Source: Escherichia phage naam. From it: a DNA stretch of 64,000 nt. Location of the stretch: the sequence record MN850630.1; one strand, given 5' to 3'. Below the pieces are notes generated by a model. That model had not been told where the DNA came from. It saw nothing but the letters and a program-made list of their open reading frames with translations, and did not search any database. Positions 1 to 64,000 of this stretch are shown here, piece by piece (position 1 is the stretch's first letter; each line of letters begins with the position of its first letter). The translations under genes and the position numbers were made by a program.

Positions 1-2473
1 CGGTGTCCTTGAGCATGGATATAGGATCTACTCTGAGGTAAGAAACGACAATAAGGCTTGGTTGACAATCCACCTCCACAAAGGTGCAAAAGGATCTGAA
101 ACTCATAGATATTTGGGTTTCCGCGAAGACGGTGTATTAGACTGCCCTAAATACATGCAGGTTGGGGATCTTACTGGTCAGCTGACAAACTGGGGACTTG
201 GAGAGTGGATACGTAGTTCAGGAGCAGAAAGAGGCTTCTGGGGATCTAAGAAAGCCGCCAAGATGGTTATCTGGGATGGCGGGATGGACGAATCCGGTAA
301 CGGCGCTCTGGAATGGGGTGTTTATAACAACCGGAAGGCCAAGTGGGAACCTCTACCTCAAGCCGCAGGTGGCACCGGGGCTACAACTCTAGCAGATGCT
401 CAGAATCTGTTCAAAGTTCCTATAGCAGCAGGTGTGAAAGACTTCTTAACACTGCCAAGAACCGCAGGGATGGAAGATGGGAAATACTACCCGATCATCG
501 TTAGAACAGATCCGTACTATGCTCCAGCAACTGGTACTGATATTACCATAGTTACCAGATCGTCATCTGGAAATTACCCTATGAACTGTGCTACCTTACA
601 GTGTCACTATAGAACTGGTGGTTGGACAGACAGAGGAGACTCTTTCTACGGGGTAGTAAATTTCTACCAGAATGAAAAAGCACTTCTTGGGATGGTTGCT
701 CCAACAAGGGGTAAACAAGAATATGTTGCTTTCTATGCAGAGGCGCGTGCTTTCCCTGTCAGCATATACGCAAGTAGAAATGTTGTCGAGGTGTTTACCA
801 GGGAGCAAGATTACCAGGTTGGCTCTGTAACAGACAATCAGGACGGTGTTAAGTTCGTTGCACCTCTCCAGTCAGCAGATTTAAATCTGGCTGTTCTCGG
901 AGATAACAATACCAACACCAGACCTATTGTTGACTTCAAAGGTACCTCTGGGTTCTACACTGGCGGCGGCACACAGTGGCACTATATAGGCACTGCTGAA
1001 CGCTATGCGATAATGAGCAAAATGAACATGCCTAAAGTAGAGCTATGGGCTGACGGTTTTGACTATTTGTGCTACAGTGGTCCTAGAAAGGCGCTATTCT
1101 CTAACGCAGGATTCCAGTGTGCATCAGATGGAACAGAGGATCTAACTAACGGCACGTTTACCTCTAAATGCGGTAATGGTGCTGGCCTTAAAGGTCAAGC
1201 AGAGTTCAGGTCTACTCCAGAGGCTGGTCAAGTTATTGTTCGAGATGTTGTGGGCACAGCTCATAGATTCTACAACTTCAATAAGGATGGTACTTTTTCA
1301 GCCCCAGGTGGTTTTGTATGTCATACTGGTGGAGACTGGAACAACCAGTTCGGGCCTAATAACCCGTCAAAAATAATGGCTGGTAATGTTAACGGTCCAC
1401 AAGACACCATGGTTGTAGGAGGTTTATCTGTAGGATTCTCGGGAAACTACGCTTTCCAGATTGCTGGCAGACAAAGTAACTTATACACCAGGTCTATAGA
1501 AGGCGGTAATCACCACCCCTGGAATAAGGCTATGCAGCACAGGGGTCAGGGTCTCGGTACCTCAGACCTTGACACCTATAATGGGTTGTGGGAAGGCATT
1601 TACCATCAATCGGCAAATAATGATGCAACATATGATCGTCATTATCCGGTAAATGAAGCTGGAACACTTATTGTGTTGCAGAATAACGCCAATAACGGTA
1701 ATGGGTGTGTTCAAGAGTATATTACCTATCACGGCGATAGATTTATACGTTATGGTAATATGGTGAGACAAACCTTCACTTGGGGCCCGTGGACCCAAAC
1801 AGGTGGCAATGGTGTTAGCTTCAGATATGGAGGAACAACTCCCGAAGGGGAAATACCGACCTCAGAGTTAAAGGTATATATTTCTGGAAGCCATGTTACT
1901 AATAACGGTGGCAACATGCCTGCGAATAGCGCTCATATGCACTATTGGGGCAACGGCAGCACAGGGGATCGCCCAAACGTGTTAGAGTTTAAGGTTCTTG
2001 ACGAGTCTCAAGCAAATTGGGTATGGAATTGCGGTACCTTGCCGGATAAATCAAGATATCTTTCTGTAAACGGTGCTGTGAATTGCACATCTGTCAATCA
2101 GAGTTCTGACAGAGACCTGAAAGACAACATATCTGTTATTCCTGATGCGTTAGAAGCTATCCGGAAGATGAAGGGTTATACCTACACTTTAAAAGAGAAT
2201 GGTATGCCTTATGCAGGTGTTATAGCACAAGAAGTGCTTGAAGCACTGCCGGAAGCAGTTAGCTCTTTCGTGCAAAGAAAGGAAATCCCAAACCCTGATC
2301 AAGATGGAACTCCTTTGATAACAGAGGAAAGATTCTACAGCGTGGATTACGCAGCCGTAACAGGCTTGCTTGTCCAGGTTTGTAGAGAACAGGACGATAA
2401 AATAACCGCCCTTGAGGAGCAGGTTAAAAAATTGACAGAGGTTGTTACTGGGTTGCAAGAGAAACTGAAGTAA
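1..2473 (+). CDS. Tail fibre protein (L-shaped fibre-like), 5' partial, with C-terminal intramolecular chaperone / S74-type autoproteolytic domain
   Basis: Frame is open from nt 2 to the window edge, so the TTG at 62 is not the true start. C-terminus has SDRDLKDNI, then GVIAQEV and a terminal coiled coil, as in endosialidase / T5 pb1-type chaperone domains. Terminator follows. Confidence 0.8.
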   Translation, partial: GVLEHGYRIYSEVRNDNKAWLTIHLHKGAKGSETHRYLGFREDGVLDCPKYMQVGDLTGQLTNWGLGEWIRSSGAERGFWGSKKAAKMVIWDGGMDESGNGALEWGVYNNRKAKWEPLPQAAGGTGATTLADAQNLFKVPIAAGVKDFLTLPRTAGMEDGKYYPIIVRTDPYYAPATGTDITIVTRSSSGNYPMNCATLQCHYRTGGWTDRGDSFYGVVNFYQNEKALLGMVAPTRGKQEYVAFYAEARAFPVSIYASRNVVEVFTREQDYQVGSVTDNQDGVKFVAPLQSADLNLAVLGDNNTNTRPIVDFKGTSGFYTGGGTQWHYIGTAERYAIMSKMNMPKVELWADGFDYLCYSGPRKALFSNAGFQCASDGTEDLTNGTFTSKCGNGAGLKGQAEFRSTPEAGQVIVRDVVGTAHRFYNFNKDGTFSAPGGFVCHTGGDWNNQFGPNNPSKIMAGNVNGPQDTMVVGGLSVGFSGNYAFQIAGRQSNLYTRSIEGGNHHPWNKAMQHRGQGLGTSDLDTYNGLWEGIYHQSANNDATYDRHYPVNEAGTLIVLQNNANNGNGCVQEYITYHGDRFIRYGNMVRQTFTWGPWTQTGGNGVSFRYGGTTPEGEIPTSELKVYISGSHVTNNGGNMPANSAHMHYWGNGSTGDRPNVLEFKVLDESQANWVWNCGTLPDKSRYLSVNGAVNCTSVNQSSDRDLKDNISVIPDALEAIRKMKGYTYTLKENGMPYAGVIAQEVLEALPEAVSSFVQRKEIPNPDQDGTPLITEERFYSVDYAAVTGLLVQVCREQDDKITALEEQVKKLTEVVTGLQEKLK

Positions 2474-2480
2474 CTGTTTT

Positions 2481-2510
2481 GCCCTCGCTTCGGCGGGGGC
2501 TTTTTGTTTG
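2481..2510 (+). terminator. Rho-independent terminator, UUCG-tetraloop hairpin plus U-tract
   Basis: gccctcgc-ttcg-gcgggggc followed by tttttgtttg, directly after the fibre stop codon. Confidence 0.8.
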
Positions 2511-2512
2511 TA

Positions 2513-2541
2513 TTGCGTATTAACTCAAAATCTGGTAAAAT
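2513..2541 (+). promoter_or_regulatory. Sigma70-like promoter (TTGCGT-17-TAAAAT)
   Basis: -35 at 2513-2518, -10 at 2536-2541; spacer shares the motif aaaatctggtaaaata with the promoter at 8024. Confidence 0.5.
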
Positions 2542-2572
2542 AACTATCATGATTGTTTAACCTGGAGGCACA

Positions 2573-3163
2573 ATGTTTTTATGGGAAAGGCCTAGATACC
2601 TTCCAGATATTAGATTGGAGCTGCTGGCAGATATTGTTACGTTTAAAAGTCCGTTTACAGGTAAAACGCAAAAAGTAACCTATGCCACACCTAACTGGAA
2701 AGGCACTTTGACGGTTTCCAATATCAGCGAGTCACAGTTGCTAGAGCTTAAGAGCTTTGTTGATCAGGTGTATAAAGATGGAAACATCTTTCTTATTAAA
2801 ACTTACGGTCACTCAGTTACAGCTAATGAGCCAATCGCCCTTGGGCCTACTGGTAACGACGATTTTTTGAAGACGGTTGGGTGGGAGCCAAACAGAGACA
2901 TAGCCAGAGCTGGGGATAAAATATCTGTCAATGATGAATTGAAAGTGGTAACAGCTCCAGTGCGTAGCGATGGTGTTGGGTCTGCTGTTATAAGCATATC
3001 TCCAAGACTTAGAAAACCTATTGCCGCAGGGGACACTATGAAGATAATAACTCAATCCCCGAAGGGTAGGTTTCATATCAGAGATATTTATAAAATTAAG
3101 CAAAAAGTCGATGCTATGCAAAAAGGGGATAATATAGTTATCAACTTCTTTGAGGATTTCTAA
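2573..3163 (+). CDS. Minor tail / tail-tip protein (position as lambda gpM/gpL), function tentative
   Basis: ORF with RBS ggagg; first of three small genes immediately upstream of the J-like gene; TLTVSN motif. Confidence 0.5.
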   Translation: MFLWERPRYLPDIRLELLADIVTFKSPFTGKTQKVTYATPNWKGTLTVSNISESQLLELKSFVDQVYKDGNIFLIKTYGHSVTANEPIALGPTGNDDFLKTVGWEPNRDIARAGDKISVNDELKVVTAPVRSDGVGSAVISISPRLRKPIAAGDTMKIITQSPKGRFHIRDIYKIKQKVDAMQKGDNIVINFFEDF

Positions 3164-3164
3164 G

Positions 3165-3716
3165 ATGATCAGAGCGCCATTAGATAATTTATTTCTTGAA
3201 AAGCTGGAGCTTGATGGTGTTGAGATCTTAATTGCTGCAAAGCTGGAGCTACCGACAGGAACTGTCAGGGTGTGCTCAGGCACTGGTGTTGTAGTAATTG
3301 AGGGGCAACATTTTATAGGGATAGGGGGATCAGCAACATTAACTGCTGTGTCTGAGAAAGATGCCACCAACTTCGGATCTGTGGTAGCAACATTGAACGG
3401 GTTTGATCCTAAGTATGTGGGTGATCTGCTGAAGACGGAGTATTCTGGTTGTCGTGCCACGTTGTACATTACCGCTATGGAGAATGGTCTACCTGTCACA
3501 ACTAATGGCTTGTTTGACGGCCTTATAACAGATATGGCTATTCAGACAGGTGAGAATAGTGCTTTGTCCATATCCATCTCTTCCATCTTCAACAGTTGGT
3601 TAAGAGGTTTTCCTTATCGGTACACGGAGGAAAGCCACAGCTCAAGAAACGATAATGACAGATTTTTTAAATATGTGGATCAGGTGGCGAGCCGCCCGAT
3701 CATTTGGGAGGTTTAA
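3165..3716 (+). CDS. Minor tail protein (tentative)
   Basis: ORF track starts at TTG 3150; the ATG at 3165 has an RBS (gagga) 8 nt upstream and TAATG-type coupling to the next gene. Confidence 0.5.
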   Translation: MIRAPLDNLFLEKLELDGVEILIAAKLELPTGTVRVCSGTGVVVIEGQHFIGIGGSATLTAVSEKDATNFGSVVATLNGFDPKYVGDLLKTEYSGCRATLYITAMENGLPVTTNGLFDGLITDMAIQTGENSALSISISSIFNSWLRGFPYRYTEESHSSRNDNDRFFKYVDQVASRPIIWEV

Positions 3717-4141
3717 TGAGCACACACCCTCGTTTAGTGGATTGGCAAGAAAGATTGTGGAAAGTGTTTGACGAAGAGGCCACCATACCTTTTGAATGGG
3801 GATTCCACGATTGTTGCACCTTTGCGGCTAAGTGTGTTGATGCCCAATACGGAACAGATTTTCTTTCCAACTTCGAAGGAACGTATAAAACAGAGTTGGA
3901 AAGCAAAAGATGGTGCATGCTTCGTTTCAAAACTACACACCTGCCTACTATTTTTGATCTCTTTATGACTCGACTGGATACTCCTAAACAGGTTCAGCGT
4001 GGCGATATTGTTATTTTCGAAGGTCTGAACGGGCTCACCGCTGGTGTGTTCTGGAACAACCAGATTTGCGCGAAAGGTGATAAAGGGGTCTTTATGTTCG
4101 ACATGAAAGATTCTATCGTTGTTGATGTCTGGAGGTATTAA
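3716..4141 (+). CDS. Tail-tip assembly protein with NlpC/P60-like Cys motif (gpK-like, tentative)
   Basis: ATG at 3716 overlaps the upstream stop (TAATG); motif GFHDCCTF...RGDIVIF; sits directly upstream of the J-like gene. Confidence 0.5.
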   Translation: MSTHPRLVDWQERLWKVFDEEATIPFEWGFHDCCTFAAKCVDAQYGTDFLSNFEGTYKTELESKRWCMLRFKTTHLPTIFDLFMTRLDTPKQVQRGDIVIFEGLNGLTAGVFWNNQICAKGDKGVFMFDMKDSIVVDVWRY

Positions 4142-7100
4142 TGCCAATTGCAATGATTGATAACATCGTTGCTTCTGCAAGATCTTCAAGTTATGACTGG
4201 AACGCATCCAAGGCAGCTCTGGCTGACAGCCTGAACACTGTGACCACCAGAACTTTGGATAAGATTTTTGAGGGCAACAAATCTTACAGAAGTCAGCAAG
4301 ATAGACAAAAGCTTCTCAGATCTTCTGCTGCACCTTGCTCTGTAGTGTATGGAAAGACACGCACATCTGGATTGCTTGCGTTTTTGGAGCAGGATAGCGA
4401 CAGAACCCTCCATTGTGCTATTGTTCTTGCCAATCACCCTCTGGAAGGTATAGAAGATATACTTATCGACGGTAATCCTATTTCCTCGTATGGAGATCTG
4501 GTATCGTGGGAGCTACATAACGACAGAAAAACATCTGATCCTTTCATGGGTACACACTGCCCATCATGGTCACCTGACATGATAGGTAGAGGGATCAGTT
4601 GGCTACGTGCCAGCTTCAGGTTTGACCCTAACAAGTTTCCTTTTGGGTTGCCAAACGTTACACTCGTCAAGATTGGTAAAAAATGCTATGATCCTCGTAT
4701 CAGTAAAGAGGTGTACACCAATAACGCTGCCTTGGTGATCCTAGACTATTTAAGAACGTACCTTAAATGTCCTGACGAAACCATCAACTGGGAGTCCTTC
4801 AAGGAGGCTGCCAACATATGCGACGAGGCGGTAAAAAACGCAGACGGAACCAGTGAGCGCCGTTACACCATTAACGGTGAGTTTGACATGGATGAGGCCC
4901 CAGCAAGTATTATGGCAGAAATGCTGAAAGCTTGCGGTGCAGATCTTAGTTATGTTGCTGGTAAGTATGGTTTGCTGGTTGGTGCATACTATGGCCCAGC
5001 AACAATGACACTTAGTGAGGACTGTGTCTGTGGTGAGGTTAAGATCTATCCGGAAGCCTCATTTGACAAAAGATCCAACACAATAACTGGCAGATTCACT
5101 AGCCCGACCAAAGGGTATTCTGAAACAGATTTTCCATCAGTGTTTGTCCCAGAGTGGATAGAGAAGGATGGAGAAAGAAAGATAATCGATATAGATTATC
5201 GCTTTGTTACCAGTCCTTACCAAGCTCAGCGTGTTTCTGCAATCTTCCTAAGACGTGCTAGAGCTGGCAGGATTATTGAAGTCACCTGCAATATGCGAGG
5301 TTTTAAATTTAAGCCTGGCCGTTATGTTACAATGGACCTCCCAAGTATTGGTATTGTGGGCCAAGAAATGAGGGTTCTTGAATGGGAGTTCACCAAAAAG
5401 GGCGGTGTCAAGGTAAAACTTCGTCAAGATGCTAAAGAGTGGAATGATGCCACAGGGCAACTTCCGGATTCCGGCGATGTAGATATTCCGATATCCCCGT
5501 CCGGTGTAGCTCAGCCGCAAAACTTCAGATACTCCGTTCTCCAAGCTGGGGAAGTAACTCACGGTGTTTTGGCCTGGGACAACGTTGGGACTTACGCTCA
5601 AAATATTGTGCAGGTAAGAAAGAACGGAGAGATTGTTTGGACAGCACAGACAGTTGAGCAGTTTGTCCGTGTTGAAGGTCTGACTAAAGGTTCCTACACA
5701 GCCACTGTTGTTGCAACATCTTATAAAGGTGGTGTATCTCCAGAAGCGTATTGTGAGTTTAACATTCAGGCACCTGAAGCTCCGGTTTCTGTAGAGGTTA
5801 AGCAAGGATACTTTGCTATCACCTTGATTCCGCATAGTAGGGATTTAGCAAGTGTTAGCACCCAGTATGACTTTTGGACATCCGGTATGACAAGGTTGCC
5901 CGACACCAGTGATGCAACCGTTACTTCAAACGCCACCCGTATGGGTGTTGGTTCAACTTGGACATCTGAAGGTCTGCAGAACGATAAGGTTTATTATTGG
6001 TATATTCGAACCACAAACGCTTTTGGTAGTTCTCAGTTTGTAGAATGCGCTGCACGCTGCTACACCTCTATTGAGGATTTGATGCCTCAGATAGATGCTG
6101 AATTCAAAAAGACAGAAACTTATAAAGAGTTGATGAGCACTTTGGATTCCTCTATTGAAGAGGTTGAAAATCGTGTCACAGAACTTAACAGGTACATGGA
6201 TGGTAGGGTAGATGAGGCATTCCAGCAACTTGGAGACAGAATAGGTGCGGTAGTTACAGAGACAACTCAGAAGTTTGAGGATGTCAATGGCAATATCACA
6301 GCGCTGGATAGGAAACTTGTTGCTGCACAGAACAAGTTCACCAACGATCTGAACACTGAAAGTGGAAGATTGGCATCCCTGATTGAGACAACCAATAAAG
6401 CAACTACTGATCTTCTGAACAAAAAGACAGAGGCTTTAGATGAGAAATTGGTTGCCGCCAAAGGTGAGCTGGTAGAGCAGATAGAGGGAGTTGAGAGCGG
6501 GTATTTAGCCGGAGATAAAACTCTGGATGGTAAGATCAATACTCAGAGAACAGAACTTGACGCAAGCATCTTGAGCACTAACCAGGCCACTGTGGATCTT
6601 TTGAACAGGACATCTGAAACTCTGGATCAAAAGATTAGTCAGACAAACGCGACGGTATCTAAAAACTATACCACCCTTGACGGCAAGATAACTACCGCAA
6701 AAACTGACCTCAACACCTTGATTGCCAATACCAACAAGGCCACCACTGACTTGTTGAATCAGAAAACATCTGCACTGTCAGAGCAGATAACTTCTGCACG
6801 TGGGGAGATTTCTACCAACAAGCAAGCGATTGATGCTTTGGATGGAAAACTGACCTCCACAAAAACAGCGCTGGATGCTACAATTTCCGATACCAATAAA
6901 GCCACTGTGGACCTTATCAACGGCACAGCGTCAGCTATTCGTCAAGAACTTGCTGTTGCTAAGCAGGAGATCATTGATGATGTTGGGGATGTGTCTGAGA
7001 TCAGGGCTGCAGTAGCTACAACATCTAAGGCTGTAACCGACTTAGAGGGTAAAGTAAATGCTCAATGGGGCACAAAAATACAGGTAGACTCCGCAGGGAA

Positions 7101-7980
7101 TAAATATGTTGCAGGTATTCAGTTGGGGATGGAAGGGTCTGGAGGCCAAGTTCAATCCTACTTCATGGTTAGCGCAAACAATTTTGCGGTATACAACCCT
7201 GGCAATGGAACAGCAACCCTTGCTTTCGCAATCAAGAACAACCAAGCGTTCTTGAAAGACGCTTTTATAGAGAATGGCACGATCTCCTCTGCCAAGATTG
7301 CACAAGAAATTTCGTCAAACAACTACGATGGCAACGGGTACCATAAATACGGTTGGTATATTAACAAGAACGGGCACGCCCAATTTATGGATGTGTGGGT
7401 GAAAGGCAACATCAACGCCAGTTCTGGTAACTTCACAGGGGCAGTTAACGCCACTAGTGGTACCTTCCGTGGGGATGTTTATGCCAATAATGGTAGCTTT
7501 AGAGGCACCATAGATGCAACCGGAGGTACCTTCCGTGGTCGTGTAGAAGCTTCTGTTATCCGCGCTAACCAGTTCGAAGGTGCAATTGTTGCACACAGGA
7601 CTTACGGAGATTGTGCTCCAGTATATAACTCCCGGCAAAGGGTTTGCCGTTGGAGGTGGAGATACGTAGATAACGTTTCAGGTCAGGGTAAGAACGTAAC
7701 ATTCTTCTTTAAACTGAATGGTACTCTTGCCAGCTCCCAGCTTAACGTTTGGATAGCCAGACATCAAATCCTTGCAGGTAAGAAGTACGGAAACGACAAC
7801 AACGGCATGTGTGCGGTAGGGATAACGGGTCTTGGTGAACAAACCATAGATATTGTTGTTGAAATCTACACACCATGGTCAACGTCTTCTGTAACAGGGG
7901 TCGCAATATCCTGTCCTACTGTTGTGGTAAGCCGTTCTAACTCTAGTTTCCAAGGACCTTGGAACGAGTCTCACGACTAA
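4141..7980 (+). CDS. Tip attachment / central tail fibre protein, lambda J-like, with internal coiled-coil repeat insertion
   Basis: Segments APEAPVSVEVKQGYFAITLIPHS, YDFWTS and YYWYIRTTNAFGSSQFVE match my recollection of the lambda J FN3-like region; about 300 aa of TNKATTDLLN-type repeats in the middle. Confidence 0.8.
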   Translation: MPIAMIDNIVASARSSSYDWNASKAALADSLNTVTTRTLDKIFEGNKSYRSQQDRQKLLRSSAAPCSVVYGKTRTSGLLAFLEQDSDRTLHCAIVLANHPLEGIEDILIDGNPISSYGDLVSWELHNDRKTSDPFMGTHCPSWSPDMIGRGISWLRASFRFDPNKFPFGLPNVTLVKIGKKCYDPRISKEVYTNNAALVILDYLRTYLKCPDETINWESFKEAANICDEAVKNADGTSERRYTINGEFDMDEAPASIMAEMLKACGADLSYVAGKYGLLVGAYYGPATMTLSEDCVCGEVKIYPEASFDKRSNTITGRFTSPTKGYSETDFPSVFVPEWIEKDGERKIIDIDYRFVTSPYQAQRVSAIFLRRARAGRIIEVTCNMRGFKFKPGRYVTMDLPSIGIVGQEMRVLEWEFTKKGGVKVKLRQDAKEWNDATGQLPDSGDVDIPISPSGVAQPQNFRYSVLQAGEVTHGVLAWDNVGTYAQNIVQVRKNGEIVWTAQTVEQFVRVEGLTKGSYTATVVATSYKGGVSPEAYCEFNIQAPEAPVSVEVKQGYFAITLIPHSRDLASVSTQYDFWTSGMTRLPDTSDATVTSNATRMGVGSTWTSEGLQNDKVYYWYIRTTNAFGSSQFVECAARCYTSIEDLMPQIDAEFKKTETYKELMSTLDSSIEEVENRVTELNRYMDGRVDEAFQQLGDRIGAVVTETTQKFEDVNGNITALDRKLVAAQNKFTNDLNTESGRLASLIETTNKATTDLLNKKTEALDEKLVAAKGELVEQIEGVESGYLAGDKTLDGKINTQRTELDASILSTNQATVDLLNRTSETLDQKISQTNATVSKNYTTLDGKITTAKTDLNTLIANTNKATTDLLNQKTSALSEQITSARGEISTNKQAIDALDGKLTSTKTALDATISDTNKATVDLINGTASAIRQELAVAKQEIIDDVGDVSEIRAAVATTSKAVTDLEGKVNAQWGTKIQVDSAGNKYVAGIQLGMEGSGGQVQSYFMVSANNFAVYNPGNGTATLAFAIKNNQAFLKDAFIENGTISSAKIAQEISSNNYDGNGYHKYGWYINKNGHAQFMDVWVKGNINASSGNFTGAVNATSGTFRGDVYANNGSFRGTIDATGGTFRGRVEASVIRANQFEGAIVAHRTYGDCAPVYNSRQRVCRWRWRYVDNVSGQGKNVTFFFKLNGTLASSQLNVWIARHQILAGKKYGNDNNGMCAVGITGLGEQTIDIVVEIYTPWSTSSVTGVAISCPTVVVSRSNSSFQGPWNESHD

Positions 7981-7988
7981 CCTTTAAA

Positions 7989-8015
7989 GCCCCGCTTCGG
8001 CGGGGTTTATTTTTA
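7989..8015 (+). terminator. Rho-independent terminator, UUCG-tetraloop hairpin plus U-tract
   Basis: gccccgc-ttcg-gcgggg followed by tttatttttat; same hairpin family as 2481 and 34148. Confidence 0.8.
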
Positions 8016-8023
8016 TGCTCAGA

Positions 8024-8052
8024 TTGACTATTGTTACAAAATTTGGTAAAAT
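8024..8052 (+). promoter_or_regulatory. Sigma70-like promoter (TTGACT-17-TAAAAT)
   Basis: -35 at 8024-8029, -10 at 8047-8052; shares aaaatttggtaaaata with the promoter at 2513. Confidence 0.55.
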
Positions 8053-8085
8053 ACCTTGTAGAGATTTTCATACCGGAGGAGTGAC

Positions 8086-9576
8086 GTGGCTAAGTATGGA
8101 TTGACAGAGGCTGGTTTCGTTATACCAACCCTAAATGACCTAATCGTTGAAACTAAGCAAAGCCTGATCCGTGCTTTTGGCGAAAACTTCAACGTACAGA
8201 GTAACTCCGTTGCAGATAAGCTGACCACTATCTTCAACGAGCGAGAGTATCAACTTATTCTTATGGCAGCATCTGTATACGCATCACAGACGCTGTATGG
8301 GGCAGAAGGTATTTACCTGGATGAGCTTCTTGGAAGACAGGGTATTTACCGAAGAGGCCGTTCTAAATCATCAGGTACCTGCCAGTTGACAATCAACACA
8401 ACTGTGCCGTACAATATGATTTATGATTCCAAAACTTATACGCTGGACAGTGGCAACTTTGTTCTTAGCAACGATGTGCAAGTAGCAGGGAATCTTATTG
8501 CTCACAGAATAAATGCTCCAGACCTAAGGATTGGTAAATACAACTTTCAAATTACCAACCAGACAGATGGAAGTATCAAAACAAAAAGTCTGGTTTTAAC
8601 AGATAAGTCTCTGGACTCTTCTGATTTGCCAAGCTTTTACGGAGAGATTAAGCAATTCATTGTCGATAATACAACCCTGTTGAACGACGATTTGATTCAG
8701 GTCGATATGTTGACAGGAACGTTGTGGATAGGGTACAATTCGAATCTTGATCAAGTTGGACTTAATAGTAGAGTAGATTTCAGAGTATCCCCGATTGTAG
8801 GGGAAAGAACTATCACCCTGGATGTTATCGCTAACGAGGCTGGTGAGCTGTCAAGAGAGGCAGAAACCGTGACAACAATGTCACCTACTCCCAGTGGATT
8901 TATCAAGCTTACCAACCGAGAAAGATTCAATGAGGGCAGGGATGTTGAGAAAGACTCAGAGTATCGCTTAAGAGCTTCCAGCACAAAACAGTTAACATCT
9001 AAGGCTACCCGTCCTGCAATCCTTAGCGCTGTAAGCGAGGTGAAAGGTGTTGAGAAAGTGAGGGTGTTCTCCAACAACACCGATAAAACTGATGCTAAAG
9101 GTATACCTCCTTACAAGTTCCAAGTGGTTGTGTTTGGTGGTGCAACGGAGGACATTTGCCAAGCACTTTACCAAACTATAGCCTGTACTAACAGGACTTA
9201 TGGTAATATTTTCTACGATGTCACTACATCTGATGGTCAAACTGAAAGAATTTATTACTCCAAGGCAAATACCTACCGCCTAGATGTAAGAATTACCTAC
9301 TCCGGTGCCGCACTTTCCACAACCGAAAAAGATGCCATTGTAGAGGCTCTTTTGCAGGTTGTTAACGGACTGGATGTTGCAGATACGTTGTATAATATCC
9401 AATTGGTCGGCGCTGCATCTGCTGCTGTATCAATAGGCAGATTTAATAGACTGGTAATTCAAGTTAAACCAGTAGGAGCTTCTGATGAAGCTTACACTAC
9501 AAACGATATTGTTGCGAACATGACCGAGGTGTTTGACCTCGACGAAAGTAATATAACTTTCCAACAAACTATTTAA
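8086..9576 (+). CDS. Hypothetical virion structural protein (tail/baseplate region)
   Basis: GTG start with RBS ggagg; 496 aa; located in the tail module. Confidence 0.55.
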   Translation: MAKYGLTEAGFVIPTLNDLIVETKQSLIRAFGENFNVQSNSVADKLTTIFNEREYQLILMAASVYASQTLYGAEGIYLDELLGRQGIYRRGRSKSSGTCQLTINTTVPYNMIYDSKTYTLDSGNFVLSNDVQVAGNLIAHRINAPDLRIGKYNFQITNQTDGSIKTKSLVLTDKSLDSSDLPSFYGEIKQFIVDNTTLLNDDLIQVDMLTGTLWIGYNSNLDQVGLNSRVDFRVSPIVGERTITLDVIANEAGELSREAETVTTMSPTPSGFIKLTNRERFNEGRDVEKDSEYRLRASSTKQLTSKATRPAILSAVSEVKGVEKVRVFSNNTDKTDAKGIPPYKFQVVVFGGATEDICQALYQTIACTNRTYGNIFYDVTTSDGQTERIYYSKANTYRLDVRITYSGAALSTTEKDAIVEALLQVVNGLDVADTLYNIQLVGAASAAVSIGRFNRLVIQVKPVGASDEAYTTNDIVANMTEVFDLDESNITFQQTI

Positions 9577-9587
9577 GGCGGCGAGAT

Positions 9588-10274
9588 ATGGCAGAGATTA
9601 AGTCGGATGTTAACCACATCCACACTCTGCCAGATTTTGTTCAGGGAGGTCTTGACTACCTGCCTGGAGATTTTCTGGCTGAGAAGGTTAATTTGGTCAC
9701 ATTCTTAACCGTGTACCTTAAAAGGTTGGAGGATGTTGATAAGATGCTGGTAGGTTTGGCTGAAGGAAGATTGCTTAACAATGCCAGCGGAAGATACCTT
9801 GACGAAGTTGGTAATCAACTTGGTATTCTTAGGAATGGACTTTCAGATGCTGATTTTCGTGCCACACTAATTATTCAGCAGGCCGCAGCATCAAGGGGCG
9901 GGACTCGCGAAGATGTCATCTCCACCTTGCGACAATTGTTCGGAAGAAACAATTTCGATACGTGGAAAGGAGACAACTTCAGGTTTGACATAAATATTAG
10001 AAAAACTTGCTTTGACATATTGCAGTCTATCGATCAGATCTTAGATATGCTACCATTGCCTTGTCATTTGCGTCTTACAGAATCGCAAGGGCAAGCTTTT
10101 GGTTTTGAAGGGGACCATACAGCTCTTGGCTTCGGATCAGTGTGGGAAGAAAACCAATTCGGAGTTGGTGGGCTGGCTACTTTGCTGTATGTTCCTGACG
10201 TAAGACCTGATTGGGACACCACAACCATTTATTGTGAAAGTATTACAGTAAACGCAACTAGACAGGAGGGTTAA
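9588..10274 (+). CDS. Hypothetical structural protein
   Basis: ATG with RBS; 228 aa; translationally coupled to the next gene (ATG overlaps stop). Confidence 0.55.
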   Translation: MAEIKSDVNHIHTLPDFVQGGLDYLPGDFLAEKVNLVTFLTVYLKRLEDVDKMLVGLAEGRLLNNASGRYLDEVGNQLGILRNGLSDADFRATLIIQQAAASRGGTREDVISTLRQLFGRNNFDTWKGDNFRFDINIRKTCFDILQSIDQILDMLPLPCHLRLTESQGQAFGFEGDHTALGFGSVWEENQFGVGGLATLLYVPDVRPDWDTTTIYCESITVNATRQEG

Positions 10275-12346
10275 TGGCAACAGCTATTTTTAAACCTTAC
10301 CGTGATTACTCTACAATGGCTGCACGGTTTCATTACCGCACAGTTCAGGATACTGCCGTTCCTGGTAGGGATTATAATCATGTTGAGGGTGATGTAACTA
10401 TCCCAATTGGGGCAACCAGTATTGAGATCCCAGTGGAAATTGTTGACAAATTACCCAACAGGTTGCCAAGAAGCTTCTTTATGGAGTTTTCATCAAAATC
10501 TCAAGGGGTGATGATTGGAACACAAAGGGCGAAATGTACAATAGTTTCAGATGAGAATCTTGACAGGATATCTTGGGATACTGTCGAGGAGAGAATGTTT
10601 CACCCAAGATATTGGGTTACAACTACCCAGCAGACTGAAAGCACCTGTATTGTTGCAGATAATAACTGTTGTATTAACCGTTTAGTGTCAAGAACATATG
10701 GAGGTATGGCTGGGTGCATTTGGGAAACAGTTGACAAGTATGACCATTTCGGTATTGGGTTTGATGATCATTATGAGATGAGAAATACCAAGCTTTGGTT
10801 CAGAATGTCAATAACCAACGCCAGCAACTTCTCCACTCCTGAAAAGATGATTATGACTGTAGACCTTGTTGATGGCACAATCATCTATGTTCCTTTAGCT
10901 CAATATGCTGTCAGCATCTCAGAGGATAAGAATGTTGCAGAAATTCATATTGATTTCGAGGACTGCGTCGGGATGGACCAGAACAACAATATGATGGGTG
11001 TTGATCCTCGACAGGTGAGAAGGATTTTAATACCGCTTATGCCTAAAGATTGGGTAAGCAATAGCACAAACCCAAGAACGGAAAATGTAGAGTGTGAGTT
11101 GCGCCTAGATCTGCTTCAGCCAGACACAGGCTGGAAAATGATGCAACTTAACAATATTCAGGTGAAAGAACACGACGTTGGGATCTGCACAGCATATGAC
11201 GATATGTGGAACGTGTCTCCTTTAAGGGTGTTGAACAATATCAAGCGTCTGGGCTATACCGGAACCATAAACCATTATGTTGGTATGAGTCATTATTATG
11301 ACTACACATGGTCAGGAACTCAATGGTCTATAAACAGAACAGGAGCGCTAAACGCTGCAGCTTATAAATGGCATGATGATTTTATGTACAATGCCAAACG
11401 ACATAACTTCGACGTTATGCAATCTGTAAGTTTTGAGCTTTTCAGCGATGCCTGCCCGTTGGAATGGACCCAAAGAGACTGGAACGATAACTACGCTAAA
11501 ACAGGGTATACACCTTGTAGCTACCTCCTGTCTCCAACCATTGAAGAGGGTATGAATTTCCTTACTGCAGTATTTAAGAATTTTGCATCAGCCGCTATGA
11601 GAAACAACCTGCCAGTGATTATGCAGGTTGGTGAACCGTGGTGGTGGTACAATACCGATACTCGTAGACCTTGTATTTATGATTACCCTACAAAGCAGGC
11701 GTTTTATGATGAGACAGGTGAGTATGCATTAGATATTGGGACTATTGACGATCCTAAAACTGGCGGTGTTTACGACAAGTATGTAGCATTTTGTCGTGGT
11801 AAGCTTGGCGCTCGTATTGCGGCTATTTCAAAGGCAGTAAAGGCACACGCTGCATCAGCTCAGATGACAGCTTTGCTGTTTTTCCCAACCATTATGGAAA
11901 CCGAGCTTACGCAAAAGCTGAACCTTGCTGACCAATATAAAAAGGAAGCAGGTGCTCTTGATTTCTTCTGCACTGAGTGCTACGATTGGGTGATGCAGGG
12001 AGGTATTGAAAAGGCAAAAGAGTCTGTAAACATACCTATCGTTAAGTTAGGTTGGCAACCGTCTGAAATACAATACCTTGCAGGGTTCGTTCCTAGTAAA
12101 GAGCTTGCTCCGGTATATGGCTACGACCCAACTAGGAATTACCAAGAATTTTTATGGAGATGTATTTGCGGAAACATGGCAACTATAGAGTATAGATACC
12201 CTGAGGTAAAACAGTATGTATGGGCATATCCGCAAGTAATGTCTGACAGCATCACTGTTACCGCTAGAGATTCTACCGTGCTTCATATGGGGCAGGTTGC
12301 TCTGAAAGGGTATGTAGAAGATGTTGTCCCGCCAGACTTCTCATAA
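10274..12346 (+). CDS. Hypothetical large tail-associated protein (possible proximal fibre or tailspike component)
   Basis: 690 aa ORF with RBS aggagg; directly upstream of the side-fibre/Tfa cassette. Confidence 0.55.
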   Translation: MATAIFKPYRDYSTMAARFHYRTVQDTAVPGRDYNHVEGDVTIPIGATSIEIPVEIVDKLPNRLPRSFFMEFSSKSQGVMIGTQRAKCTIVSDENLDRISWDTVEERMFHPRYWVTTTQQTESTCIVADNNCCINRLVSRTYGGMAGCIWETVDKYDHFGIGFDDHYEMRNTKLWFRMSITNASNFSTPEKMIMTVDLVDGTIIYVPLAQYAVSISEDKNVAEIHIDFEDCVGMDQNNNMMGVDPRQVRRILIPLMPKDWVSNSTNPRTENVECELRLDLLQPDTGWKMMQLNNIQVKEHDVGICTAYDDMWNVSPLRVLNNIKRLGYTGTINHYVGMSHYYDYTWSGTQWSINRTGALNAAAYKWHDDFMYNAKRHNFDVMQSVSFELFSDACPLEWTQRDWNDNYAKTGYTPCSYLLSPTIEEGMNFLTAVFKNFASAAMRNNLPVIMQVGEPWWWYNTDTRRPCIYDYPTKQAFYDETGEYALDIGTIDDPKTGGVYDKYVAFCRGKLGARIAAISKAVKAHAASAQMTALLFFPTIMETELTQKLNLADQYKKEAGALDFFCTECYDWVMQGGIEKAKESVNIPIVKLGWQPSEIQYLAGFVPSKELAPVYGYDPTRNYQEFLWRCICGNMATIEYRYPEVKQYVWAYPQVMSDSITVTARDSTVLHMGQVALKGYVEDVVPPDFS

Positions 12347-12358
12347 TCAGGAGATAAA

Positions 12359-13399
12359 ATGTCAAAACCTAGTTTTCCATTAGAGATTTGGGCAGAGGAG
12401 GATCAGGTTCTGCCTAACACCCACAGACAGAACAGGCTACGCCCGATTGATGATTTGTGGAGAAAAGGTTGGGATCTTGGTCAAAAGCCCTCATGTGAAG
12501 AACTTAACTATATTTTCAATATGCTCGGAACTTGGGCAAAATACATTGCTGACGAGCAGATCCCCGCTCAAGAAGGCCGTTATCTGGTACGTGATAATAA
12601 CTTGAGTGATCTTTTGAACATTCCTGTTGCCCGTAGAAACCTTGGGATTATTACTAGGGAAGAGGCAGACGCCAGGTATGTAAAAGTTACAGGTGATACA
12701 ATGACAGGCCCATTGGGTTTGCAACGTATCAACTTTAAAGCTGCCGAGACAGATAAGGCTTGGATAGAGACAACTATTGGCCCAGATAAGACAACTCTCG
12801 ACTTTGGGTTAAGTGATAATACTGGGGCGTTTGATGATGGTGGCACATCTACAATAGATGCGTTTCGTTGGAGATTCCAGCCAACTCAGCCGGATATTAA
12901 TCCGGAGTTCACTTTGATGTACCTTAACGCGATCACGGCTAACCGTGCGCTGTTGAAAGTGGTAGGCAATGTTGAAGTTGTCGATAACATGAGGTGCAAT
13001 AACCTTACTATCAGCAATACCGCAACATTCACCAACTGTAATGTGGCCAGTCAGTTGACGGCTGGGTCAGTATATGTTAATGGTGGTGCAAGTTGTGACA
13101 GTATGGTTGTAAGAAGCCAGCACTGTGTTGTAGGTAACAGAAATGTGGTTCGCTCCGTGAATGGAGTGACGGCTAACGGTAACGGTGATGTAACGATCAC
13201 TATCCCGCAGACAGGTGTGCAAGACATCAGAATCGGTGCAAGACTTGTGGACGGCGTTTCTGAATCTCCAATCCGCAACGGATACGTTGTCACAGGCTGG
13301 CATTTCGGTGACAAAAAAGAGATGCGTGGTTCAACCTACTGGGCAGGACCTTTACAAAAACTTGTAAATGGTCAATGGATCACTGTTAATTATGCATAG
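12359..13399 (+). CDS. Side tail fibre protein (distal, receptor-binding part), copy 1
   Basis: Followed by a Tfa-family gene; paralog of 14414-15457 with conserved N-terminus and C-terminal YWAGPLQKLVNGQWITVNYA. Confidence 0.7.
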   Translation: MSKPSFPLEIWAEEDQVLPNTHRQNRLRPIDDLWRKGWDLGQKPSCEELNYIFNMLGTWAKYIADEQIPAQEGRYLVRDNNLSDLLNIPVARRNLGIITREEADARYVKVTGDTMTGPLGLQRINFKAAETDKAWIETTIGPDKTTLDFGLSDNTGAFDDGGTSTIDAFRWRFQPTQPDINPEFTLMYLNAITANRALLKVVGNVEVVDNMRCNNLTISNTATFTNCNVASQLTAGSVYVNGGASCDSMVVRSQHCVVGNRNVVRSVNGVTANGNGDVTITIPQTGVQDIRIGARLVDGVSESPIRNGYVVTGWHFGDKKEMRGSTYWAGPLQKLVNGQWITVNYA

Positions 13400-13413
13400 A
13401 TCGGAGGACTAGC

Positions 13414-13998
13414 ATGAAAATACTTCAAGAGTTTAAACTTTACCAACCGGGATCTGGCGAATACCACTCCAACAAGGAAACCAAGGAGCTGACCCCTCAA
13501 GAGGTCGAGGATTACACCGCATACACTGGGTATTTTTTACGTAATGATGATGGTGATTGGTATGTGCAGTCACGAACATTACGACAAGAAAATCCAGGGT
13601 GTATTTTCCTACTTGTTGACGAGAAGGGAATTCTTAAGACATCTACAGAAGAACCTGATGCCTTATGGCCTGCTCCAGGTCTTCGTGTGGTTATCGCCAA
13701 AAAAGAAGAGGTACCAGAAAACATTATGCTTCACCACGACGCTTTGCGTTTAGTTGGTGATAAATTTGTCACAGACAATGAATTCTTTGTTCAACAGGCA
13801 GAGGGTGTCATAGAGACAGAACTTGCTTGGGCTACTGCTAGAATTGGTGCCTATCAAGACATGATTGACCTTGAATATGATCTTACTGATGACCAGAAAC
13901 GTAACATCAGAGATTTGAAAATGTACAGGGTAAAACTTCTTGAAATAGATACATCTAAAGCCCCTGACATTTTCTTCCCGGAGCGACCTACCCTCTAA
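13414..13998 (+). CDS. Tail fibre assembly protein (lambda Tfa family)
   Basis: 194 aa; C-terminal YRVKLLEIDTSKAPDIFFP matches the conserved lambda Tfa C-terminus (YRVLLNRVDTSTAPDIEWP) as I recall it. Confidence 0.75.
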   Translation: MKILQEFKLYQPGSGEYHSNKETKELTPQEVEDYTAYTGYFLRNDDGDWYVQSRTLRQENPGCIFLLVDEKGILKTSTEEPDALWPAPGLRVVIAKKEEVPENIMLHHDALRLVGDKFVTDNEFFVQQAEGVIETELAWATARIGAYQDMIDLEYDLTDDQKRNIRDLKMYRVKLLEIDTSKAPDIFFPERPTL

Positions 13999-14009
13999 GA
14001 GGAGGTGTT

Positions 14010-14324
14010 GTGGAGTTGGATTTGGCGGCATTGTACGGTATCTGCATGGGTACCGTTGTCCCGATCTGTGTATGGGCTTTCAACCAGTGGCACACCAAAT
14101 GGAAAGGCATTTCCAAGAGGTTGGATGAGCTGGAGAAAGACCTCATCTTAGTGAAAAACAGTATGGTTACAAAAGATAAACTTGATTCCGTTATAGAGAC
14201 CCGGTTAAGCAAGCTAGAGGCCGATATTAACGACCTTAAGCAGGATGTCAGGACAGATGTCTCCGGCATCAGAGCCGATGTACAAAAGATTTTGCACATG
14301 CTCGTAGAGCATAGTAAAAGGTAA
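14010..14324 (+). CDS. Hypothetical membrane / coiled-coil protein
   Basis: GTG start with RBS aagaggagg; N-terminal hydrophobic segment then coiled coil. Confidence 0.5.
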   Translation: MELDLAALYGICMGTVVPICVWAFNQWHTKWKGISKRLDELEKDLILVKNSMVTKDKLDSVIETRLSKLEADINDLKQDVRTDVSGIRADVQKILHMLVEHSKR

Positions 14325-14333
14325 ACAAAGGTC

Positions 14334-14366
14334 AGAACGGAAAGGACTCCGTTCTTGCATTTTGTT
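14334..14366 (+). terminator. Candidate intrinsic terminator
   Basis: agaacgg-aaaggact-ccgttct hairpin followed by tgcattttgtt. Confidence 0.5.
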
Positions 14367-14413
14367 CCCTAAAGTGTTAAAATAGTCCTAAGGAATTTTC
14401 TCAGGAGAACGTG

Positions 14414-15457
14414 ATGACTAAACCAGTTATCCCTCTTGATATTTGGGCCAATCAGGATGTTGTGCTTGAAAATACGGGAGAGTTGAATAAGTCTCAACCA
14501 AAAAAGGAAGAGAGATTGAAAGGTTGGGATATGACACAAAGAGTGGCATGTGAAGTTGTTAACTTTGAACTTCACATGCTTTCTGCGTGGTTAAAGCATT
14601 TAACAGAAGATGTTGTCCCAGGATGGGATAATAGATTCTTAAGGGTCACTAATAATCTAGCAGACGTTCCAGACAAAGCTGCTGCACGTCAAGTTCTCAA
14701 TGTATACTCGCCTGAAGAAATGGACGATCTGTATGTTGACAAGTCTGGAGACATAATGACTCAGACTCAAACTTTAGGCCTTCAAAGAATCGAGTTTGCA
14801 TCTGCGTCAACAGACAATGCGGCAATATATACCACCATAACTCCAGACAAGACGACGATGGACTTCTGGATTATGGACAACATCGGTGGTGCTGACGGCA
14901 CAGACCTTGATGATCCTTCTCACCAAATAGACGGGTTCCGTTGGAGATTTCAACCTTCTGGTGGGCAGCCTGTGTTTTCGGCTATGAAGCTCAATGCTAT
15001 AACTGCCAACCGTGCAAGACTGGCTATCCAAGGAAATCTTGAATGCAACGATGCAAAAAGTTCCTCTGCAAATGCCAATGCGGTCACGATACCAAGAGCC
15101 ACTGTTAACGGACAACAATCCTGCGGAAGCGCTCAAATAGGTGGAAGAGTTGATTGTAACGATGAAACCGTTAGAGGCCAATATGCAACCGTTGGTGGAA
15201 GAAACGTGGTCCGCAGGGTAAACGGTAACAGCGCAGACGGTAGTGGTAACCTTACTGTCCCTATGCCCAGTAGAGGGGTTGACGATGTAAGGATAGCGAA
15301 CCGTTTCAAAACCACCTACAGAGAGTCAAGAGTCTACCCTGGACATGTGATGTGCTCTGGTAACTACGCTTATAAACACCCTTATCAAGGTGATTACTGG
15401 ACAGGTGCTATCCAAAAACTTGTAAACGGTCAATGGATCACTATATCTTATGCTTAA
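14414..15457 (+). CDS. Side tail fibre protein, copy 2 (paralog, no cognate Tfa immediately downstream)
   Basis: ATG at 14414 with RBS aggaga (track start GTG 14411); paralog of 12359-13399 with diverged central region. Confidence 0.7.
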   Translation: MTKPVIPLDIWANQDVVLENTGELNKSQPKKEERLKGWDMTQRVACEVVNFELHMLSAWLKHLTEDVVPGWDNRFLRVTNNLADVPDKAAARQVLNVYSPEEMDDLYVDKSGDIMTQTQTLGLQRIEFASASTDNAAIYTTITPDKTTMDFWIMDNIGGADGTDLDDPSHQIDGFRWRFQPSGGQPVFSAMKLNAITANRARLAIQGNLECNDAKSSSANANAVTIPRATVNGQQSCGSAQIGGRVDCNDETVRGQYATVGGRNVVRRVNGNSADGSGNLTVPMPSRGVDDVRIANRFKTTYRESRVYPGHVMCSGNYAYKHPYQGDYWTGAIQKLVNGQWITISYA

Positions 15458-15468
15458 AAAGAGGGTAA

Positions 15469-15735
15469 ATGAAACTAACTCAGTTTTTATGGGGACTGGT
15501 TGCGGCATCTGATGACCCTACGAAAGTATCCCAATCTAAGCTATGGTCGAACATAGGCATGGCGGTGATGACTGGGGTGTTTATTCATATGGGGTATAAT
15601 GATACGCTTCCTGAATGGTATGCGTGGATATACGCGCCTTCAGTAGCTTGCCCCCAGCTTATTAGCAAATTCATCTCGCTCCGGTGGGGTTGCCAGCACC
15701 CTGACCACGTTAAAAACGAAGAGCAAAAAGCTTAA
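15469..15735 (+). CDS. Hypothetical small membrane protein
   Basis: 88 aa with one hydrophobic segment; RBS agaggg. Confidence 0.45.
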   Translation: MKLTQFLWGLVAASDDPTKVSQSKLWSNIGMAVMTGVFIHMGYNDTLPEWYAWIYAPSVACPQLISKFISLRWGCQHPDHVKNEEQKA

Positions 15736-15744
15736 GGAGAAATC

Positions 15745-17490
15745 ATGGCGCAAGACATGACAAGCTTTGAGCAGGCGGTAGATCAAGTAATTGTTGATTC
15801 TGAACGTTTGCACCTGATTGTCAACGGTAACGCTGTGGATGAAGTTGTCGTAGAGGATGGGACCACCATCCCTACGGTACGAAAAGCCATGCTTGACACC
15901 CTTTATTTTAAAACGCCACCGATCCCTTGGGCGTATGGTGCATCCACAACAGTTTTTAACCAGCTGTACGAGTTTAAGGGGGACACAGGCCCTCAGTGGT
16001 GGTACGCTCCCGCAGCATCAAAATCTAACCCGGTTAGAATGCCAGCAGATCCTTCACAATCTCCAAACTGGAGATTATATACCGATTCTGCAGTAATGGC
16101 AAAATACTACGCAAAACTTAACAGTCCGAGGTTCGAAGGTGACCCGCGAGTACCTACGCCTCCAATGGACGACAAATCCGAGTCTATAGCAAACACAGAG
16201 TTTGTTGTTGACTATGTGGATAGCATATTTGAAGCCATGGAGGGAATGAAAGTTACTGTAGGGTCTTTGGTGGTAAAAGGTCTTACAGAACTTGCTAACA
16301 CTATAGTTGGTGGCACACTCACCTTACATGGGCCTGTTAATGGAGCAGATTCTACTGCACGCTTCAGGAACCTAATCCTCACGGCAAATACTTCTACACT
16401 TACTTTTGCGTGGAGCGATCCTAAGCATGCAGACTGGAGAAGTACAGAGCTGCAACCTCATGAAGTGTCCACCCACAGGGTTATAGCTGACACTATAACT
16501 TCTGGGAAACCAGTGGCTAATAATAACGATGTGCATTTTGATGGTCTAGGTAATAACTTTTTTGACTACGTGTACATTCGTGGTAATGCCATGAAGGCAG
16601 CAACCGAACCGACATTGCAGGTCGATGGGACCGCCAGGGTTAAGAACCTTGAGGTGACAGGCACCGTTACAGGGATAACCTACTCTGTCGATGGCACCAT
16701 GATCTACCCTAGCTATATTGAAAGCACTGGTGATGCATTAATAAATGGCGATTTAGAGGTTGGTGGGTCTGTAGTTATTCGAGGTACAGCCTCTATCCAA
16801 AACATAGCTCTGAATACCCTGAGAGTCAATGAGCGTGCAACTTTTGAAGGGGAAGGGCTTACAGCCAACAAAGGCATAATTACCGAGCTGACAACAACCA
16901 CTTTAACCGCAACAACTGCAAACTCTGAAAACTGCAACGTTACCAGAAACTTGCAGGTAAATGGGGATGTTAGTTTAAACGCAGCAGGGACTGGCACCAC
17001 CTACCTTCACAACCTTGAAATATCCGGCACAGTGACTGGGTGGCTGCCAGACTTCTCTAATGTCAACTTTGTTTGTAATGGCATTAACTCCAGTGGTAAG
17101 ATAACCACCTCTCAAGAAATTGAGGCGGGTAAAACCATTACTGCCCCTACTTTCCACGCAGGAAAGGTAGATTTTGATTTAGAGGAGGTTGACGCGTCCA
17201 GTGGGACATGGACACCTAACGGGCAGGCCAGCATGTATGTTGTCCACGCGAAAGGGGATTTTACAATAGGGCAATGGCCTGGTACATCAGCGGAAGATAA
17301 ACCTTATCCATTCACTGCAGTTATCTATGTCATTCAGGATGCTGTAGGTCACAACGTGACTTTGCACGATAAGTATGCTATCCTGTCGGCAACACCTGTT
17401 ATTAACAACAAGGCTAACAGTGTTACCTTGCTGCAATTAACGTATTGTGGTGTTGGTGATATTGTAGACGTAGTAATTGCACAACGTTAA
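15745..17490 (+). CDS. Tail fibre / tailspike-like protein
   Basis: 581 aa, Thr/Ser/Gly/Asn-rich repetitive beta-type composition typical of fibres; RBS aaggag. Confidence 0.6.
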   Translation: MAQDMTSFEQAVDQVIVDSERLHLIVNGNAVDEVVVEDGTTIPTVRKAMLDTLYFKTPPIPWAYGASTTVFNQLYEFKGDTGPQWWYAPAASKSNPVRMPADPSQSPNWRLYTDSAVMAKYYAKLNSPRFEGDPRVPTPPMDDKSESIANTEFVVDYVDSIFEAMEGMKVTVGSLVVKGLTELANTIVGGTLTLHGPVNGADSTARFRNLILTANTSTLTFAWSDPKHADWRSTELQPHEVSTHRVIADTITSGKPVANNNDVHFDGLGNNFFDYVYIRGNAMKAATEPTLQVDGTARVKNLEVTGTVTGITYSVDGTMIYPSYIESTGDALINGDLEVGGSVVIRGTASIQNIALNTLRVNERATFEGEGLTANKGIITELTTTTLTATTANSENCNVTRNLQVNGDVSLNAAGTGTTYLHNLEISGTVTGWLPDFSNVNFVCNGINSSGKITTSQEIEAGKTITAPTFHAGKVDFDLEEVDASSGTWTPNGQASMYVVHAKGDFTIGQWPGTSAEDKPYPFTAVIYVIQDAVGHNVTLHDKYAILSATPVINNKANSVTLLQLTYCGVGDIVDVVIAQR

Positions 17491-17499
17491 TATATCTAA

Positions 17500-17526
17500 C
17501 CGCTCCTGACGGGGCGGTTTTCTTAT
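17500..17526 (+). terminator. Rho-independent terminator
   Basis: ccgctcc-tgac-ggggcgg hairpin (one G-U pair) followed by ttttcttat. Confidence 0.65.
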
Positions 17527-17538
17527 CTGGAGAACACA

Positions 17539-20500
17539 ATGCTTCCAATCCCTTTGCTAAAACTTGGTCGTCATTTCCTCGATAAGAGGGGTGGAATTAA
17601 GGAACTTGCTGTTCTGTCATACCCAATAGACAACAGTGATGGTACAAGCAACACAGTATCCTATGTAAATAGCTTAGCTATACTTTTTGATGATGGTCAG
17701 CTTAATATTACTGGCTATAATAGGTTCGGAGAGTGTCGGACTGGAGATCTTGATACAATAAACTATCCTAATGAGGCAGCTTGGAACGTAGACCATGTTT
17801 GGAGAGCTGACCGTGCATTTGTAATCCGCACATTCGATAATAAATTTTTCTATATTGGTTGCACAGCTGGTCTTATCGGATCGGAGGCAGCAGGTGGAAA
17901 CGATGTTTGTGTCAGAGAGTGGACACCTTTGCCGGAACAGATCGTAACAGGGTTGCATTTGGACACCCATCCTGAGAGACTTGTTGAAGTAATGGGTGGC
18001 GTAAACAATACAGTGTGGGTAATTGCTGCACCAGAGGCTGATGGTATGCTTCACCTGTACGGCTCTGGCAATAATACTTACGGCTCTCTTCATGTTGACA
18101 AAAGTCAACACGCTACTCCAGTTAAGATCGGTGAAACATCTGAAAGTCCAGAGACAGGTCCTTGGAAAAATCCAAGAATTAATTGTGAAGTTCATGACAA
18201 CTCGGTTATTTTTGGTGGTCCTAACGGATTCTGGATTGCAGGTTACGATTTCTTAAGAAATAACAGCAAAAACACACTAGTTTATCCAGCCGAGCATGTG
18301 ACTCTTGACCAGTTTAAAGGCATCCCGGTGGGCGAGACATGGAAAGGGTTCATGTGTGGACCTAATGGTGCAATTATAGCCACAGAAAGGATGCACAAAC
18401 CTGATGACCAACAGCTTGTTAATGTGTTTTATGGTCAGGATGTTTGGGGTGACGACACGTGGAGAAGCCTTAACATCACCTATACCCATGAAGTAATTAT
18501 GGCTCGTGGATACGGCACAAGTGGCATTTTCTTCAATAATGGCACCAAACAGTATCGTGGCTTCTCTCGCAATCTGTGCAATGATATTGGTGCACAATCT
18601 GCAAACAACAGTCCTAGGGCTAATTTTATTCACTATCAGGCTCTGGCTACGGCTAAATACGTCGAGCAACGGATGCCAGTAAGCTGGACAGAAAGTGTTT
18701 ATTTCCAGGGTATCCACAGGGAAGGTTTCTTAGGCACATTCTGTGTGGTAAATGGAAAGCTTTGGTGGTCAGGAATACCACGTGGTAGTTTTTCAGGATC
18801 TAATAACCTCTTTGGCGGCAGACTTAACAGCCAAGGGTTCACAGAGATTCCGGAGAATTGGTATAAAAATGTCCCGGTAGATAGCTGGGGTATCGAAGAC
18901 ATCTTTGATGTCAATGGTGTGAGCAATGTTAGCAACATTTACATCGGAGATACTGTCAAGATGAAATTGAAACCTCAGCCGGAGGGTGCTACGTTCATTA
19001 TTGACAAGATTGAGTTGGTAAATGCTGCAGGCACTGTTGTTACAGATGCAAACTATCAGTTCTCCACTAACTGGAACCATGGTGGTGCTAACGAAGTTGT
19101 GGTCACCCAGTATAACCGTAACATCAACAGACGTGGTTTGTATTCTATCAAGATCACCTACCATGACAAGCATGGCACTGGAAGAACCTATACGACAAGG
19201 ACTTTGAACTGGAACACTATAGTTCCTGCGTATCCGTCCAACGGCAAGTGGCATACCGTTGGTAGAAACAAGCAGTTCCATGTTAACGATACTGTATACT
19301 TTGGGCTGAATGGGACCCAGCCTGCAGTAGAAGGGGATACATCGTATATGGTCAGACTCCACAGAATGGATGCTGGATCAGTCACTTATGATGTGACCCA
19401 AGAGATCTACGATCAAAGACGCGCCACGTATGACAATATTGTGAAAACACAAGCCTTGTGGGAGTTCAATCCTAATGGCAAGGGTGGTAAAATGTTGCAG
19501 GTTAATGAGCAGAACGGAACGTCGTTGACTGTTCACGAACACCCAGACCCTTGGCCTGATCCTGGAAAACCTCACCCGGGAGCTCGTACACTGAAAATTG
19601 TCAGCCATGATGCAGGATATTTCGGAATACGCTGGGAAGCTACAGTAAGATATGTCGACGGGACAACAAACAACATAGGGATTACACTTGGCGGCACTAG
19701 TGAAGATAACTCGCTGAAAATTGCCTACACGCCCAGAGGTATCTCTATTGATAATATGGATGTTGTTCGCAATGGTTACGGCGATGTGAATGTCAAAGTT
19801 ACTCTTGGCGAACATCTTGGTGGGGAAAGGATCATCATGTATGCCTTTGATCATGATCCACGCACCAATGGAACTTATGCAAATCAGGCATGGAGTTACC
19901 TGATAAATGCACCTGAGCCGAATACTAAAGAGTTCTACTATGGTATGAAGCGAGATGTGTGCAAGAAAACAGGAACACATGACTGGATTGCTATCTGCGT
20001 TAAAGATGAGCGCACAGCTTGGGATGAACCTGTTAACAGATGGTTCATAGGTATTCCTACCAGAAGTGATAAGTATGTCGCAGAATATATTGTATGCATG
20101 GGTGGTACCAACCTGAACATGTGTTGGAACGAGGATGCAAACAAATACTCTGATTATGACTATATGAGGGATTACTCTTGTAATTTGTGGTTTAACCAAA
20201 CTACAGGTTACCCTCCAAGACAGGCGAGAGTAAACCCTGCAATCTTCACAGACACGCAGGTTTTCTTGACAAAACAGGCCAACGAGGTTCAGACCTTCAA
20301 GAATAAATACGATCCTAACAAGTGGTTCTACAACTGTTACGGCGCATTTTTCTGGGGACCTGGTGAGTTACCTGGTGGGGGATCTTGCTTGAATGAGGCA
20401 ACTTACGCAAGTGACTACATCATGGGGCAGGTCAAGAAGTATAAGATAATCCCCGGTCCTGAGACTTTGGGCAATGCCGTTGACCCTTATATCATCATGA

Positions 20501-23175
20501 CTGCACTGAGATCAAACATGGATGGGACATCCATGTCCATGCAAATTCCGGTAACAAACGGATACAAACGTGTTGTGATGATCATTAAGTGCGACCTGAT
20601 AGGTAAACAAGTTCTTGCAGAAAACGGGACATCCACACATCCTTTTGAGATCGCTCTGCACTATCAGTTTGCTGACTCACCTTTTGCAGGGGATAAGAGA
20701 ATATCTGATACAGACGCACAGCGTTGTAAGAAAGTCTTGTTGGGTGCAGGTTGGTGGTGGTATGAGTTTGATTTAACAGACAAATTCACCGACACGTCTA
20801 AAGTTGTAACAGGACTTCGTCTAGACCTTGGCGAGAACATGCACAAAGCTGTTTGTGATGGCACCTATGGTGACCCTACAATATACCTAAAATATGTTTC
20901 TTTTGAGCATCCGGAAGATGTTGTCTACGGTCCAAAACTGAGATTGTTTGGCAGCTGGATTGCAAAAGATAGGGTAGGCATGGGTAAGAAGGTAAGAGGG
21001 TTCTTGGTTGATGCAGGAACAGAAGACATGCTGGTTAATGCAGTATGGCCTGAATTACCTGGGACTCAGTGGGACAACTCAGCCAAATCTATAAACTGGT
21101 TTAACATTCATAGGGCCATGTGGACCACTAACTGCTACTTGTGGAGAGAGCTTAACGATCAGGCCTTTGGATTCAGCGATGGTAGAAGGATGGCGATCAT
21201 TTGCTGGACAACACTGCAAAGATGTTATGACCATGACTATGAGATTGGGGGCAGGGCATGGAAAAATATCAGGGATAGAATCATAACCAATTTTGCAGAC
21301 GACAACGGTGGTGGAGCACATAACTTTGGCACAAGCCGACTCATCCATTTGAACGGATCCTCAGCCTACAAGAAAGAAGGTTACTCTGGGTCTATGATCG
21401 AGTGGGGTCTGGTGAAAGATGCTCGCGTATTGATGGGCCAGCAACTTGCTGCCGCAATAGGTCCCAGCGCAGTGCAGTCGGTTAAACCAGCGTGGTTCGA
21501 TATTCCATTGTGGTCACCCGGAACACCGGGAACTGCTGCAATCAACCCTACCACTGGGGATCTAGAAATCTCCTGGGAGGACTTGAAGCAGGTCGGCGGT
21601 TGGGACAAAACAGGGTACCAGGTTCAGTGGTGGAGAGCTGATGGATCTTTAGCTGCTGATGAGTTTGTTAAGGACAATTTCTACACTATGTCCTCTGCAA
21701 AAGCACAGCAATTATTTGGTCAGGCAACTCCGTCAACGATCACCATGTCTATGTGCTGTAAAGACAACAGGACTGGAGCTTTGGGGCCAAGGGTTGCTAA
21801 AGTTTTCTCAGGTATTAAATGGAATCTACCTGTCCAAAGTATTTCATGGAAGCAAATAGGTGATAACAAGCTGCTGGTTACCCCTGCCTGTCAGTTCAAC
21901 GCAACTCTTAACGTTGATCCTGCTGTTGCGGCAAACTCAGCTAAAGCTTCTGACTTCTCTGTGTCTAACACTGCTATGGCAGATGTGAGGAAGATTGACA
22001 CGCTGAACGCCAGAATTACCTGTAAAAACACTTATGGCACATTCCAGATCATCAACAACTTCACAGATGCTGATTCTAAGGTAGTGAGGACAGCAAGCCA
22101 GACTTTGAGTTTAGGAACTCTGGCCTATGCGGCCCTGATCACTGAACAGTCGGCAACACTCCAAGGAGGTGGTGTAGGCAAGTCCATTACAACACCTGTG
22201 TGGAAGCCAAATGAGTGGGTTGTGTTTGATTTGACTGTGGACTTCTCCAGCGATAATAACTGGACATGGGTAAGGAATTGTTTGTCACAGTTGATGGGCG
22301 GTCCAAGCTCCGTTAGTGATAGTCACGACTCTACTGACCCGAGTGTGTTCCAGGTAGGTAAAACTCACCCAGAGACTGGAGAAACGTTGCCTGACAGGAA
22401 GTATGCTTTGGTTTGCATCTCTTACGGGAAGGCAGATGTCACCTTCTCAGGGACACACACTTATAACGGAACCTACAACTTCTCAAGGAAGTATAGTCTC
22501 AAAGCAGGGAACATTATAGACGAGGTTGGTGTGCTGTATAATCCGGGCAACGGCATAGGGATTGTGGGTGGTAAACTGCAGATGCAGGAACCTTCTATTA
22601 CCCCTTCCAACGTATCCGGGATTAGAAAGACTTGGGAAAGTAGTAATACCAACATTGCAACAGTGGATGCCACCACAGGACTGGTAACATTTAAAGCTAT
22701 TGGGAATGTCACCATAAAGTTTGTAGTTACAGATGATGCAGGGCGCAAAACGTCTTCAACATCTTTTACTGTCAAACAGATGGCACCACAGTGGAGAATG
22801 TGGATAGGTACAGCAACAAACGGGGCATACCCTAATCCGGCAGGTACTTCTGGTATGAAGACTTTCTCTACAAGCAAACCGATGGAGTACGGCAGCGGTC
22901 CTAAGGTAGGGCAGATGGTGTACTTTGGTGCGTATATTCCTGAAATTATAGGGCTTCCTAGAAGTCAGCTTCAGTTGCTGTTTGGGGCTGGTGTTGACGA
23001 TCTTGCCACTTTCGGGTATAGCGACAACATCGAGGCTGCAAGGAGTTCAGGATGGGTAGGGTTCAGAATGGAGTCTGGAAAGGAAGGCAGGATTCTAGGG
23101 ACAGCCTCTATAGGTGTTATGTTCCCTGGTGACCAGCAGTATCGTCTAGAAGCCTACGCAACCTTTTCTCGTTAA
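17539..23175 (+). CDS. Giant (1878 aa) putative virion host-recognition protein with Big_2-like Ig domain near the C-terminus
   Basis: Single uninterrupted ORF; segment ITPSNVSGIRKTWESSNTNIATVDATTGLVTFKAIGNVTIKFVVTDDAGRKT resembles bacterial Ig-like group 2 domains; ends at a bidirectional terminator. Confidence 0.65.
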   Translation: MLPIPLLKLGRHFLDKRGGIKELAVLSYPIDNSDGTSNTVSYVNSLAILFDDGQLNITGYNRFGECRTGDLDTINYPNEAAWNVDHVWRADRAFVIRTFDNKFFYIGCTAGLIGSEAAGGNDVCVREWTPLPEQIVTGLHLDTHPERLVEVMGGVNNTVWVIAAPEADGMLHLYGSGNNTYGSLHVDKSQHATPVKIGETSESPETGPWKNPRINCEVHDNSVIFGGPNGFWIAGYDFLRNNSKNTLVYPAEHVTLDQFKGIPVGETWKGFMCGPNGAIIATERMHKPDDQQLVNVFYGQDVWGDDTWRSLNITYTHEVIMARGYGTSGIFFNNGTKQYRGFSRNLCNDIGAQSANNSPRANFIHYQALATAKYVEQRMPVSWTESVYFQGIHREGFLGTFCVVNGKLWWSGIPRGSFSGSNNLFGGRLNSQGFTEIPENWYKNVPVDSWGIEDIFDVNGVSNVSNIYIGDTVKMKLKPQPEGATFIIDKIELVNAAGTVVTDANYQFSTNWNHGGANEVVVTQYNRNINRRGLYSIKITYHDKHGTGRTYTTRTLNWNTIVPAYPSNGKWHTVGRNKQFHVNDTVYFGLNGTQPAVEGDTSYMVRLHRMDAGSVTYDVTQEIYDQRRATYDNIVKTQALWEFNPNGKGGKMLQVNEQNGTSLTVHEHPDPWPDPGKPHPGARTLKIVSHDAGYFGIRWEATVRYVDGTTNNIGITLGGTSEDNSLKIAYTPRGISIDNMDVVRNGYGDVNVKVTLGEHLGGERIIMYAFDHDPRTNGTYANQAWSYLINAPEPNTKEFYYGMKRDVCKKTGTHDWIAICVKDERTAWDEPVNRWFIGIPTRSDKYVAEYIVCMGGTNLNMCWNEDANKYSDYDYMRDYSCNLWFNQTTGYPPRQARVNPAIFTDTQVFLTKQANEVQTFKNKYDPNKWFYNCYGAFFWGPGELPGGGSCLNEATYASDYIMGQVKKYKIIPGPETLGNAVDPYIIMTALRSNMDGTSMSMQIPVTNGYKRVVMIIKCDLIGKQVLAENGTSTHPFEIALHYQFADSPFAGDKRISDTDAQRCKKVLLGAGWWWYEFDLTDKFTDTSKVVTGLRLDLGENMHKAVCDGTYGDPTIYLKYVSFEHPEDVVYGPKLRLFGSWIAKDRVGMGKKVRGFLVDAGTEDMLVNAVWPELPGTQWDNSAKSINWFNIHRAMWTTNCYLWRELNDQAFGFSDGRRMAIICWTTLQRCYDHDYEIGGRAWKNIRDRIITNFADDNGGGAHNFGTSRLIHLNGSSAYKKEGYSGSMIEWGLVKDARVLMGQQLAAAIGPSAVQSVKPAWFDIPLWSPGTPGTAAINPTTGDLEISWEDLKQVGGWDKTGYQVQWWRADGSLAADEFVKDNFYTMSSAKAQQLFGQATPSTITMSMCCKDNRTGALGPRVAKVFSGIKWNLPVQSISWKQIGDNKLLVTPACQFNATLNVDPAVAANSAKASDFSVSNTAMADVRKIDTLNARITCKNTYGTFQIINNFTDADSKVVRTASQTLSLGTLAYAALITEQSATLQGGGVGKSITTPVWKPNEWVVFDLTVDFSSDNNWTWVRNCLSQLMGGPSSVSDSHDSTDPSVFQVGKTHPETGETLPDRKYALVCISYGKADVTFSGTHTYNGTYNFSRKYSLKAGNIIDEVGVLYNPGNGIGIVGGKLQMQEPSITPSNVSGIRKTWESSNTNIATVDATTGLVTFKAIGNVTIKFVVTDDAGRKTSSTSFTVKQMAPQWRMWIGTATNGAYPNPAGTSGMKTFSTSKPMEYGSGPKVGQMVYFGAYIPEIIGLPRSQLQLLFGAGVDDLATFGYSDNIEAARSSGWVGFRMESGKEGRILGTASIGVMFPGDQQYRLEAYATFSR

Positions 23176-23184
23176 CAAGGGGGT

Positions 23185-23219
23185 AAATAAAAAAGGGGCC
23201 GTTTGGCCCCTTTCTTTTT
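23185..23219. terminator. Bidirectional intrinsic terminator between convergent gene blocks
   Basis: A-tract, ggggcc-gttt-ggcccc hairpin, T-tract; sits between the + strand giant gene and the first - strand gene. Confidence 0.85.
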
Positions 23220-23223
23220 ATAG

Positions 23224-23424
23224 TTAGTAATACTCCCAACATGCCCCATCTTCAGACGGCTTGACGCGCTTACCTTTATGGTCAACATAGGTATAGCCAC
23301 AACCTTCACAAATAACAGGTGCTGCATAGCCTTCCTTCCACTGATCCTCAGTGATCAGACCTTCCAAATCTTTGCAGTCAAAGCCAAACAACTCTTCAGA
23401 GCAATCTTTACAAAAATCAGCCAT
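23224..23424 (-). CDS. Small zinc-ribbon protein
   Basis: 66 aa with CxxC...CxGC cysteine pairs. Confidence 0.55.
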   Translation of the reverse strand: MADFCKDCSEELFGFDCKDLEGLITEDQWKEGYAAPVICEGCGYTYVDHKGKRVKPSEDGACWEYY

Positions 23425-23427
23425 TTC

Positions 23428-23835
23428 TCAGTCCTCGCATTTAACAAATTTTTCTACAGATCCACCAAGCACAGCTTGTTGTTTGATGGCACTTTCTTCA
23501 TCATAGTGGATAGACTTATGTTCCGTACCTCCAAACTTACCTGTGTGGAAGGTGTGCACCCAAATCTCTTTAGGAAGGGATTTATTCTCTTCTTCCACCA
23601 ACTCCCACATTCCCCATAAGTGATCTGTGATATCTCTGATGAAATATCCCTCGCCGAGGTTTGTATTCACACTATAAGCTGATTCGTGATCTCCACAAAT
23701 ATAACGGAAGGCGGTGTACTCTTTCCCTGGCGTGAAGTGGGTATCCATTAGTATGGCTGTTAAAGAATTAGGGTCTCGAAAGCCCAAGAACTTTAGTTTA
23801 ACAATTTCGACATTTACATCTGCAAGATTATCCAT
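23428..23835 (-). CDS. Hypothetical protein with weak metallophosphoesterase-like motifs (D-x-H, GDHE)
   Basis: Track start TTG 23892 lies inside the promoter; internal ATG at 23835 has RBS agaggag and is 20-30 nt downstream of the -10. Confidence 0.5.
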   Translation of the reverse strand: MDNLADVNVEIVKLKFLGFRDPNSLTAILMDTHFTPGKEYTAFRYICGDHESAYSVNTNLGEGYFIRDITDHLWGMWELVEEENKSLPKEIWVHTFHTGKFGGTEHKSIHYDEESAIKQQAVLGGSVEKFVKCED

Positions 23836-23863
23836 GACGATCTCCTCTGTTTGGTTGGTGAGA

Positions 23864-23892
23864 ATTATATATAGATCTGGTGGTGGTGTCAA
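23864..23892 (-). promoter_or_regulatory. Consensus sigma70 promoter on the minus strand (TTGACA-17-TATAAT)
   Basis: Minus-strand reading aagcTTGACAccaccaccagatctataTATAATtctc. Confidence 0.7.
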
Positions 23893-23996
23893 GCTTAATT
23901 TTAAGAGATCTGAGAGGGTATTTTATTCAGGAAGGCAATCGCACAGGGTGGAGAAATTTATGAAGGCACAGGCCTCGTTTGAGGCCTTAAATTCTA

Positions 23997-24377
23997 TTAT
24001 GACACTTTGACATAGCGCTCTGACAAAGCTGGGAAGCCAAAAGTAGTGCCTATACTACCATAGGCTATCCACCATTGGAGTTCATCGTGACACCATTTTC
24101 CGATCAGGAAGGTGCTGGGATAGCGGGTCAGTATTTTGGCATAAGCTTTAGGATCTGCATCTTCTGGGATAATGATGCTTGGAATATCTTTGTTATGACC
24201 ACAGCAGCAGTTTAGCGTTTTCAAACCTGCTGCCCACAAACTCATGATAGGCTTAGCCATACACTTATCAAGGCACACACGTTTTTTGCCGTCACGAAGA
24301 TTTTTAGGCACATCAACGATAACATTTGGATGCTTGGCACCTTTCACTTTCCAATTATAGGATTTACACTTGCACAT
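23997..24377 (-). CDS. Hypothetical Cys-rich protein
   Basis: 126 aa with CKCK, CLDKC, NCCCGHN and WCHDE clusters; putative metal binding. Confidence 0.5.
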   Translation of the reverse strand: MCKCKSYNWKVKGAKHPNVIVDVPKNLRDGKKRVCLDKCMAKPIMSLWAAGLKTLNCCCGHNKDIPSIIIPEDADPKAYAKILTRYPSTFLIGKWCHDELQWWIAYGSIGTTFGFPALSERYVKVS

Positions 24378-24427
24378 TTAATCAGTCTCCGTCTAGAAAG
24401 CCGCACTATACGTTTTTGAGGTATACT

Positions 24428-24598
24428 TTACTTAAAGTCTTTATCACCTGCCACGATTGCATGAATCCACTCATTGTGATGCTCAATAGCGGTGAGATGT
24501 AACATGATGTAGTGATCGTCATTGCCAAACATGATATGATAGGCTTTGGCAGCATTTTGATATAACTTCCACATCAGGTAATGATATCTTCGCCTCAT
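24428..24598 (-). CDS. Hypothetical small protein (56 aa)
   Basis: Not in the ORF track (under 60 aa); ATG with RBS ggag inside the end of the upstream gene; fills an otherwise empty gap. Confidence 0.3.
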   Translation of the reverse strand: MRRRYHYLMWKLYQNAAKAYHIMFGNDDHYIMLHLTAIEHHNEWIHAIVAGDKDFK

Positions 24599-24603
24599 GG
24601 CTC

Positions 24604-25074
24604 TTACTCCGGTTCAGGATCTGGGTAATCTTCAATAATAAAGGGCCATCCGTTCCGCTTAGCCTCAGACTTATACTCAATCTCCTTCATTGCAAACTCT
24701 AACTGATTCTTAGCCGGAATACATGCCGGAGAATCATCAATCCAGATATCTGGGTAGATATCAAACTGCGCCAGGTAGGCTGCCTTCTGAACACCACCTG
24801 TGTAGAACACACCAACATCGAGCTCCTTGCGCCAATACTCAATGTCTACATTGTCTTGAGTAATGAATCGGAAAGTCACAAGGTAGACTGTCCACCCCTC
24901 CTTCTTCAGATCCCTGATCAGGCTGGAGAAGATGAAAGGGCTCGCATTAAACGTTCCATCAAAGTCGATGGCAATGATGTGCGTGCCGTGGCGAGTCTCA
25001 TATGGATTGCTCGTGGTAAGATTGCTGTAATTAAAAGGGACTTCTTCCCCGCAGTAGCTGTAGTCCATATTCAC
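24604..25074 (-). CDS. HAD-superfamily phosphatase-like protein (possible nucleotidase)
   Basis: HAD motif I IAIDFDGTF near the N-terminus and a later WIDDSP motif. Confidence 0.6.
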   Translation of the reverse strand: MNMDYSYCGEEVPFNYSNLTTSNPYETRHGTHIIAIDFDGTFNASPFIFSSLIRDLKKEGWTVYLVTFRFITQDNVDIEYWRKELDVGVFYTGGVQKAAYLAQFDIYPDIWIDDSPACIPAKNQLEFAMKEIEYKSEAKRNGWPFIIEDYPDPEPE

Positions 25075-25346
25075 ACCTTCTCGTTGATAAATTTACGGGC
25101 GGTTTGGTGAGTTGTTTCTGCTGTCTTCAGAATGATATTAATTTTATCGTCAAGATCATTCATCTCGGCAGTTAATTCAGGAATCTCTCCGGCATGCATG
25201 GTGAAATCATACATAGACATGCCCAAGATCTCATTGATGCGGCGGTTGCATTCTGCAGCACGCTGGTTCATTTTCCAAGCTAACACCAAAGCCTCCTGCG
25301 TAGCCTCTAGTGCAAAATCTAATACGTCGGCCTCTTCTTTCGTCAT
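25071..25346 (-). CDS. Hypothetical protein
   Basis: 91 aa ORF, start overlaps the downstream gene (ATGA coupling). Confidence 0.5.
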   Translation of the reverse strand: MTKEEADVLDFALEATQEALVLAWKMNQRAAECNRRINEILGMSMYDFTMHAGEIPELTAEMNDLDDKINIILKTAETTHQTARKFINEKV

Positions 25347-25403
25347 CTCAGTCTCTCCTGTTGTATTGTTGGTAGGTGTATGAACACCTTATAACTCACC
25401 TTT

Positions 25404-25970
25404 TTATTCAAACTGCAACAGTAAGTCCACCACCGCGCTAGGTCTGTCAACAAATTCCCCAGGTCCACATGCCCACAGAGGGTATCCGTCTACATACCGC
25501 CAAATCCAACCTGCAGTGTGGAGTTCGAGCAGGGCAGTACCGTCCTTGCTGTCAACCACTCTTTCCCACAGTGTTGGGCAGCGAAGCTTGAGAATCGGAT
25601 CACCTCCCTTATACCCGTCCATGTAGATACCCATTGCAAAGTTCAGCATCATCTTTTTGTGCACTGATCTCTTACTGAGGGTGCTCATCACTTCCTCTTT
25701 GTGAATGTTTGTAAGCTTCTCTTTGGCTACCCGCAGATCGTTGCAACCATTGTTCAGCAGATCTTCCAAACACTTAATCCGAAGGTCGTGAATGTCTTTG
25801 TCGTGTACCGTTGGCACAGGGTCGTAGCGGTATAGCACTGTTGATACAAGGTTGCTCGGGTGCGGGTCTGACAGCAACCCATAGCCCCAATACTCTTCTG
25901 TATCTGAAAGGACAAGACACCCAATGTCTCTGTCAAGCTTTCCTGTGTTGTAAGCCACATTGACCGCCAT
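25404..25970 (-). CDS. Hypothetical protein
   Basis: 188 aa ORF in the minus-strand cassette. Confidence 0.55.
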   Translation of the reverse strand: MAVNVAYNTGKLDRDIGCLVLSDTEEYWGYGLLSDPHPSNLVSTVLYRYDPVPTVHDKDIHDLRIKCLEDLLNNGCNDLRVAKEKLTNIHKEEVMSTLSKRSVHKKMMLNFAMGIYMDGYKGGDPILKLRCPTLWERVVDSKDGTALLELHTAGWIWRYVDGYPLWACGPGEFVDRPSAVVDLLLQFE

Positions 25971-25972
25971 GA

Positions 25973-26218
25973 CTATAGCTCCACTAGCAAAGTGCTTTCA
26001 AAGTGCCGTTCATGCAGACCGTTGTAAGTGACCACCTCCACAACGCCATCACGGACATATGGAGCCATCATAGTGGTATAATCCCCAAACGGGTTGGTAT
26101 TGTCACTAACCACAACCACCTTCTGCCCTTCCTTGGCAGAGTGCCAAATAGATCTGCACTTCATCAGGTGTTCGAGGGCTCCAGGTAAAATTTTGTTACG
26201 TTCTTTACGGGTCTTCAT
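25973..26218 (-). CDS. Hypothetical protein
   Basis: 81 aa ORF, tightly packed. Confidence 0.5.
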   Translation of the reverse strand: MKTRKERNKILPGALEHLMKCRSIWHSAKEGQKVVVVSDNTNPFGDYTTMMAPYVRDGVVEVVTYNGLHERHFESTLLVEL

Positions 26219-26664
26219 AACAGGTATAGCTCCTTATGAAAGTGATCTTTTAATTTCTCACTGAGAAACTTCTTGATACCTTCCTCTAAAGTGTTTTCGA
26301 TGTAGTCCAGCTTAACTGCTTCGATGGACATATCATAGATCGCCAGCTCTAAGCTGTCAAGTCCCATCATAGCATGAACCATAAGATTTTCATCTTCAGA
26401 TACATTCAGGGGACTTCCTATAACATCTGGAGGCAGAATAGTTTCCCAATTATTCTGGGTGGTAGTTCTCCCTCCCTCTACTTTACGGCGCAGTTCGAAT
26501 GTGTTCTTAGTGTAGAACACTTCATAAGAAACGATACGACTGTCACTCTCGTAATAAACGAAGTTCAGGTAGGAGCCTAGCCGCAGTCGGCAAACTTCTA
26601 CCCCAAACCATTGTTTCTTATAAGAATTCAGGCTAATGCTGTCGCATTCACGTTTGCTCAACAC
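26215..26664 (-). CDS. Hypothetical protein
   Basis: 149 aa ORF, ATGA-type overlap with the downstream gene. Confidence 0.55.
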   Translation of the reverse strand: MLSKRECDSISLNSYKKQWFGVEVCRLRLGSYLNFVYYESDSRIVSYEVFYTKNTFELRRKVEGGRTTTQNNWETILPPDVIGSPLNVSEDENLMVHAMMGLDSLELAIYDMSIEAVKLDYIENTLEEGIKKFLSEKLKDHFHKELYLL

Positions 26665-26680
26665 GGCTCTCTCCTTTTTG

Positions 26681-26917
26681 TTAATCTTCGTAAATCAGGA
26701 TTTCTGCTTTAGGTTTTCGTGCTTTCATGTCCAGCTCTATCCAGTGCACCATAGCTGTTTCAAGAAAAACAGCCTGGATGCATCCGTCCTCAGCAGCGTG
26801 CCCTAGCAGCATGACAAGATCTTCTCCTTCGTCATCTGCATCACGAACATACAGAATCTCTCCAGGTTCAAAATCTTTCACAATCTGATTGTTGGATAAT
26901 TTACGAATTTTTGCCAT
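26681..26917 (-). CDS. Hypothetical protein
   Basis: 78 aa ORF. Confidence 0.5.
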   Translation of the reverse strand: MAKIRKLSNNQIVKDFEPGEILYVRDADDEGEDLVMLLGHAAEDGCIQAVFLETAMVHWIELDMKARKPKAEILIYED

Positions 26918-26918
26918 A

Positions 26919-27182
26919 TCAGAAACCCTCTAAAAAGCTCTTGTAGAAAACAATCTCAGTATCAACACCAGTCACAATCTTGTCGTTCCTGATTTCATCG
27001 GTAAGATAGGTATCAAAACGCAGAACCTGGGTCGTGTTGTCACACATCCACTCAGCTGTGACCATTGCGAAAATCTTAGCATCTTCATTATCTGGTGTGA
27101 ATGTTACCACCTCACCGCATTTAAACTTTTCAATAGGTTGCGTATTAGCTTTCGGTTCTGCAATAGTAATTTTCGTGGTCAT
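26919..27182 (-). CDS. Hypothetical protein
   Basis: 87 aa ORF. Confidence 0.5.
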   Translation of the reverse strand: MTTKITIAEPKANTQPIEKFKCGEVVTFTPDNEDAKIFAMVTAEWMCDNTTQVLRFDTYLTDEIRNDKIVTGVDTEIVFYKSFLEGF

Positions 27183-27448
27183 TACTCTTCCTCCATAGTT
27201 TCACCAAATACTTCGATACAGGCATCGAGCTCGGTTGCTTTCAGCTCCCCAACAAAATCTTTCAGTTCTTTCTCGTCCAGATCGTAAGCCCACACACAAG
27301 AAGAACATGCAGATTTCACAATCAGCAGCGTAGATACACGACCTGACTCTGTGATCATGCTCACAATGGTTCCTACAGGGAACGTGTTGATAGCTTTTTT
27401 AACTGGGCGTTCAGCTTTGATTACTACCTCTGTTGCCATAAATAACAT
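27182..27448 (-). CDS. Hypothetical protein
   Basis: 88 aa ORF, start overlaps the downstream stop. Confidence 0.5.
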   Translation of the reverse strand: MLFMATEVVIKAERPVKKAINTFPVGTIVSMITESGRVSTLLIVKSACSSCVWAYDLDEKELKDFVGELKATELDACIEVFGETMEEE

Positions 27449-27454
27449 CCTCTC

Positions 27455-28936
27455 TCACTTGGCGTACTCGATTAATTCTACAGTTTTCCCAAAGCTCGGG
27501 ATATAATTTTTATTATACCCCTCGGTGAGAACCCATAAAGTATCGTACTTTTTCCACTTGTTGTCAACAGCCTTTTGTTCAAAGTTATGCTCAAAGTATA
27601 GGTCGGTCAGGACGATGACATCTTTTGCATTCGGTATGTTGGCATCCAGATACTCAAACACACAAGCAGCTGTTGTGCCCCATGTTGAGTGGACCTCATA
27701 GTTGATCATCTCGTCTATGTTGCCGCGAGTGTATACTTTAACCTCTCCAACCTCAGTTGACCAACAGAACATTGTAACCTTAAACTCTTTATACAGATTG
27801 CACAATCCGGTGATTTCATTGAACATTTTCTTTAAAGTTCTTTGAGAGATCGAGCCAGAAACGTCTAAAGCCACCACAATATCTATGGTGTTTTCCGGAT
27901 TACGACCAGGAACAATAACGTGCTGGTTCTTGTTTATAGCCCCAACTTTTCGCATTGTGCTGGTCAAAGAACCAGATCGGCGACCAGGTTTTCTGTAGGT
28001 CAGTTCAGCCTTTCGTTTAGACAACATGCGTTGCTTAATAATGTCTATATAGTTGATTACAGGCTTGCCTCTGTTCTTGACGAACTCACGCACCGCCTCA
28101 GGGCAACGACCTCCGGAAGCTTGCATTGCTGCCTCCAGCATGTCACCAGAGTCCTGCATGGCCTGATCTTTATCAGATTGGCTGATTACAGGTTGTGGCT
28201 GATCATACCCCATAGCCTTTCCAAGATCATCACTGGTGCCACCGTTCCCACTCATGTGATCATCGGTTTGTCGCTTATCCCCTTGAGAGTTCTCACCTTT
28301 ACCGCTCTTACTTTTACCGTTATTCTGATCTCTTTGCTTATCAAGAACTGCATAGACGTTCTCAGCAATCCATCCATGAAACTTCATGTCGCAGTAGCAG
28401 CTGGCTAAGAAGCCAAAAGGCTTACCTTTTACGAACGTAGTGCTTTTCCCCTTCGGGAAGAAAACACAAGGGGGCTTACTAAAGTCAACCACAAGACCTG
28501 TGTTGATAACGTGATCACAAGCAATATTGAACAGTTCTGGCTCAAAACTTTTACCACGGACCAGGTGATCACAGATAATATGCCCCACCTCATGTGACAG
28601 AAGAAAGGCCACCTCCTTCACAGATTTGGGGGAATAGAAAACCTCAGCCATCCCAAACTGTTCGTCAGTTAGAGAAGCCTTAAGAATAGCCCTGCGTTCA
28701 TCAGCCAATCCCATAATGAACTCAGGACTGTAATAGATGCGTTTATGGTCGGTTGCCATGGTAGAGCACCATGTGTGGTTTTCTACGAACTGCAACCCTG
28801 ACAGTAGCGTGCCATAAAACGGCAGCTTTTCAAGGAGATACATACGTGCAGCCTGCAACATTCTCAGGGCATCATCTTTCTGTGAGGCAATGATTTCTGA
28901 ACTTCTGCTATCCATTAAAACTCCAGAAGGGGCCAT
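27455..28936 (-). CDS. vWA-domain protein with N-terminal HExxH metallopeptidase-like domain (partner type of MoxR-class AAA+ ATPases)
   Basis: HEVGHIICDH zinc-peptidase-like motif in the N-terminal third; MIDAS-like VVALDVSGSIS in the C-terminal third. Confidence 0.7.
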   Translation of the reverse strand: MAPSGVLMDSRSSEIIASQKDDALRMLQAARMYLLEKLPFYGTLLSGLQFVENHTWCSTMATDHKRIYYSPEFIMGLADERRAILKASLTDEQFGMAEVFYSPKSVKEVAFLLSHEVGHIICDHLVRGKSFEPELFNIACDHVINTGLVVDFSKPPCVFFPKGKSTTFVKGKPFGFLASCYCDMKFHGWIAENVYAVLDKQRDQNNGKSKSGKGENSQGDKRQTDDHMSGNGGTSDDLGKAMGYDQPQPVISQSDKDQAMQDSGDMLEAAMQASGGRCPEAVREFVKNRGKPVINYIDIIKQRMLSKRKAELTYRKPGRRSGSLTSTMRKVGAINKNQHVIVPGRNPENTIDIVVALDVSGSISQRTLKKMFNEITGLCNLYKEFKVTMFCWSTEVGEVKVYTRGNIDEMINYEVHSTWGTTAACVFEYLDANIPNAKDVIVLTDLYFEHNFEQKAVDNKWKKYDTLWVLTEGYNKNYIPSFGKTVELIEYAK

Positions 28937-28948
28937 TGGCCCCTGTCA

Positions 28949-29992
28949 TTATTTAACGTGTTTGAAAATACCTGCCAACTCGGTCATTGTCATGCGGGTG
29001 GTCTTCATAAGATCTGTCATAGCTTTCTCCATAATTGGAGATACTACCATAAAATTTCCTTTAGTGAAACCTTTATTCCAGTCGGTCACCAACAGTGGTT
29101 TAAGTCCAGCCCCGAGACGTTCACCTGTTAAAGCACAGCATTTGCGAATATACGAACTCTTAAATTGGCTGAACGACAGATCAACTTTCATACCTGCATC
29201 GTAGAACGTTTGACAATAGAAAGTATAAGCCTTAGCAATCTCAACATCATCAGGCAGTGCAGGAACCTCTTCTGCAATCTCCTCTTCGACCTTCTGAGGC
29301 TCTTTTTCCTCTTCAGGAGTCTGTTCTTCAATTTCTTCTGTCACAGTCTCGTTCACGATGTCTGAAATATGTTTGTTGGCTGCACGATCAGCCATGAAAT
29401 TTTTAAAATCCTGCATTGGTGACATATCTTCTTCCTCTTCGTCAAATAGTGCTAGTTTATCTTCTTCTGTCCCGTATTGCAAGATGAAATCTTCAAAAGT
29501 ATAATCACCTTTCAATTTCTCCATACGCTCTTCGCTCAGGTGGAGCATCATCTGCTGGACAATTTTTCGATCGGTTTTGTCTTTAATCAGGATTGCAGTC
29601 TTTTTATCTACCAGACAGTCTTTCAGAGCGTTGCACCTCAACCCTACCACACAACAATTGTCAATTGCGTAAGGACCTTCATCATCTATACGCTCTAAAG
29701 ATGGGTAGAAAGGATTTCCCAGTCCGTTTTCATCTGTGTGCATGTCGAAAGGTATAAGAGTGTAGTCGCATACCCCTTCTCCTAAAAGTTTTTTACCAAA
29801 TAGGAGGTATTCTTCCCACGACAGGTCGAACTCTATATCTCGTTTCCGTGCATTATTCTGTTTGCGTCTATATTTTTTGAGCAGGCGCTCTAACTCTTCT
29901 GGTGTATAATATTTTTCAAGATTCATGAGTTGTCTCTCGTGCTCTGTAAGTGAAGAAATCGTATCAATTGTCTCAACAGATGTCAACATCAA
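28949..29992 (-). CDS. Hypothetical protein with very acidic central linker and possible degenerate HNH-like motif
   Basis: 347 aa; TTG/ATG start at the divergent promoter hub; LERIDDEGPYAIDNCCVVGLRCN; long D/E-rich stretch. Confidence 0.55.
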   Translation of the reverse strand: MMLTSVETIDTISSLTEHERQLMNLEKYYTPEELERLLKKYRRKQNNARKRDIEFDLSWEEYLLFGKKLLGEGVCDYTLIPFDMHTDENGLGNPFYPSLERIDDEGPYAIDNCCVVGLRCNALKDCLVDKKTAILIKDKTDRKIVQQMMLHLSEERMEKLKGDYTFEDFILQYGTEEDKLALFDEEEEDMSPMQDFKNFMADRAANKHISDIVNETVTEEIEEQTPEEEKEPQKVEEEIAEEVPALPDDVEIAKAYTFYCQTFYDAGMKVDLSFSQFKSSYIRKCCALTGERLGAGLKPLLVTDWNKGFTKGNFMVVSPIMEKAMTDLMKTTRMTMTELAGIFKHVK

Positions 29993-29999
29993 AAACGTG

Positions 30000-30028
30000 T
30001 TGACTTTACTCTAAATCTCCGATATAGT
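30000..30028 (+). promoter_or_regulatory. Sigma70-like promoter (TTGACT-17-TATAGT) in the divergent hub
   Basis: -35 at 30000-30005, -10 at 30023-30028; drives the 30069 gene. Confidence 0.6.
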
Positions 30029-30068
30029 GCACCCATTCGAAAGAAAACTAACATAGGAGCACTTACTC

Positions 30069-30968
30069 ATGGCAAATCTTAACAGTTTTAGCACCAGGTG
30101 GCAACAGGATATAACAACCAATCTTTCAGCTGGGGATATCCTTTCTGCAATTTACGAGGCTTTGGATGATAAAGCTACTTCAAGATCGGTTTGTACTAAT
30201 CCGCTAATTCCTATGGTGATGAAGGTAATTGAGCGGAGGTTGGTATCCGGGTCTGATAAGTGGACATACCTTGATAATGGAGGGCATACTTACTCCAACG
30301 GATATGTTGATATAAAAGTAGAATACGCAGTATCATACCGCCGGAGCGGTTCTGTAACTTTCAACTTCTCTGGAGGTTTTCGATCTCTGGCTACTTCACC
30401 TTTTGTTTCCTCAGAGGAGAAGTATGAGCTGCCATTTCTTTGGATGATGGCTAACGCGACAGGAAAAACCCCCGTTAGCATCCGAGTAAAATACAACTAC
30501 AACGGATCTAGTAAGATCTATGCCGAAAGTGTTTCAGCAAGTTTTTATTTTGTGATGGGGGATGGAATCCTCAAACATATAAAGATGTGCGATATGCATG
30601 ATGTTATAAATGAAGTGACTGATAAGAATGTTCTAGTGAAAGACCTCAATAATTTTTATACACCTGGAGACTATTACGTCAACCGTCCACTGTGCATCTT
30701 TAATGCCGCACACCCTTTGGGTGAGTATTTGATCGCTAATAGCGATATTGCCAATAACCGCTTCGAGGTGGCAAGAGTACAGAATGGGGTATTGACATCT
30801 TGCAAGAGCGGTGATAAGTTTACCGAAGAAGAGATGGGTGTTTTAGAGATGATGGGATATAAGTGTAGCCTTTGGGTAGATGAGGTGTTTAATGACGGCA
30901 TCTATGGACAGGATATTTACCCACTAAAGAAGTATACTGATTCCAGTTTAATTTACGCGGAGATTTGA
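30069..30968 (+). CDS. Hypothetical protein
   Basis: 299 aa ORF with RBS aggag; first gene of the long + strand block. Confidence 0.6.
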   Translation: MANLNSFSTRWQQDITTNLSAGDILSAIYEALDDKATSRSVCTNPLIPMVMKVIERRLVSGSDKWTYLDNGGHTYSNGYVDIKVEYAVSYRRSGSVTFNFSGGFRSLATSPFVSSEEKYELPFLWMMANATGKTPVSIRVKYNYNGSSKIYAESVSASFYFVMGDGILKHIKMCDMHDVINEVTDKNVLVKDLNNFYTPGDYYVNRPLCIFNAAHPLGEYLIANSDIANNRFEVARVQNGVLTSCKSGDKFTEEEMGVLEMMGYKCSLWVDEVFNDGIYGQDIYPLKKYTDSSLIYAEI

Positions 30969-31243
30969 CTATGATGAAGGCATGTGGTAGTGTATATTAT
31001 GTGGGTGAAAATATACAGGCAGACAGTGTGTGGAAATCCATTAAATCCACCACCGACGATGCCTTCTTGAGTGGGCTATGTTTCCCCAGTCCAGGTGACA
31101 TTCTCCCTTACCCTGGAGATTTTGTTGTCAATAAGATGGACGGTTACACCGTGTGCCTGATGGTTGAAAAAATCTTTTTAGACACTAGACACAATCACCG
31201 TCTTGTGCTAAAATTCAAAGAATGTAAAATGACAGTTGCCTAA
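30965..31243 (+). CDS. Hypothetical protein
   Basis: 92 aa ORF, start overlaps the upstream stop. Confidence 0.5.
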   Translation: MTMMKACGSVYYVGENIQADSVWKSIKSTTDDAFLSGLCFPSPGDILPYPGDFVVNKMDGYTVCLMVEKIFLDTRHNHRLVLKFKECKMTVA

Positions 31244-31255
31244 GGAGGCCTATCA

Positions 31256-31612
31256 ATGTCTAAAGTTACTTATCGTGCAGCTATTTACTGCAATGAGCAC
31301 CCAATCAATAATGATGGTCACTGCTTTTTTAAAGAAAATCAGTTGGGCTGTATTGCCCTCCCTGATGAAGGGGAAGGTTATATGATTGCATTGACAGGGT
31401 TTGAGCCTGAAGCCTTGGAAGCCAATCTGGACTACCTGGTAGAGAAGGGTGCTGCAGACTTGGTTGCCAATGGCCTCTCCATAAGCCTTGAAGAAGTGGA
31501 GCGCTTCATGGGCAATTACCGTGTAGTGCGTGAGTTTACTATCGAGGTGGAAACTCCAGAGTGGGGTAGCACTGAAACTAATGCTGAAGAAAAAGAAGAG
31601 GGGGTAGAATAA
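31256..31612 (+). CDS. Hypothetical protein
   Basis: 118 aa ORF with RBS aaggagg. Confidence 0.5.
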   Translation: MSKVTYRAAIYCNEHPINNDGHCFFKENQLGCIALPDEGEGYMIALTGFEPEALEANLDYLVEKGAADLVANGLSISLEEVERFMGNYRVVREFTIEVETPEWGSTETNAEEKEEGVE

Positions 31613-31869
31613 TGAAAGTGCAGATCTTGACTAATGCCGAAAAGATGTTTATTGAAGATACACCTTTTGAAGCTGGTGAACTACAGTTCGTTTATTTTGT
31701 TGACTTAGATAAGGTGTTTCCTGCACTGAATATGGGGCTGGATGAAGTTCCTCATAAAGTTTTGCGCCAAGTTGTTCGCGCCTTGGCTGCTGACGGGGAG
31801 TTTCACACCCTTGAAGATATCCAGACCTATGGGTATCTTGAGCTGCAACGGGAAGAAGAGGTAGACTGA
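31612..31869 (+). CDS. Hypothetical protein
   Basis: 85 aa ORF, translationally coupled. Confidence 0.5.
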   Translation: MKVQILTNAEKMFIEDTPFEAGELQFVYFVDLDKVFPALNMGLDEVPHKVLRQVVRALAADGEFHTLEDIQTYGYLELQREEEVD

Positions 31870-31871
31870 TA

Positions 31872-32252
31872 ATGGCACAGTGGAAGACAACAGTTGATCT
31901 CCATGAACAGTGGCTAGGACGCATCGATGAAGACGGGAAACTGGTAGATTGGGACAACAAGCATGTTAGCGAGCTGGCAAGTATCGTAGCTGACAAGTTA
32001 CGTGCCAAGTTTTCTGAGCGGCTGGATCCTGATAATTTAAAGTTCGACCCTGAATTGGAGGATGTTGTATACTACTTCGACACTGTGGATGACTACGATT
32101 CGTGGTTTGCAGCAATGAATCATTTCCCTCAAGGTTCTGGTATGCGCCGAATGGAAGAAGATTATCCTCCGTGTGAGCAATTCAATAGCGCAATGACTTG
32201 CCTCTATGATTGGGCAGATAAGAACCTTGTCTGGATTCGAACTGCATTCTAG
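31872..32252 (+). CDS. Hypothetical protein
   Basis: 126 aa ORF. Confidence 0.5.
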   Translation: MAQWKTTVDLHEQWLGRIDEDGKLVDWDNKHVSELASIVADKLRAKFSERLDPDNLKFDPELEDVVYYFDTVDDYDSWFAAMNHFPQGSGMRRMEEDYPPCEQFNSAMTCLYDWADKNLVWIRTAF

Positions 32253-32255
32253 CAG

Positions 32256-32561
32256 GTGGGGGCAGGGATGCCGCTTAGAAGAGTAATAAACATGTTATAC
32301 CAGAAACACGAACTTTGTGCAGAAAAAGAGTTAAATTTTGACAAAGTTATCCACAAATATTGTTACGGGAAAACCGGAAGATACCTAAAAAGGTGCACTC
32401 CAGCATTCTTTCACCCCAGCAGGCGACTAAGCCCTGAAGAAGCAACAGCAGAAAGGGTTGCATACAACTGGGAAGTTGTGTACGATATTGACAGATCCGA
32501 TGTGACATCTGTTTTGGAAAACTTTGAAAACACTTACACACAAGTAGAGGACTTTTACTAA
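32256..32561 (+). CDS. Hypothetical protein
   Basis: 101 aa ORF. Confidence 0.5.
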   Translation: MGAGMPLRRVINMLYQKHELCAEKELNFDKVIHKYCYGKTGRYLKRCTPAFFHPSRRLSPEEATAERVAYNWEVVYDIDRSDVTSVLENFENTYTQVEDFY

Positions 32562-33745
32562 TGTCAAGAAACGTATTTGAAAGTGGTCAAATCACTGTCC
32601 GTGAGTTGCCAGCCATCATTCAGTTTGCCCAGCGTCATAACCGATCTGTCCTGATTTTAGGACCAATGGGCGTGGGGAAGAGCCAGGTGATGAAGCAGAT
32701 CGCTAATAATATGTTCGGTGAGCGAGATGACAACCTGGTTGACGTGCGGCTGTCAGATAAAGATCCTGCCGACTTATCTGGGCTACCTATCCCTGTAGAA
32801 GCGGATGGAACTACACGTACAGTGTTTGCAATTCCAGAATTTTGGCCTGCAGATCCGGACTGGAGCGGAATTATCTTTCTGGATGAGCTCACTCATGCAG
32901 ATAATTACCTGCAAAAGGTTGCAATGCAAATTATGCTCGACCACAAGTGCGGCACCTATGCATTCCCCAAGGGCTCTGTTTTTGTAGCTGCAGGTAACCG
33001 TTCTACAGATGGTGCGGTTCTCTCGGCGCTCGAAGCTCCTCTGGCTAACCGCTTTATCATTGTAGAGGTTACAAGCAATGCAGAGGTGTTTATTGAGGAC
33101 TACGCATTCCTCAACGGGGTGCACTCATCTGTAATTGGGTATCTGAAAAGAGTTCCATCAGCTATCGATAATTATGAGGCTATGGCTGAGATTAATTGTC
33201 CATCTTTTGCCACACCGCGATCTTGGGTTGCTGCATCTGACATCTTGCACGATTTTGACAGCGGTATTATTTCTGACGCTATGGCCCGTGTTCTTCTGCA
33301 AGGTGCTATTGGTCACACTGCAGCGGTAGAGATCTGGACTTACCACACTAAGAAACGCAACTTACCGGAAATCGGTCGGATTATGGCAGGGGGTTGCAAA
33401 GAATACGTAGGTCCTAAACAGCCAGACATCTTGTGGATTCTTGGGTCTGAAGGTTGTATCGCTATTCGTAATATGATGGAAAATGCAAGTATCTCTGACG
33501 AAGATCTTGTTAGCTGTGTGGCAAACTTCCTCGATTTCCTTTGGGAAAATTTCAAGGACGAGAACCGAGATTTTGTATTCTCAGTCTTTATGGCAATGAT
33601 GAAGCCTAATGCCTTAGGAAATGCCTTACTTATCGGTAAAGGGCGTGACAAGATTGTTGCTCAGCTGATCAAAGCATACCCAAACCTGATGAAGATTGTA
33701 AAAGAGTTTGGTGAAGAGTTTAGCGCCATTTTAGCTAAAGCTTGA
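32561..33745 (+). CDS. AAA+ ATPase, MoxR/CobS-like (AAA_5 type)
   Basis: Walker A GPMGVGKS, Walker B IIFLDEL, sensor-1-like AAGNR. Confidence 0.7.
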   Translation: MSRNVFESGQITVRELPAIIQFAQRHNRSVLILGPMGVGKSQVMKQIANNMFGERDDNLVDVRLSDKDPADLSGLPIPVEADGTTRTVFAIPEFWPADPDWSGIIFLDELTHADNYLQKVAMQIMLDHKCGTYAFPKGSVFVAAGNRSTDGAVLSALEAPLANRFIIVEVTSNAEVFIEDYAFLNGVHSSVIGYLKRVPSAIDNYEAMAEINCPSFATPRSWVAASDILHDFDSGIISDAMARVLLQGAIGHTAAVEIWTYHTKKRNLPEIGRIMAGGCKEYVGPKQPDILWILGSEGCIAIRNMMENASISDEDLVSCVANFLDFLWENFKDENRDFVFSVFMAMMKPNALGNALLIGKGRDKIVAQLIKAYPNLMKIVKEFGEEFSAILAKA

Positions 33746-33754
33746 GGAGGTTGT

Positions 33755-34135
33755 ATGGCTAAAGTAGGTAAGCGGGGAAACTACCTAGTGGTATTGACCG
33801 AGGAGCCGGAGAAGGAGTACGAATGCAGCTCCACTTGCGTGATCGATATCCGAGAAAAAGATGTAGATGAAATCTGGTTTGAAATACTAGACGCTTGCGA
33901 CAGCAGTGATTATTTCTTCATCTATGTCAACGATAAGGCTGGGTTCTTCCATGACGACGGAGAGTTGCCGTATGAAATCTATGAACTTGTAGAGGCTTGC
34001 CATCGTGGAGATGCGGAGTTGTTTGGCCTACGGCTGAAAAGCGGTAAATTCTTCTATCAAGATGAGTGCATGAATCTTCATAACTTTGTAGAGGGAACTT
34101 GCAACGATGGAGAGATTTTGGCACACTACGATTAA
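33755..34135 (+). CDS. Hypothetical protein
   Basis: 126 aa ORF with RBS gaggagg, followed by a terminator. Confidence 0.5.
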   Translation: MAKVGKRGNYLVVLTEEPEKEYECSSTCVIDIREKDVDEIWFEILDACDSSDYFFIYVNDKAGFFHDDGELPYEIYELVEACHRGDAELFGLRLKSGKFFYQDECMNLHNFVEGTCNDGEILAHYD

Positions 34136-34147
34136 TTTCTAAGACCT

Positions 34148-34175
34148 CCCCCGCTTCGGCGGGGATTTTCTATTT
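34148..34175 (+). terminator. Rho-independent terminator, UUCG-tetraloop family
   Basis: cccccgc-ttcg-gcgggg followed by attttctattt. Confidence 0.75.
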
Positions 34176-34184
34176 GGAGTCATT

Positions 34185-34685
34185 GTGAAAATTAAGATCT
34201 TTGCTATTATTTTGAGCGCACTTTTATCGCTGCCTGTTGTTGCAGCACCAAAACAAAAAGTATATCATACTTGCAAGCCATCAGATACTAAGGAAAACAT
34301 TCTGGCATGCAATATCTACAGGGAAGCTAGAGGAGATGGCACGATGGGTATGCTGGCATCTGGGTTTGCCACACTAAACAGGAAATCCCACCCTAAATAC
34401 CCAGACACTATAAGAAAGATTGTCTACCAACCTAACCAGTTTTCGTGGACAAACCACGGCAAAACTTTTAAGGTGACAGAAAAAGATTCATGGGATCACG
34501 CTAAAAGTCTTGCAAAGATGCTTCTAAAGGTCTATAATAACAACCATGTTGCATACATGGCTATGGACATAACAGGTGGAGCAACACACTACCATACAAC
34601 CAAAGTACGACCGAAATGGGCAAAAAAGATGCAGAGGACAGCTCAATTCGGGAGCCATATCTACTACAAGGAGCGCAATAAATGA
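34185..34685 (+). CDS. Secreted cell-wall hydrolase, SleB/CwlJ-like (candidate endolysin)
   Basis: GTG start; N-terminal signal-peptide-like segment KIKIFAIILSALLSLPVVAAP; motifs NIYREARGDG, LNRKSHPKYPDTI and QPNQFSW typical of the SleB family. Confidence 0.65.
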   Translation: MKIKIFAIILSALLSLPVVAAPKQKVYHTCKPSDTKENILACNIYREARGDGTMGMLASGFATLNRKSHPKYPDTIRKIVYQPNQFSWTNHGKTFKVTEKDSWDHAKSLAKMLLKVYNNNHVAYMAMDITGGATHYHTTKVRPKWAKKMQRTAQFGSHIYYKERNK

Positions 34686-36664
34686 TCGTAAACAGTAATG
34701 AAACTAAAGCGGTACTAACCGGTAATATGGAGGTCACCAGGGGCTCAATTTCTCTGAACAAAGAGACTTTTGGGCTAATCATTAAAGGGATTTACGAAGA
34801 TAAGGTGCTGGCAAGCTGCCGTGAACCAATCTTCAATGCCGTGGACTCCCATGTTGAGTCTGGACGGGGTGATGTACCGATCATTATTCACTCTCCTACA
34901 GACCTTGAACCATACTTCTTTGTGCAGGACGTCGGATTGGGCATGTCAGAAGAGATGGTCCGCAACACTTTCATGAACCTCGGGGAGTCAACCAAGCGCA
35001 ACAGCAACGCTCTGGTAGGTAATAAAGGTGTTGGTTCAAAGGCTCCGTTCAGCATGGTGGACACTTTCGATGTTATCAGTGTGCACAATGGTGTTGAAAG
35101 CACATATCTATTGTTCTTGGATCAGGGTATCCCAAACGTTACCAAGATCCGTGAGCGGAAGACTGAAGAGCACAACGGGGTAAAAGTTCAGTTCCATGTT
35201 AAGAAAGAGCATGTCCTGAAATATCGCACTGCTATTGCATCGTGCTTACGCTATGCGAAGTTTCCGTTCATCGTCACCGATCCTATGACCAGTAAGATGT
35301 TAGAAGGTGACAAGGTTGAGGCACAGTATCATTACGAGAAGGATGGCTGGAAAATGACCATCCTGAAAGGTTATACCAGTTCTGATGAGAGCCGTGTTGT
35401 GATGGGTCACCAACCTTACCGCTCTAAGTTTCTGGAAACATTGACAGACTACCCTGCAATCTGCGTGGAAATTCCTATTGGGGATTGCAATATTAACCCT
35501 GGGCGTGAATGGACCATAGAGGGCCATGACGACGGTGGATTCCAGGATCGCCTGGAGGCATTTGTTAAAGAAGGTATACGTCTTCGCGGGGCAGAAGTTG
35601 TTGCAGAACTGGAGACGGCAAAAACCTCCGCAGAAGCACGTGAAATGATGAAGAATAGTGGAGTGTTCGGACACATCTTCGGCAAGAACTTTATGTGGAA
35701 CCGTTGGGAAGAAACAGGGCTTGGCGACTTAGGCGATTGTGAAATTTTCGCTGGCGGCTTAAATAAAGGCCGCATAGGCTATGCTCGTTACGGAAAGTCG
35801 GAGTTCTTACGAGGTGTATACCTTGTATTTAACGACGGAGACGGCAAATATAACCGGAATAAGTGTAACTACTTAAGCGAGATCACCGGACGCAACGTTT
35901 TCTATTGCCGGAACACGGATCTGGTGAAAGAGTTTAAAGAGGCGGCACACCATCCGTTCTTTGCAGATACGGTCAAATTGTTATCGGAGCTTCCACGCCG
36001 ACCTGCGAAGAAAGGTGAAACCAAAACTCGTTACGAGCCAGGCTACTGGGTTAAGAAGCTTAGAGAGGATGGCTACTTCCATCGTGAGCGCCTCACGAAG
36101 GCAGAGTTCAAGAAGATTAAGCATTGCATCCCTTATGAGGGGGATATCCAACGGGGAAGCTGCTGGCTGGGCCAGATGAGTAACATCTACCAGCAAAATT
36201 ATGACCGTGTGCGTGCTGCACTCCAGATTCCTGAAGGTGAAGATCTGTACCTGGTATCAGAATCTCGTCTGCTTTGGACTGATCCTGATTGCCAGTATGT
36301 TACAGAGAAGAATGTGGAACATTTGTTGAAAGAGGATGCTTGGAAATTCTTACTGACTCGCGCAGCAAATGAAACTTCATATGACAGCCTATATAGACAA
36401 TTAGGGAAAATTATCCCCATGCAGGATTTTGGAAATTATCGGCCACATTTCCACAAGTGGGAAGGTAACACCGCGTGGAAGCACAGTGAGCTAAATCATC
36501 GTGCCAAAATCTTAATCGCCAACCGGGTTAAGTGCGGGAAGGCCTATATTGCAAGATTGGAAAAGAAATATCCACTTTTGAAGCATGTGGGCTTGAAATA
36601 TTGGGACACTCCTGCTATGATTGAATACCGTGAACTGATCGATACAAAGAATAACATCAAATAA
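34682..36664 (+). CDS. GHKL/HATPase_c-type ATPase domain protein (rIIA-like, tentative)
   Basis: Bergerat-fold-like motifs VQDVGLGM and GNKGVGSKAPF in the N-terminal region; 660 aa. Confidence 0.45.
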   Translation: MIVNSNETKAVLTGNMEVTRGSISLNKETFGLIIKGIYEDKVLASCREPIFNAVDSHVESGRGDVPIIIHSPTDLEPYFFVQDVGLGMSEEMVRNTFMNLGESTKRNSNALVGNKGVGSKAPFSMVDTFDVISVHNGVESTYLLFLDQGIPNVTKIRERKTEEHNGVKVQFHVKKEHVLKYRTAIASCLRYAKFPFIVTDPMTSKMLEGDKVEAQYHYEKDGWKMTILKGYTSSDESRVVMGHQPYRSKFLETLTDYPAICVEIPIGDCNINPGREWTIEGHDDGGFQDRLEAFVKEGIRLRGAEVVAELETAKTSAEAREMMKNSGVFGHIFGKNFMWNRWEETGLGDLGDCEIFAGGLNKGRIGYARYGKSEFLRGVYLVFNDGDGKYNRNKCNYLSEITGRNVFYCRNTDLVKEFKEAAHHPFFADTVKLLSELPRRPAKKGETKTRYEPGYWVKKLREDGYFHRERLTKAEFKKIKHCIPYEGDIQRGSCWLGQMSNIYQQNYDRVRAALQIPEGEDLYLVSESRLLWTDPDCQYVTEKNVEHLLKEDAWKFLLTRAANETSYDSLYRQLGKIIPMQDFGNYRPHFHKWEGNTAWKHSELNHRAKILIANRVKCGKAYIARLEKKYPLLKHVGLKYWDTPAMIEYRELIDTKNNIK

Positions 36665-36674
36665 GGAGACCAAG

Positions 36675-37880
36675 ATGATTTTCATCTACGAACATTTCAA
36701 AACCCGTAAAGAAGCACGAGACCGCCGTGCAGAACTTGAGAAGAAGGGTTTCACATGTGCCATTGAGAAAGGCGACACAACCTGGACACTGGCAGTTGGT
36801 GCCCCAGAGTTGTTCGATCCTGACCGTGACAGCGTCTGCTACACCCGTGAGGATTTTGAAACCCGCGAAGAGGCCCGTTTATTTCGATACGGTCTGGAAG
36901 ATAACGGTAAGTACGCTATGATCTTAGATTTAGGCGAAGGTTCCGTTAAACGTTGGGGCGTGGTATACCCACTGTGTGTTGTTCACGGTGTGGGGTTCAC
37001 TGGGGTAGCAATCAAGTCAGAAGAACCTTTAGTAGAAGTCAAAGATCCGGTGCTGGAGGTGGTGAGCAGTGTGTCTCAGCAACAGACTCGAAGCATCGAG
37101 CCTTTGGTAGTTATTTGTGGGGAACTCCTCCAGATCACCTGCAACGAAGGCATTTTTGAAATTCGCCGCAGCGAAAGTGAGGAAGTTTACCAGAAAGTCT
37201 TCGACCATATCTCTGTTCAGGAATATGATGAGGCAATTGGTGAAATCCTTGTCTGGCTGGAACGCAAGAATGAGTTCACCACACTTGCAGACAACCTGAT
37301 CATGAAAGATGGTAAGCTCTACTACTACGGTGTAGAGATGCGATCCACCATTGCAAAGAAAATTGAGAAAGATTATGCAGACGGAACGCTGGATGACCGC
37401 TATGTGAAATTCCTCGTTCGCCTGCTACGCAATCCTTCTGCAAAATCTGTAAACATGCTCTACGATTTTATGCAGGCCAACGATATCCAGATTGCCGAAG
37501 ATGGTCGAATCATTTGCTACAAAGGGGTTCAGTTTAACGGCAGCAAGTGGGTGGATTGGCACAGTGGTAAAGTTCCACAATACCAGGGTGCTTTTGTATC
37601 CATGCCTCGTAACTTTGTAGAGGATGATCCGGAAGCTGCGTGCTCCTATGGCTTACACTGCGCCAGCAAAGAGTATGCAAAGAGCTACGGCACTGTAATG
37701 ACTGTTATGGTTGATCCTGCAGATGTGGTTAGTGTGCCATACCAACACAATAGCGCTAAGTGCCGTGCATGCCGCTATGAGATTGTGGTAGCTCCGGAAG
37801 CACGCAAAGATGGAGACCCTATTGAATATGTAGTTGATCGTGACGGTAACACTATCGACATTCTTTACGAGGAGGCGTAA
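36675..37880 (+). CDS. Hypothetical protein with tandem N-terminal repeat (possible rIIB-like partner)
   Basis: 401 aa; segments HFKTRKEARDRRAELEKKGFTCAI and DFETREEARLFRYGLEDNGKYAMI form an internal duplication. Confidence 0.45.
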   Translation: MIFIYEHFKTRKEARDRRAELEKKGFTCAIEKGDTTWTLAVGAPELFDPDRDSVCYTREDFETREEARLFRYGLEDNGKYAMILDLGEGSVKRWGVVYPLCVVHGVGFTGVAIKSEEPLVEVKDPVLEVVSSVSQQQTRSIEPLVVICGELLQITCNEGIFEIRRSESEEVYQKVFDHISVQEYDEAIGEILVWLERKNEFTTLADNLIMKDGKLYYYGVEMRSTIAKKIEKDYADGTLDDRYVKFLVRLLRNPSAKSVNMLYDFMQANDIQIAEDGRIICYKGVQFNGSKWVDWHSGKVPQYQGAFVSMPRNFVEDDPEAACSYGLHCASKEYAKSYGTVMTVMVDPADVVSVPYQHNSAKCRACRYEIVVAPEARKDGDPIEYVVDRDGNTIDILYEEA

Positions 37881-39250
37881 TGGAAAAAGGGCAGTATGAT
37901 GTAGGCACAGATGCTGCCCTCGTTGCAATCATGAGCGGTGAGAATGTCTTCGTTTCAGGACCCGCAGGTTGTGGGAAGACGTACCTCATCAACATGATCC
38001 AGTCAATGTATGGAGACTCTTGCATAACGGTTGCCCCGACAGGGGTAGCCGCTTTAAACGTTAATGGAGCAACAGCACACCGAACCTTCGATCTTGCAGC
38101 AGGTGTGAGCATGGAGTCGGACTGGACCGCAATAAGGGCAAAAACAGCAAAGCCTTTGAAAAGCAAGGCATTTACCATCCTAATTATCGATGAAATCTCT
38201 ATGATCCGTGCTGATAAGTTTATAGAGATGGATAGGAAACTCCGCTTCCTTCGAAAAAATGACAAACCTTTCGGGGGCATACAGGTCATATTGTTTGGCG
38301 ATTTTTACCAGGCACCTCCTGTTGTCTCTTCTATGGAGAAGGAAGCCTACTTCAACTTCTACCATACGGACCTGTGTTGCTATACCGAATCTTGGAAAGA
38401 GCTTGACCTCCACAACATAGCCCTAATAGATCAGTTCCGACAGGAGTCTATTCGATTTGCTACAATGCTCAACTGTGTTCGTGAGGGTCGTCGCATAAAA
38501 GAGGTTGTAGCAGAACTTAATGCTCGCTGTTACAAAGGAGGTGTACCAACAGACGCTCTCACAATTTGCGCCACCAACAAACAAGCAGAGGAAGTGAACA
38601 GAAGGTTCTATGATGCCATCAACGCCCCAGAGAAGGTATACACTGGTGAAATGAAGGGTAAGTTTCCCTCCACCCTGCCAGTTGAGCAGGAGATGAAGTT
38701 GAAAATTGGCATGAAAGTTATGATAACCGCCAACGATGTTGACCCGACGCACAAAGTACCTTATTATGTTAACGGAACACGTGCCACAATTGTTAAATTT
38801 AAGAACAAGGCGGTGGTGGTAGAGCTTGAAGATGGAACACAGGTTGACATAGAGCAGAGGTTGTGGGAGAATAACGAGTATAAGCCATCTCAGAGATACA
38901 ACATTGCAGAAAGGAAGATGGAGAAGTTTATAGAGAGGGTAGTGATTGGGTCATACAAGCAACTTCCTCTGAAATCTGGGTACGCCGTAACATCTCATAA
39001 AAGTCAAGGACTTACACTAGATTGTTACAACCTAGACCTTGGAAAGAACGGAGCTTTCTCTCCTGGGATGACGTATGTCGCTTTGAGTAGAGTTAAGACA
39101 ATACAAGGGATAAACTTGTTGCGTCCACTAAGAGAAGTTGACATTATTGTTGACCCGCGAGTCGTAGAGTTTTACAATACAACATTCCCTGACTTAGACA
39201 AAATTGTCAGGAAAGATTTTGAAACCAGAGCCGAAGAGGGGGACGTATGA
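37880..39250 (+). CDS. SF1 DNA helicase (Pif1/RecD/Dda-like)
   Basis: Walker A GPAGCGKT followed by VAPTGVAALNVNGATAH; Walker B-like ILIIDEISM; start overlaps the upstream stop. Confidence 0.8.
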   Translation: MEKGQYDVGTDAALVAIMSGENVFVSGPAGCGKTYLINMIQSMYGDSCITVAPTGVAALNVNGATAHRTFDLAAGVSMESDWTAIRAKTAKPLKSKAFTILIIDEISMIRADKFIEMDRKLRFLRKNDKPFGGIQVILFGDFYQAPPVVSSMEKEAYFNFYHTDLCCYTESWKELDLHNIALIDQFRQESIRFATMLNCVREGRRIKEVVAELNARCYKGGVPTDALTICATNKQAEEVNRRFYDAINAPEKVYTGEMKGKFPSTLPVEQEMKLKIGMKVMITANDVDPTHKVPYYVNGTRATIVKFKNKAVVVELEDGTQVDIEQRLWENNEYKPSQRYNIAERKMEKFIERVVIGSYKQLPLKSGYAVTSHKSQGLTLDCYNLDLGKNGAFSPGMTYVALSRVKTIQGINLLRPLREVDIIVDPRVVEFYNTTFPDLDKIVRKDFETRAEEGDV

Positions 39251-39588
39251 GTTTGTGGAGAAATATAGTTAACTACGTGTGTGGCAATCCAACTCCTGAA
39301 GAGAAGGATGTTTTGATTCACGATTTTACTAAAAGATCCCGTGAAAAAGATCTACTGTTAACAAAGGTGACTGATAAAGACCCTGCAGTAGGGGACTGGG
39401 CAGGTTTTGCGTTTACATCGGACAAATACACCTTTAACAAAGGTGACTACCTTGTTGTGGATTTTAACGAAGACATCGAGGGTGCTGAACCTTACTATCA
39501 GACCCTTATTGTTGCAGGGTGTGTTAATCTATCTTCAGGCATGCACAGTTTGATTCTTTTTGAGCTTGACTCTGAAGACCTTGAGTAG
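39247..39588 (+). CDS. Hypothetical protein
   Basis: 113 aa ORF overlapping the helicase stop. Confidence 0.5.
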   Translation: MSLWRNIVNYVCGNPTPEEKDVLIHDFTKRSREKDLLLTKVTDKDPAVGDWAGFAFTSDKYTFNKGDYLVVDFNEDIEGAEPYYQTLIVAGCVNLSSGMHSLILFELDSEDLE

Positions 39589-39649
39589 TAAGATGTGAGT
39601 ATAAAGGGGAGGCCTCCTCCCCACAAAAAACTAAGGAGAGCACCAAACG

Positions 39650-40975
39650 ATGAGCAAAACCAAATTAGAACTTACCTGGATAGGTAAAAACGAGCGCAAA
39701 AAGTTAGAGCCGCACATTTTATTAGAAGATTCTAGCAAGTCTTACCGCAGCCAGAAAGTGACCGAAAACGATATTTTTGATAATAAACTGATTTTTGGAG
39801 ATAACTTATTAGCATTGAAGGCGCTAGAGCAAGAGTATGCAGGCAAAGTGAAGTGTGTTTACATAGACCCGCCATTCAATACCGGGAGGGCTTTTGAGCA
39901 CTACGATGATAGCCTGGAGCATTCCATTTGGCTGGGCTTAATGAGGGATAGGTTAGAAATAATTCGTAATCTTCTAAGTGATGATGGGGTAATATTCGTT
40001 CACTTAGATGATTGCGAAATGGCGTATTTAAAAGTTTTGATGGACGAGATTTTTGGTCGTGCAAATCAGTTAAATACCATATCGATGACCACAAATTCCC
40101 CTTCGGGATTTAAGGCAACAGGAGCCACAGTTTTCTCCACAGCAAACTTTTTGCTTGTATATGCAAAAGATCGCACCCAGAAACCGCTTAACAAAATCTA
40201 TATACCTAAAGGGTACGATACAGGATATAACAAATACCTATTAAACCCGGATGACCATTATAAAAATTGGACGTGGTGCAGTATTGCCGATGCGTTTGCA
40301 AAGGCCAATGGCTATAAGGATGCAAAAGAAGCCAAGAAAAAACTACCTGACACATTCGATGATGAATTAGCACAATTCGCAATTGATAATGCAGAACGTG
40401 TATTTCAATCTGTTGCAATTGGTGGTGGTGCTAAAATAAAGAGAAAAGAAACTATCGAGAAGTCAAAGAAAGATAGGGATAAGGTTTATGTACATCCAAA
40501 TGAGGATGTTGAAGGATTTTATATCGCAAATGGTAGGCAAATGGTCTTTTACTCCAATAGACTTTTGGAAATTGACGGTGAGATGCAACCTGCGGAACTA
40601 ATAACTGATGTTTGGACTGATATTAGTTGGAATGGAATAGCAAATGAAGGCGGCGTCAGTTTCAAAAATGGGAAAAAACCAGAAGCGCTTTTGAAGCGGA
40701 TTTTAGAAATGTGTACGCGAGAAGGCGATTTGGTATTGGATTCATTCGGTGGTTCGGGAACTACTGCTGCTGTAGCTCACAAGATGAAAAGACGTTGGAT
40801 CTCAATCGAGCTAGGTGATCATTGTCATACCCATATTATTCCGCGCTTGGAAAAAGTGATCGATGGCGAAGATCAAGGCGGTATTTCTAAGTCTGTAAAC
40901 TGGAAAGGTGGTGGTGGCTTCCGTTATTACAAACTTACCCCGACCTTAATTGCGAAAGATAAGTCTGATCAATAA
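39650..40975 (+). CDS. DNA methyltransferase (N6-adenine or N4-cytosine, beta-class)
   Basis: Catalytic motif IV VYIDPPFNTG precedes SAM-binding motif I SFGGSGTT, the order of beta-class amino-MTases. Confidence 0.8.
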   Translation: MSKTKLELTWIGKNERKKLEPHILLEDSSKSYRSQKVTENDIFDNKLIFGDNLLALKALEQEYAGKVKCVYIDPPFNTGRAFEHYDDSLEHSIWLGLMRDRLEIIRNLLSDDGVIFVHLDDCEMAYLKVLMDEIFGRANQLNTISMTTNSPSGFKATGATVFSTANFLLVYAKDRTQKPLNKIYIPKGYDTGYNKYLLNPDDHYKNWTWCSIADAFAKANGYKDAKEAKKKLPDTFDDELAQFAIDNAERVFQSVAIGGGAKIKRKETIEKSKKDRDKVYVHPNEDVEGFYIANGRQMVFYSNRLLEIDGEMQPAELITDVWTDISWNGIANEGGVSFKNGKKPEALLKRILEMCTREGDLVLDSFGGSGTTAAVAHKMKRRWISIELGDHCHTHIIPRLEKVIDGEDQGGISKSVNWKGGGGFRYYKLTPTLIAKDKSDQ

Positions 40976-40988
40976 AGAGTACAATCAA

Positions 40989-41294
40989 ATGATGAAACGT
41001 TATAAACCATACACTTTTGAAATCGATTTCGAACTTGACGATATGTTCACTGTGGAAGCTCAGGCAGTTGTCCAGTTGCCAGACCCAGCGTGCCGTGATT
41101 CTGATGTTGACTATTATGGATTTAGACAAATTACCGATGTGCATGTTTACCACAACGGTGAAGAGGTGGACTTCCACAAACTGCCAAACGATATGCGCCA
41201 CTCAATTTACAAACGTGCAGCCCGTGAACTAGAGTCCTATCTTGATGCAGCGACGACAGCAGCTGCATTTGCCGAAGAAGTGGGAGGTTTCTGA
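40989..41294 (+). CDS. Hypothetical protein
   Basis: Track start 40950 lies inside the MTase gene; first ATG after the MTase stop is 40989. Confidence 0.45.
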   Translation: MMKRYKPYTFEIDFELDDMFTVEAQAVVQLPDPACRDSDVDYYGFRQITDVHVYHNGEEVDFHKLPNDMRHSIYKRAARELESYLDAATTAAAFAEEVGGF

Positions 41295-41689
41295 TGATTA
41301 CAGGTGTGAAGATTATCCAATACCACTTAACCAAGTTGGAAGATGCTGAGAAAGAGCTTGCAGAAGTTCTGAACAGTGGATATACTTTGCTATCATGCGC
41401 CTGTTCAGACACCTACGCTGTGTGGACACTTATCCGGAAGGAAGAGCCTGCAGGGATCTTGGTGCCAAACCCTAAGATTATTAGTGAGGTGGATGACTAC
41501 CCCCAAGACGGCCTGCCAGAAGGCTGGGAAGTATGGGAAGGTGGTGAAAACCCTGCACCAGGTAAGTGGGTAAAATACAAACTACGTAGTGGTGCACAGT
41601 ACGCTGACTACTCTGATGACCTAGACTGGAGTCATTCTTCACCAGGATCGTCTGCAAGTTCATATGATATCGTTGCTTTTCAGGAATAA
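41294..41689 (+). CDS. Hypothetical protein
   Basis: 131 aa ORF with RBS ggagg. Confidence 0.5.
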   Translation: MITGVKIIQYHLTKLEDAEKELAEVLNSGYTLLSCACSDTYAVWTLIRKEEPAGILVPNPKIISEVDDYPQDGLPEGWEVWEGGENPAPGKWVKYKLRSGAQYADYSDDLDWSHSSPGSSASSYDIVAFQE

Positions 41690-41701
41690 GGAGAGAGTAC
41701 T

Positions 41702-42184
41702 ATGTCAGATTTTATGTGGAAAGTAGGCTATGCCACTCCTGAAATGTGCGAGGCTTGCTTTGTGAAAATAGGCCGCGAGGATATCGACAAAGTGATCCTT
41801 AAGTTTCGTGATGTGGCTGTGATCGGCAACCGGGTGCTTAAGCACTTAAAGAATCTGAAGCTCACTAAAAAGAAGTTCTTCGGACTTTTCGAAGAGAAAG
41901 TTGATGCTTGGACCCATTGCATTCAGGAAGCTAAATCTCACTACAGTGCTATCGTTACTCCAGAACGGGTAGCTAAGATGGAAGGATTCATCAACAGCAC
42001 AGAATTTGAGTGTCTGAAAGCTGCACTTGATAGTTATCCGAAATGCCTCAAGCACTTGGACAAGTATGCAGAAAAGGATGGGGAAATGTATCTAACCCTG
42101 GACGCATATTATGAGATGCAAGAAATTTTAAATTTAGATTTGACATTGGTATCCACCGAGTACACAATAGGTATCCGGGTTTAA
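41702..42184 (+). CDS. Hypothetical protein
   Basis: 160 aa ORF with RBS ggagag, followed by a terminator. Confidence 0.5.
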   Translation: MSDFMWKVGYATPEMCEACFVKIGREDIDKVILKFRDVAVIGNRVLKHLKNLKLTKKKFFGLFEEKVDAWTHCIQEAKSHYSAIVTPERVAKMEGFINSTEFECLKAALDSYPKCLKHLDKYAEKDGEMYLTLDAYYEMQEILNLDLTLVSTEYTIGIRV

Positions 42185-42190
42185 CACTAG

Positions 42191-42218
42191 GCCCTGCCCG
42201 AAAGGGTGGGGCTTTTTG
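42191..42218 (+). terminator. Rho-independent terminator, GAAA-tetraloop hairpin
   Basis: gccctgccc-gaaa-gggtggggc followed by tttttg; identical hairpin recurs at 52325. Confidence 0.8.
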
Positions 42219-42235
42219 CATTAGGAGACAGCAAA

Positions 42236-43000
42236 TTGAAATTTATCTACAAAGAACACTACCATAAAGGTGTTGTGTGGAGTCTATTTGACGGGTCTGG
42301 TGGTGCAGTCATTGACTGGGCAAAAGCTGGGTACCTGTGCCTGTGCTTTAATGCAGAAGGCGCTGATCACGGCAGTTATGCAGAGGTGATCACCGATCAT
42401 CCCAACATTCACTATGTGGACTATTGGATTGACCCGTGGTTCCCTCAGGAAACTTTTTGCATGTATCCGGCTCCAGACTTTATTCTTGCATTTCCTCCGT
42501 GCACGCATTTAGCGGTATCAGGTGCTGCACATTTTAAGAAAAAGCTGGCTAAGGACCCCATGATCCAAATTAATGCTGTAAAGGATGCTCGGGTTGCGGA
42601 AGAGCTGGGAGAGATTTACGATTGCCCGTGGCATGTAGAGAATCCTGTGGGTGTTATGTCCACACTGTGGCGCAAACCTGATTACCGTTTTCACCCTTCG
42701 GATTATGGCGGGTATTTACCGGAAGATGATGTAAACCCATGGTTTCCTGAATTTATAGCTCCACGTGATGCCTATCCAAAAATAACTTGCGGCTGGATAG
42801 GTAATGGATTTATAATCCCAGCCACAAAACCTGTCCCGCAAATAGTTGACGCGGTTAGCGGGTATTCCATGCAACACGCCAAGCTGGGTGGAAAGAGTGC
42901 AAGAACGAAGATGATTCGAAGCCTCACACCACGTGGCTGGGCAAAAGCCGTATTCCTAGCAAACGAGCCTGTAGTAAGGAGCAGAATTAATGGGAAGTAA
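42236..43000 (+). CDS. C5-cytosine methyltransferase-like protein with non-canonical motifs and no obvious target-recognition domain
   Basis: Track GTG start 42206 is inside the terminator stem; TTG at 42236 has RBS aggaga. Motif I-like SLFDGSGG, PC-like FPPCTH, ENV-like VENPVG. Confidence 0.45.
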   Translation: MKFIYKEHYHKGVVWSLFDGSGGAVIDWAKAGYLCLCFNAEGADHGSYAEVITDHPNIHYVDYWIDPWFPQETFCMYPAPDFILAFPPCTHLAVSGAAHFKKKLAKDPMIQINAVKDARVAEELGEIYDCPWHVENPVGVMSTLWRKPDYRFHPSDYGGYLPEDDVNPWFPEFIAPRDAYPKITCGWIGNGFIIPATKPVPQIVDAVSGYSMQHAKLGGKSARTKMIRSLTPRGWAKAVFLANEPVVRSRINGK

Positions 43001-45068
43001 ATTTATGGCATCTGCATACAACCGTTTCGGTGAGCCAAACCCGAAAGCAACTAAGTATAAAAGTGGGGGAAGTGTGAAACGAGACTATCGTGATGAAAAA
43101 GAAGTTGAAACTGTAGAGACTGTTTTAGAAAATACTAAAATTGTCCCTGTCCCACAACAAAATATCGGTCTGATGGCTGCACAATATTTTGGTGTGCGAT
43201 CAGCATTGTCACAAGAAGACGGTGTGACAGTCACTGCAACATATTTCCCATATTACGACCGCTACGGAAATCTGTCCGGTTTCAAAAAGCGTGACTGGAC
43301 TATTCCTAAAGAACAAAGGGGCCACTTCTCCGTTGTTGGCATCGTAAAGGCCAACTCCCAGATGTTTGGTCAAAAGCTGTGTGCATCTTCCAACAACCGT
43401 AAGCAGATTAACGTTTGTGAGGGAGAAGGTGATGTTATTGCAGCATGGCAGGCTGCATATCAGATACAAGTAAAAGGGATTCTCACCAACGCTAAAGCCC
43501 CGGCAAAGGTGAAGCAGTGGGCTAAAGAGGTCCAGGACGGGATCGACGCAGTTATCAACGGTGGTGATCTGGCAGGAAAACCCTGCCTGCCTTTTGTTGG
43601 AATTAACTGTGGATGTGCAAACGCAGTAGATACTTTTGCAAACAATGAGAAGTTTATCCGTAGCTATGGAACAGTTGTGCTGGCAATGGATAACGATGCA
43701 GCTAACGAGGTAGAGAAGCAAAAACACGTCATTAAAGGTGTCGAGGCCACGCACAATATCGCAGCATTTTTGATGGCTGATAACGTTTACCACGTAGAAT
43801 ACCCTGGTGAAGTAAACGACCCTGACGGTGTAAAAGATATCCGAGACATGCTGAAGGCTAAAAAGCTGGAAGATATTGTCAACATGTTCCGGCATCCTGT
43901 TAAATATGTGCCTGATGCTGTGTCGGATTTAGAAGACTTCTCTATCGAGTCTTTGCGGAAAAAGACTTCCAACGGGGTAGATATCAGCGCAGAGTTCCCA
44001 AAACTGCAAAAAATGCTAAAAGGCTTGCACAAAGGTACACTCGTAATGCTTACAGGCCCATCAGGTGGCGGTAAAACAACCGTAGCTAAAAAACTGGAAC
44101 ACTGTATTGCAAGATACCTAATGGACCCGACATGCCCGAAGGCTGATGACTATGAAGAGGATGATCGTCTATGTATGATCCATCTTGAGGAGGACCCAGA
44201 GGAAGCAATTAACTCCTTGTATGCAAACCAGTTAGGGTTTGATGTTAAAGAGTTTGTTGAAGATCCTAGCCAGTTTTTAACTGATCAAGAACACGCAGAG
44301 ATTCATCAGTCATGGGCAAAAGCTGGAAAAATCAAAGTGTTCAAACATTTCGGGTCTATTCCGGTGGATGAGTTGATTACCAAGCTTAAGCAAATGGTTT
44401 GCCTGTACCATTGCCGTTATATTGTGCTGGATCACCTGTCCATGGTAATTTCAGGGCTTAATGTTAAGGATGAGCGAAAAGAACTGGACATGGCTATGAC
44501 CCAACTGGCTGCGTTTTGTAAGCAGTTTAATGTGTTTATCTTGGTGATCGCTCACCTCAAACGTACAGAGATTGTGCCTCCTAAGGACAAGGATGGTAAC
44601 CCGTTACCTTTCTGGTATCCTGTGCGAAAAGAGAATTTGCGAGGATCGGCGGGGCTTGAACAGTTGAGTTGGGTAGTCATAGGTGTCGAGGCCGAAGAAA
44701 TGGTGGATCGTTCTCGTGGGCGTGTCCGTCTGGTAGGTCTTAAAAACCGTCCAGCAAAAACTTTAGGTATTGCTGACACTTTAGTTATGGACCCGCACAC
44801 AGGTAAGTTCCATGATGCCAGTAACTGGTACTGGGACAAAGAAATGCAAATGTTTACAGACGGAGAAGGTGGGGAGGTTGTTTGGAGACCTCAGGCTATG
44901 TTTGAGGATCAGGAGCATGCAGTTGTAGAAACACCTATGGGCAAGGTTGTGGCTGATAAGGTTGTAACTCCTACTGTTAAGCCTGTTGACACGCAGGAAG
45001 ACCTCCAGTACGATGATCCGTCCTCTGACCATGTTCCTGGTTTTGAGGATGATGAAACACCTTTTTAA
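42990..45068 (+). CDS. Replicative helicase with N-terminal TOPRIM (primase-like) domain, T7 gp4-like architecture
   Basis: TOPRIM-like CEGEGDV and VVLAMDNDAANE; Walker A LTGPSGGGKTT; DnaB-type FILVIAHLKR; acidic C-terminus ending FEDDETPF. Confidence 0.75.
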   Translation: MGSKFMASAYNRFGEPNPKATKYKSGGSVKRDYRDEKEVETVETVLENTKIVPVPQQNIGLMAAQYFGVRSALSQEDGVTVTATYFPYYDRYGNLSGFKKRDWTIPKEQRGHFSVVGIVKANSQMFGQKLCASSNNRKQINVCEGEGDVIAAWQAAYQIQVKGILTNAKAPAKVKQWAKEVQDGIDAVINGGDLAGKPCLPFVGINCGCANAVDTFANNEKFIRSYGTVVLAMDNDAANEVEKQKHVIKGVEATHNIAAFLMADNVYHVEYPGEVNDPDGVKDIRDMLKAKKLEDIVNMFRHPVKYVPDAVSDLEDFSIESLRKKTSNGVDISAEFPKLQKMLKGLHKGTLVMLTGPSGGGKTTVAKKLEHCIARYLMDPTCPKADDYEEDDRLCMIHLEEDPEEAINSLYANQLGFDVKEFVEDPSQFLTDQEHAEIHQSWAKAGKIKVFKHFGSIPVDELITKLKQMVCLYHCRYIVLDHLSMVISGLNVKDERKELDMAMTQLAAFCKQFNVFILVIAHLKRTEIVPPKDKDGNPLPFWYPVRKENLRGSAGLEQLSWVVIGVEAEEMVDRSRGRVRLVGLKNRPAKTLGIADTLVMDPHTGKFHDASNWYWDKEMQMFTDGEGGEVVWRPQAMFEDQEHAVVETPMGKVVADKVVTPTVKPVDTQEDLQYDDPSSDHVPGFEDDETPF

Positions 45069-45126
45069 TGTTTAACAAAGAGTGGGAGGGGTAGTACAAC
45101 CGCCTCCCCTTTAAGGAGAACTGTAT

Positions 45127-47904
45127 ATGAGCATGTGGTCGTTCGATTTTGAGTCATCCGGTTTGCTGGAAGACCCAGATCTTTATTATCACTGCGGCCT
45201 GTTTAAAGAGCTGAATAAGAACCGTTTTATGCTGTTCCTTCCTCTGAATGACCGCACACACTACTCCGAGGAGGATATAGAGAAGGCCAAGAACTTTATT
45301 CTGGCAAAGAAAACTCTTTATAAGGATTTTGAAGTTCGCATAGCAGATTTTTCGGAGTTGGAAGGTTGGCTTACAGGAAATTCCGACTGGTCACCAACAG
45401 CTTTGAACTGCCATAACTGCTACAGTTATGACTTTATGCTGATGGAGAGATTATCCGGTATTCATTTTGATATGTTCCGTGATCCTAAATGTATGGGGAC
45501 TATCAACGACCACCAGGTTAACCTGTTTGATACGTTGGCGATGAGCCGAATCTTGTGGCCTGATCGCCCTTTACCAAAAGGTTGTCCGGACTCCGTATTC
45601 AACCCGGTTACTAAGAAAATGCAGCCTGTTGGTCCTCACGGCCTTATGGCATGGGGCTACGCCCTTGGTAACCAGAAAGTTCAAATTGATGACTGGCGCG
45701 ATCTTCCGTTGTGGAAGTATGTGGATCGTGTATTCGAGGACGTTATCATCCAGGAGCTACTCTGGAAAGAGCTGGTAGCGGAATCAAAAGGTGTATTCTA
45801 CGGCAAATCTGACATGCAGAACTTTATGTACGATCCTGCCAAAGAGAAGCCGAAAGGGTTCAAGAAGATCACCTGGAAGAACGCATTGCGCCGGGGTATG
45901 CTGCAACACTTCCTGATGGAGCTGCAGGCCCGTCAGGGTGTGTATTTTGACATAGATGGGGCTATTGCTTTACGTGACCGTTGCGATGCTTGGATGAAAG
46001 AAATCGCTGATCGTGTTGAACCACAACTACCTTTAAAAGAGCTGTCAATGTCTCAGCGGCCCAAGTTCCCTGAAAAGCCGTTTAACCAAGATGGGACAAT
46101 CTCCAATAATGGTTGGAAATGGTTAAAAGATAAGCTTGGCTATCCTGTGGACATGAGTGCTTTAGAGTTCAAGGCCCCGCCTAAGCGAGCATTTACCTCT
46201 ACAGGAGATGTCAGTAAGATGGGGATAAAATGGTGTGAAGAGATGGGCTGCAAAGACCCAGATAAGATGGCTGATTTCTTGAGAGGCTATATTAAGGGCA
46301 CCTCCACACCACAACCTTTGCCTAAAGAGCTAATGGATCAGGCAATAAGTGATCTACAGCAGAAGCGAATGCCGGACTGCAAGATACCTATGAAAATCAG
46401 CAACCAGGACGACATTAAGCGATACCTGATCAGTGCTGGTTGGCTTCCGACAATGTGGAGAACTAAGGATGTAACTAAAGACAGCAAGAAGAAAGCTCTA
46501 CCTGATGCAGATGTTGATGCACGAGTATATGCATATATGGACGAGCTTTTAGAGTCAGAGTATTGTGACCTGATTATCAACTTCTGGAACAAAACTGATG
46601 CTAAGTTCCAGACAACCGTGCACAAGTTCCGAAGCTTTCCTAACTCCGAAAGGATTAAAAAGGAAGTATTCGGGAAAATACGTAGAAAAGCTAGGGCACT
46701 TATTACTTCTCCGCAACTGAAAGATACTTTTGGACACCTATGTCCAAATCTTGAAAAATTGAACGGAGAGATGGCTAAAGATATCGTCTTGTGGTTATCA
46801 TTGCGAAACCGCAGATCGGTCCTTGATCCAATCAAGGAGGATAAGGTTGATACTGGTCTTCTTAATCACCCACGTTTGAAGATTGACCATAAGCTTCCTG
46901 CTAAAAGCTCTGGATTAACAAACACTTCCCGACAGAAACACAGTATTTGTGCAAACATGCCTAAACCATCTCCTAAAGTGGTTATGGGTAAAGAGATGCG
47001 TAGTCTGTGGGGTGTTCCTCCAGGATACTTTGAGATCGGTATTGACGGGTCCAACTTAGAGCAGCTTATCGGGGCTTGGGGTGCCTTTGAGTTCGACAAC
47101 GGCTTGTATTATGATGTTGTAAGTAACGGAGACGCACACCAAAACAACGCCGAGGCATATACAAAAGTAGCAGGCAGAGAGGTATCTCGTAACGACGGTA
47201 AACCTATCACGTATGGGGTTATGTACGGGGCACAAAAAGACAAAGTTGCAGACATGCTGGATATCTCCCCAGAGTTGGGACAAAGGGTAATTGATGCACT
47301 TTGGGATGCCAACCCTGGTCTTAAGGGGCGTAAAGAAGATCTGGAGAAATTCTGGGAAGCAACGGGTAAGAAGTTTATCTACTCTTTTGATGGTCATGCT
47401 ATCTGGACCCGATCTAAACACTCTTTACTTAATGCATACCAACAGAATGGTGGTGCATCGTTGTGTGACTTAGTTGGGATACTCATGCACCACCAAATGG
47501 TGAAGCGTGGGTGGTACGATGAAGGTGTTCGTCGTATTATTTATTACCATGACGAATATCAGCTTCAAGTCCCTGACACACCTAAGTATAAGACTGTGTA
47601 CACCTTCGACACAATTGAAGAACTGGAAGCATTTAAGGCAGAGCAGGAGTCCAAACTTCATGTGTTCGACGGTCATAAGTACAAAAAGGCACGCAAGGAT
47701 GAGGACGGAAACGAAGTGGTTGACAGAGACGGAAACACGGTGTACGATCCTATCCTGAACGATGACGGAAAGCTTGAACTTATCTGGAGCCCTGTGGGTG
47801 AAATGGTGGTGCATTGCTTCTGGCAAGCTTCTAAAATGATGGGCGTCCCGTTTCAGATCACAGGTGAATACCTGTGTGGTCGTAATTGGGGTGATTGTCA
47901 CTAA
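45127..47904 (+). CDS. DNA polymerase, family A (Pol I-like) with N-terminal exonuclease region
   Basis: Motif B-like RNDGKPITYGVMYGAQ, motif C YYHDEYQLQV, N-terminal FDFESSGL exo-like motif; 925 aa. Confidence 0.85.
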   Translation: MSMWSFDFESSGLLEDPDLYYHCGLFKELNKNRFMLFLPLNDRTHYSEEDIEKAKNFILAKKTLYKDFEVRIADFSELEGWLTGNSDWSPTALNCHNCYSYDFMLMERLSGIHFDMFRDPKCMGTINDHQVNLFDTLAMSRILWPDRPLPKGCPDSVFNPVTKKMQPVGPHGLMAWGYALGNQKVQIDDWRDLPLWKYVDRVFEDVIIQELLWKELVAESKGVFYGKSDMQNFMYDPAKEKPKGFKKITWKNALRRGMLQHFLMELQARQGVYFDIDGAIALRDRCDAWMKEIADRVEPQLPLKELSMSQRPKFPEKPFNQDGTISNNGWKWLKDKLGYPVDMSALEFKAPPKRAFTSTGDVSKMGIKWCEEMGCKDPDKMADFLRGYIKGTSTPQPLPKELMDQAISDLQQKRMPDCKIPMKISNQDDIKRYLISAGWLPTMWRTKDVTKDSKKKALPDADVDARVYAYMDELLESEYCDLIINFWNKTDAKFQTTVHKFRSFPNSERIKKEVFGKIRRKARALITSPQLKDTFGHLCPNLEKLNGEMAKDIVLWLSLRNRRSVLDPIKEDKVDTGLLNHPRLKIDHKLPAKSSGLTNTSRQKHSICANMPKPSPKVVMGKEMRSLWGVPPGYFEIGIDGSNLEQLIGAWGAFEFDNGLYYDVVSNGDAHQNNAEAYTKVAGREVSRNDGKPITYGVMYGAQKDKVADMLDISPELGQRVIDALWDANPGLKGRKEDLEKFWEATGKKFIYSFDGHAIWTRSKHSLLNAYQQNGGASLCDLVGILMHHQMVKRGWYDEGVRRIIYYHDEYQLQVPDTPKYKTVYTFDTIEELEAFKAEQESKLHVFDGHKYKKARKDEDGNEVVDRDGNTVYDPILNDDGKLELIWSPVGEMVVHCFWQASKMMGVPFQITGEYLCGRNWGDCH

Positions 47905-47953
47905 TGTAAACTATCAACACATGGAAGTGTTGTTGAGCAAAGAGGAGACTTTT

Positions 47954-48238
47954 ATGGTAGTAGAACCAACAAAAACATTTACATCCATGACTATCCCTGT
48001 TATTATGCAGGTGGAGTGTGTTCAGGTATCTCAAGTGTGGCCAGGCACTAAAATCCCAACAGGGCCTGATTTCTTTCAGGTTGGGAAAGTGTACAATGTC
48101 TGGAAGGCACCAGATTGTCACCCTTTCATCAAAGATGACCGTGGAATGCTGTGGTATCTTGGAAATGATTTGACACTGCACCTTGGGAATGCTATTATTG
48201 CAGTATTCAGACTTAACAAGAAGGAGACTGATCAATGA
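47954..48238 (+). CDS. Small hypothetical protein, member of a tandem paralog family
   Basis: Track start 47864 overlaps the polymerase; ATG at 47954 has RBS agaggag; motif KVYNVWKA...IKDDRGMLWYL. Confidence 0.45.
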   Translation: MVVEPTKTFTSMTIPVIMQVECVQVSQVWPGTKIPTGPDFFQVGKVYNVWKAPDCHPFIKDDRGMLWYLGNDLTLHLGNAIIAVFRLNKKETDQ

Positions 48239-48462
48239 CGACTTTGGTTAAAGCTACCTTTGTAGAAGAAAAGATGACAGACCTGTCATTCTTTAAAGAA
48301 GGAAAGACCTACGAGGTTTATTACGATAAAGCTCGTGCAAACAAGATGATTAAAGACGAGGAAGGGATTGCCTGGTTTATCTCCCATCTGGCAAACGGTG
48401 AGTATCATATCTACGGAACCACCCTGCTTGCCAAGTTTGTAGCTGTTGAAGAGGACCTATGA
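48235..48462 (+). CDS. Small hypothetical protein, tandem paralog
   Basis: Motif GKTYEVYYD...IKDEEGIAWFI. Confidence 0.5.
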   Translation: MTTLVKATFVEEKMTDLSFFKEGKTYEVYYDKARANKMIKDEEGIAWFISHLANGEYHIYGTTLLAKFVAVEEDL

Positions 48463-48653
48463 AAGTAAAGTATCTGGCTGAGGGTATGAGTAGGTATTTC
48501 ACCCTTGGTGAAGAATATTGGCCCTTTACAAGCAACGGCGATGTCTACGTGAAAGATAATTTCGGCACGCCGTGGTTTCTGCACCCTAATGGGCTGGGAT
48601 ACTCCATTTACTGCGGTGCAGTGAACAACACAACACTTGCAGAGTTTGTATAG
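48459..48653 (+). CDS. Small hypothetical protein, tandem paralog
   Basis: Motif GEEYWPF...VKDNFGTPWFL. Confidence 0.5.
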   Translation: MKVKYLAEGMSRYFTLGEEYWPFTSNGDVYVKDNFGTPWFLHPNGLGYSIYCGAVNNTTLAEFV

Positions 48654-48663
48654 AGGAGGTAGA

Positions 48664-49035
48664 ATGTTAGTAAAAGGTACCCACACAGTCAAACAACGTA
48701 TTGAAGTTGAGATTGATGACTGCGAGCTGAAGCATATTTTACGGTCATGCTCCAACGTTTTGCTCCTTAGCATTCTTCAGGAGCGAGCAGAGAACGAGTT
48801 CTTAAATGCACTGGCAGGCCGTCCTGGTGACTTCTGTGTGCGTAAGCGTGGTGACAACAAGTCATGGCTGTGGGAGATAGACGCAGAATGGGATTACCAC
48901 AAAAATGAGGGTATAGATGAGCCTATTCGTGAATTGACAGACAAAGAGGTTCAGATGTACAATGAAGTTTGTCATTGGGCAACACGCCAACAAATTTACC
49001 TCGACCCCGTGTGGCTGATTGAAAATAGTCATTGA
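48664..49035 (+). CDS. Hypothetical protein
   Basis: ATG at 48664 with RBS agaggagg (track start 48637). Confidence 0.5.
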   Translation: MLVKGTHTVKQRIEVEIDDCELKHILRSCSNVLLLSILQERAENEFLNALAGRPGDFCVRKRGDNKSWLWEIDAEWDYHKNEGIDEPIRELTDKEVQMYNEVCHWATRQQIYLDPVWLIENSH

Positions 49036-49060
49036 CAAGAAGTAAGATTAGATATAAGAT
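49032..49060 (+). promoter_or_regulatory. Sigma70-like promoter (TTGACA-17-TAAGAT)
   Basis: -35 at 49032-49037 overlaps the upstream stop codon; drives the 49112 gene. Confidence 0.55.
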
Positions 49061-49111
49061 GCTTCACACAAACAGAGCGTTGATTTTTAAATAACTAAGG
49101 AGACTGCTAAG

Positions 49112-49366
49112 ATGAAAATTACTTTGAAGTCAGAATGCGTTGCAAATGACCGAGCTTTTAAAGATTGCACAGTCGGTGCAATTTATGAAGCAGAGTTTTG
49201 TGAGAACCCTCTGGTAAAAGCCCTCCTGGAAGAAGGGGCCCCTTTATCACAAGAAGAGATCGATGAGCTGGAAAACTCAGCACAGTGCCTTACCTTTAAA
49301 GATGATGAAGGAGACTCTGTCTGGTGCACTGTTAATGAAGTAGTTTTTGTAAAACCTGAACATTAA
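49112..49366 (+). CDS. Small hypothetical protein, paralog of 49430-49690
   Basis: Shared motifs AFKDCTVGAIY and DEGDSVWCTVNEV; RBS aaggag. Confidence 0.5.
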   Translation: MKITLKSECVANDRAFKDCTVGAIYEAEFCENPLVKALLEEGAPLSQEEIDELENSAQCLTFKDDEGDSVWCTVNEVVFVKPEH

Positions 49367-49369
49367 TAC

Positions 49370-49398
49370 TTGACAACAGTGATGGGGCCTAATATAAT
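49370..49398 (+). promoter_or_regulatory. Consensus sigma70 promoter (TTGACA-17-TATAAT) with gggcc/ggccc inverted repeat around the -10
   Basis: -35 at 49370-49375, -10 at 49393-49398. Confidence 0.7.
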
Positions 49399-49429
49399 GG
49401 CCCTATCAAAACGAAAGGGGACCACAGCA

Positions 49430-49690
49430 ATGACCAAACAATATCAACGAATTAAAGCCAAGGTTAAGCCAGACTATCTGGAGAAAGACTCTGCTTTTCG
49501 GGACTGCACAGCCGACAAAGTTTACACAGGGGCTGTCCTGTTGAACGATAAGCTTGAAGTAGATGTGCTGGGTAAAGAGGCCGTTATCGAGGATGACAAC
49601 GGTGACTGTGTTTTCTGCACCACACGGGAGCTAGAAGTCTTAGAATACTTCGGTGAAATCTTCAACTCCTTAGACGACGAGGAAGCGTGA
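49430..49690 (+). CDS. Small hypothetical protein, paralog of 49112-49366
   Basis: Track start TTG 49370 is the promoter -35; ATG at 49430 is the first start downstream of the -10; motifs AFRDCTADKVY and DNGDCVFCTTREL. Confidence 0.5.
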   Translation: MTKQYQRIKAKVKPDYLEKDSAFRDCTADKVYTGAVLLNDKLEVDVLGKEAVIEDDNGDCVFCTTRELEVLEYFGEIFNSLDDEEA

Positions 49691-50079
49691 TGAAAAATAT
49701 TTGGGATATTGATATCTTTGAAGCCTCTAAGCTTGACGGTGCTGATGGAGTTATTATGGTGTCTGATGGCAAGGCAACACTAACTTCCGGAGATATCATC
49801 TATGCCTTGGACGAGCTGGCGCTTCTGAAATCTACCGGTAACACTTTAGAGGAGCGTCTTCAAGGCTTCGCCTTCAAAGAAGGCACAAATACCGCCATGA
49901 TGTGCACCACACGGACAGTTCAGGTTGGTAACGGTGTCTATATGATCATTGCTGTGTGTCCTAAATTCAGCAACGTCAACAAAGATGATGCTGACGCTGT
50001 CAACGATGTGGTTGTTCTCTTCGTGGGTGACGCTATGGCAGACCTGATGAATGCAGGAGAAGCGGCAAATGAAGACTGA
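49687..50079 (+). CDS. Hypothetical protein
   Basis: 130 aa ORF, ATGA coupling. Confidence 0.5.
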   Translation: MMKNIWDIDIFEASKLDGADGVIMVSDGKATLTSGDIIYALDELALLKSTGNTLEERLQGFAFKEGTNTAMMCTTRTVQVGNGVYMIIAVCPKFSNVNKDDADAVNDVVVLFVGDAMADLMNAGEAANED

Positions 50080-50371
50080 AAACATTACCCCAGCAGGGTT
50101 CTTAAAAGTATACCGTGAACTGCTATATACTACAGAGGACAGTGTTCTAGAGTATCCAGAATATCTTTTGCTGTATAAGTATCTACAGGAAGCTGGTGAA
50201 AATCTGCCAGTTAGTGCAGAAGGCGGTCCGAACTGGGTATACAGCGCATGGAGAAAGGTTGACATTCTCCCAGATCCAGGTAAAGATATGGTAGTTTGGC
50301 AGCTTATCAACAACATCGGGATTCCAATCTTTGATGAAGCTGTTAAAATCTATTTTGAACTTGACGATTAA
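50069..50371 (+). CDS. Hypothetical protein
   Basis: ATG at 50069 with RBS aggaga (track start 50051). Confidence 0.5.
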   Translation: MKTENITPAGFLKVYRELLYTTEDSVLEYPEYLLLYKYLQEAGENLPVSAEGGPNWVYSAWRKVDILPDPGKDMVVWQLINNIGIPIFDEAVKIYFELDD

Positions 50372-50388
50372 TATCAGGAGACCTTAAG

Positions 50389-50634
50389 ATGACTGAAGTA
50401 GTTGCTCGCGCAGGACAGAAAGTACGTTGTGTTGAAGTAGGTTTTGGTGGCAAAGGGTGTCAAAACTTGACTCAAGGTAAGGAATACGCTGTTATTTCTG
50501 GTGGTGGCGACGAAAGTATTGTGTTCGAGGGCCACATCCTGGATGCTGAAAACTTTGAAATCTTTGACGACGATGGGGATCCGATCACCTGCCTGCTGGA
50601 CGGGAATTGGGGAACTTTTGAAGTGATTGGCTAA
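50389..50634 (+). CDS. Hypothetical small acidic protein
   Basis: 81 aa ORF with RBS aggaga. Confidence 0.5.
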   Translation: MTEVVARAGQKVRCVEVGFGGKGCQNLTQGKEYAVISGGGDESIVFEGHILDAENFEIFDDDGDPITCLLDGNWGTFEVIG

Positions 50635-50644
50635 CAAATATCTA

Positions 50645-50673
50645 TTGTAATTTACAGAAGGGGATGCTAAAAT
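50645..50673 (+). promoter_or_regulatory. Sigma70-like promoter (TTGTAA-17-TAAAAT)
   Basis: Upstream of the 50718 gene; followed by a near-palindrome agaagggga...tctccttct. Confidence 0.5.
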
Positions 50674-50717
50674 AGTGTCTCCTTCTATGTTGTTCAAATA
50701 AAATCGGAGATTCCATA

Positions 50718-51083
50718 ATGGAACAAATGAACGATCAAGCGTCGGTTGCGATGAACGAGCAAGAACAACCTCAAGAATTTTTCTTAGGGTTAAGTAAAGA
50801 TCAAGTGTCTCTTCTGCTAGTGCTTTCTTCTTTCATGGGAAGACTTCAGGAGCTTACACAACAGCCAGAGGCTGAACAATTATTCCAGGCTCTGCGTGAA
50901 GAAGAAAAATATCGTCGTTTGGACTATGCCTTAGGTTGGGTAGCTCAACAACGGGATATGCTGATGGCCCTCTCTGGGACCACAAGTTTTGCAATGGGCC
51001 TGCTGGCTCAAGTTCAGGACAAATTAATTCAAGCAGGGTTTGCACACACGGCAAACACTAACGAAGAACAAGGAGACAAATAA
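50718..51083 (+). CDS. Hypothetical protein
   Basis: 121 aa ORF with RBS ggag; coupled to the SSB-like gene. Confidence 0.5.
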   Translation: MEQMNDQASVAMNEQEQPQEFFLGLSKDQVSLLLVLSSFMGRLQELTQQPEAEQLFQALREEEKYRRLDYALGWVAQQRDMLMALSGTTSFAMGLLAQVQDKLIQAGFAHTANTNEEQGDK

Positions 51084-52309
51084 TGAGCGTTATCCAACAA
51101 TTCGCTAACCCGATGAATCCGCGTGAAACTGTTTTACTGGCTCACGGCATGATTAAACGTGTCAGCATCAAGCCTATCAAAGGTGCTGATCCTACAACAG
51201 GTATTAAAACCACTGTGTGGCAAGGTAAGAAAATTGAATCCAGCCACACCATCTCTTTACTGATTTCTGAACTGGATTCCTCTGATAACCTGCTTCAAGG
51301 TGGTGAAGAAGTCTGGATCAGCATGGGTGATAAACTGCTTAAACCGGGTCATCAAGACTCTGTCTCTGTTAAGATTGATGACAAGTGGGAAACCGTAACG
51401 CCAGGATGGATCGTAAATATCCCTTTGAAGGCAAACGAGCATAACGGTAAGACCTATTACAAAGGCTCACTGGCTAAGATGGTTAAGCTGGGTGCAGGAG
51501 AGGCTCCAGCAGCGGCTCAGCAGCAAAAACAGCAACAAGGTGCACAATCACAAGGCCAGAAGCAGAAACCTCAGCAGAATGCCAATCAGGACGTTTTACG
51601 CATCTATGGTGATGTGACTCAGATTGTTGGCAACGTGGTTACTGTTAATGACCACAAGATTGGCGAAGGTGCTATGGTTGTCACTGATGAGCAGCTTAAA
51701 GACCTGGTGGTAGGTGGTCGTGTTGCAGCCATTGTTGACAAAGACACCGGAAACATTATCAGTGGTTTCAAGGCCTATCCTCCTAAGGCAGAGAACGGCA
51801 CTCAAGGCTCTGGTGGCAAGCGTAAATCCTCTTACGACCCTATCGGTGTGGAGACGGGACATAGCATCAATGCGTTGCAGATCATCCTGGATCGCGGGTT
51901 TAAGGTGGACGACCCACTAGGCGTGGCTAAAACACTGCACGTAGTCACCATTGAGCTTAAGAAAGAGTATGCTCAAGCCACCAACCGAACTGAAGATGAA
52001 GTAGGTGCCAGTGTCGGCAATGCGGTGTTGAACGCTTGTCGCCGTATTGACAAGAAAACGAAAGTTGATGATTTTGCAGCGGCAATTACTGCAGAAGCAA
52101 AAGATGTCTTGACTAATCTGGCTGAGCCGTTGTACGATTGGATCAAGAACGGTGCTGGGTCCACTGACCATCAAGAACCTCAAGCTGCCAAACAGGAAGC
52201 AGCTCCACAGCAAAACACTGTAGACGCTCCTCCTGTAAATGACGAGGAAGATGACCCGATGGATCAGAATCCAGCACAGTACGCCTTTGATGATGACATC
52301 CCATTCTAA
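51083..52309 (+). CDS. ssDNA-binding protein-like, with Q-rich linker and E. coli SSB-type acidic tip
   Basis: Ends PMDQNPAQYAFDDDIPF; E. coli SSB ends MDFDDDIPF; internal QQQKQQQGAQSQGQKQKPQQ low-complexity linker. Confidence 0.55.
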   Translation: MSVIQQFANPMNPRETVLLAHGMIKRVSIKPIKGADPTTGIKTTVWQGKKIESSHTISLLISELDSSDNLLQGGEEVWISMGDKLLKPGHQDSVSVKIDDKWETVTPGWIVNIPLKANEHNGKTYYKGSLAKMVKLGAGEAPAAAQQQKQQQGAQSQGQKQKPQQNANQDVLRIYGDVTQIVGNVVTVNDHKIGEGAMVVTDEQLKDLVVGGRVAAIVDKDTGNIISGFKAYPPKAENGTQGSGGKRKSSYDPIGVETGHSINALQIILDRGFKVDDPLGVAKTLHVVTIELKKEYAQATNRTEDEVGASVGNAVLNACRRIDKKTKVDDFAAAITAEAKDVLTNLAEPLYDWIKNGAGSTDHQEPQAAKQEAAPQQNTVDAPPVNDEEDDPMDQNPAQYAFDDDIPF

Positions 52310-52324
52310 CATCTAGTTAACATA

Positions 52325-52353
52325 GCCCTGCCCGAAAGGGTGGGGCATTTTTG
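52325..52353 (+). terminator. Rho-independent terminator, GAAA-tetraloop hairpin (same 22-nt hairpin as at 42191)
   Basis: gccctgcccgaaagggtggggc followed by atttttg. Confidence 0.8.
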
Positions 52354-52371
52354 TATAAGGAGATCTGAAAA

Positions 52372-52788
52372 ATGACATTAGAAGATATCATTGTTAAACC
52401 TGAGAACTATGACCAATACAACCTGTCAACTCAATCTGTAGACCTTGGATGCGCCACGGTCAGTGCGTGGATGGTTAACGGAAAAGAGCTGGATAAATGC
52501 TTAGAAGCTCACATGTCTATTAACAAGTTTCTGGATGAAAATACTCACTGGCTTGAGGGTGCAGGTGTGTATGCTTCATGGTTGGAGAGTATGGGATTCG
52601 ACTACCAATCTGAAGAGGGGTGGTGGAGCTATTTAGCTATCTGCCCAGAGACGCTGCAATGCTTCATGAAATATTCTGAAGATTTGGAGTACCGGGCGGT
52701 GGTTGATAGTGCTATTGCCCGTTATAGCCGTAAACCTTTTTCCCACGACATTAAAACTGTGGAAGAATTTGTTGAAGTTTTCTGTTGA
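52372..52788 (+). CDS. Hypothetical protein
   Basis: 138 aa ORF with RBS aaggaga. Confidence 0.5.
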   Translation: MTLEDIIVKPENYDQYNLSTQSVDLGCATVSAWMVNGKELDKCLEAHMSINKFLDENTHWLEGAGVYASWLESMGFDYQSEEGWWSYLAICPETLQCFMKYSEDLEYRAVVDSAIARYSRKPFSHDIKTVEEFVEVFC

Positions 52789-52813
52789 CACAAGTTGAAA
52801 GGTGTGCAATTAT
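52785..52813 (+). promoter_or_regulatory. Candidate sigma70-like promoter (TTGACA-17-AATTAT)
   Basis: -35 overlaps the stop codon of the 52372 gene; -10 is weaker. Confidence 0.4.
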
Positions 52814-52884
52814 AACTTCATAGAACGGGAGGACGTGATGAACGAAGAAAACTGGGATGTATAACTAACAGGAGGCCACTGCCC

Positions 52885-53082
52885 ATGATTTATCGAATCC
52901 GTGTAAGAGAAGATGCACCAGGCTGTTACTTTGACTGGCGTGGGTGGTGGTTTCTCCACCCGATGGATGGACTCACAGATAGAATGCTGGATGCTGCCCT
53001 TTATACAGATACCGATATAGAATATAATCTCTATCTGAAGGATGGTATAGATAACGGTCTATTTGAAGCAATTCCTGTGTAA
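52885..53082 (+). CDS. Hypothetical small protein
   Basis: 65 aa ORF with RBS aggagg. Confidence 0.45.
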   Translation: MIYRIRVREDAPGCYFDWRGWWFLHPMDGLTDRMLDAALYTDTDIEYNLYLKDGIDNGLFEAIPV

Positions 53083-53150
53083 GAAACTGTGATAGCCATG
53101 TTTTATGATCTTCCTGTAGCACCACCACCTGTTGAACCCGGAGAACTAAG

Positions 53151-53576
53151 ATGATCTATGAAATGCCAAAACTGATTCGTGACGATGCCCAAAACGCTCA
53201 CACCATTATTATGGGCAAACGAATGGATATTATTTGTCATAAAGATTTCTGGGAAGGAAGTTACTTCACAGAGTATTTTGGTAAACTGGACAATGGTCTG
53301 CTGATCCAGTTCTACACCGATGCGGAAAACAACATTCACTGGGAGTTCGAAACTGAAGATATCCATAAACTTTTCACCTTCCTCGATATTAAGGTTGAGG
53401 CCAAGTTTGAAGAAGGTGAGTGCGACGATTGTGGATTCTATGAGGTAACAGATTTCTATCTCCCGAGTGGTGAGAACCTTTACTATGAAAGCCACTTCGG
53501 TAACTCCAATATGCCACAGTGCTGGACTGAGTTTTTTGAAATTGCGGAAGAGGAGCTGGCATACCGTGATTATTGA
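53151..53576 (+). CDS. Hypothetical protein
   Basis: 141 aa ORF. Confidence 0.5.
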   Translation: MIYEMPKLIRDDAQNAHTIIMGKRMDIICHKDFWEGSYFTEYFGKLDNGLLIQFYTDAENNIHWEFETEDIHKLFTFLDIKVEAKFEEGECDDCGFYEVTDFYLPSGENLYYESHFGNSNMPQCWTEFFEIAEEELAYRDY

Positions 53577-54024
53577 TACTGTAGAGGGAGATCTAATCTC
53601 CATTTTCAAGAAAGGGTCAGGCCACATGATCCACGGTTGTAACTGCTTTCACACAATGGGTGCAGGTATAGCGAAAGATATTGCCCGTGAGTTCCCTCAA
53701 GCACTGGCAGCCGACAAAGAGACTGCTTATGGTAATCTAGACAAGTTGGGTATGTTTTCTTGTTGGGAGCATTTTGCCAAGAACAGGGTCGTATATGGAA
53801 TCAACCTGTATACCCAGTTCTACCCAGGGCCCAATGCTGAATACTTCTCAATCATGAAAGGTTTTGAGCGAGTCAACGAGGTATTCAAAGGTGTGTCATT
53901 GCCGTTCTACATTCCTAAAATCGGATGCGGTATTGGCGGTCTAAAGTGGGAACATGTAGAAGATGTAATTAATCTTGCAACCACAGATATTGATGTGGTT
54001 GTGGTAGAGTACAAAAAGTGTTGA
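53566..54024 (+). CDS. Macro-domain protein (ADP-ribose binding / de-ADP-ribosylating), candidate anti-defence factor
   Basis: Track start 53467 overlaps the upstream gene by 110 nt; GTG at 53566 is just before the fold begins. EGDLISIF...HMIHGCNCFHTMGAGIAKDI resembles the GDIT...NAAN...GGGV macro motif. Confidence 0.5.
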   Translation: MIIDTVEGDLISIFKKGSGHMIHGCNCFHTMGAGIAKDIAREFPQALAADKETAYGNLDKLGMFSCWEHFAKNRVVYGINLYTQFYPGPNAEYFSIMKGFERVNEVFKGVSLPFYIPKIGCGIGGLKWEHVEDVINLATTDIDVVVVEYKKC

Positions 54025-54049
54025 CGACCATCTTCTGAGGTGATATAGT
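54021..54049 (+). promoter_or_regulatory. Sigma70-like promoter (TTGACG-17-TATAGT)
   Basis: -35 overlaps the macro-domain gene stop codon. Confidence 0.55.
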
Positions 54050-54078
54050 TCCCACAACAGCTAAGAGAGGAGAGCACT

Positions 54079-54249
54079 GTGGAGACTAAAATCTTAATTC
54101 TTGCTGTGGTAGATACAACCGAAGGAGCTATATTCGAATCTGCAGGAGGGTATTTCTACCTACCATACGGAAAAAGAACTTCCGAGCCAAGTAAAGATTC
54201 AATCCTCAAAGTGTTCCCGTGTGCTTTCTGGCTGGAGATTTTGGTATAA
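54079..54249 (+). CDS. Hypothetical small protein (56 aa)
   Basis: Not in the ORF track; GTG start after RBS agagaggagag, just downstream of the 54021 promoter. Confidence 0.3.
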   Translation: METKILILAVVDTTEGAIFESAGGYFYLPYGKRTSEPSKDSILKVFPCAFWLEILV

Positions 54250-54275
54250 GATTGCAGAGGATTTGGGAGAGAATT

Positions 54276-54470
54276 ATGAGAAACAAGAAAGAGCTTTACT
54301 CTGGTGAGTGGATCAACGATCAACAGGTGGGAGAGGTAACCTGCTTCAGATGTTTTACCAGGTACAATCTTAAAACTGCACCAAAAAGTGTTCCAAAGAC
54401 TGATGGTTATTACATAAAAGAACCTCATTGCCCAAAATGTAAATGCCGATTGTGCTGGAGCAATCTGTAA
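54276..54470 (+). CDS. Small zinc-ribbon protein
   Basis: ATG at 54276 with RBS gggagag (track start 54219); CFRC...CPKCKC cysteine pairs. Confidence 0.5.
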   Translation: MRNKKELYSGEWINDQQVGEVTCFRCFTRYNLKTAPKSVPKTDGYYIKEPHCPKCKCRLCWSNL

Positions 54471-54474
54471 GAGG

Positions 54475-54502
54475 TTGACATCTGAAAACTGCAGTGTATA
54501 AT
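54475..54502 (+). promoter_or_regulatory. Consensus sigma70 promoter (TTGACA-16-TATAAT)
   Basis: -35 at 54475-54480, -10 at 54497-54502. Confidence 0.7.
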
Positions 54503-54533
54503 ATACGCATAAACTAACAGAGAGCGATGCATT

Positions 54534-54725
54534 ATGGTAATTTTTAACCGGGATGGTATCATAGTTAGACAGCACCCGTTCCTTGAATACTATCAAATTG
54601 AGCAATGGTGCTACGGGGATTGCAGTCACTCCTATGGGCAAAGTTGGGGATATCGTACAGTTTTTGAATCAACAGATCTTGACAAAGTAAGACAGAAAGT
54701 TTTAGAACTTATTAACAACAAGTGA
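54534..54725 (+). CDS. Hypothetical small protein
   Basis: 63 aa ORF. Confidence 0.45.
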   Translation: MVIFNRDGIIVRQHPFLEYYQIEQWCYGDCSHSYGQSWGYRTVFESTDLDKVRQKVLELINNK

Positions 54726-54732
54726 GTATGAT

Positions 54733-55068
54733 ATGGTAACATTAGAAAGACGTAAAGCTATCGCCGCCACACTGGCAGACATCTTTTGGGAGTGCAATTT
54801 AAAAGATACCCGATATTGTGGCGCATCTGTAGATGCATTATTCCCACGGCCCACTATTGTTGCAATGGGAAACCTGTCAAACGTGGTGTATGGAGCATGG
54901 GACAAAGAAGGTGGATTTTATATCTGGCAACCTGACTACGGGACCTGGAAAGAGGTAAGGGGTGCGGATGACTTTGGGCCTGCAGTTGCCAAAACGATGG
55001 ATGGCTGGCAAATTTATGTTGGAAATGACATGAAGCTGAAAGGCGAGATTGTTTACTGGTTACCTTAA
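54733..55068 (+). CDS. Hypothetical protein
   Basis: 111 aa ORF. Confidence 0.5.
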   Translation: MVTLERRKAIAATLADIFWECNLKDTRYCGASVDALFPRPTIVAMGNLSNVVYGAWDKEGGFYIWQPDYGTWKEVRGADDFGPAVAKTMDGWQIYVGNDMKLKGEIVYWLP

Positions 55069-55088
55069 GAAAGTGCAGGAGATAAAGT

Positions 55089-55334
55089 ATGAACAAAGGG
55101 TGGACATTTGTAGACGGCGTTGAAAACATGCCTCTAGGAAAGTATATTGTAGCCATGGCAGATGAGAATGGCAAGGTTGATTTCGGAGCTTGCGAGATTG
55201 TTCTTGCAGGATCTGGTGACCATGTGCACAAAACTGGGATAATTAACGGTCATTTCTACTTTGATTACAACCCTGTTGTGGCGTATATGGCTATGCCAGA
55301 GTTAGAGCTCCCAAAGGAGGGTGCAGATGTTTAA
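55089..55334 (+). CDS. Hypothetical protein
   Basis: 81 aa ORF with RBS aggaga. Confidence 0.5.
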   Translation: MNKGWTFVDGVENMPLGKYIVAMADENGKVDFGACEIVLAGSGDHVHKTGIINGHFYFDYNPVVAYMAMPELELPKEGADV

Positions 55335-55524
55335 GCTTAAATCTGCATGGAACATCGCTGTGGGGGACGAGATCCGCATCCCAGGTGGAAAGACCATTAT
55401 GAAGATATCACGTATCGAGTATGAAGGTGATCGTGTATTTCATATCTTTGCAGAAGATGGTCGAGAAATTTATATACAGGCAGGCTCTCATATCTATATC
55501 CATAAGAAAGGGGACGACAAATGA
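55327..55524 (+). CDS. Hypothetical small protein
   Basis: ATG at 55327 with RBS aaaggagg (track GTG start 55321). Confidence 0.45.
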   Translation: MFKLKSAWNIAVGDEIRIPGGKTIMKISRIEYEGDRVFHIFAEDGREIYIQAGSHIYIHKKGDDK

Positions 55525-55853
55525 CAGAGATCATCGTTTCAACTGCAGGGTATGTATTCCTGACAATCATTGCGTTGGCTATTCTGGTGGCGGTGTATGG
55601 ATTTGTTATCCTGCCTATTCTTGAGACATTTAGCTTGTGTCGGTGTTGGAGAAAAGCTTACGGACCACAACCGTGGAAAGACTGGTTTCATTTGGTGCGT
55701 ATAGCGTTCTCTTATGCCTATGATCACTCCAGCAGTGCATGCGTAACCGGGTACCATGCCTACAACTGGAACTGGGAAGGGCTGGGGAGATGGACTGTTA
55801 CAAAAACTATACCCTTACGGTTGTATAAAGGAAAGAACACACTGGGAGCCTGA
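55521..55853 (+). CDS. Hypothetical membrane protein
   Basis: 110 aa with N-terminal hydrophobic helix IVSTAGYVFLTIIALAILVAVYGFVILPIL; last gene before the repeat region. Confidence 0.5.
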   Translation: MTEIIVSTAGYVFLTIIALAILVAVYGFVILPILETFSLCRCWRKAYGPQPWKDWFHLVRIAFSYAYDHSSSACVTGYHAYNWNWEGLGRWTVTKTIPLRLYKGKNTLGA

Positions 55854-56159
55854 TATTTTAAGTTATCAGGTTGCCAGAGATCAGGAGGATTTCTAAAATG
55901 GATTTCCTCCTTTTGATATTTTACCTACCAGGATATTTTAAAATCCTTAGAAAATCAGAAAATGGATCGAAAACTAAAATGGATTTTTCAGAGCAGGCAC
56001 GACGAGATGAACCACTCATCCTATCGTCTGCACCATATTCCAGACCACCATTACAGATTTCCCGCACATGCTCACACCCTTCTACTAGAACTTCCCCCAC
56101 TTACCCTTGACCTTTTATAGTAATAATCCAACCACTACCTTGAAGTTGTGGCGCAGCTT

Positions 56160-56345
56160 TCCAAGTACTCGATCTGTTTTTCGTTTCAAAGATTGAATTT
56201 TCTGAAAATTTTTCTCGATAAATTTCTCAGTACTCGATCTGTTTTTCGTTTTCTGAATCGGATTTTCTGGAAATCGTTCCGGCTCTCGACCTGAAATTTT
56301 TGGGGACGAAATCGATTTTTCGTTTTCAGAAATGGATTTTTAAAA
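56160..56345. repeat. Tandem direct repeats (about 65-bp period; two near-identical copies plus one degenerate), iteron-like
   Basis: agtactcgatctgtttttcgttt at 56164 and 56229; third diverged copy around 56307-56340; AT-rich, with recurring aaaatggat words nearby. Confidence 0.7.
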
Positions 56346-56401
56346 TTTCTATATGGGAATATTTTAGTGGATACTATTTTATAGGAAATTGTTACGGAGG
56401 G

Positions 56402-56419
56402 TAATTAGCGTGCTAATTA
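56402..56419. repeat. Palindrome taattag-cgtg-ctaatta (candidate protein-binding site)
   Basis: 7-bp inverted arms around a 4-bp centre in an AT-rich stretch. Confidence 0.5.
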
Positions 56420-56457
56420 AATTTATTAAATGCGAGGAGTTCTCATTTAGAATTTTG

Positions 56458-56700
56458 AATGATAATCATTCTCGTTTGCAGAATAACGGGCAGGCCCGGT
56501 GATTGTCTCCCGGCCCCTGTTGCCCCGGCTTGTTATTATAGTATCACACAGGACAAAGAAGGCAAGGATTTTTTGCATAAATTTTTAAATGATAATGATA
56601 ACCGTTCTCATTTTATGCAGCGCCCATCCCCGGTGGTTGTCTCCCCCGTCACCGGTGCCTGCCGTCCTTTCGATAGGTATATTGTGCCACCTGGCGGGGC
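56458..56700. repeat. Two diverged copies of a roughly 100-bp element (aatgataat...ccggtg.ttgtctccc...)
   Basis: Copy A about 56458-56545, copy B about 56588-56700; the ORF-track 95-aa ORF here is probably not coding. Confidence 0.55.
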
Positions 56701-56866
56701 CGCTGTCAACACCTTTTCAAAAAATTTTTCTAACCTGATGCGCTAACCGTTGCAACCTGGCGGGGCCAGCCTGGCAGGACCTAACTGACCAGGTGGGAGA
56801 GGGTGAAATCTTGCAAACCTGGTAGGCCCATGCTGTAGGGTAAACAATTGAAGAGGAGGTACAAAA

Positions 56867-57109
56867 ATGAAAGGTAATGCTACTCACCTGGGAAATGTAG
56901 CGATTAATGACGCTGAGGCTATCACCCTGGTTGAAAAGGCTATGGCGGGAGCGTTGGAACATAAAGAAGAGTACGAAAAAATGATGGTTAACCTGGCAGG
57001 GGCGGCGGCTGGAGAATTCTGCCCAAAAAATAATTCTAACCAATGGTTGACAGCTCGGATAGTTCTGTTATTCTTATCCTCGCAAGGTGAACAACACCAC
57101 ACTAATTAA
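56867..57109 (+). CDS. Early small protein, hypothetical
   Basis: 80 aa ORF with strong RBS gaagaggagg; first gene after the repeat region. Confidence 0.55.
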   Translation: MKGNATHLGNVAINDAEAITLVEKAMAGALEHKEEYEKMMVNLAGAAAGEFCPKNNSNQWLTARIVLLFLSSQGEQHHTN

Positions 57110-57126
57110 CAGAGAGGATAAAAATC

Positions 57127-57324
57127 ATGAACGCCTACGGAATTAAAGTACGTCGCAACACTCGCCAGGCCGTCACCGATCAAATGGTTTGCCAGGTGGA
57201 CGTAACCATCAACAACGGGCAAGGCCTTTATAAATTCCGTCGCGGTCAGAGCTATACCCGGCAACAGCTTAATCGTTGCGCCCTGACAAAAGGCCAGATC
57301 AACCACTGGTTTAATAAAAAATAA
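57127..57324 (+). CDS. Early small basic protein, hypothetical
   Basis: 65 aa; RBS context agaggataaaaatcATG recurs at other early genes. Confidence 0.5.
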   Translation: MNAYGIKVRRNTRQAVTDQMVCQVDVTINNGQGLYKFRRGQSYTRQQLNRCALTKGQINHWFNKK

Positions 57325-57327
57325 GTA

Positions 57328-57356
57328 TTGACATATAGTCCGACACCAAATACACT
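57328..57356 (+). promoter_or_regulatory. Sigma70-like promoter (TTGACA-17-TACACT)
   Basis: Begins 4 nt after the upstream stop codon; A-rich upstream. Confidence 0.6.
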
Positions 57357-57388
57357 AAAAGCACAAAAGACACTAAGAGGATAAAATC

Positions 57389-57787
57389 ATGAAAACCACT
57401 ACCTTTAATTTTGATAATGCGGACTTTTCTTTTTCTGATGTCAAGAACTGCCGCCGTGATCGTGGATTCTACAAGGCTTATAATCTGGTTGGCCTGGACG
57501 ATGACAATAATTTGCACGAAGTAGCTGAGATCCGGTATTATGCCGCCGCCAGCGGGAACACTCACTACTGCGTGTTTTGGATTCACGACAACAAGAACAA
57601 TAAGTACGGTTATACTGGCGGCAAGGCGAGCGGTCACGGTTACGATAAAGCTAACGCAGCACTTGAGAGCGCATTAAATGCTATGGGGATCACTGCCGAC
57701 GGCTGGATCTACGAAGAAGAGTTTTTGTCGGCACTTGCTGACCACCTGGGCTATAAAAAACACATTGTAACATGCGCCCACGAATAA
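57389..57787 (+). CDS. Early protein, hypothetical
   Basis: 132 aa ORF with RBS aagagga. Confidence 0.55.
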   Translation: MKTTTFNFDNADFSFSDVKNCRRDRGFYKAYNLVGLDDDNNLHEVAEIRYYAAASGNTHYCVFWIHDNKNNKYGYTGGKASGHGYDKANAALESALNAMGITADGWIYEEEFLSALADHLGYKKHIVTCAHE

Positions 57788-57793
57788 AAATCA

Positions 57794-57821
57794 TTGACAC
57801 GCTGCAAAATTTAAGTAAACT
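57794..57821 (+). promoter_or_regulatory. Sigma70-like promoter (TTGACA-16-TAAACT) followed by 5'-UTR hairpin
   Basis: Hairpin ggcggga-atgtt-tcccgcc at 57832-57850 between the -10 and the RBS. Confidence 0.6.
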
Positions 57822-57869
57822 AGACACAAAAGGCGGGAATGTTTCCCGCCAGCACAAAGGAAAAAGATC

Positions 57870-58265
57870 ATGAATAAGAACGTACGCCGCATCATGAACG
57901 AACTGGCAAACGATGAAAAAATTATTGATATGCATTTGGTCAACATTTGCCGCCGTTGTGTAACATATAACAACCGCGCCGCAAAAGCGCGTGAGATGAA
58001 CGCAAAAGGCACCTTAAAGCCCTTTCAGGTGGTTGTAAAATCTATAACTAGCGCAGCAGGCCAGGCGCAGGACCACAACAACGAGAGCGCTAATATTGAT
58101 CCGTCTTACGTAATGAAACGGATCCGGACTTGCAAGAATAAAGAGCAGGTATATAACGTCATAGATTGGCTGGACTCCCTGGGCGATGTGGTTTACAATA
58201 GGTTTTCTGCAGCTATCGAGATCCAGCTTGACAGATTGGACGGGAAAGTACTAAAAACTTATTGA
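57870..58265 (+). CDS. Early protein, hypothetical
   Basis: 131 aa ORF with RBS aaggaaaaag. Confidence 0.55.
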   Translation: MNKNVRRIMNELANDEKIIDMHLVNICRRCVTYNNRAAKAREMNAKGTLKPFQVVVKSITSAAGQAQDHNNESANIDPSYVMKRIRTCKNKEQVYNVIDWLDSLGDVVYNRFSAAIEIQLDRLDGKVLKTY

Positions 58266-58313
58266 GTTTATTTTTAGATGGCCTTGACACCAGGGCCATC
58301 AATAAAGTAAACT
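58266..58313 (+). promoter_or_regulatory. Repeated 47-bp element, copy 1: palindrome GATGGCC-N10-GGCCATC around TTGACA, then TAAACT
   Basis: Starts right after the upstream stop; palindrome arms at 58277-58283 and 58294-58300; -35 at 58284-58289; -10-like at 58308-58313. Confidence 0.6.
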
Positions 58314-58345
58314 AACCACAGTTGAGCGGAAAAGGAGGCTTAAAG

Positions 58346-58465
58346 ATGAGCACTACACGCCAGCACACAAAGGTAACCATCATCGTTTGCATCATTGGGT
58401 ACATCCTGGCGCAAATGTTGATGGGTAGCGCCAACGGTGTCGCAAAATTTTTCTTAAACTTTTAA
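58346..58465 (+). CDS. Small hydrophobic peptide (39 aa), hypothetical
   Basis: Not in the ORF track; ATG after RBS aaaaggagg; product MSTTRQHTKVTIIVCIIGYILAQMLMGSANGVAKFFLNF has one predicted TM helix. Confidence 0.4.
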   Translation: MSTTRQHTKVTIIVCIIGYILAQMLMGSANGVAKFFLNF

Positions 58466-58493
58466 TTGACAAGCTAACTTAAATCGATATAAT
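58466..58493 (+). promoter_or_regulatory. Consensus sigma70 promoter (TTGACA-16-TATAAT)
   Basis: Followed by a small 5'-UTR hairpin (gggaa...ttccc) and the strong RBS of the acidic protein gene. Confidence 0.75.
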
Positions 58494-58544
58494 AAGCACA
58501 TAAACGGGAAAACTTCCCAGAACACACAAAAGGAGAAAAACACC

Positions 58545-58886
58545 ATGACTACTATGACCGCCTCAGAAAAAGCTATGCAGATCGCTGAACTGAAAAAACA
58601 GATCGCAGACCTTGAGAATAAGATCGATAACTTTGAAATCGACGAGGACAAGTACGACGAAAACTATGATGAATGGTTAGACGAGATCTACGGCGAAATT
58701 ATGATCGGAAACATTTCTTTTCTTCCGTCGCGTATCCTCAAGGAGCTAGATCCTATCGCTTACCGCTGCGGATTTAGCGACTACATCGACAGCCTGGATA
58801 TTGAGGACGATGAAGAATACCAGGAATTACAGACAGAGTTAGAAGAAGCAAAAGAAGAGCTTGCGGAGCTGGAAGAAAACGAGTAA
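58545..58886 (+). CDS. Highly acidic 113-aa protein, candidate DNA mimic / anti-restriction (Ocr-like in concept)
   Basis: About one third D+E by hand count, very few K/R, coiled-coil-like segments; behind a perfect consensus promoter. Confidence 0.5.
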   Translation: MTTMTASEKAMQIAELKKQIADLENKIDNFEIDEDKYDENYDEWLDEIYGEIMIGNISFLPSRILKELDPIAYRCGFSDYIDSLDIEDDEEYQELQTELEEAKEELAELEENE

Positions 58887-58934
58887 GCTTATTTTTAGAT
58901 GGCCTTGACACCAGGGCCATCAATAAAGTAAACT
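58887..58934 (+). promoter_or_regulatory. Repeated 47-bp element, copy 2
   Basis: Identical core ttatttttagatggccttgacaccagggccatcaataaagtaaac immediately after the stop codon. Confidence 0.6.
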
Positions 58935-58975
58935 TTATACTGTTAACACTGAACTAATGCATAGGAGTTAAAACC

Positions 58976-59221
58976 ATGGCAGCACTAATCACCAAATATT
59001 ATGCCCCTACCAACACCAAAAGCGCCCGTATCATGGTAAAAGGCTTCGGACGTAAAAAGGTGTACACCTGGGATTATGCCTTAGACACGGAAGACAACTA
59101 CACCAACGCGATGACCGATTTTATTAATGATCTGAACACGCGGATCTTGACAAATTATAAAATTACCGATATTGCCTATATAGGGGAAGGCGGGATCTGT
59201 TTTGTCGGTATCGTCAAATAA
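58976..59221 (+). CDS. Early protein, hypothetical
   Basis: 81 aa ORF with RBS aggag. Confidence 0.55.
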   Translation: MAALITKYYAPTNTKSARIMVKGFGRKKVYTWDYALDTEDNYTNAMTDFINDLNTRILTNYKITDIAYIGEGGICFVGIVK

Positions 59222-59296
59222 GCTGTTTTTTCGGTGGTCCTGGTAGCAGGGCCATCTATAAAGATAGTTTATCAATACAATGAAAGGAGAAAGTAC

Positions 59297-59650
59297 ATGA
59301 TCAGCGGGGCAAGTTTTATTATTGGCGCTATTGCTACGGCTTTAATTGTAAACAAGATCCAATCTAAAAACGAAAAAGATAGCAACGCCCTTACAGAATA
59401 CCCGTTTTGGGTATTCAACGACAATGAAGACTATATTATCAAGTACAAGAATGAGAAGGGCGACCAGGTAACACCGCGACCGATCCCGGCTTACAAGATG
59501 CAAGAAACACTATACCGCCTAAAGGCTGGAGGCGCAAAAATCGTAGACTTTTGGGGATACGATCACACAGATCAGGAAGTTATAAAGCGCCGTATCCGGG
59601 CTATTCAGGCCAATATTGAAGTTAGCAAGGGGGGAATATATGAAGATTAA
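59297..59650 (+). CDS. Early protein with N-terminal transmembrane helix, hypothetical
   Basis: ATG at 59297 with RBS aaaggagaaag (track start 59234 lies in the degenerate repeat copy); MISGASFIIGAIATALIV. Confidence 0.5.
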   Translation: MISGASFIIGAIATALIVNKIQSKNEKDSNALTEYPFWVFNDNEDYIIKYKNEKGDQVTPRPIPAYKMQETLYRLKAGGAKIVDFWGYDHTDQEVIKRRIRAIQANIEVSKGGIYED

Positions 59651-59837
59651 TTTTGAGAAGATTGTAAAGCGATCTCATGATTCCGAAGAGCTGCCGGAAC
59701 GCCGCCAGCGCAACAATAAACTGAATAAGCCAAAAAGATTTGGGAAGATCTGGCGGAATCATTATGATCGCAAATTACCGGGCCTGCTTTTGGAACGTGA
59801 ACGACAGGCGGAACGATACCGCCACAAAGGCAAATAA
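59640..59837 (+). CDS. Small highly basic protein, hypothetical
   Basis: ATG at 59640 with RBS aagggggga (track start 59616); Arg/Lys-rich. Confidence 0.45.
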   Translation: MKINFEKIVKRSHDSEELPERRQRNNKLNKPKRFGKIWRNHYDRKLPGLLLERERQAERYRHKGK

Positions 59838-59845
59838 CAACCAAC

Positions 59846-59874
59846 GCCCCGCCATTGTGCGGGGCTTTTTATTT
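59846..59874 (+). terminator. Rho-independent terminator
   Basis: gccccgc-cattgt-gcggggc followed by tttttattt. Confidence 0.8.
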
Positions 59875-60018
59875 CTATCCTACGAATAGCGCCCCTGGTT
59901 GGCCCTGTAAGCGCCAAAAAGGCCCCACCTATACAATCGCCCCCCTTTAACCTGAAAACATCGCTTAGGGCCGTTTTATGGCGTTAAAAATATCATTGAC
60001 AGTGATTTTATTTAAAGC

Positions 60019-60046
60019 TTGACATCTTAAACAGGTTAGCTATACT
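60019..60046 (+). promoter_or_regulatory. Sigma70-like promoter (TTGACA-16-TATACT)
   Basis: A second TTGACA lies 23 nt upstream (59996). Confidence 0.65.
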
Positions 60047-60078
60047 AACCACATCAAAGAGAGAAAGGAGTAAACGCC

Positions 60079-60339
60079 ATGCGTAAATTAAAAAATTTTG
60101 ATAAAGTTGATGTTGTCCTGAATAATTTTTACTACTGCAACAACAAGGCCATTTGGTGGCGTGATAGTTCCACCGATAAAGTTAAAGCTCGCTTTCTCCA
60201 AGGGCACTGGCAAGGCCGTCCAGTGATTAAAATACTGGGGCAACTGGTAGCGTTTAAAAATTGCCGCCGTGTTGATGACGTTGAAGAGATCTTGAACATT
60301 TTACGCCACAATAATTTAAAAAATAGTGTTGACAAGTAA
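60079..60339 (+). CDS. Early protein, hypothetical
   Basis: 86 aa ORF with RBS aaaggag. Confidence 0.55.
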   Translation: MRKLKNFDKVDVVLNNFYYCNNKAIWWRDSSTDKVKARFLQGHWQGRPVIKILGQLVAFKNCRRVDDVEEILNILRHNNLKNSVDK

Positions 60340-60356
60340 ATCTCGATAAGTATACT
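60329..60356 (+). promoter_or_regulatory. Sigma70-like promoter (TTGACA-16-TATACT) followed by 5'-UTR hairpin
   Basis: -35 overlaps the upstream gene's 3' end; hairpin ggcgggaaaacttcccgcc at 60367-60385. Confidence 0.65.
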
Positions 60357-60413
60357 TAAACACACAGGCGGGAAAACTTCCCGCCACTAACAAAGAAAAT
60401 AGGAGAAAATATC

Positions 60414-61037
60414 ATGACCACCGTTAACATTACCACAGGTTACAATTTATCTTTCGACGTGCTGACCGACGAACAAAAAGAAAAAGCTATTGAAATGGTC
60501 CGCGAAAGAGAAGAACACAGCGGGGATAATTTTTTTGCAGAAAGTGTAATTGAACACTATAAAGAATATGTCTTTCCAGAGTACGGCCTTGAAGATACCG
60601 AAGTACGTTGGTCCGGCTTTTGGTGTCAAGGCGATGGCGCGTCAATCAGTGCTGAAAACGTGGATTTAGAAAAATTCTTGCGTAAAGTAAAGGCCCTGAC
60701 CAAGTTCCGATCAATTCGTCACTTGTTCGGCACAATGCACGATGGCGAGTTATCAGCCAGTGTTGAACGTATCCCGTTTAGCCATTATCATCACGAAAAC
60801 ACAATAGGAGGGTGCATCGATACTAATTGGCTAGACCTGACCACCAAGCAAGAGGACAAAGTTGAAGAGCTGGAAGAGCTGATCACCGAGACGGTACGGG
60901 AGCTATCACGCAAGGTTTACGTAGACCTGGAGGAGGCCTATCTTGAACAGTTTACTACCGAAAACCTGATCGGCCTTATTGAAGCCAATGATTGGCGGTT
61001 TGATGTGGATGAATATGGGGAGATGAGTTTTTCATAA
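60414..61037 (+). CDS. Acidic early protein (207 aa), hypothetical
   Basis: ORF with RBS aggagaaaa; D/E-rich. Confidence 0.55.
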   Translation: MTTVNITTGYNLSFDVLTDEQKEKAIEMVREREEHSGDNFFAESVIEHYKEYVFPEYGLEDTEVRWSGFWCQGDGASISAENVDLEKFLRKVKALTKFRSIRHLFGTMHDGELSASVERIPFSHYHHENTIGGCIDTNWLDLTTKQEDKVEELEELITETVRELSRKVYVDLEEAYLEQFTTENLIGLIEANDWRFDVDEYGEMSFS

Positions 61038-61045
61038 ATAAAGTG

Positions 61046-61073
61046 TTGCAATAATCTAAAAACCTGCTATATT
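61046..61073 (+). promoter_or_regulatory. Sigma70-like promoter (TTGCAA-16-TATATT) followed by 5'-UTR hairpin
   Basis: Hairpin at 61084-61103 whose loop contains the ATG wrongly used by the ORF track. Confidence 0.6.
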
Positions 61074-61127
61074 AAAAACTCAAGGGGCGAGATGACTTGC
61101 CCCCCACAAAACAAAGAGGAAAACATC

Positions 61128-61508
61128 ATGAAAAACACTACTAAAGCTATTGACACCGTTATGTTTAACCTGGTTACATTCCGTGAAGATATGAAAGATC
61201 TTCCACGTGAAACAGTGTGCGACCATATCGAAAACTATCGCAAACTAATCAAAGAGTTGCCTTTAAAACGTGACCAGTACGCGGCTAACGCTATGCTTAA
61301 CGCCATGATCAAAAAGATGATCCAGTGTGATTTAACTCTGGCCTATGATTATGCAGGCGGTCGTTTTGCAGTATACAATCAGCCCGTGCCCGGTATGAGC
61401 ACCACCGAAGAATTGCACGCGTTAAATCTGAAACAAGATGTATGGGATAACATGCCCCGCGTGGTGGTGTGGGCAGAAAGCGGAAAGATTTACGGCGATA
61501 ATTTTTAA
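61128..61508 (+). CDS. Early protein, hypothetical
   Basis: ATG at 61128 with RBS aagagga (track start 61092 is in the UTR hairpin loop). Confidence 0.5.
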   Translation: MKNTTKAIDTVMFNLVTFREDMKDLPRETVCDHIENYRKLIKELPLKRDQYAANAMLNAMIKKMIQCDLTLAYDYAGGRFAVYNQPVPGMSTTEELHALNLKQDVWDNMPRVVVWAESGKIYGDNF

Positions 61509-61572
61509 TCAGGTAACAGGCGGCATATTTGCCGCCTTATTGTTAAACAGAACTGCAAAAGAGGTACATAGA

Positions 61573-61944
61573 ATGGAATTTATTATTTTGGCTGTAGTAG
61601 TTGCCTTGTTCAACGCCTGGATCGCTGGCAAGATGGGTAGATCCGCCTTTTTATGGTTTATTATATCTATTTTCCTGGGGGTGGTTGCAACTATTGTACT
61701 TGTTATCCTTGCAATTGTTGACAAGGGGAATAATAGAAAGGGTAAAGTATTTTCAGACCTGTACGACGCTCAAACATTTGTCAACGCCTACTACAGCGAT
61801 CTTCCAGTCTCCCTACGTTGCAGCCTTGCACAACAGGTTTTCGATGAAGCTAAAACCAGAGATCACGCCCATGAGATTTGTTTAACTGAGGCGGATCGCC
61901 TATTTGAGAGGAATAGAAAATATGTGGACCAGCCGTTTAAATAA
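61573..61944 (+). CDS. Small membrane protein (two predicted TM helices), hypothetical
   Basis: ATG at 61573 with RBS aaaagagg (track start 61438 overlaps the upstream gene); MEFIILAVVVALFNAWIAG and LWFIISIFLGVVATIVLVILAIV. Confidence 0.5.
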   Translation: MEFIILAVVVALFNAWIAGKMGRSAFLWFIISIFLGVVATIVLVILAIVDKGNNRKGKVFSDLYDAQTFVNAYYSDLPVSLRCSLAQQVFDEAKTRDHAHEICLTEADRLFERNRKYVDQPFK

Positions 61945-62143
61945 TGCCACGTTAATTAACCCCTTTAGTGAAGATTTGAAGCCAGCCGCCTGGCGGGATG
62001 GATTCAATAACGAAAGCTTTATTTTCAGGCCTGATCTTAAGGAATTTTATAACAATGGATCGAACAACGACAGAGATAATTTTTCTTGTAATGTGCGTGG
62101 TGATAATACTCCTGGGGGCCATTGCAAACCACGTCACTGCTAA
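61922..62143 (+). CDS. Hypothetical small protein (frame uncertain)
   Basis: ATG at 61922 after gagagg; an alternative overlapping frame (61998-62180) encodes a TM peptide, so the assignment is ambiguous. Confidence 0.3.
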   Translation: MWTSRLNNATLINPFSEDLKPAAWRDGFNNESFIFRPDLKEFYNNGSNNDRDNFSCNVRGDNTPGGHCKPRHC

Positions 62144-62163
62144 CAGGAGGAAAGGGGGAGACG

Positions 62164-62283
62164 ATGACACCCAAGGATAAGCCCCGCACCGATAAGGCGC
62201 GCCGTGTTATGGTATGGCTTGAGATCATCGCCCTTGAAATATTGTTAGGCGTAGGGATGTATTTTATCGCTGTAAGTAACTGA
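62164..62283 (+). CDS. Small membrane peptide (39 aa), hypothetical
   Basis: Not in the ORF track; ATG after strong RBS aggaggaaagggggag; hydrophobic WLEIIALEILLGVGMYFIAV; terminator follows. Confidence 0.4.
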   Translation: MTPKDKPRTDKARRVMVWLEIIALEILLGVGMYFIAVSN

Positions 62284-62287
62284 TAAC

Positions 62288-62325
62288 GGCCCCGATCCCT
62301 GGGGCCTAACTTTTCAAATTTTTTT
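62288..62325 (+). terminator. Rho-independent terminator
   Basis: ggcccc-gatccct-ggggcc followed by taacttttcaaattttttt. Confidence 0.75.
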
Positions 62326-62336
62326 CTCCCTGAGTG

Positions 62337-62365
62337 TTGCAATCCGATCCAGAATATGGATAATA
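62337..62365 (+). promoter_or_regulatory. Sigma70-like promoter (TTGCAA-17-ATAATA) followed by 5'-UTR hairpin
   Basis: Shares aatatggataata with the promoter at 63155; hairpin gggga-gacac-tcccc at 62375-62389. Confidence 0.55.
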
Positions 62366-62423
62366 ACAATCAACGGGGAGACACTCCCCACCGCATAGAC
62401 AAAGTTCCAAAAGGAGAAACAAA

Positions 62424-62624
62424 ATGAGCAACAATATCCGCGTTATTAACTTCAAAAAAGAAGAAAAAATTGCCGTGCTGATTGACGGTCAAGAAATCTT
62501 TAAAGGTGATTATGAAGATCATCAAACGGCGATTAGTATCACTCGCGTGATTGGTTACCATAATTTTTACCCTCAAGGCGCTGAGGCAGCAGTAAAACGA
62601 ATTAAAGAGATTGTAGGCCTGTAA
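62424..62624 (+). CDS. Early small protein, hypothetical
   Basis: 66 aa ORF with RBS aaaggagaaa. Confidence 0.5.
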   Translation: MSNNIRVINFKKEEKIAVLIDGQEIFKGDYEDHQTAISITRVIGYHNFYPQGAEAAVKRIKEIVGL

Positions 62625-62673
62625 AATTTATTTTTAGATGGCCTTGACTCCAGGGCCATCAATAAAGTAAATT
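62625..62673 (+). promoter_or_regulatory. Repeated 47-bp element, copy 3 (TTGACT variant)
   Basis: Palindrome arms at 62637-62643 and 62654-62660; immediately after the upstream stop. Confidence 0.6.
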
Positions 62674-62715
62674 TAAACCCTGTTAAAATAATCAGTGCAA
62701 AAAGGAGTAATGATC

Positions 62716-63015
62716 ATGTTTATCCAGGCTAATAATCTTTATTTCTTTGATGGTCAGATCGTAGACGGCGTGGAGGTGGAAATAACCGGGTGCCCTGGCG
62801 GTCAGGTTATGACTTTTCGGAATAATGCCTTTGATGATTCTCATATCGTTATGAGAATGGAAGTTAGTAAGCTGGATGACAAGAAAACACTTATCGACTA
62901 TTCCGTCAAAGATCATCCAGACTACCACATGATCTATGGTGATTTGTGCATTGTTGACCGTGACAAGGTGAACGGCATTGTTATAGCCATTGTGAACGAT
63001 GTTTTCTCTGAATAA
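62716..63015 (+). CDS. Early protein, hypothetical
   Basis: ATG at 62716 is 8 nt after RBS aaaggag (track GTG start 62695). Confidence 0.5.
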   Translation: MFIQANNLYFFDGQIVDGVEVEITGCPGGQVMTFRNNAFDDSHIVMRMEVSKLDDKKTLIDYSVKDHPDYHMIYGDLCIVDRDKVNGIVIAIVNDVFSE

Positions 63016-63154
63016 TTCCGGCAAATGATGCAAAATAAGGCCCCTAGCAGGGCCTGCAGCGATATAATCACATAAAGGCTATGCGGTTGCATGGCCTTTA
63101 TTATTTTAGCGTTACAGCGGCCCCAAGGCGCTTAAAAAATTTTTAAAGAAGTAC

Positions 63155-63183
63155 TTGCATCAAGTCCTACAATATGGATAATA
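63155..63183 (+). promoter_or_regulatory. Sigma70-like promoter (TTGCAT-17-ATAATA) followed by 5'-UTR hairpin
   Basis: Hairpin ggggg-cgg-ccccc at 63195-63207. Confidence 0.55.
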
Positions 63184-63239
63184 GGACGTGTCAGGGGGGC
63201 GGCCCCCAATCATTAACCGGATAGATAGGAGTTAAAATC

Positions 63240-63524
63240 ATGGCTATTGTCACCGTTGGCGATGTAGTGGAAATGGAAGCAAAATACTTAAAAGCGGGTA
63301 TGCATATCCTACGGAATGATCAAGAATTGTTATTAACGATGGTAGACTATAATCCCGGCCAGGATTATCCAAGCATCGACTACTTTTTTGAGTATGTTGA
63401 TGAAGAATTGAAAGAGGATGAGACTTATCAGGGTGAATTCTGCAATTTCTTTTGCCCTGATGAGGTTGTAAAAGTTATCTATCAACCTGGCGTACCTTTC
63501 CCGCTGCACGCTATCAATAAATAA
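63240..63524 (+). CDS. Early protein, hypothetical
   Basis: 94 aa ORF with RBS aggag. Confidence 0.55.
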   Translation: MAIVTVGDVVEMEAKYLKAGMHILRNDQELLLTMVDYNPGQDYPSIDYFFEYVDEELKEDETYQGEFCNFFCPDEVVKVIYQPGVPFPLHAINK

Positions 63525-63555
63525 ACCTGGCGGGGCCGAAAAGGCCCCCGCCTGA
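63525..63555 (+). other. Strong GC hairpin without U-tract (ggcggggcc-gaaaa-ggcccccgcc), contains third copy of 13-mer ACCTGGCGGGGCC
   Basis: Immediately after the stop of the 63240 gene; possible RNA stability or processing element or weak terminator. Confidence 0.45.
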
Positions 63556-63586
63556 AATTATGAAAAATAAAAAGAGGCAAACTATC

Positions 63587-63817
63587 ATGATGGAACAAAT
63601 TAAACGCGCTGAGGCTATTAATGGCAATGTGATCTATTTTGTCAGCAATAACGAAAAAGGCGTACCATATGCGGCGGTAATAGTACAGCCTGACGGCAAT
63701 TATTGGTTTACTGTATACGGATCTTATTCTTTCGGGCGTCCGGTGCATGATAGAATTTTAAAAGTAGCGAACCCAACCGGGAAGAATATCACAGCAGAAA
63801 AATTTTTTGAAAAATAG
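63587..63817 (+). CDS. Early protein, hypothetical
   Basis: ATG at 63587 with RBS aagagg (track start 63560). Confidence 0.5.
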   Translation: MMEQIKRAEAINGNVIYFVSNNEKGVPYAAVIVQPDGNYWFTVYGSYSFGRPVHDRILKVANPTGKNITAEKFFEK

Positions 63818-63845
63818 TTGACATGGCCTTATAAGACTGTAGAAT
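63818..63845 (+). promoter_or_regulatory. Sigma70-like promoter (TTGACA-16-TAGAAT) followed by 5'-UTR hairpin
   Basis: Starts right after the upstream stop; hairpin ggggc-aa-gcccc at 63856-63867. Confidence 0.6.
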
Positions 63846-63892
63846 ATAAATCAAAGGGGCAAGCCCCATCAACGGCAAAGAGGATAAAAATC

Positions 63893-64000
63893 ATGGCTAT
63901 TATTGCAAAGACTGAGATCGTAGGCTTAGATTCTATTCTCCTCGCATATGAGGAAGCTATAGAAATGTATGTGGTTTCCTATGGTGAGTATATCCGTGAA
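63893..64000 (+). CDS. Early protein, 3' partial (runs off the window)
   Basis: ATG with RBS agaggataaaaatc; no stop before the window end. Confidence 0.45.
   Translation, partial: MAIIAKTEIVGLDSILLAYEEAIEMYVVSYGEYIRE

Follow-up and report, generated by a model that had tools for sequence, protein, structure and literature searches.

What is the long stretch that interrupts a phage lambda J-like fibre protein, how did it arise and what does its length do? We addressed this question in Escherichia phage naam (MN850630.1), of which a stretch of 64,000 nucleotides, referred to as the window, was analysed. Genome comparison identifies the source as an rV5-like contractile-tail myophage of the genus Vequintavirus. 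A first-pass annotation, made from the letters of the window, had described a lambda J-like tip protein with an inserted stretch of short coiled-coil repeats, which might extend the central fibre or act as a length-variable spacer.

The gene encodes the ortholog of rV5 gp37, a protein of 1279 aa that was found in the virion proteome and in which PF13550 was reported in 2013. Its ATG overlaps the stop codon of the upstream gene. At the DNA level it is 99.9% identical to its counterpart in phage slur16 and 97.5% identical to that in phage V5, and the protein matches phrog_31, 'central tail fiber J' (E 7e-164). Together with three genes upstream it forms a four-gene module:

2573..3163, plus strand: upstream gene 1, with a product of 196 aa that resembles distal tail proteins (phrog_1302 'distal tail protein', E 2e-50)
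3150..3716, plus strand: upstream gene 2, with a 'tail protein' product of 188 aa (phrog_2048, E 9e-68; 39% identical to FritzHoffmann bas20_0017)
3704..4141, plus strand: upstream gene 3, with a DUF6950 product of 145 aa (Pfam DUF6950, E 2e-32; 44% identical to FritzHoffmann bas20_0018)
4141..7980, plus strand: J-like fibre gene, encoding the rV5 gp37 ortholog; 1279 aa and a stop codon (ORF list, translation)

Upstream gene 1 is 31% identical to bas20_0016, the first gene past the tape measure gene of Nonagvirus FritzHoffmann, and all three upstream genes are homologous to siphovirus tip genes and stand in the siphovirus order. A phmmer search of the three proteins against the PDB gave no credible match, and they are assigned as tip proteins from PHROGs and siphovirus synteny. 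Minus-strand ORFs of 87-91 aa were rejected as real genes; they lie inside the strongly conserved plus-strand gene.

The module sits between a fibre gene and a wedge gene, not after the tape measure gene, and RudolfGeigy, whose genome is near-identical, has annotated T4-type hub and spike genes upstream of it. A J-type gene follows the tape measure gene, together with Dit-, L- and K-like genes, in a phage with a non-contractile tail, and its product closes the tip of the tail tube, a setting that was not found in this Vequintavirus myophage. Since the tail is contractile and relatives have their own T4-type hub and spike, the names 'tip protein' and 'central fibre' that had been given to the product cannot be assumed; BASEL annotators label it a lateral fibre. 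The module was not found in nt 62,000-140,000 of phi92, a structurally solved relative; the wedge gene is the sole match in that range, and the 2026 phi92 cryo-EM paper therefore cannot place the fibre protein. Two phages of the 1279-aa class have been imaged by cryo-EM, with the fibre protein unresolved.

Pfam and phmmer agree on homology to lambda J in the FNIII/Ig region, as the first-pass annotation had proposed, and extend it to the tail-tip domain. The protein was divided into the following regions:

4141..5616, plus strand: N-terminal, probably hub-like region, aa 1-492, similar to J-like baseplate-hub proteins of siphoviruses (comparison with FritzHoffmann and T5 pb3)
5617..6096, plus strand: two J-type Ig/FNIII domains, aa 493-545 (partial, weak) and aa 547-652 (Pfam; aligns to lambda J 666-808)
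6070..7059, plus strand: alpha-helical shaft, aa 644-973, expanded counterpart of the lambda J AHS, 809-861 (end alignments, periodicity, AF2)
7009..7431, plus strand: Phage_Tail_Tip (DUF1983, PF09327), aa 957-1097, counterpart of the lambda central straight fibre (Pfam E 1e-38; lambda J 842-991)
7432..7977, plus strand: C-terminal region, aa 1098-1279, presumed distal or receptor-binding end (genus-wide conservation)

From aa 48 on, the fibre protein is 48% identical to the J-like tail tip protein of FritzHoffmann, and positions 247-553 of the family profile match the T5 pb3 hub at 519-835 (E 4e-15). Pfam Phage-tail_3 (PF13550) is present in 6 of 18 aligned relatives; aa 1-500 of the fibre protein, searched alone against Pfam, gave no match. 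The Ig_J match is partial and, at 24.7 bits, lies under Pfam's 29-bit cutoff, while Ig_J_second (aa 547-652) has a Pfam E value of 1e-30; by these profiles and the alignment to lambda J, the protein carries two consecutive J-type Ig/FNIII domains. No Pfam domain was found in aa 1098-1279, and homology to the lambda RBD was undetected in this C-terminal region, the PDB alignment stopping near aa 1116 (J 991).

The insertion at 6100-7060 (aa 654-974) was correctly located inside ORF 4141..7980: it falls between the Ig_J_second and Phage_Tail_Tip domains, which are separated by a shaft of 330 residues. Lambda gpJ consists in this part of FNIII-1 and FNIII-2, an AHS at 809-861, the central straight fibre and the RBD (PDB 8iyk, 8xci; PMC11101478), and the 53 residues of its AHS form a three-helix bundle that links the second FNIII domain to the beta-prism fibre (PMC11101478). 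A phmmer comparison with lambda J (8iyk) aligned residues 497-678 with J 666-844 and residues 955-1116 with J 842-991. About 276 fibre residues have no lambda J counterpart, all of them within the shaft, whose ends align to lambda J 809-844 and 842-862. The shaft lies between FNIII-2 and the beta-prism fibre, as in lambda, and is expanded about six-fold over the 53 residues of lambda J.

The composition of the shaft is that of a helix-compatible sequence. Pro, Trp, Cys and His are missing from residues 653-956, where T, L, A, E, D and K are abundant; over the whole shaft (aa 644-973) there are one Pro and 16 Gly in 330 residues. Hydrophobic residues recur with a period of 3.62 residues (power 200; shuffle maximum 66), a power reached by 0 of 300 shuffles, and the four Vequintavirus variants described below all show a single coherent period of 3.62-3.64 over 225-432 residues (power 156-243 against shuffle maxima of 66-117; 0 of 300 shuffles reach the observed value in each). 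AF2 predicted helix over aa 630-976 with one break; it was run on aa 547-1140 as a single-sequence monomer, with a mean pLDDT of 48 and 50-76 in helices, and is read for secondary structure only. The shaft has weak profile matches to trimeric coiled coils, those of P22 gp26 and reovirus sigma-1. A long helix-compatible sequence with a period in the 3.5-3.67 range of coiled coils is thus found here, and together with the low-confidence AF2 helix it bears out the coiled-coil character that had been suggested.

Most of the extra length is made of repeats. Five units of 43-62 aa account for about 255 of the extra shaft residues and are followed by one more copy of the motif with which units start:

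6259..6390, plus strand: degenerate repeat unit 0, aa 707-750, 44 aa (20-43% identical to other units of three alleles)
6391..6576, plus strand: repeat unit 1, aa 751-812, 62 aa, start TNKATTDLLN
6493..6513, plus strand: Gly-containing segment, aa 785-791, inside unit 1 (sole predicted helix break; AF2 fragment residues 239-245)
6577..6729, plus strand: repeat unit 2, aa 813-863, 51 aa, start TNQATVDLLN
6730..6891, plus strand: repeat unit 3, aa 864-917, 54 aa, start TNKATTDLLN
6892..7020, plus strand: repeat unit 4, aa 918-960, 43 aa, start TNKATVDLIN
7021..7053, plus strand: terminal motif copy TSKAVTDLEGK, aa 961-971, at the shaft/tail-tip junction (aligns with lambda J about 848-858, in the 841-861 segment)

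The start motif is TN(K/Q)AT(T/V)DL in the clear units, with T[NS]xA[TV][TV]DL as its broader form. The four clear units are mutually 34-50% identical in global alignments and 36-50% identical over MAFFT-aligned columns, and unit 0 is 65% identical to the equivalent unit in LL12 and BP9. The homolog in siphovirus FritzHoffmann has VSKSVVDLEGK as its only motif copy, the equivalent of the terminal copy. When 44-aa units are written as four rows of 11, columns 5, 8, 9 and partly 1 are hydrophobic. Residues 785-791 are part of the extra residues that make unit 1 62 aa long instead of 44, and the predicted break at this place may be a hinge or a stutter. Off-diagonal comparison of 30-residue windows (BLOSUM62) gave best scores of 70-102 at lags 51, 54, 62, 105, 113 and 167. 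The best window score in composition-preserving shuffles (n=200) was 50 at most, and a chance or low-complexity origin of the repeats was rejected on this comparison. The earlier description of about 300 aa of short repeats stands as far as their repetitive nature goes, since they beat shuffles, but the units are 43-62 aa long and aa 644-706 form a helix without repeats.

The DNA had also been called visibly self-similar, which is an overstatement. Tandem Repeats Finder, run on nt 4000-10000, found no array in the shaft region, and the only DNA repeat family there is a 30-nt stretch with 70-77% identity. Over their first 25 codons the units are 48-59% identical in nucleotides, and the longest exact DNA match between units is 12 nt or less. 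Near-identical head-to-tail DNA copies, as in contingency loci, were not found in the shaft region. The repeats are old and weakly similar as DNA, rather than a classic recombination-prone tandem array, and this low similarity between units is too little for frequent homologous recombination.

Further analysis indicates that the shaft differs in length within the genus. A whole-protein homolog search returned near-identical clusters only (at least 99%), and diversity was recovered by a representatives search, tblastn and megablast against phage genomes. Of the 116 matching records, 60 were taken as a spread sample; gene lengths among them were 3840 nt (n=28), 3600 nt (n=21), 4146 nt (n=7) and 3525 nt (n=1). 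Proteins of 1174, 1199, 1279 and 1381 aa have 3, 4, 5 and 7 motif copies and shafts of 225, 250, 330 and 432 residues, respectively. Repeat number is thus not invariant across relatives, and the spacer is length-variable as had been proposed, genes of 3525, 3600, 3840 and 4146 nt differing by whole units. The length classes are represented by LL12 (1199 aa), the window (1279 aa) and BP9 (1381 aa), and the differences between them again fall at whole units. In this comparison the flanks are 93-100% identical and the shaft 49-82%, and the C-terminal region is 96-99% identical across the three classes. Sliding DNA identity to LL12 is 93-98% through nt 5640, falls to 81% by nt 6090, is 50-64% over nt 6091-6990 and at least 98% from nt 7141. 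Among BASEL phages, MaxBurger, EmilHeitz and RudolfGeigy belong to the 1279-aa class and CarlMeissner and MaxTheCat to the 1199-aa class. ECML-10, like BP9, is of the 1381-aa class. The closest protein clusters (n=120) are all of 1279 aa except one of 1280 aa, which argues for rare length changes and not for rapid switching.

The fourth variant, E. coli O157 typing phage 14 (KP869112), differs from the window by a clean deletion:

6584..6898, plus strand: 315 nt missing from typing phage 14, aa 815-919 (pairwise alignment)

This is an exact in-register loss of 105 codons, the equivalent of units 2 and 3, in a phage that is 97% identical. The deletion junction is a shared 11-mer, GCCACTGTGGA, inside the unit motif. 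The record is a partial genome, in which an assembly error is possible, but an 11-nt repeat rarely collapses an assembly. Recombinational change, the last property ascribed to the repeats, is borne out by this two-unit deletion, whereas the idea of a recombination-prone array is at odds with repeats so weakly similar.

From these results we consider it probable that nt 6070-7059 encode a modular, length-variable, presumably trimeric coiled-coil spacer in a lambda-J-type fibre, which would set the reach of the distal domain. The extra length would have arisen by tandem duplication of an about 44-residue C-terminal part of the shaft. This segment would consist of four 11-residue hendecads with hydrophobic core positions a/d/e/h, and its duplication would have yielded the five units of 43-62 residues. 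As unit lengths are near whole helical turns, the hydrophobic stripe would remain in phase along the entire shaft. We infer the trimer state from homology with lambda J; given a trimer, the three shaft helices would run in parallel as an almost straight coiled coil of about 49 nm, a packing suggested by the lambda three-helix AHS and by the weak gp26 and sigma-1 matches. Such a shaft would fix how far from the FNIII/hub end the conserved beta-prism and C-terminal domain stand. As a swappable cassette with 3, 4, 5 or 7 motif copies, it would span about 33-64 nm, and the variants would come from in-register gain or loss of units and from exchange of diverged cassettes, the remainder of the gene being nearly identical. 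The length may tune how far the distal domain reaches, either through layers of surface glycan or in relation to the other fibres of the phage.

A rod is not the only form such a helical region could take. It might fold back or form an antiparallel or multi-helix bundle, in which the number of units would alter thickness or shape and not reach. The predicted helix break at aa 785-791 and the 16 glycines among the 330 shaft residues leave room for kinks or a folded-back bundle, there is weak Pfam similarity to apolipoprotein- and BAR-type helical bundles, and some J-like fibres have helix-rich domains. We nevertheless regard a bundle as unlikely: all variants keep one coherent hydrophobic phase through their 225-432 residues, which is expected of a continuous coiled coil and unneeded for hairpins, the weak PDB matches are to the parallel trimeric coiled coils of P22 gp26 and sigma-1, and the homologous lambda segment is itself a parallel three-helix bundle. 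Less probable still is that the units are docking sites for a fibre, tailspike or accessory protein, so that their number sets a partner count and not a length. Vequintavirinae do encode many fibre proteins lacking assigned attachment points, phi92 has one fibre attached to the base of another, and the best-conserved part of the unit is a short, surface-compatible polar motif. That motif, however, supplies core positions of the hendecad pattern, and the siphovirus homolog has a single copy of it at the shaft/prism junction, where it is structural.

The length variation could also be functionless, the shaft being the least constrained part of the gene and its cassettes neutral products of mosaic recombination and slippage. 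We hold this to be possible but not the better account. Coiled coils tolerate substitutions and whole-unit indels, divergence is restricted to the shaft and each close lineage has a constant length, all as neutrality would have it. Against this, all observed indels keep both helical phase and reading frame, which points to selection for an intact rod, and three length classes each occur in at least seven records of the 60-record sample. Neutral variation would touch the adaptive value of the shaft alone and not its structure.

The presence of a siphovirus-type four-gene tip module within a contractile-tail phage is more notable than the shaft itself. We suggest, tentatively and with some doubt, that the four genes at nt 2573-7980 were acquired as a complete siphovirus-type tip assembly, mounted on the baseplate as an accessory fibre whose reach is tuned by the shaft cassette. 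The parts of this assembly may be a Dit-like ring, an L-like protein, the DUF6950 protein and the J-like hub-fibre, and it might account for the 'five to six thin 70-nm fibres' seen on rV5. More speculatively, the units might be copies of the lambda shaft segment that refolds to beta-strands on receptor binding, in which case the shaft would shorten on binding.

Earlier publications already describe J-like fibres whose long shafts differ in length, one Vequintavirinae case included. In the literature we found nothing specific on the J-like module or on shaft polymorphism in Vequintavirus. The shaft would be a natural case of fibre length altered in whole structural units with both ends fixed, and could be useful for engineering fibre reach. 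Its length classes allow testing whether fibre length matters for penetration of O-antigen or capsule. The rV5-like phages are common therapeutic candidates, and placing the siphovirus-type tip module in the virion would help to complete their fibre map.

Compared with lambda gpJ, the protein has the same order of FNIII/Ig domains, helical shaft and Phage_Tail_Tip, and both ends of the shaft align. It differs in having a shaft of 330 residues built of repeat units instead of 53, an N-terminal region that is about 160 aa shorter and without pairwise-detectable similarity, and a fibre without likeness to the LamB-binding RBD; moreover, the tail of the phage is contractile and the gene is not placed after a tape measure gene. 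The closest relatives outside Vequintavirus are the J-like tip proteins of Queuovirinae siphoviruses (FritzHoffmann bas20_0019, JenP2, SLUR76), which are 45-53% identical from aa 48 and are likewise preceded by the three homologous genes in the same order. In contrast, their shaft is of about 115 residues with a single motif copy, and the protein, of 925 aa, ends soon past the tail-tip domain and is encoded directly after the tape measure gene.

Across the J superfamily, the spacer can be as short as 10 or longer than 2400 residues, and spacers that lack proline reach 576. Structure predictions published for J-like fibres include coiled coils of varying length and, in Vequintavirinae, one fibre whose coiled-coil domain is large (PMC12143355). 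RBPseg pairs Tempevirinae and Vequintavirinae fibres by such large coiled-coil domains; its Vequintavirinae TC5 member may be the gp37 ortholog. Another long-shaft J-like example is T1 gp33 (PMC11945409), for whose distal part a protrusion of about 37 nm is predicted. This J-like central fibre (PDB 9l9p) and the elongated J-like fibres of RBPseg classes TC5 and TC9 have a long helical segment ahead of the tail-tip domain, as here; their helical parts are experimentally unresolved, and the respective papers are silent on the unit architecture and the within-genus differences in copy number found here.

The shaft also resembles viral coiled-coil rods. The P22 tail needle gp26 and reovirus sigma-1 are proline-poor and helix-prone with a regular hydrophobic period, as here, and give weak sequence matches, but homology is limited to coiled-coil character and their period is 3.5, against 3.62-3.64 (hendecad-rich) in the Vequintavirus shafts. 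T4 fibritin, a segmented trimeric coiled-coil rod, is similar in character.

The J-like fibre gene shares 99.9% identity with its equivalent in Escherichia phage slur16 and 97.5% with that of phage V5 (rV5). One hundred sixteen phage records match the 3840-nt ORF at an identity of at least 90%; every one is an rV5-like myophage of the genus Vequintavirus, with a genome of about 130–140 kb. The 1279-aa protein corresponds to rV5 gp37, which is among the largest virion proteins, was detected by whole-phage proteomics and has COG4733, Phage-tail_3 and SMC-like (coiled-coil) matches (PMC3606486). Depositor labels for the gene vary, and include "central tail fiber J", "tip attachment protein J", "omp-alpha" and "lateral tail fiber protein with fibronectin type III domain". 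Eighteen "Campylobacter phage" records (GenBank MG0656xx, stated host Campylobacter jejuni) are rV5-like genomes that match 4141–7980, being 92–99% identical to the E. coli phage gene; their host labels are probably wrong or due to contamination.

Features of the J-like gene and its protein.
4141–7980, + strand: J-like fibre protein ORF, 3840 nt, 1279 aa
aa 493–545: Ig_J (Pfam), partial, below cutoff
aa 547–652: Ig_J_second (Pfam, E 1e-30)
aa 707–750: degenerate unit, 44 aa, upstream of the four clear units
aa 751, nt 6391: start of first clear unit, 62 aa
aa 813, nt 6577: start of second clear unit, 51 aa
aa 864, nt 6730: start of third clear unit, 54 aa
aa 918, nt 6892: start of fourth clear unit, 43 aa
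aa 957–1097: Phage_Tail_Tip (Pfam, E 1e-38)
aa 961–971, nt 7021–7053: last motif copy, TSKAVTDLEGK, at the junction with the tail-tip domain

Comparison with solved structures aligned residues 497–678 to lambda J 666–844 and residues 955–1116 to J 842–991. The gap between residues 678 and 955 therefore leaves about 276 residues without a lambda counterpart, in agreement with the first-pass annotation, which had placed an insertion at 6100–7060 (aa 654–974). Between Ig_J_second and Phage_Tail_Tip, Pfam gives weak helical-protein noise only. Pro, Trp, Cys and His are missing from residues 653–956, where T, L, A, E, D and K are over-represented. In lambda J, FNIII-2 is joined to the beta-prism "central straight fibre" by the alpha-helical shaft (AHS, residues 809–861), a three-helix bundle (PMC11101478). 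Since both ends of the stretch align to both ends of the AHS, the feature is an enlarged AHS, with 330 residues (aa 644–973) as compared to 53 in lambda J.

Internal repetition in this shaft is real. When 30-residue off-diagonal windows were scored against 200 shuffles, the best windows reached 70–102 at lags 51, 54, 62, 105, 113 and 167, while no shuffle exceeded 50. Four clear units start with the motif TN[KQ]AT[TV]DL[LI]N and are 34–50% identical in pairwise global alignments (36–50% over MAFFT-aligned columns). They had been described as short repeats filling some 300 aa and visible as self-similarity in the DNA. The units are in fact long (43–62 aa), the first ~60 residues of the stretch are non-repetitive, and the DNA is hardly self-similar; the DNA-level claim is not established. 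At the nucleotide level the units share 48–59% identity with exact matches of at most 12 nt, TRF called no tandem repeats in the shaft DNA, and the only DNA repeat family in the region is 30 nt long with 70–77% identity. The motif at the unit starts is a copy of the terminal shaft motif (aa 961–971), which aligns to lambda J 841–861, a segment reported to change from helix to beta-strands upon receptor binding.

The hydrophobicity of the shaft has one dominant period of 3.62 residues, with a power of 200 that none of 300 shuffles reached (mean 33, maximum 66). A period of 3.5–3.67 that is coherent over hundreds of residues is expected of a continuous, weakly supercoiled, hendecad-rich coiled coil, and when the 44-aa units are set as four 11-residue rows their hydrophobic columns fit an a/d/e/h core. 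Single-sequence AlphaFold2 predicted a helix at aa 630–976 with a single break at aa 785–791, the glycine-containing insert of the 62-aa unit; as the confidence of this model is low (mean pLDDT 48; helices 50–76), it is taken as supporting evidence only. P22 gp26 and reovirus sigma-1, both trimeric coiled coils, give weak sequence matches that are in line with the helical prediction. The J-type protein thus carries an expanded, repeat-built, helix-periodic shaft. By homology with lambda J its packing would be parallel and trimeric, forming a coiled-coil rod.

The 120 closest protein clusters are all at least 99% identical and 1279 aa long, except for one of 1280 aa. Sixty records, a spread sample from the 116 matches, show that across Vequintavirus the gene falls into discrete lengths.

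Length classes of the J-like gene in 60 sampled records. Motif copies include the terminal motif; shaft lengths in nm are rough values expected at the textbook helical rise of ~0.15 nm per residue.
4146 nt, 1381 aa: 7 records; BP9, 7 motif copies, 432 shaft residues, ~64 nm
3840 nt, 1279 aa: 28 records; phage naam, 5 motif copies, 330 shaft residues, ~49 nm
3600 nt, 1199 aa: 21 records; LL12, 4 motif copies, 250 shaft residues, ~37 nm
3525 nt, 1174 aa: 1 record; E. coli O157 typing phage 14, 3 motif copies, 225 shaft residues, ~33 nm
Partial genes: 3 records

Repeat number is thus not invariant among relatives, and a period of 3.62–3.64 is kept in all four shafts. In the alignment of the naam, LL12 and BP9 proteins the flanks are 93–100% identical and the shaft 49–82%, with length differences occurring at whole units: BP9 has two additional 44-aa units directly after the first TNKA, and the LL12 units are fewer and shorter. 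Typing phage 14, whose record is a partial genome, is a clean case of in-register unit loss. It is without exactly nt 6584–6898 (105 codons, equivalent to units 2 and 3), is ~97% identical elsewhere, and has its deletion junction within an 11-nt exact match (GCCACTGTGGA) in the conserved motif, a microhomology deletion. In the record of another phage, V18 (NC_041937), the J-like gene and several neighbours are broken into fragments at 3001–5744, which suggests sequencing or assembly errors rather than biology.

Divergence along the gene is mosaic. Sliding DNA identity to LL12 is 93–98% up to nt 5640, falls to 81% by nt 6090, is 50–64% at nt 6091–6990 and returns to at least 98% from nt 7141. 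So deep a trough in an otherwise near-identical gene probably reflects a swap between shaft cassettes that diverged long ago, and not slow drift. The shaft-coding segment (~6090–6990) is the gene's most divergent part and the presumed receptor-binding C-terminal end is conserved, a reversal of the usual tail-fibre pattern. The proposal of a length-variable coiled-coil spacer was largely right.

The J-like gene is the last in a four-gene block (nt 2573–7980) encoding a "distal tail protein" (phrog_1302), a "tail protein" (phrog_2048), a DUF6950 protein and the J-like protein. Its nearest relatives outside the genus are J-like tip proteins of ~60-kb Queuovirinae siphoviruses, 45–53% identical from aa 48, and the family profile matches the T5 pb3 hub (E 4e-15) and the F2-pyocin fibre. 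The Nonagvirus FritzHoffmann has the same four genes at nearly equal sizes directly after its tape measure gene (in order, 31%, 39%, 44% and 48–51% identical). The block is a siphovirus-type tail-tip module (Dit-like, phrog_2048, DUF6950, J-like) within a myovirus fibre/baseplate cluster. It is absent from nt 62,000–140,000 of phi92, a structurally solved relative that shares the wedge gene, and is therefore an add-on that does not belong to the core myovirus baseplate. The tail of the phage is contractile, and upstream of the equivalent region the near-identical genome of RudolfGeigy has an annotated T4-type baseplate hub and central spike; a lambda-style tip role is therefore not to be assumed, and the earlier framing as the central fibre of a lambda-like tip is not established. 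In two phages of the 1279-aa class, the only fibres resolved by cryo-EM were three others, not the J-like protein.

Other fibre genes lie nearby. A large fibre protein is truncated by the start of the window, so that positions 62–2473 encode only its C-terminal 803 aa; it corresponds to rV5 gp41 and carries a Peptidase_S74 intramolecular chaperone domain. The LL12 version of this gene is longer (4440 vs 3813 nt), with an additional small gene behind it. A 690-aa protein (10274–12346) with Calx-beta, N4 gp65-type "non-contractile tail sheath" N-terminal and TIM-barrel domains is a deacetylase-type fibre, tied in published work to ECA/NGR glycan recognition in Vequintavirinae. At ~24000–30000, GC and AT skew drop below zero for ~6 kb before returning to positive values, as would fit a minus-strand gene block.

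The shaft may have expanded by duplication of its C-terminal ~44 residues, as only one copy of the motif is present in the siphovirus homolog, and would act as a spacer that fixes the reach of the conserved distal domain. In lambda, FNIII lies 29.7 nm from the tip, ~8 nm of which is shaft (PMC11101478). By this analogy the prism and distal domain would contribute ~22 nm, and together with a 49-nm shaft the total would be ~70 nm.

Representatives clustered at 50% identity differ widely in the spacing of Ig_J_second and Phage_Tail_Tip, from 10 to more than 2400 residues, with proline-free spacers at many lengths up to 576 residues. A long, variable helical spacer thus characterizes J-like proteins in general, and the one studied here (304–330 residues) is mid-range. 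Our literature search found no description of unit architecture or copy-number classes within Vequintavirus; these unit-number polymorphisms, and a siphovirus tip module inside a myovirus, are worth following up. The feature itself is of a known, already described kind and hence of moderate to low interest, as long helical spacers of varying length in J-like proteins are already in the literature. One published Vequintavirinae fibre, grouped with a T1-like one, combines a large coiled-coil domain with an N-terminus that is a central-fibre-like beta-sandwich and a C-terminus that is beta-helical (PMC12143355); it may be the protein described here. In T1 gp33, the distal 350 residues are predicted to stick out ~37 nm (PMC11945409).

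Follow-up and report, generated by a model that had tools for sequence, protein, structure and literature searches.

In the locus studied here, two copies of a Mu-type baseplate fibre gene, both old and conserved, are accompanied by a single assembly chaperone. The locus is the one for short tail fibres that has been described before in rV5-like E. coli phages. It lies in a 64,000-nucleotide stretch of Escherichia phage naam DNA (the window), which is that of a Vequintavirus, an rV5-like coliphage (99% nucleotide identity). The reading that we consider probable is that the two genes are ancient paralogs of the Mu gpS type, that both function as late structural genes, and that their products are incorporated together into the virion, neither being switched nor swapped. 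New with respect to the literature are the position of the second fibre gene in place of a gene for a 157-aa membrane protein, the existence of deeper clades with two copies, the concerted evolution of the fibre tips, and a conserved hairpin; no new kind of system is revealed.

Two paralogous fibres and one chaperone

The gene arrangement was published earlier for rV5 as gp33/gp32/gp31/gp30 (Kropinski et al. 2013, PMC3606486). For the Vequintavirinae sensu stricto, a pair of paralogous short tail fibres with a chaperone has been described (Maffei et al. 2021, PMC8594841, S5D Fig). Phage rV5 has the gene set and order found here, with ~98-99% nucleotide identity to the window (98.7% for the first fibre gene, STF1, and 97.3% for the second, STF2). 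Already on record for rV5 are an inter-copy identity of 42-43%, the lone Caudo_TAP gene, a gp31 with one TMD and the late promoter P030, and nothing essential differs between the two loci.

Table 1. Features of the short-tail-fibre locus and its flanks, in window coordinates.
Feature	Coordinates	Strand	Description
Upstream late-unit promoter (rV5 P036)	8024..8052	+	TTGACT-N17-TGGTAAAAT; scan, motif search, regex
STF1 (rV5 gp33)	12359..13399	+	ORF, 346 aa; phrog_4465 E 5.5e-171 (full-length member)
Tfa chaperone (rV5 gp32)	13414..13998	+	194 aa; Caudo_TAP family, Pfam PF02413
p104 (rV5 gp31)	14010..14324	+	104 aa; N-terminal transmembrane segment then coiled coil; phrog_5345 E 1e-48
Conserved hairpin	14334..14355	+	AGAACGGA-AAGGAC-TCCGTTCT; 8 bp stem; end of upstream unit (putative)
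STF2 promoter (rV5 P030)	14355..14383	+	TTGCAT-N17-TGT-TAAAAT, extended -10 type (predicted)
STF2 (rV5 gp30)	14414..15457	+	347 aa; phrog_4465 E 5.4e-166 (full-length member)
p88 (rV5 gp29)	15469..15735	+	two predicted transmembrane segments; phrog_1322 E 2.7e-32
Terminator-like hairpin (rV5 t028)	17498..17519	+	after 581-aa fibre gene; Kropinski 2013 Table S4 (PMC3606486)

That the fibre gene is duplicated, as the original prediction held, was confirmed by BLASTP, which aligned STF1 and STF2 end to end at 43% identity (E 1e-95), and by the membership of both in phrog_4465; the two are true paralogs. The expected pattern of shared ends around a divergent centre was found only in part. Identity is low at residues 206-260 (28%) and peaks at residues 116-205 (59%) and 261-295, but identity in the N-terminal anchor is only 40% and in the tip, at residues 296-330, only 26%, so the divergence is not simply central. 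The motif QKLVNGQW was invariant in all eight fibres compared. At the shared 3' end, 10 of 13 codons are identical in the window against 44 of 131 elsewhere (Fisher p 0.003), a difference that was not significant in the related lineages L010 and L013; this is suggestive of gene conversion between STF1 and STF2 there. The second open reading frame (14411/14414-15457) was also recovered, with its length corrected from 348 to 347 aa: translation is assigned to the ATG at 14414, for which the AGGAG at 14403-14407 has the right spacing, and rV5, Murica and JES2013 have GCG in place of the upstream GTG at 14411. AlphaFold2 monomer models built from a 10-sequence alignment were unusable (mean pLDDT 32.3 for STF2 and 37.1 for STF1).

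The genes had been labeled side tail fibres, a name that does not suit them, as an N-terminal anchor of the phiTE STF type and a tip of the Mu gpS type identify them as baseplate short tail fibres. In phmmer searches of PDB sequences, the STF1 N-terminus matched residues 1-111 of the phiTE STF (9CUY; E 1.4e-19) and its C-terminus matched residues 440-501 of Mu gpS (E 1.9e-6). The STF2 N-terminus matched the same phiTE anchor (E 2e-8); STF2 alone gave no significant match to Mu gpS in this search, and it aligns to STF1 through the tip. With a family profile, E values were 4.6e-25 for the phiTE STF anchor and 1.8e-10 for Mu gpS.

The STF1 gene lies directly after the baseplate wedge genes and directly before the Tfa gene. 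The same placement is seen in phi92 and phiTE, whose fibre (fibre III, gp147, in phi92) has a homologous baseplate anchor, points downward and has a proposed role in irreversible adsorption. These phages have one fibre copy where naam has two; moreover, the phiTE fibre is a 554-aa protein with a coiled coil and Ig-like domains in a flagellotropic phage, and the middle of the phi92-type shaft is unrelated to that of the naam fibres. STF1 is 51% identical to the Av-05 fibre (STF2, 40%), its tip is 51-60% identical to the tips of Av-05, Seunavirus and phAPEC8-type phages (STF2, 35-38%), and it retains the ancestral tip motif TGWxFGxKKExRG. Position and sequence alike make STF1 the ortholog of phi92 fibre III and of the one short tail fibre that other Vequintavirinae have; its tip, the ancestral one, presumably binds the LPS core. 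STF2, which is flanked by p104 and p88 instead of wedge genes and Tfa, is the derived paralog and evolves faster than STF1. It has a lineage-specific tip, CSGNYAYKHPYQGD, and an altered anchor: the motif RPIDDLW, common to STF1, every single-copy ortholog and the solved phiTE STF, is replaced by QP.KE in every STF2 (QPKKEER here), and anchor residues 25-35 read RPIDDLWRKGWD in gp33 (STF1) versus QPKKEERLKGWD in gp30 (STF2).

A single chaperone of the Tfa family, following the first fibre copy only, was likewise upheld. Residues 121-192 matched Caudo_TAP (PF02413) with 45.9 bits against a cutoff of 22.1, phrog_136 was matched with an E of 1.5e-36, and tblastn placed the gene at exactly one location per phage record in 226 records. 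The gene begins 15 nt past the STF1 stop codon and is not adjacent to STF2. Since a phmmer search of PDB sequences gave no meaningful match for Tfa, its link to Mu gpU comes from Pfam. By analogy with Mu gpU/gpS, the single Tfa would fold both fibres by acting at the fibre C-terminus, the presumed site of action, where QKLVNGQW is invariant in both copies. In an uncultured sister clade, termed clade B (Logan runs SRR24653873 and SRR32732957), Tfa is 47% identical, and where Tfa differs both fibre tips differ together.

Amongst known fibre systems, Mu gpS/gpU (PDB 5YVQ, 9KI1) shares the homologous C-terminal receptor-binding domain, a Caudo_TAP-family chaperone gene immediately downstream of the fibre gene, and an LPS-core receptor. 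In Mu, S/U and S'/U' alternate by G-segment inversion with a chaperone for each fibre, whereas the naam fibre genes are co-oriented, probably both expressed, served by one chaperone, and accompanied by no invertase. Lambda Stf/Tfa and P2 gpH/gpG have the PF02413 chaperone family and the fibre-then-chaperone order in common with naam, but their fibres are long, with different anchors, and the chaperone is not shared with a second fibre gene. T4 gp12 is a functional analogy only, a baseplate fibre with which T4 adsorbs irreversibly by binding the LPS core. Similarity of gp30 and gp33 to T4 gp12 was reported from HHpred (Kropinski 2013, PMC3606486); we found no sequence match between gp12 and the naam fibres, and T4 has one short-fibre gene and the chaperone gp57A, not Tfa.

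Gene order and predicted transcription units

As predicted, a 104-aa membrane protein, whose N-terminal hydrophobic segment precedes a coiled coil, sits between the fibre copies. Every related genus examined (Av-05, TH18, a Seunavirus, GAP31 and a phAPEC8-like phage) has a homolog of p104 after the chaperone gene, and the single-copy relatives share the order STF-Tfa-p104-p157-p88-fibre. The slot of STF2 is that of the gene for p157, the 157-aa membrane protein, in every other Vequintavirinae genus; no Vequintavirus record contains this gene, and 107 records of other genera do. STF2 has taken over the place of the conserved p157 gene. Homologs of p88 occur in all related genera and are conserved within the fibre module; the protein shows zero amino-acid changes relative to 7 loci at dS values of up to 0.23, and its gene would be in one transcript with STF2. 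Searches of Pfam and PHROG assigned no function to the membrane proteins of 104, 157 and 88 aa. A reading of these small proteins as a spanin-like or holin-like lysis cassette was considered and not adopted outright, because the rV5 lysin (gp89) and proposed holin (gp129) are encoded elsewhere in the rV5 genome.

A terminator-like hairpin had been proposed ahead of the second copy. The hairpin itself is conserved and covarying: its stem energy ranges from -10.6 to -13.3 kcal/mol, a compensatory change from A-T to C-G is found in L010, L011 and L013-15, RNAalifold on seven lineages gave double changes at four of the seven pairs, and AAGG persists as the core of the loop (AAGGAC, AAGGAA or variants). 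As to the terminator part, the tail, UUGCAUUUUGUU, is a poor U-tract that also serves as a -35 box; TTGCATTTT, directly after the hairpin, is not a good U-tract but provides a conserved promoter with its -35 box. ARNold called no terminator at this hairpin in rV5 (PMC3606486, Table S4). The element may be a weak terminator, or else it may mark an RNA 3' end or act in regulation.

The promoter sequence, P030 in rV5, retains identical hexamers, the 17-nt spacing and the TGn element in seven lineages whose intergenic regions have otherwise diverged (TTGCAT-N17-TG(T/C)-TAAAAT, 29-37 nt from the ATG). A motif search matched it at 14375-14384 (rV5 'late' motif TggTAaAAtA), only four sites of this type were found on the + strand of the window, and it is catalogued as a late promoter in rV5 (Kropinski 2013 Table S4, PMC3606486). 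As the conserved hairpin abuts the conserved P030, STF2 would open its own late unit from this putative promoter. The P036 sequence, also given in Kropinski 2013 Table S4 (PMC3606486), precedes the wedge gene at 8086 and, from its placement, most likely drives gp36-gp35-gp34-STF1-Tfa-p104. STF1, Tfa and p104 would then be the tail end of an operon that starts at the wedge-gene promoter and is closed by the conserved hairpin, and the predicted extended -10 promoter after the hairpin would start a second unit consisting of STF2, p88 and the 581-aa fibre, with t028 as its likely end.

Age and conservation of the pair

Both copies were present in 113 of 116 Vequintavirus records, and the two-copy order is kept in the deeper uncultured lineages L018-L021. 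In anchor and shaft trees, all STF1s group together and all STF2s group together; between the clade of the window (clade A) and clade B, identity is 48-52% for STF2 and 72-73% for STF1. These comparisons place the duplication that gave rise to STF2 before the deepest rV5-like lineages found and before the split of the known ones; STF2 replaced the p157 gene. In 10 related loci the five open reading frames are all intact and constant in length, with dN/dS of 0-0.11 (STF1 0.02-0.11, STF2 0.04-0.07, Tfa 0.02-0.10, p104 0-0.04). Both fibre copies are under strong purifying selection.

These observations bear directly on the suggestions that the host range is switchable or that the second copy is a recently acquired cassette, neither of which held. 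Taken alone, the setting of STF2, between a hairpin plus promoter and small membrane-protein genes, does look like that of a cassette. However, the pair is found in those 113 of 116 genus records and, with the same junction, in deeper clades, composition is uniform across the locus, and the copies are nearly invariant between genomes (Maffei 2021, PMC8594841; observed here too). The proposed comparison with related phages showed a pair conserved in the genus and in deeper lineages, with no donor for an exchange: a search of 50,697 phage records found none for STF2 outside the group above 41% identity. The C-terminal 136 residues of STF2, used alone as a query on a collection of 5.8 billion proteins, gave no matches; the full-length query gave matches. 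An invertible switch of the kind formed by the Mu G segment or the P1 C segment with Gin/Cin was rejected as well, as both copies lie on the + strand, each in its own promoter context, inverted repeats around them amount to short, weak matches (at most 28 nt, 71%), and no invertase or other recombinase was found amongst the neighboring open reading frames. A recent, exchangeable host-range cassette or a Mu-G-like invertible fibre system is consequently very improbable.

Roles of the two fibres

The idea of differing receptor-binding tips was sustained for this lineage. With the tips 26% identical at residues 296-330, a second receptor specificity is plausible here, and recognition of two LPS chemotypes was suggested by Kropinski 2013 (PMC3606486). 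Additionally, the terminal receptor of phage LL12 is Glc I in the outer core of LPS (PMC7229145). Both fibre types are most likely carried on one virion, where STF2 would add a second surface-glycan specificity, its anchor motif differing from that of STF1 and, in this lineage, its tip as well. Against this reading stands the single STF socket on each wedge in phi92 and phiTE.

Virion proteomic support for both fibres is ambiguous. The main text of Kropinski 2013 lists gp30, gp32 and gp33 among the proteins detected (PMC3606486); its Table S3 carries the "MS evidence" flag on gp34 and not on gp30 or gp33. In the rV5 MS table (19 proteins, PMC3606486 supplement), six STF/Tfa peptide strings were not found and the STF/Tfa molecular weights were unmatched; the flagged gp34 was unmatched too, which makes the molecular-weight comparison uninformative. 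Cryo-EM density for a Mu-like STF was reported on Bas49 and Bas54 (PMC12143355), in 7-9 Å maps for which the fitted paralog is not stated.

The sister clade limits how far a difference in tips can explain the pair. In clade B the STF1 and STF2 tips are 84-93% identical as protein and only 78-88% as nucleotide sequence, so differing tips are not the general reason for keeping the pair, and a second specificity is not a universal function of STF2. As they are closer at the protein than at the nucleotide level, it is selection, or else an old conversion, that keeps these tips the same. The differences kept across clades are those of the N-terminal anchor and shaft, including the RPIDDLW versus QP.KE replacement. 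Together with the clade B tips, they suggest that the fibres may bind the same receptor from two distinct baseplate positions or geometries (e.g., twelve short fibres or two tiers), the tip difference being secondary. We regard this as rather unlikely, although worth keeping in view: the STF2 tip of the window's clade has 32-48% identity to every known tip and is 93% conserved within the clade, which fits a distinct, selected binding function, and no structure shows a second socket.

Closer to the original prediction is an arrangement in which STF1 and STF2 compete for the same six wedge sites and yield mixed virions with dual LPS-core specificity at a stoichiometry set by the promoters. Homologous N-termini that both match the phiTE STF anchor, differing tips, separate promoters and the two-chemotype suggestion (PMC3606486) would all suit it. 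However, the anchors are only ~40% identical, the wedge-contacting motif of the relatives is replaced in STF2, and clade B keeps both genes despite the same tips, which would be pointless under pure competition; we judge this arrangement improbable.

Co-assembly of STF1 and STF2 as heterotrimers is scarcely credible. Assembly of Mu-type fibres reportedly begins at the C-terminus, and the extreme C-termini are shared, as are whole tips in clade B; yet the shafts are only 42-51% identical, with indels, the clade A tips differ, and homotrimers are the rule for such fibres.

A further reading is that the paralogs form two structurally distinct, non-interchangeable fibre sets with different docking, and that the single Tfa forces co-evolution of their C-termini. 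We put this forward tentatively, as a possibility somewhat short of even. If true, the rV5-type baseplate would carry more short fibres than that of phi92 or phiTE, and the shared chaperone would constrain the evolution of receptor-binding domains in paralogs, with tips homogenized in one clade and sharing confined to the last 16 residues in the other.

Phages of the rV5 type are amongst the commonest broad-host-range coliphage isolates and go into cocktails for therapy and biocontrol, and their terminal receptor step, at the LPS outer core, is attributed to the short fibres. Ancient copies with apparently separate promoters, one chaperone, and an ancestral versus a lineage-specific tip offer a clear design for knockout and tip-swap experiments.

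The two short tail fibres and their surroundings

The 3.1-kb fibre region was 99.3% identical at the nucleotide level to Escherichia phages 241Ecol014PP, isim and ime. At least 90% identity to it was shared by 116 phage records, almost all of them from Vequintavirus (rV5-like myophages); in 113 the match spanned at least 80% of the region. Numbers of rV5 genes were assigned to the window ORFs via the annotations of CarlMeissner/Bas48 and rV5. Separately, 16-21 GenBank MG0656xx "Campylobacter phage" records (e.g., MG065655, MG065672 and MG065635; host C. jejuni) carried an rV5-like fibre locus at ≥98% identity and further ones a phi92-like version; these records look like mislabelled or contaminant rV5-like or phi92-like coliphages.

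Features of the fibre module and its flanks (dN/dS computed against the window, 7 loci)
Feature	Coordinates	Strand	Size	dN/dS
Promoter-like site P036	8024	+		
gp34	10274-12346	+	690 aa	
STF1 (gp33), short tail fibre	12359-13399	+		0.02-0.11
3' repeat, STF1 copy	13337-13398		62 nt	
Inner stretch of repeat, STF1 copy	13355-13384		30 nt	
Tfa (gp32), fibre assembly chaperone	13414-13998	+	194 aa	0.02-0.10
p104 (gp31), membrane protein	14010-14324	+	104 aa	<=0.04
Hairpin upstream of STF2	14334-14355			
Promoter-like site P030	14355	+		
STF2 (gp30), short tail fibre	14414-15457	+	347 aa	0.04-0.07
3' repeat, STF2 copy	15395-15456		62 nt	
Inner stretch of repeat, STF2 copy	15413-15442		30 nt	
p88 (gp29), membrane protein	15469-15735	+	88 aa	0
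gp28, fibre	15745-17490	+	581 aa	
Putative terminator	17498-17519			
gp27, fibre	17539-23175		1878 aa	
Terminator-like hairpin	23192-23213			

The original prediction described a duplicated side-tail-fibre gene with a lambda Tfa-type chaperone. Paralogy was borne out by protein comparison, in which STF1 and STF2 aligned end to end (43% identity, E 1e-95), and both were full-length members of phrog_4465. The type of fibre needed revision: the N-terminus of STF1 matched the solved anchor at the N-terminal end of the phiTE short tail fibre (9CUY; E 1.4e-19, and 2e-8 for STF2), and its C-terminus matched Mu gpS at the receptor-binding end (5YVQ; E 1.9e-6, and 1.8e-10 for a profile of both paralogs), so that the two are Mu-gpS-type baseplate short tail fibres rather than lambda-like side fibres. 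In phiTE, the anchor part wraps into a joint docked on a wedge protein (PMC11972413). Phage phi92 differs in having a single homolog, gp147 (fibre III), which points downward and has been proposed to act in irreversible adsorption (PMC13450770). Monomer structure predictions of the fibres were uninformative.

The STF2 start was placed at ATG 14414, shortening the predicted 348-aa product by one residue, and the GTG at 14411 was not conserved. Shared ends with central divergence held only in part: the last 16 residues formed a peak of identity and residues 206-260 a trough, but further peaks lay at 116-205 and 261-295, a second trough fell in the tip (296-330), and the N-terminal anchor was only 40% identical.

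Upstream, gp34 contained a Calx-beta domain and the N-terminal and TIM-barrel domains of an N4-type non-contractile tail sheath protein (E 2.5e-80); it has been described as a deacetylase-like protein, with the ECA/NGR glycan as its proposed ligand. Vequintavirus, Av-05 and TH18 had this gene, and the examined Seunavirus and phAPEC8-like loci lacked it at the corresponding position, where the baseplate genes give way to the fibre gene. Downstream, the hairpin 3' of the 1878-aa fibre gene was strong and bidirectional, and at ~23-30 kb the GC skew changed sign, marking a minus-strand block of small genes.

Origin and age of the second copy

In single-copy relatives (Av-05, TH18, a Seunavirus and GAP31) the order was STF, Tfa, 104 aa, 157 aa, ~88 aa and a ~585-600-aa fibre. 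The p157 gene, encoding a polytopic membrane protein and overlapping the 104-aa gene by 4 nt in these relatives, was present in 107 records of other Vequintavirinae genera and in 0 Vequintavirus records, and a search of the window did not find it; in rV5-like phages its slot was occupied by an 89-nt intergenic region and STF2.

A protein search revealed more distant lineages (L018-L021) with the exact two-copy order, in which STF2 was 78% (L018 and L019) or 46-49% (L020 and L021, on 135-kb and 14-kb contigs; 52% and 48% in a second alignment) identical to that of the window. The latter two, here clade B, were an uncultured rV5-like sister clade from Logan assemblies SRR24653873 and SRR32732957 (loci L020 2913-6065 and L021 2872-6013). 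In an anchor tree (residues 1-110) as in a shaft tree (111-285), all STF1s clustered together, as did all STF2s, and the duplication is therefore older than the lineages compared. Between clade A (the window and L018) and clade B, divergence was far greater in STF2 (48-52% identical) than in STF1 (72-73%).

The five ORFs were intact and unchanged in length in 10 related loci, with the dN/dS values tabulated. Several features were shared by STF1 and single-copy fibres: the Av-05 fibre was 51% identical to STF1 vs 40% to STF2, the RPIDDLW anchor motif of phiTE was retained in STF1 (QPKKEER in STF2), and the STF1 tip TGWxFGxKKExRG was common to Av-05, Seunavirus and phAPEC8-type fibres and to 52-kb Salmonella/E. 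coli myophages, brunost and birk among them. The STF2 tip motif was CSGNYAYKHPYQGD, and no STF2 relative above 41% identity was found among phages outside the group. The suggestion of a recently acquired cassette failed: the second copy is old and conserved, composition is uniform across the locus, and no donor was found.

Three small membrane-protein genes were seen in the tail-fibre module across Vequintavirinae (L003 6638-7701, and p104 and p88 in the window). p104, of an uncharacterized-function family, had an N-terminal hydrophobic (TM) segment and a coiled coil, p157 was polytopic, and the ~88-aa protein, predicted to have two TM segments, ended in a charged C-terminus. The middle gene was lost in rV5-like phages, whose p104 fell to 32% identity with the others. 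p88 showed zero amino-acid changes at dS up to 0.23, and in clade B carried an acidic, RYSD-repeat-rich tail of 30-40 aa.

Fibre tips, chaperone and the junction before STF2

Tfa scored above the Pfam Caudo_TAP threshold, and the expected chaperone after the first copy only was upheld genome-wide at the sensitivity of tblastn, with a single such gene in each of 226 phage records. In clade B, the tips of the two fibres (final ~55 residues) were 84-93% identical to each other (78-88% at the nucleotide level), STF1 and STF2 being as diverged outside the tips as in clade A, which indicates concerted evolution of the tips. Clade B tips differed from those of the window in both paralogs and Tfa was only 47% identical, and thus both tips changed together with the chaperone, a pattern that fits one chaperone serving both fibres. 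QKLVNGQW was invariant in 8/8 fibres. The 3' ends of the window genes formed a direct repeat (82% identity) whose inner stretch had one mismatch and was identical in several strains; the excess of identical codons there was significant in the window only (p 0.003), with weak statistical support, and the repeat may reflect limited gene conversion or may be the chaperone-docking motif.

The near-identical clade B tips show that differing tips are not a universal reason for keeping two fibre genes. Together with the conserved anchor and shaft differences, they point to two fibres that would hold non-redundant structural places on the baseplate. Dual specificity would be compatible with the clade A tips. 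The main rival to the reading favoured below would be that the fibres differ in place and bind the same receptor.

The hairpin predicted upstream of STF2 was present. Its stem covaried (within the genus, an A-T pair was replaced by C-G; over 7 lineages, double changes occurred at 4/7 pairs), and the AAGG loop core was kept. Directly 3' lay TTGCAT-N17-TG(T/C)-TAAAAT, 29-37 nt from the STF2 ATG, with hexamers and spacing invariant in 7/7 lineages; the P036 site ahead of the wedge gene had the same architecture (TTGACT-N17-TGGTAAAAT). TTGnnn-N17-TGnTAnAAT occurred at only four plus-strand sites in 64 kb (2513, 8024, 14355 and 50645), of which the second and third match the rV5 "late" promoters P036 and P030, and the rV5 late motif appears to be a standard sigma-70 promoter of the extended -10 type. 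Judging from these elements, P036 would likely drive gp36-gp35-gp34-STF1-Tfa-p104 up to the hairpin, and P030 would likely drive STF2-p88-gp28 up to the putative terminator. A switchable arrangement was contradicted by co-oriented genes and the lack of meaningful inverted repeats or an invertase.

Published evidence and the proposed roles

The two-fibre, one-chaperone arrangement is already published. Kropinski 2013 annotated gp32 as Caudo_TAP, assigned one TMD to the membrane protein gp31 and listed a late promoter, P030, ahead of gene 30 (PMC3606486). Maffei 2021 described two paralogous short tail fibres with almost no allelic variation and one chaperone, together homologous to Mu gpS/gpU, in Vequintavirinae sensu stricto, with a single fibre copy in phi92-like phages and Phapecoctavirus (PMC8594841). 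What is new here is the replacement of p157, the age of the pair, the selection on it, the ancestral copy, the tip and chaperone pattern and the junction conservation.

RBPseg (2025) reports low-resolution density attributed to a Mu-like STF on two rV5-like phages (PMC12143355), and LL12 needs LPS outer-core Glc I (PMC7229145). The main text on rV5 lists gp30, gp32 and gp33 among the virion proteins detected; six peptide strings from these proteins were not found in the accessible part of its MS table (19 proteins), and its Table S3 carries an "MS evidence" mark on gp34 and none on gp30 or gp33 (PMC3606486). With moderate confidence, we favour a reading in which one virion would carry both fibres and the single Tfa would fold the pair, STF1 having the ancestral LPS-core function and STF2 adding a second specificity in this lineage.

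What the first reader, a model, noticed from the sequence alone, without database searches (positions are those of the whole stretch)
17539..23175. 1878-aa single-ORF protein at the end of the tail module with an Ig-like (Big_2) domain
This is the largest gene in the window and has strong coding character throughout, but I recognise only a Big_2-like segment near the C-terminus. It is the last gene before the bidirectional terminator, a position often held by host-range or decoration proteins. Its size suggests a multi-domain adhesin or depolymerase.
Basis: partly seen in the sequence, partly recalled or inferred. Interest (0 to 1): 0.45.

Follow-up and report, generated by a model that had tools for sequence, protein, structure and literature searches.

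The report
Giant accessory tail protein of rV5-like phages
This 1878-residue gene is the already catalogued "gp27" of rV5-like E. coli phages, a huge and probably non-essential tail appendage with a propeller-shaped front end, a long string of antibody-like domains and an uncharacterised core; its existence is ordinary, but nobody has tested what it does.

Summary
Window 17539-23175 (+) is one intact 1878-codon ORF, the largest in the window. It has a Pfam Big_2 domain at aa 1682-1733 and is the last rightward gene before a bidirectional terminator.

The gene is not new. It is the orthologue of rV5 gp27, 94-99% identical in more than 100 Vequintavirus genomes. Those records call it "Ig-like domain-containing protein" or "lateral tail fiber protein with intimin domain".

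What I can add:
- aa ~20-445 is a diverged RCC1-like beta-propeller. Its first ~200 aa are shared with the shorter last tail gene of phAPEC8-like and PVP-SE1-like phages.
- The C-terminal ~550 aa is a chain of Ig/FN3-like domains.
- aa ~836-1330 is a strongly conserved Cys/Trp-rich core with no detectable relative anywhere.
- In every lineage checked, a terminator-like hairpin lies just upstream of the gene.
- At least three isolates carry frameshifts, yet dN/dS is about 0.07-0.10.

Best reading: a low-copy, dispensable, adhesin-like tail appendage anchored by its N-terminus. No depolymerase fold was found. Function and virion location remain untested. Interest is low to moderate.

The parts
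17498..17526 (+). Terminator-like hairpin (AACCGCUCC-UGAC-GGGGCGGUU) plus U-rich tail, between the gp28-type fibre gene and this ORF
   Evidence: Scan hit. Folds at -16.7 kcal/mol, z -3.8. A hairpin occupies the same position, with four unrelated stem sequences, in Vequintavirus, the distant 1930-aa family, phAPEC8-like phages and PVP-SE1. It is annotated as a terminator in phage Alma and phAPEC8.
17529..17534 (+). Shine-Dalgarno GGAGAA, 4 nt before the ATG
   Evidence: Read directly from the sequence.
17539..23175 (+). CDS of 1878 aa, orthologue of rV5 gp27 / Bas58_0041 (phrog_15684)
17596..18873 (+). aa ~20-445: diverged RCC1-like beta-propeller (about seven blades). The first ~200 aa form the module shared across genera and are the putative virion anchor.
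   Evidence: Pfam WD40_RLD E 7.6e-5 and RCC1_2 E 0.0085. phrog_4219 E 1e-7 and phrog_11922 'tail protein' E 3e-28. The short relatives pass the RCC1 cut-off, with WD40_RLD over aa 40-360. Foldseek on the low-confidence model returns RCC1-like domains (HERC1, RCC1, UVR8, RCC2, HERC2) among its best matches, with an S-layer protein ranked first. The only PDB sequence hits of the family profile are HERC1 and UVR8, at a non-significant E ~0.1. The region is 70-80% identical in the distant family.
18886..20043 (+). aa ~450-835: all-beta region, about three Ig-like sandwiches with one poorly modelled stretch (aa 565-735)
   Evidence: AF2 secondary structure, with pLDDT 55-82 for aa 450-565 and 737-800. 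Weak Bact_surface_Ig-like hits in 12 of 16 homologues. This region is replaced in P0015.
20044..21528 (+). aa ~836-1330: conserved Cys/Trp-rich orphan core, predicted helical at pLDDT below 30, interrupted by the beta-sandwich listed next
   Evidence: Many invariant residues across sequences 42-77% identical. No hit in PDB sequences, Pfam, PHROGs or NCBIfam, the 5.8e9-protein database or, for aa 1-1200, the 1.84e9 cluster representatives. AF2 result.
20446..20913 (+). aa ~970-1125: beta-sandwich inserted in the core; moderately variable between alleles
   Evidence: AF2 pLDDT 70-84. dN 0.15-0.19 against FV3 and JeffSchatz. Only 12-30% identical in part of the distant family.
21529..22545 (+). 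aa ~1331-1669: FN3-like domain plus two Ig-like sandwiches (stalk)
   Evidence: AF2 pLDDT 60-87. Weak fn3 hit. Foldseek matches tandem Ig chains: NUP210, cadherins, S-layer SbsB/Sap, PrgB and the SU10 tail.
22546..22788 (+). aa ~1670-1750: Big_2 (intimin-like) Ig domain
   Evidence: Pfam Big_2 at aa 1682-1733. Weak intimin hits in PDB sequences (E 0.005) and in NCBIfam (E 4.9e-6 but far below that model's cut-off). AF2 pLDDT 76-92.
22789..23172 (+). aa ~1751-1878: C-terminal beta domain, the most variable part within the genus and the putative distal tip
   Evidence: Part of the phrog_215 match, E 5e-47. Not alignable at DNA level in JeffSchatz and DrSchubert. dN 0.18-0.28 and dN/dS 0.37.
23189..23221 (.). 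Bidirectional intrinsic terminator (AAAGGGGCC-GUUU-GGCCCCUUU, flanked by an A-run and a T-run)
   Evidence: Equivalent hairpins lie downstream of the gene in all relatives.

Best explanation
The ORF encodes the Vequintavirus gp27-type giant accessory tail appendage. Shown: it is a conserved late gene under purifying selection, and it closes the tail-fibre module. Its N-terminal ~445 aa is RCC1-like, and the first ~200 aa of that region is the only part shared with the equivalent last tail gene of other genera. Its C-terminal third is a chain of Ig/FN3-like sandwiches. Inferred: the N-terminal propeller docks the protein onto a conserved virion partner. That partner would be the baseplate periphery or the adjacent gp28-type fibre. 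The sandwich domains form a thin, flexible stalk some tens of nanometres long. The variable sandwich inside the orphan core and the variable C-terminal domain make weak, reversible contacts with host surface glycans. These contacts would improve adsorption on some hosts without being the essential receptor step. The terminator-like hairpin directly upstream means the gene is transcribed mainly by read-through. That would keep its copy number well below that of the other fibre proteins.
For: Identity and context: full-length orthologues at 94-99% in more than 100 genomes. [quoted passage not shown] Synteny is conserved in relatives only 40-58% identical.
N-terminal anchor idea: aa 1-207 is 30-39% identical to the N-terminus of phAPEC8 gp086 (891 aa), PVP-SE1 gp40 (604 aa) and the 4MG and GAP31 proteins. 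In phAPEC8 and PVP-SE1, the two records whose annotation I examined, this is the last gene after the gp28 homologue, and the rest of the protein differs. Conservation falls from the N- to the C-terminus.
RCC1-like fold.
Ig chain.
Low expression: a hairpin plus U-run lies 20-25 nt before the start codon in four lineages, with unrelated stems. The rV5 virion MS found only 3 peptides and 9 spectra for a 208-kDa protein.
Accessory role: there are frameshifts in ime (2-nt deletion), Alma (1-nt deletion) and JES2013 (11-nt deletion), and a ~4.7-kb internal deletion in an IMG/VR contig. Even so, dN/dS is 0.07-0.10 overall.
Receptors: the essential Vequintavirus receptors are already assigned to other proteins. 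These are the NGR/ECA glycan via the deacetylase fibre and the LPS core via the short fibres.
Against: There is no direct evidence of where the protein sits in the virion. The rV5 MS identification is weak: the peptides are non-tryptic, score poorly, and are listed beside unlikely virion proteins. The paper's text does not list gp27 among the detected tail proteins. Both AlphaFold models have low confidence (mean pLDDT 47.8 and 53.7), so domain boundaries are approximate and the core is unmodelled. This protein's own Pfam RCC1 scores are below the curated cut-offs. The orientation (N-terminus on the virion) is inferred only from conservation patterns. The frameshifts could be sequencing errors. 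The upstream hairpin has not been shown to terminate transcription.
Confidence: 0.5

Rival explanations
1. It is a classical homotrimeric lateral tail fibre subunit, forming the distal part of one of the three lateral fibres, as the BASEL annotation implies. It would be needed for recognising a variable primary receptor.
For: It is annotated 'lateral tail fiber protein with intimin domain'. It lies in the fibre locus and shows moderate allelic variation. Ig/FN3 strings do occur in some trimeric phage fibres; the SU10 tail protein is among the fold hits.
Against: No coiled coil, triple beta-helix, collar or intramolecular chaperone domain was detected. No fibre chaperone gene follows it, only the terminator. 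A closed RCC1-like propeller and beads-on-a-string sandwiches are typical of single-chain proteins. Several isolates that grow on E. coli K-12 carry frameshifts.
Confidence: 0.2
2. It is an enzyme-bearing appendage. The conserved Cys/Trp-rich core (aa ~836-1330) would be a new glycan-degrading or glycan-modifying domain, such as a depolymerase or deacetylase, presented on an Ig stalk.
For: The core has many invariant Asp/Glu/Trp/His/Cys residues across sequences only 42-56% identical. That level of conservation exceeds what a spacer would need. It carries an inserted variable beta-sandwich that could act as a carbohydrate-binding module. Neighbouring fibre genes of this locus do carry glycan-active domains, for example the NCTSP TIM barrel in the 690-aa protein, and the BASEL paper discusses this.
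Against: Pfam, PHROGs, NCBIfam, PDB sequences and two very large protein collections show no similarity to any enzyme family. Profile comparison shows no similarity to the two neighbouring fibre proteins. The model of this part is unusable, so there is no fold evidence either way.
Confidence: 0.15
3. It is a Hoc-like decoration protein of the capsid, neck or sheath rather than a baseplate appendage. In that case it would bind mucus or surfaces non-specifically through its Ig-like domains.
For: The C-terminal 288 aa match phrog_215, 'structural protein with Ig domain', which is filed under head and packaging. Fold hits include Ig-bearing major head and major tail proteins and Hoc. Non-essentiality is typical of decoration proteins.
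Against: The gene is in the tail-fibre operon, far from the head genes. Its conserved N-terminal module matches phrog_11922 'tail protein', and the relatives are annotated as tail proteins. The PHROG category is only an annotation label.
Confidence: 0.1
4. It is not a virion component at all. It would be a late-expressed protein released at lysis, for example one acting on host or neighbouring cell surfaces.
For: The MS evidence in rV5 is marginal. Expression appears to be attenuated by the upstream hairpin.
Against: There is no signal peptide or other non-structural domain. RCC1-like proteins were found by MS in virions of related phages W70 and GAP32. The gene is co-oriented and contiguous with the fibre genes in all lineages.
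Confidence: 0.05

Closest known systems
rV5 gp27 and its orthologues (phrog_15684; BASEL Bas58_0041 'lateral tail fiber protein with intimin domain'; RefSeq 'Ig-like domain-containing protein')
   Same: The same gene: 1876-1878 aa, 92-99% amino-acid identity, same position and same flanking terminators.
   Different: Nothing substantive. The domain map, the RCC1-like N-terminus, the orphan core and the upstream hairpin are not in those annotations.
phAPEC8 gp086 (891 aa) and PVP-SE1 gp40 (604 aa) 'tail protein': RCC1-like propeller followed by Big_2 domains
   Same: The same genomic slot: last gene after the gp28 homologue, between two hairpins. The N-terminal ~200 aa are homologous (30-39% identity), the propeller is RCC1-like, and both contain Big_2.
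   Different: They are 1000-1300 aa shorter. They lack the orphan core and most of the sandwich domains, and their C-terminal domains are unrelated (one relative has DUF285).
RCC1/BLIP-II-superfamily virion proteins of other phages (W70_237-239 in Septuagintavirus; GAP32_001 and its paralogues in Rak2-like jumbo phages)
   Same: RCC1-like repeats in proteins detected in virions; function unknown; they are named 'chromosome condensation protein' purely from the domain label.
   Different: They are encoded elsewhere in the genome and are much smaller. Homology beyond the repeat type was not tested here.
Ig-like (Big_2) accessory domains on phage structural proteins, such as T4 Hoc and the C-terminal domain of lambda gpV (Fraser et al. 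2006, cited from my own knowledge and from the reference lists seen)
   Same: Big_2 or Ig-like modules displayed on the particle surface, generally dispensable, proposed to bind cell-surface carbohydrates weakly.
   Different: In those proteins the modules are single domains appended to a head or tail-tube protein. Here about ten sandwich domains, a propeller and an orphan core make up a free-standing 208-kDa protein.
Bacterial Big_2 adhesins (intimin/invasin)
   Same: One Big_2 domain is detectably similar to an intimin Ig domain, at E 0.005 against PDB sequences and E 4.9e-6 against NCBIfam, the latter far below the model's cut-off. Both have a beads-on-a-string design.
   Different: There is no beta-barrel anchor, LysM domain or C-type lectin tip. 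The 'intimin domain' label reflects one shared Ig module only.

Membership tests
Vequintavirus gp27 orthologue group (phrog_15684) | Full-length, collinear similarity to rV5 gp27 | tested here: met
   phrog_15684 matches aa 1-1878 of 1878, E 0. Megablast gives 100% coverage at 94-99% identity in 107 records. rV5 ORF 27 is 1878 aa and 208,334 Da.
Vequintavirus gp27 orthologue group (phrog_15684) | Same genomic position: after the gp28-type fibre gene and before the divergent early region | tested here: met
   and in distant relatives.
Big_2 domain proteins (PF02368) | Score above the Pfam gathering threshold | tested here: met
   34.0 bits against a cut-off of 22.8, aa 1682-1733; 38.5 bits on the isolated segment.
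RCC1-like beta-propeller (PF00415 / PF13540 / PF25390) | Pfam score above the curated cut-off in this protein | tested here: not met
   WD40_RLD 22.6 bits against 150; RCC1_2 16.3 bits against 22. The E-values (7.6e-5 and 0.0085) are suggestive only.
RCC1-like beta-propeller (PF00415 / PF13540 / PF25390) | Homologues of the same N-terminal module pass the RCC1 repeat cut-off | tested here: met
   P0019, P0020, P0022, P0023 and P0024 score 22-31 bits against a cut-off of 21.7, with WD40_RLD over aa ~40-360. The same holds for phAPEC8 gp086.
RCC1-like beta-propeller (PF00415 / PF13540 / PF25390) | Seven-bladed propeller fold | tested here: inconclusive
   On a model with pLDDT 47.8, Foldseek returns RCC1-like domains among its best matches (HERC1 RLD3 at E 1e-4, ranked second after an S-layer protein; also RCC1, UVR8, RCC2, HERC2), all with low TM-scores. 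The only PDB sequence hits of the family profile are HERC1 and UVR8, at E ~0.1. The seven G-x-N-x-x-G-like motifs were read by eye only.
Classical trimeric phage tail fibre or tailspike | Trimerisation and shaft elements: coiled coil, triple beta-helix, collar, or a C-terminal intramolecular chaperone (Peptidase_S74) | tested here: not met
   No such Pfam or PHROG domain was found. The models show sandwich domains, not a fibrous shaft.
Classical trimeric phage tail fibre or tailspike | Homotrimeric state | not testable with these tools
   No multimer prediction or experiment was available.
Phage depolymerase or tailspike enzyme | Recognisable catalytic fold: parallel beta-helix, sialidase, lyase, or a GH or esterase domain | tested here: not met
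   No hit in Pfam, NCBIfam, PHROGs, PDB sequences or the fold searches. The core at aa 836-1330 could not be modelled, so a novel fold is not excluded.
Virion structural protein | Detection in purified particles | tested here: inconclusive
   The rV5 supplementary MS table lists ORF 27 with 3 non-tryptic peptides, 9 spectra and 3.1% coverage. It is not listed among detected tail proteins in the paper's text.

The most novel reading that the evidence does not exclude
gp27-type proteins are not fibres in the classical trimeric sense. They would be single-chain, low-copy 'giant adhesin' appendages. In this reading an RCC1-like propeller serves as an interchangeable virion-docking module across several myophage genera. 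The lineage-restricted core of about 500 aa would be a previously undescribed glycan-binding or glycan-processing fold, and dosage would be set by a conserved upstream attenuating terminator.
Probability: 0.25. Interest if true: 0.55.

Novelty: already known. Interest (0 to 1): 0.3.

Why it matters
rV5-like phages are among the most often isolated E. coli phages, and they are used in biocontrol and therapy cocktails. Which genes build their many fibres is still called "far from clear" in the BASEL paper. The largest gene of that locus has no assigned function. Suppose it really is a dispensable accessory adhesin with a conserved docking propeller and swappable distal parts. Then it would be a natural site for host-range engineering or display. 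Its orphan core could also be a new carbohydrate-active fold. As it stands, this finding re-identifies a known gene and adds a better domain map.

Tried and rejected
1. Two AlphaFold2 jobs (aa 1-800 and aa 741-1878) used alignments of only 16-17 sequences. Mean pLDDT was 47.8 and 53.7. The core (aa 836-970 and 1125-1330) came out at pLDDT below 30, so no fold could be assigned.
2. A second homologous-protein search with aa 1-800 returned only two close fragments. A profile of aa 800-1335 returned only one fragment of the same family.
3. Exhaustive phmmer of aa 1-1200 against 1.84e9 representatives gave 8 hits. None lay beyond aa ~200 outside the protein's own family.
4. A profile of the core against PDB sequences gave zero hits even at E 10.
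5. Profile comparison (hhalign) of the core with the two neighbouring fibre proteins, the NCTSP TIM-barrel protein and the gp28 homologue, showed no relationship.
6. I considered a clan GH-A reading of the invariant 'QANEVQ' and 'SMIEWG' motifs. I dropped it because both lie in segments predicted as helical, at low confidence, and nothing else supports a TIM barrel.
7. A BFVD fold search returned only fragments of the same gene from genomes where it is split, plus generic Ig-rich proteins.
8. The phi92 cryo-EM papers cannot locate this protein. phi92 has only a 202-aa Big_2 remnant (gp152) and gp153 at this position.
9. The phiTE cryo-EM paper does not mention an RCC1-like or propeller protein.
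10. A literature search for RCC1 propellers in phage tail fibres found nothing relevant.
11. An IMG/VR scan with the N-terminal profile found only 10 loci, all in the same phage lineages.
Full report
OBSERVATION. Window 17539-23175 (+) is a single ATG-initiated ORF of 1878 codons with no internal stop. It is the largest ORF in the 64-kb window; the next largest is 1279 aa. A GGAGAA ribosome-binding site lies 4 nt upstream. Pfam detects one domain above threshold, Big_2 at aa 1682-1733 (E 2.8e-8, 34 bits against 22.8). All ORFs immediately downstream are on the opposite strand, and GC skew flips near 24 kb. The hairpin at 23192-23213 folds well on both strands (-18.0 and -19.7 kcal/mol) and has a U-run on each side.

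WHAT GENOME AND WHAT GENE. The ORF is 94-99% identical at DNA level, over its full length, to 107 phage records. Nearly all of them are Escherichia Vequintavirus (rV5-like myophages). It is the orthologue of rV5 ORF 27 (1878 aa, 208,334 Da), which the rV5 paper's supplementary table annotates as a conserved hypothetical protein with Big_2. RefSeq calls it "Ig-like domain-containing protein". The BASEL collection calls it "lateral tail fiber protein with intimin domain". [quoted passage not shown] PHROGs has a dedicated family, phrog_15684, that matches end to end. The upstream genes in the window form the expected baseplate and fibre module:
- a J-like 1279-aa protein;
- the wedge and baseplate proteins;
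- the 690-aa N4-gp65-like NCTSP TIM-barrel fibre;
- two paralogous short fibres with a chaperone;
- the 581-aa gp28-type fibre.
The gene itself is thus already known and annotated, but its function has not been tested.

ANATOMY, N-TERMINUS. aa ~20-445 is a diverged RCC1-like beta-propeller. The evidence is as follows:
- On this protein, Pfam WD40_RLD gives E 7.6e-5 and RCC1_2 gives E 0.0085. Both scores are below the curated cut-offs.
- phrog_4219, "regulator of chromosome condensation", gives E 1e-7.
- The shorter homologues of the same module pass the Pfam RCC1 cut-off and match WD40_RLD over aa ~40-360.
- Foldseek with the poor model (pLDDT 47.8) returns HERC1 RLD3, RCC1, UVR8, RCC2 and HERC2 RLD2 among its best matches, behind an S-layer protein ranked first.
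- A profile of the module searched against all PDB sequences returns only HERC1 and UVR8, at a non-significant E ~0.1.
By eye there are seven G-x-N-x-x-G-type blade junctions, near aa 59, 107, 175, 235, 299, 341 and 420. That count is inference.

ANATOMY, REST OF THE PROTEIN.
- aa ~450-835 is all-beta, with about three sandwich domains. Two of them are modelled at pLDDT 55-82.
- aa ~836-1330 is a strongly conserved Cys/Trp-rich core. Dozens of residues are invariant across sequences 42-56% identical. It could not be modelled (pLDDT below 30, predicted helices). It is interrupted by a well-modelled beta-sandwich at aa ~970-1125 (pLDDT 70-84).
- aa ~1331-1750 holds one FN3-like and three Ig-like sandwiches. 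The last of them is Big_2, at pLDDT 76-92.
- aa ~1751-1878 is a C-terminal beta domain.
Foldseek against the PDB matches the C-terminal half to chains of tandem Ig domains: NUP210, cadherins, S-layer SbsB/Sap/EA1, PrgB and the SU10 tail. No coiled coil, beta-helix, collar, chaperone or enzyme domain was detected by any library.

HOW RESTRICTED IT IS. The full-length family has 15 clusters at 90% identity. An exhaustive HMMER scan of aa 1-1200 against 1.84 billion cluster representatives gave eight hits. Outside the family itself, only aa ~1-200 matched, to proteins of 588-891 aa. A profile of aa 800-1335 found nothing in PDB sequences. It found nothing outside the family in the 5.8-billion-protein collection. 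IMG/VR holds only 10 loci with the N-terminal module. The middle ~1000 aa is therefore lineage-restricted.

COMPARATIVE CONTEXT. The N-terminal ~200 aa is 30-39% identical to the N-terminus of phAPEC8 gp086 (891 aa), PVP-SE1 gp40 (604 aa) and proteins of 4MG, GAP31 and others. In phAPEC8 and PVP-SE1, the two whose annotated regions I examined, that gene is the last of the tail-fibre module. It directly follows the gp28 homologue and precedes a bidirectional terminator. Those proteins have the layout propeller, then Big_2, then an unrelated C-terminus; one has DUF285. Full-length relatives only 40-58% identical keep the same synteny. Conservation declines from the N- to the C-terminus. The propeller is 70-80% identical in the distant family, whereas the last 450 aa is 12-44% identical. 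phi92 has only a 202-aa Big_2 protein and a 295-aa ORF at this position. The published phi92 cryo-EM work therefore cannot place this protein.

SELECTION AND DISPENSABILITY. Pairwise dN/dS against three Vequintavirus alleles is 0.07-0.10, with a mosaic dS pattern that indicates recombination. Two regions are the most variable. One is the C-terminal domain: it is not alignable at DNA level in JeffSchatz and DrSchubert, with dN 0.18-0.28 and dN/dS 0.37. The other is the inserted sandwich at aa 976-1050, with dN 0.15-0.19. Three isolates carry frame-disrupting deletions at different, non-homopolymer sites:
- ime, 2 nt at nt 3155;
- Alma, 1 nt at nt 624;
- JES2013, 11 nt at nt 130.
Other records annotate the gene in pieces. 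One IMG/VR contig has a ~4.7-kb internal deletion. If these disruptions are real, the gene is dispensable for propagation on laboratory hosts while being maintained in nature.

EXPRESSION. A GC-rich hairpin followed by a U-rich tract lies at 17498-17526, 20 nt before the start codon (-16.7 kcal/mol, z -3.8). An equivalent hairpin occupies the same position in all four lineages examined, with four unrelated stem sequences. It is annotated as a terminator in phage Alma and phAPEC8. No room is left for a promoter between the hairpin and the ORF. I infer that the gene is transcribed by read-through and made in smaller amounts than the upstream fibre proteins. This fits the marginal MS signal in rV5: 3 non-tryptic peptides, 9 spectra and 3.1% coverage, listed beside improbable virion proteins. 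The paper's text does not name gp27 among the detected tail proteins.

MECHANISM PROPOSED. I favour a low-copy, non-essential, adhesin-like tail appendage (confidence about 0.5). The conserved RCC1-like propeller would dock onto a conserved virion partner, either the baseplate periphery or the adjacent gp28-type fibre. The sandwich domains would form a thin flexible stalk. The variable inserted sandwich and the C-terminal domain would make reversible contacts with surface glycans. The essential receptors of these phages are already attributed to other proteins: the NGR/ECA glycan through the deacetylase fibre, and the LPS outer core through the short fibres. [quoted passage not shown] A chain of about ten sandwich domains plus a propeller and a core could have roughly that appearance, but this link is speculation.
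Shown: gene identity, synteny, domain types at both ends, selection pattern, hairpins.
Inferred: orientation, location, copy number, binding function.

RIVALS.
(a) A classical trimeric lateral fibre (0.2). This is the existing annotation, but no trimeric shaft or chaperone features were found, and frameshifted isolates still grow.
(b) A novel enzyme in the orphan core (0.15). It is attractive because the core is conserved far more strongly than a spacer needs to be, but there is no homology or fold evidence.
(c) A Hoc-like decoration of the head, neck or sheath (0.1). The support is the phrog_215 category and fold hits to Ig-bearing head and tail proteins. The gene's operon and its N-terminal 'tail protein' module argue against it.
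(d) Not a virion protein (0.05).

COMPARISON WITH KNOWN THINGS. The gene is a member of the rV5 gp27 orthologue group, with all tests met. It shares a docking-type N-terminal module with the phAPEC8 gp086 / PVP-SE1 gp40 tail proteins. It belongs to the loosely defined set of RCC1-superfamily virion proteins, reported by MS in W70 and GAP32 and labelled "chromosome condensation protein" only by name transfer. Its Ig modules resemble the accessory Big_2 domains common on phage particles. The "intimin domain" label reflects a single Ig module. It fails the sequence and fold tests for a depolymerase and for a classical trimeric fibre.

VERDICT. This is a real feature, correctly described. It is an already known and widely annotated gene, so novelty is "already known". 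The added value is fourfold: a domain map, the RCC1-like conserved N-terminal module, an orphan core of about 500 aa with no relative in very large databases, and a conserved upstream attenuator-like hairpin with evidence of dispensability. Interest is 0.3. It would rise if the orphan core proved to be a new glycan-active fold, or if the propeller proved to be a general docking module.

Noticed in passing
window 17498-17526; L005/L006 ~7972-7995; L002 ~8962-8990; L003 ~8962-8990; L013-L022 upstream of the match: A GC-rich hairpin plus U-run lies 20-25 nt before the start codon of the last tail gene in four phage lineages. The four stems are unrelated in sequence, so the structure is conserved without sequence conservation. 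The gene is thus enclosed between two terminators.
   Followed up: partly
L007 (ime) gene nt 3155; L008 (Alma) nt 624; L009 (JES2013) nt 130; L019 (IMG/VR contig) whole gene; L012 (DrSchubert) CDS end: There are independent frame-disrupting deletions of this gene in several sequenced isolates, and a ~4.7-kb internal deletion in a metagenomic contig. DrSchubert's annotated CDS is about 58 aa shorter than its allele partner. These are either real loss-of-function variants or sequencing or assembly errors.
   Followed up: partly
GenBank MG065635, MG065644, MG065654, MG065655, MG065661, MG065666, MG065677 and others (hits H1-H3, H31, H34): Fifteen to sixteen unannotated records named 'Campylobacter phage' carry this E. 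coli Vequintavirus gene at 95-99% identity. The closest match to the window is one of them. The host label looks doubtful.
   Followed up: no
window 23864-23892 (minus strand): There is a perfect sigma-70 consensus promoter (TTGACA, 17 nt, TATAAT; 12 of 12). It reads leftward through two small ORFs (23428-23835 and 23224-23424) into the same bidirectional terminator.
   Followed up: no
L004 (phi92) 13321-13929 and 14096-14983: phi92 has only a 202-aa Big_2 protein (gp152) and a 295-aa ORF without an RBS (gp153) at this position. This looks like a remnant of the RCC1-Big_2 tail gene.
   Followed up: partly
L006 15189-16298 (minus strand): A distant Vequintavirinae-like phage contig encodes a 369-aa protein with a YadA_anchor (trimeric autotransporter) domain just downstream of the gp27 homologue.
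   Followed up: no
window 15469-15735: An 88-aa predicted membrane protein gene (phrog_1322, 'moron' category) sits inside the tail-fibre module, between a short fibre gene and the gp28-type fibre gene. It is conserved in PVP-SE1 and phi92.
   Followed up: no
window 10274-12346: The 690-aa fibre protein has a Calx-beta domain plus the N4-gp65-type NCTSP N-terminal domain and TIM barrel (E 2.5e-80). This is the protein the literature links to recognition of the NGR/ECA glycan.
   Followed up: no
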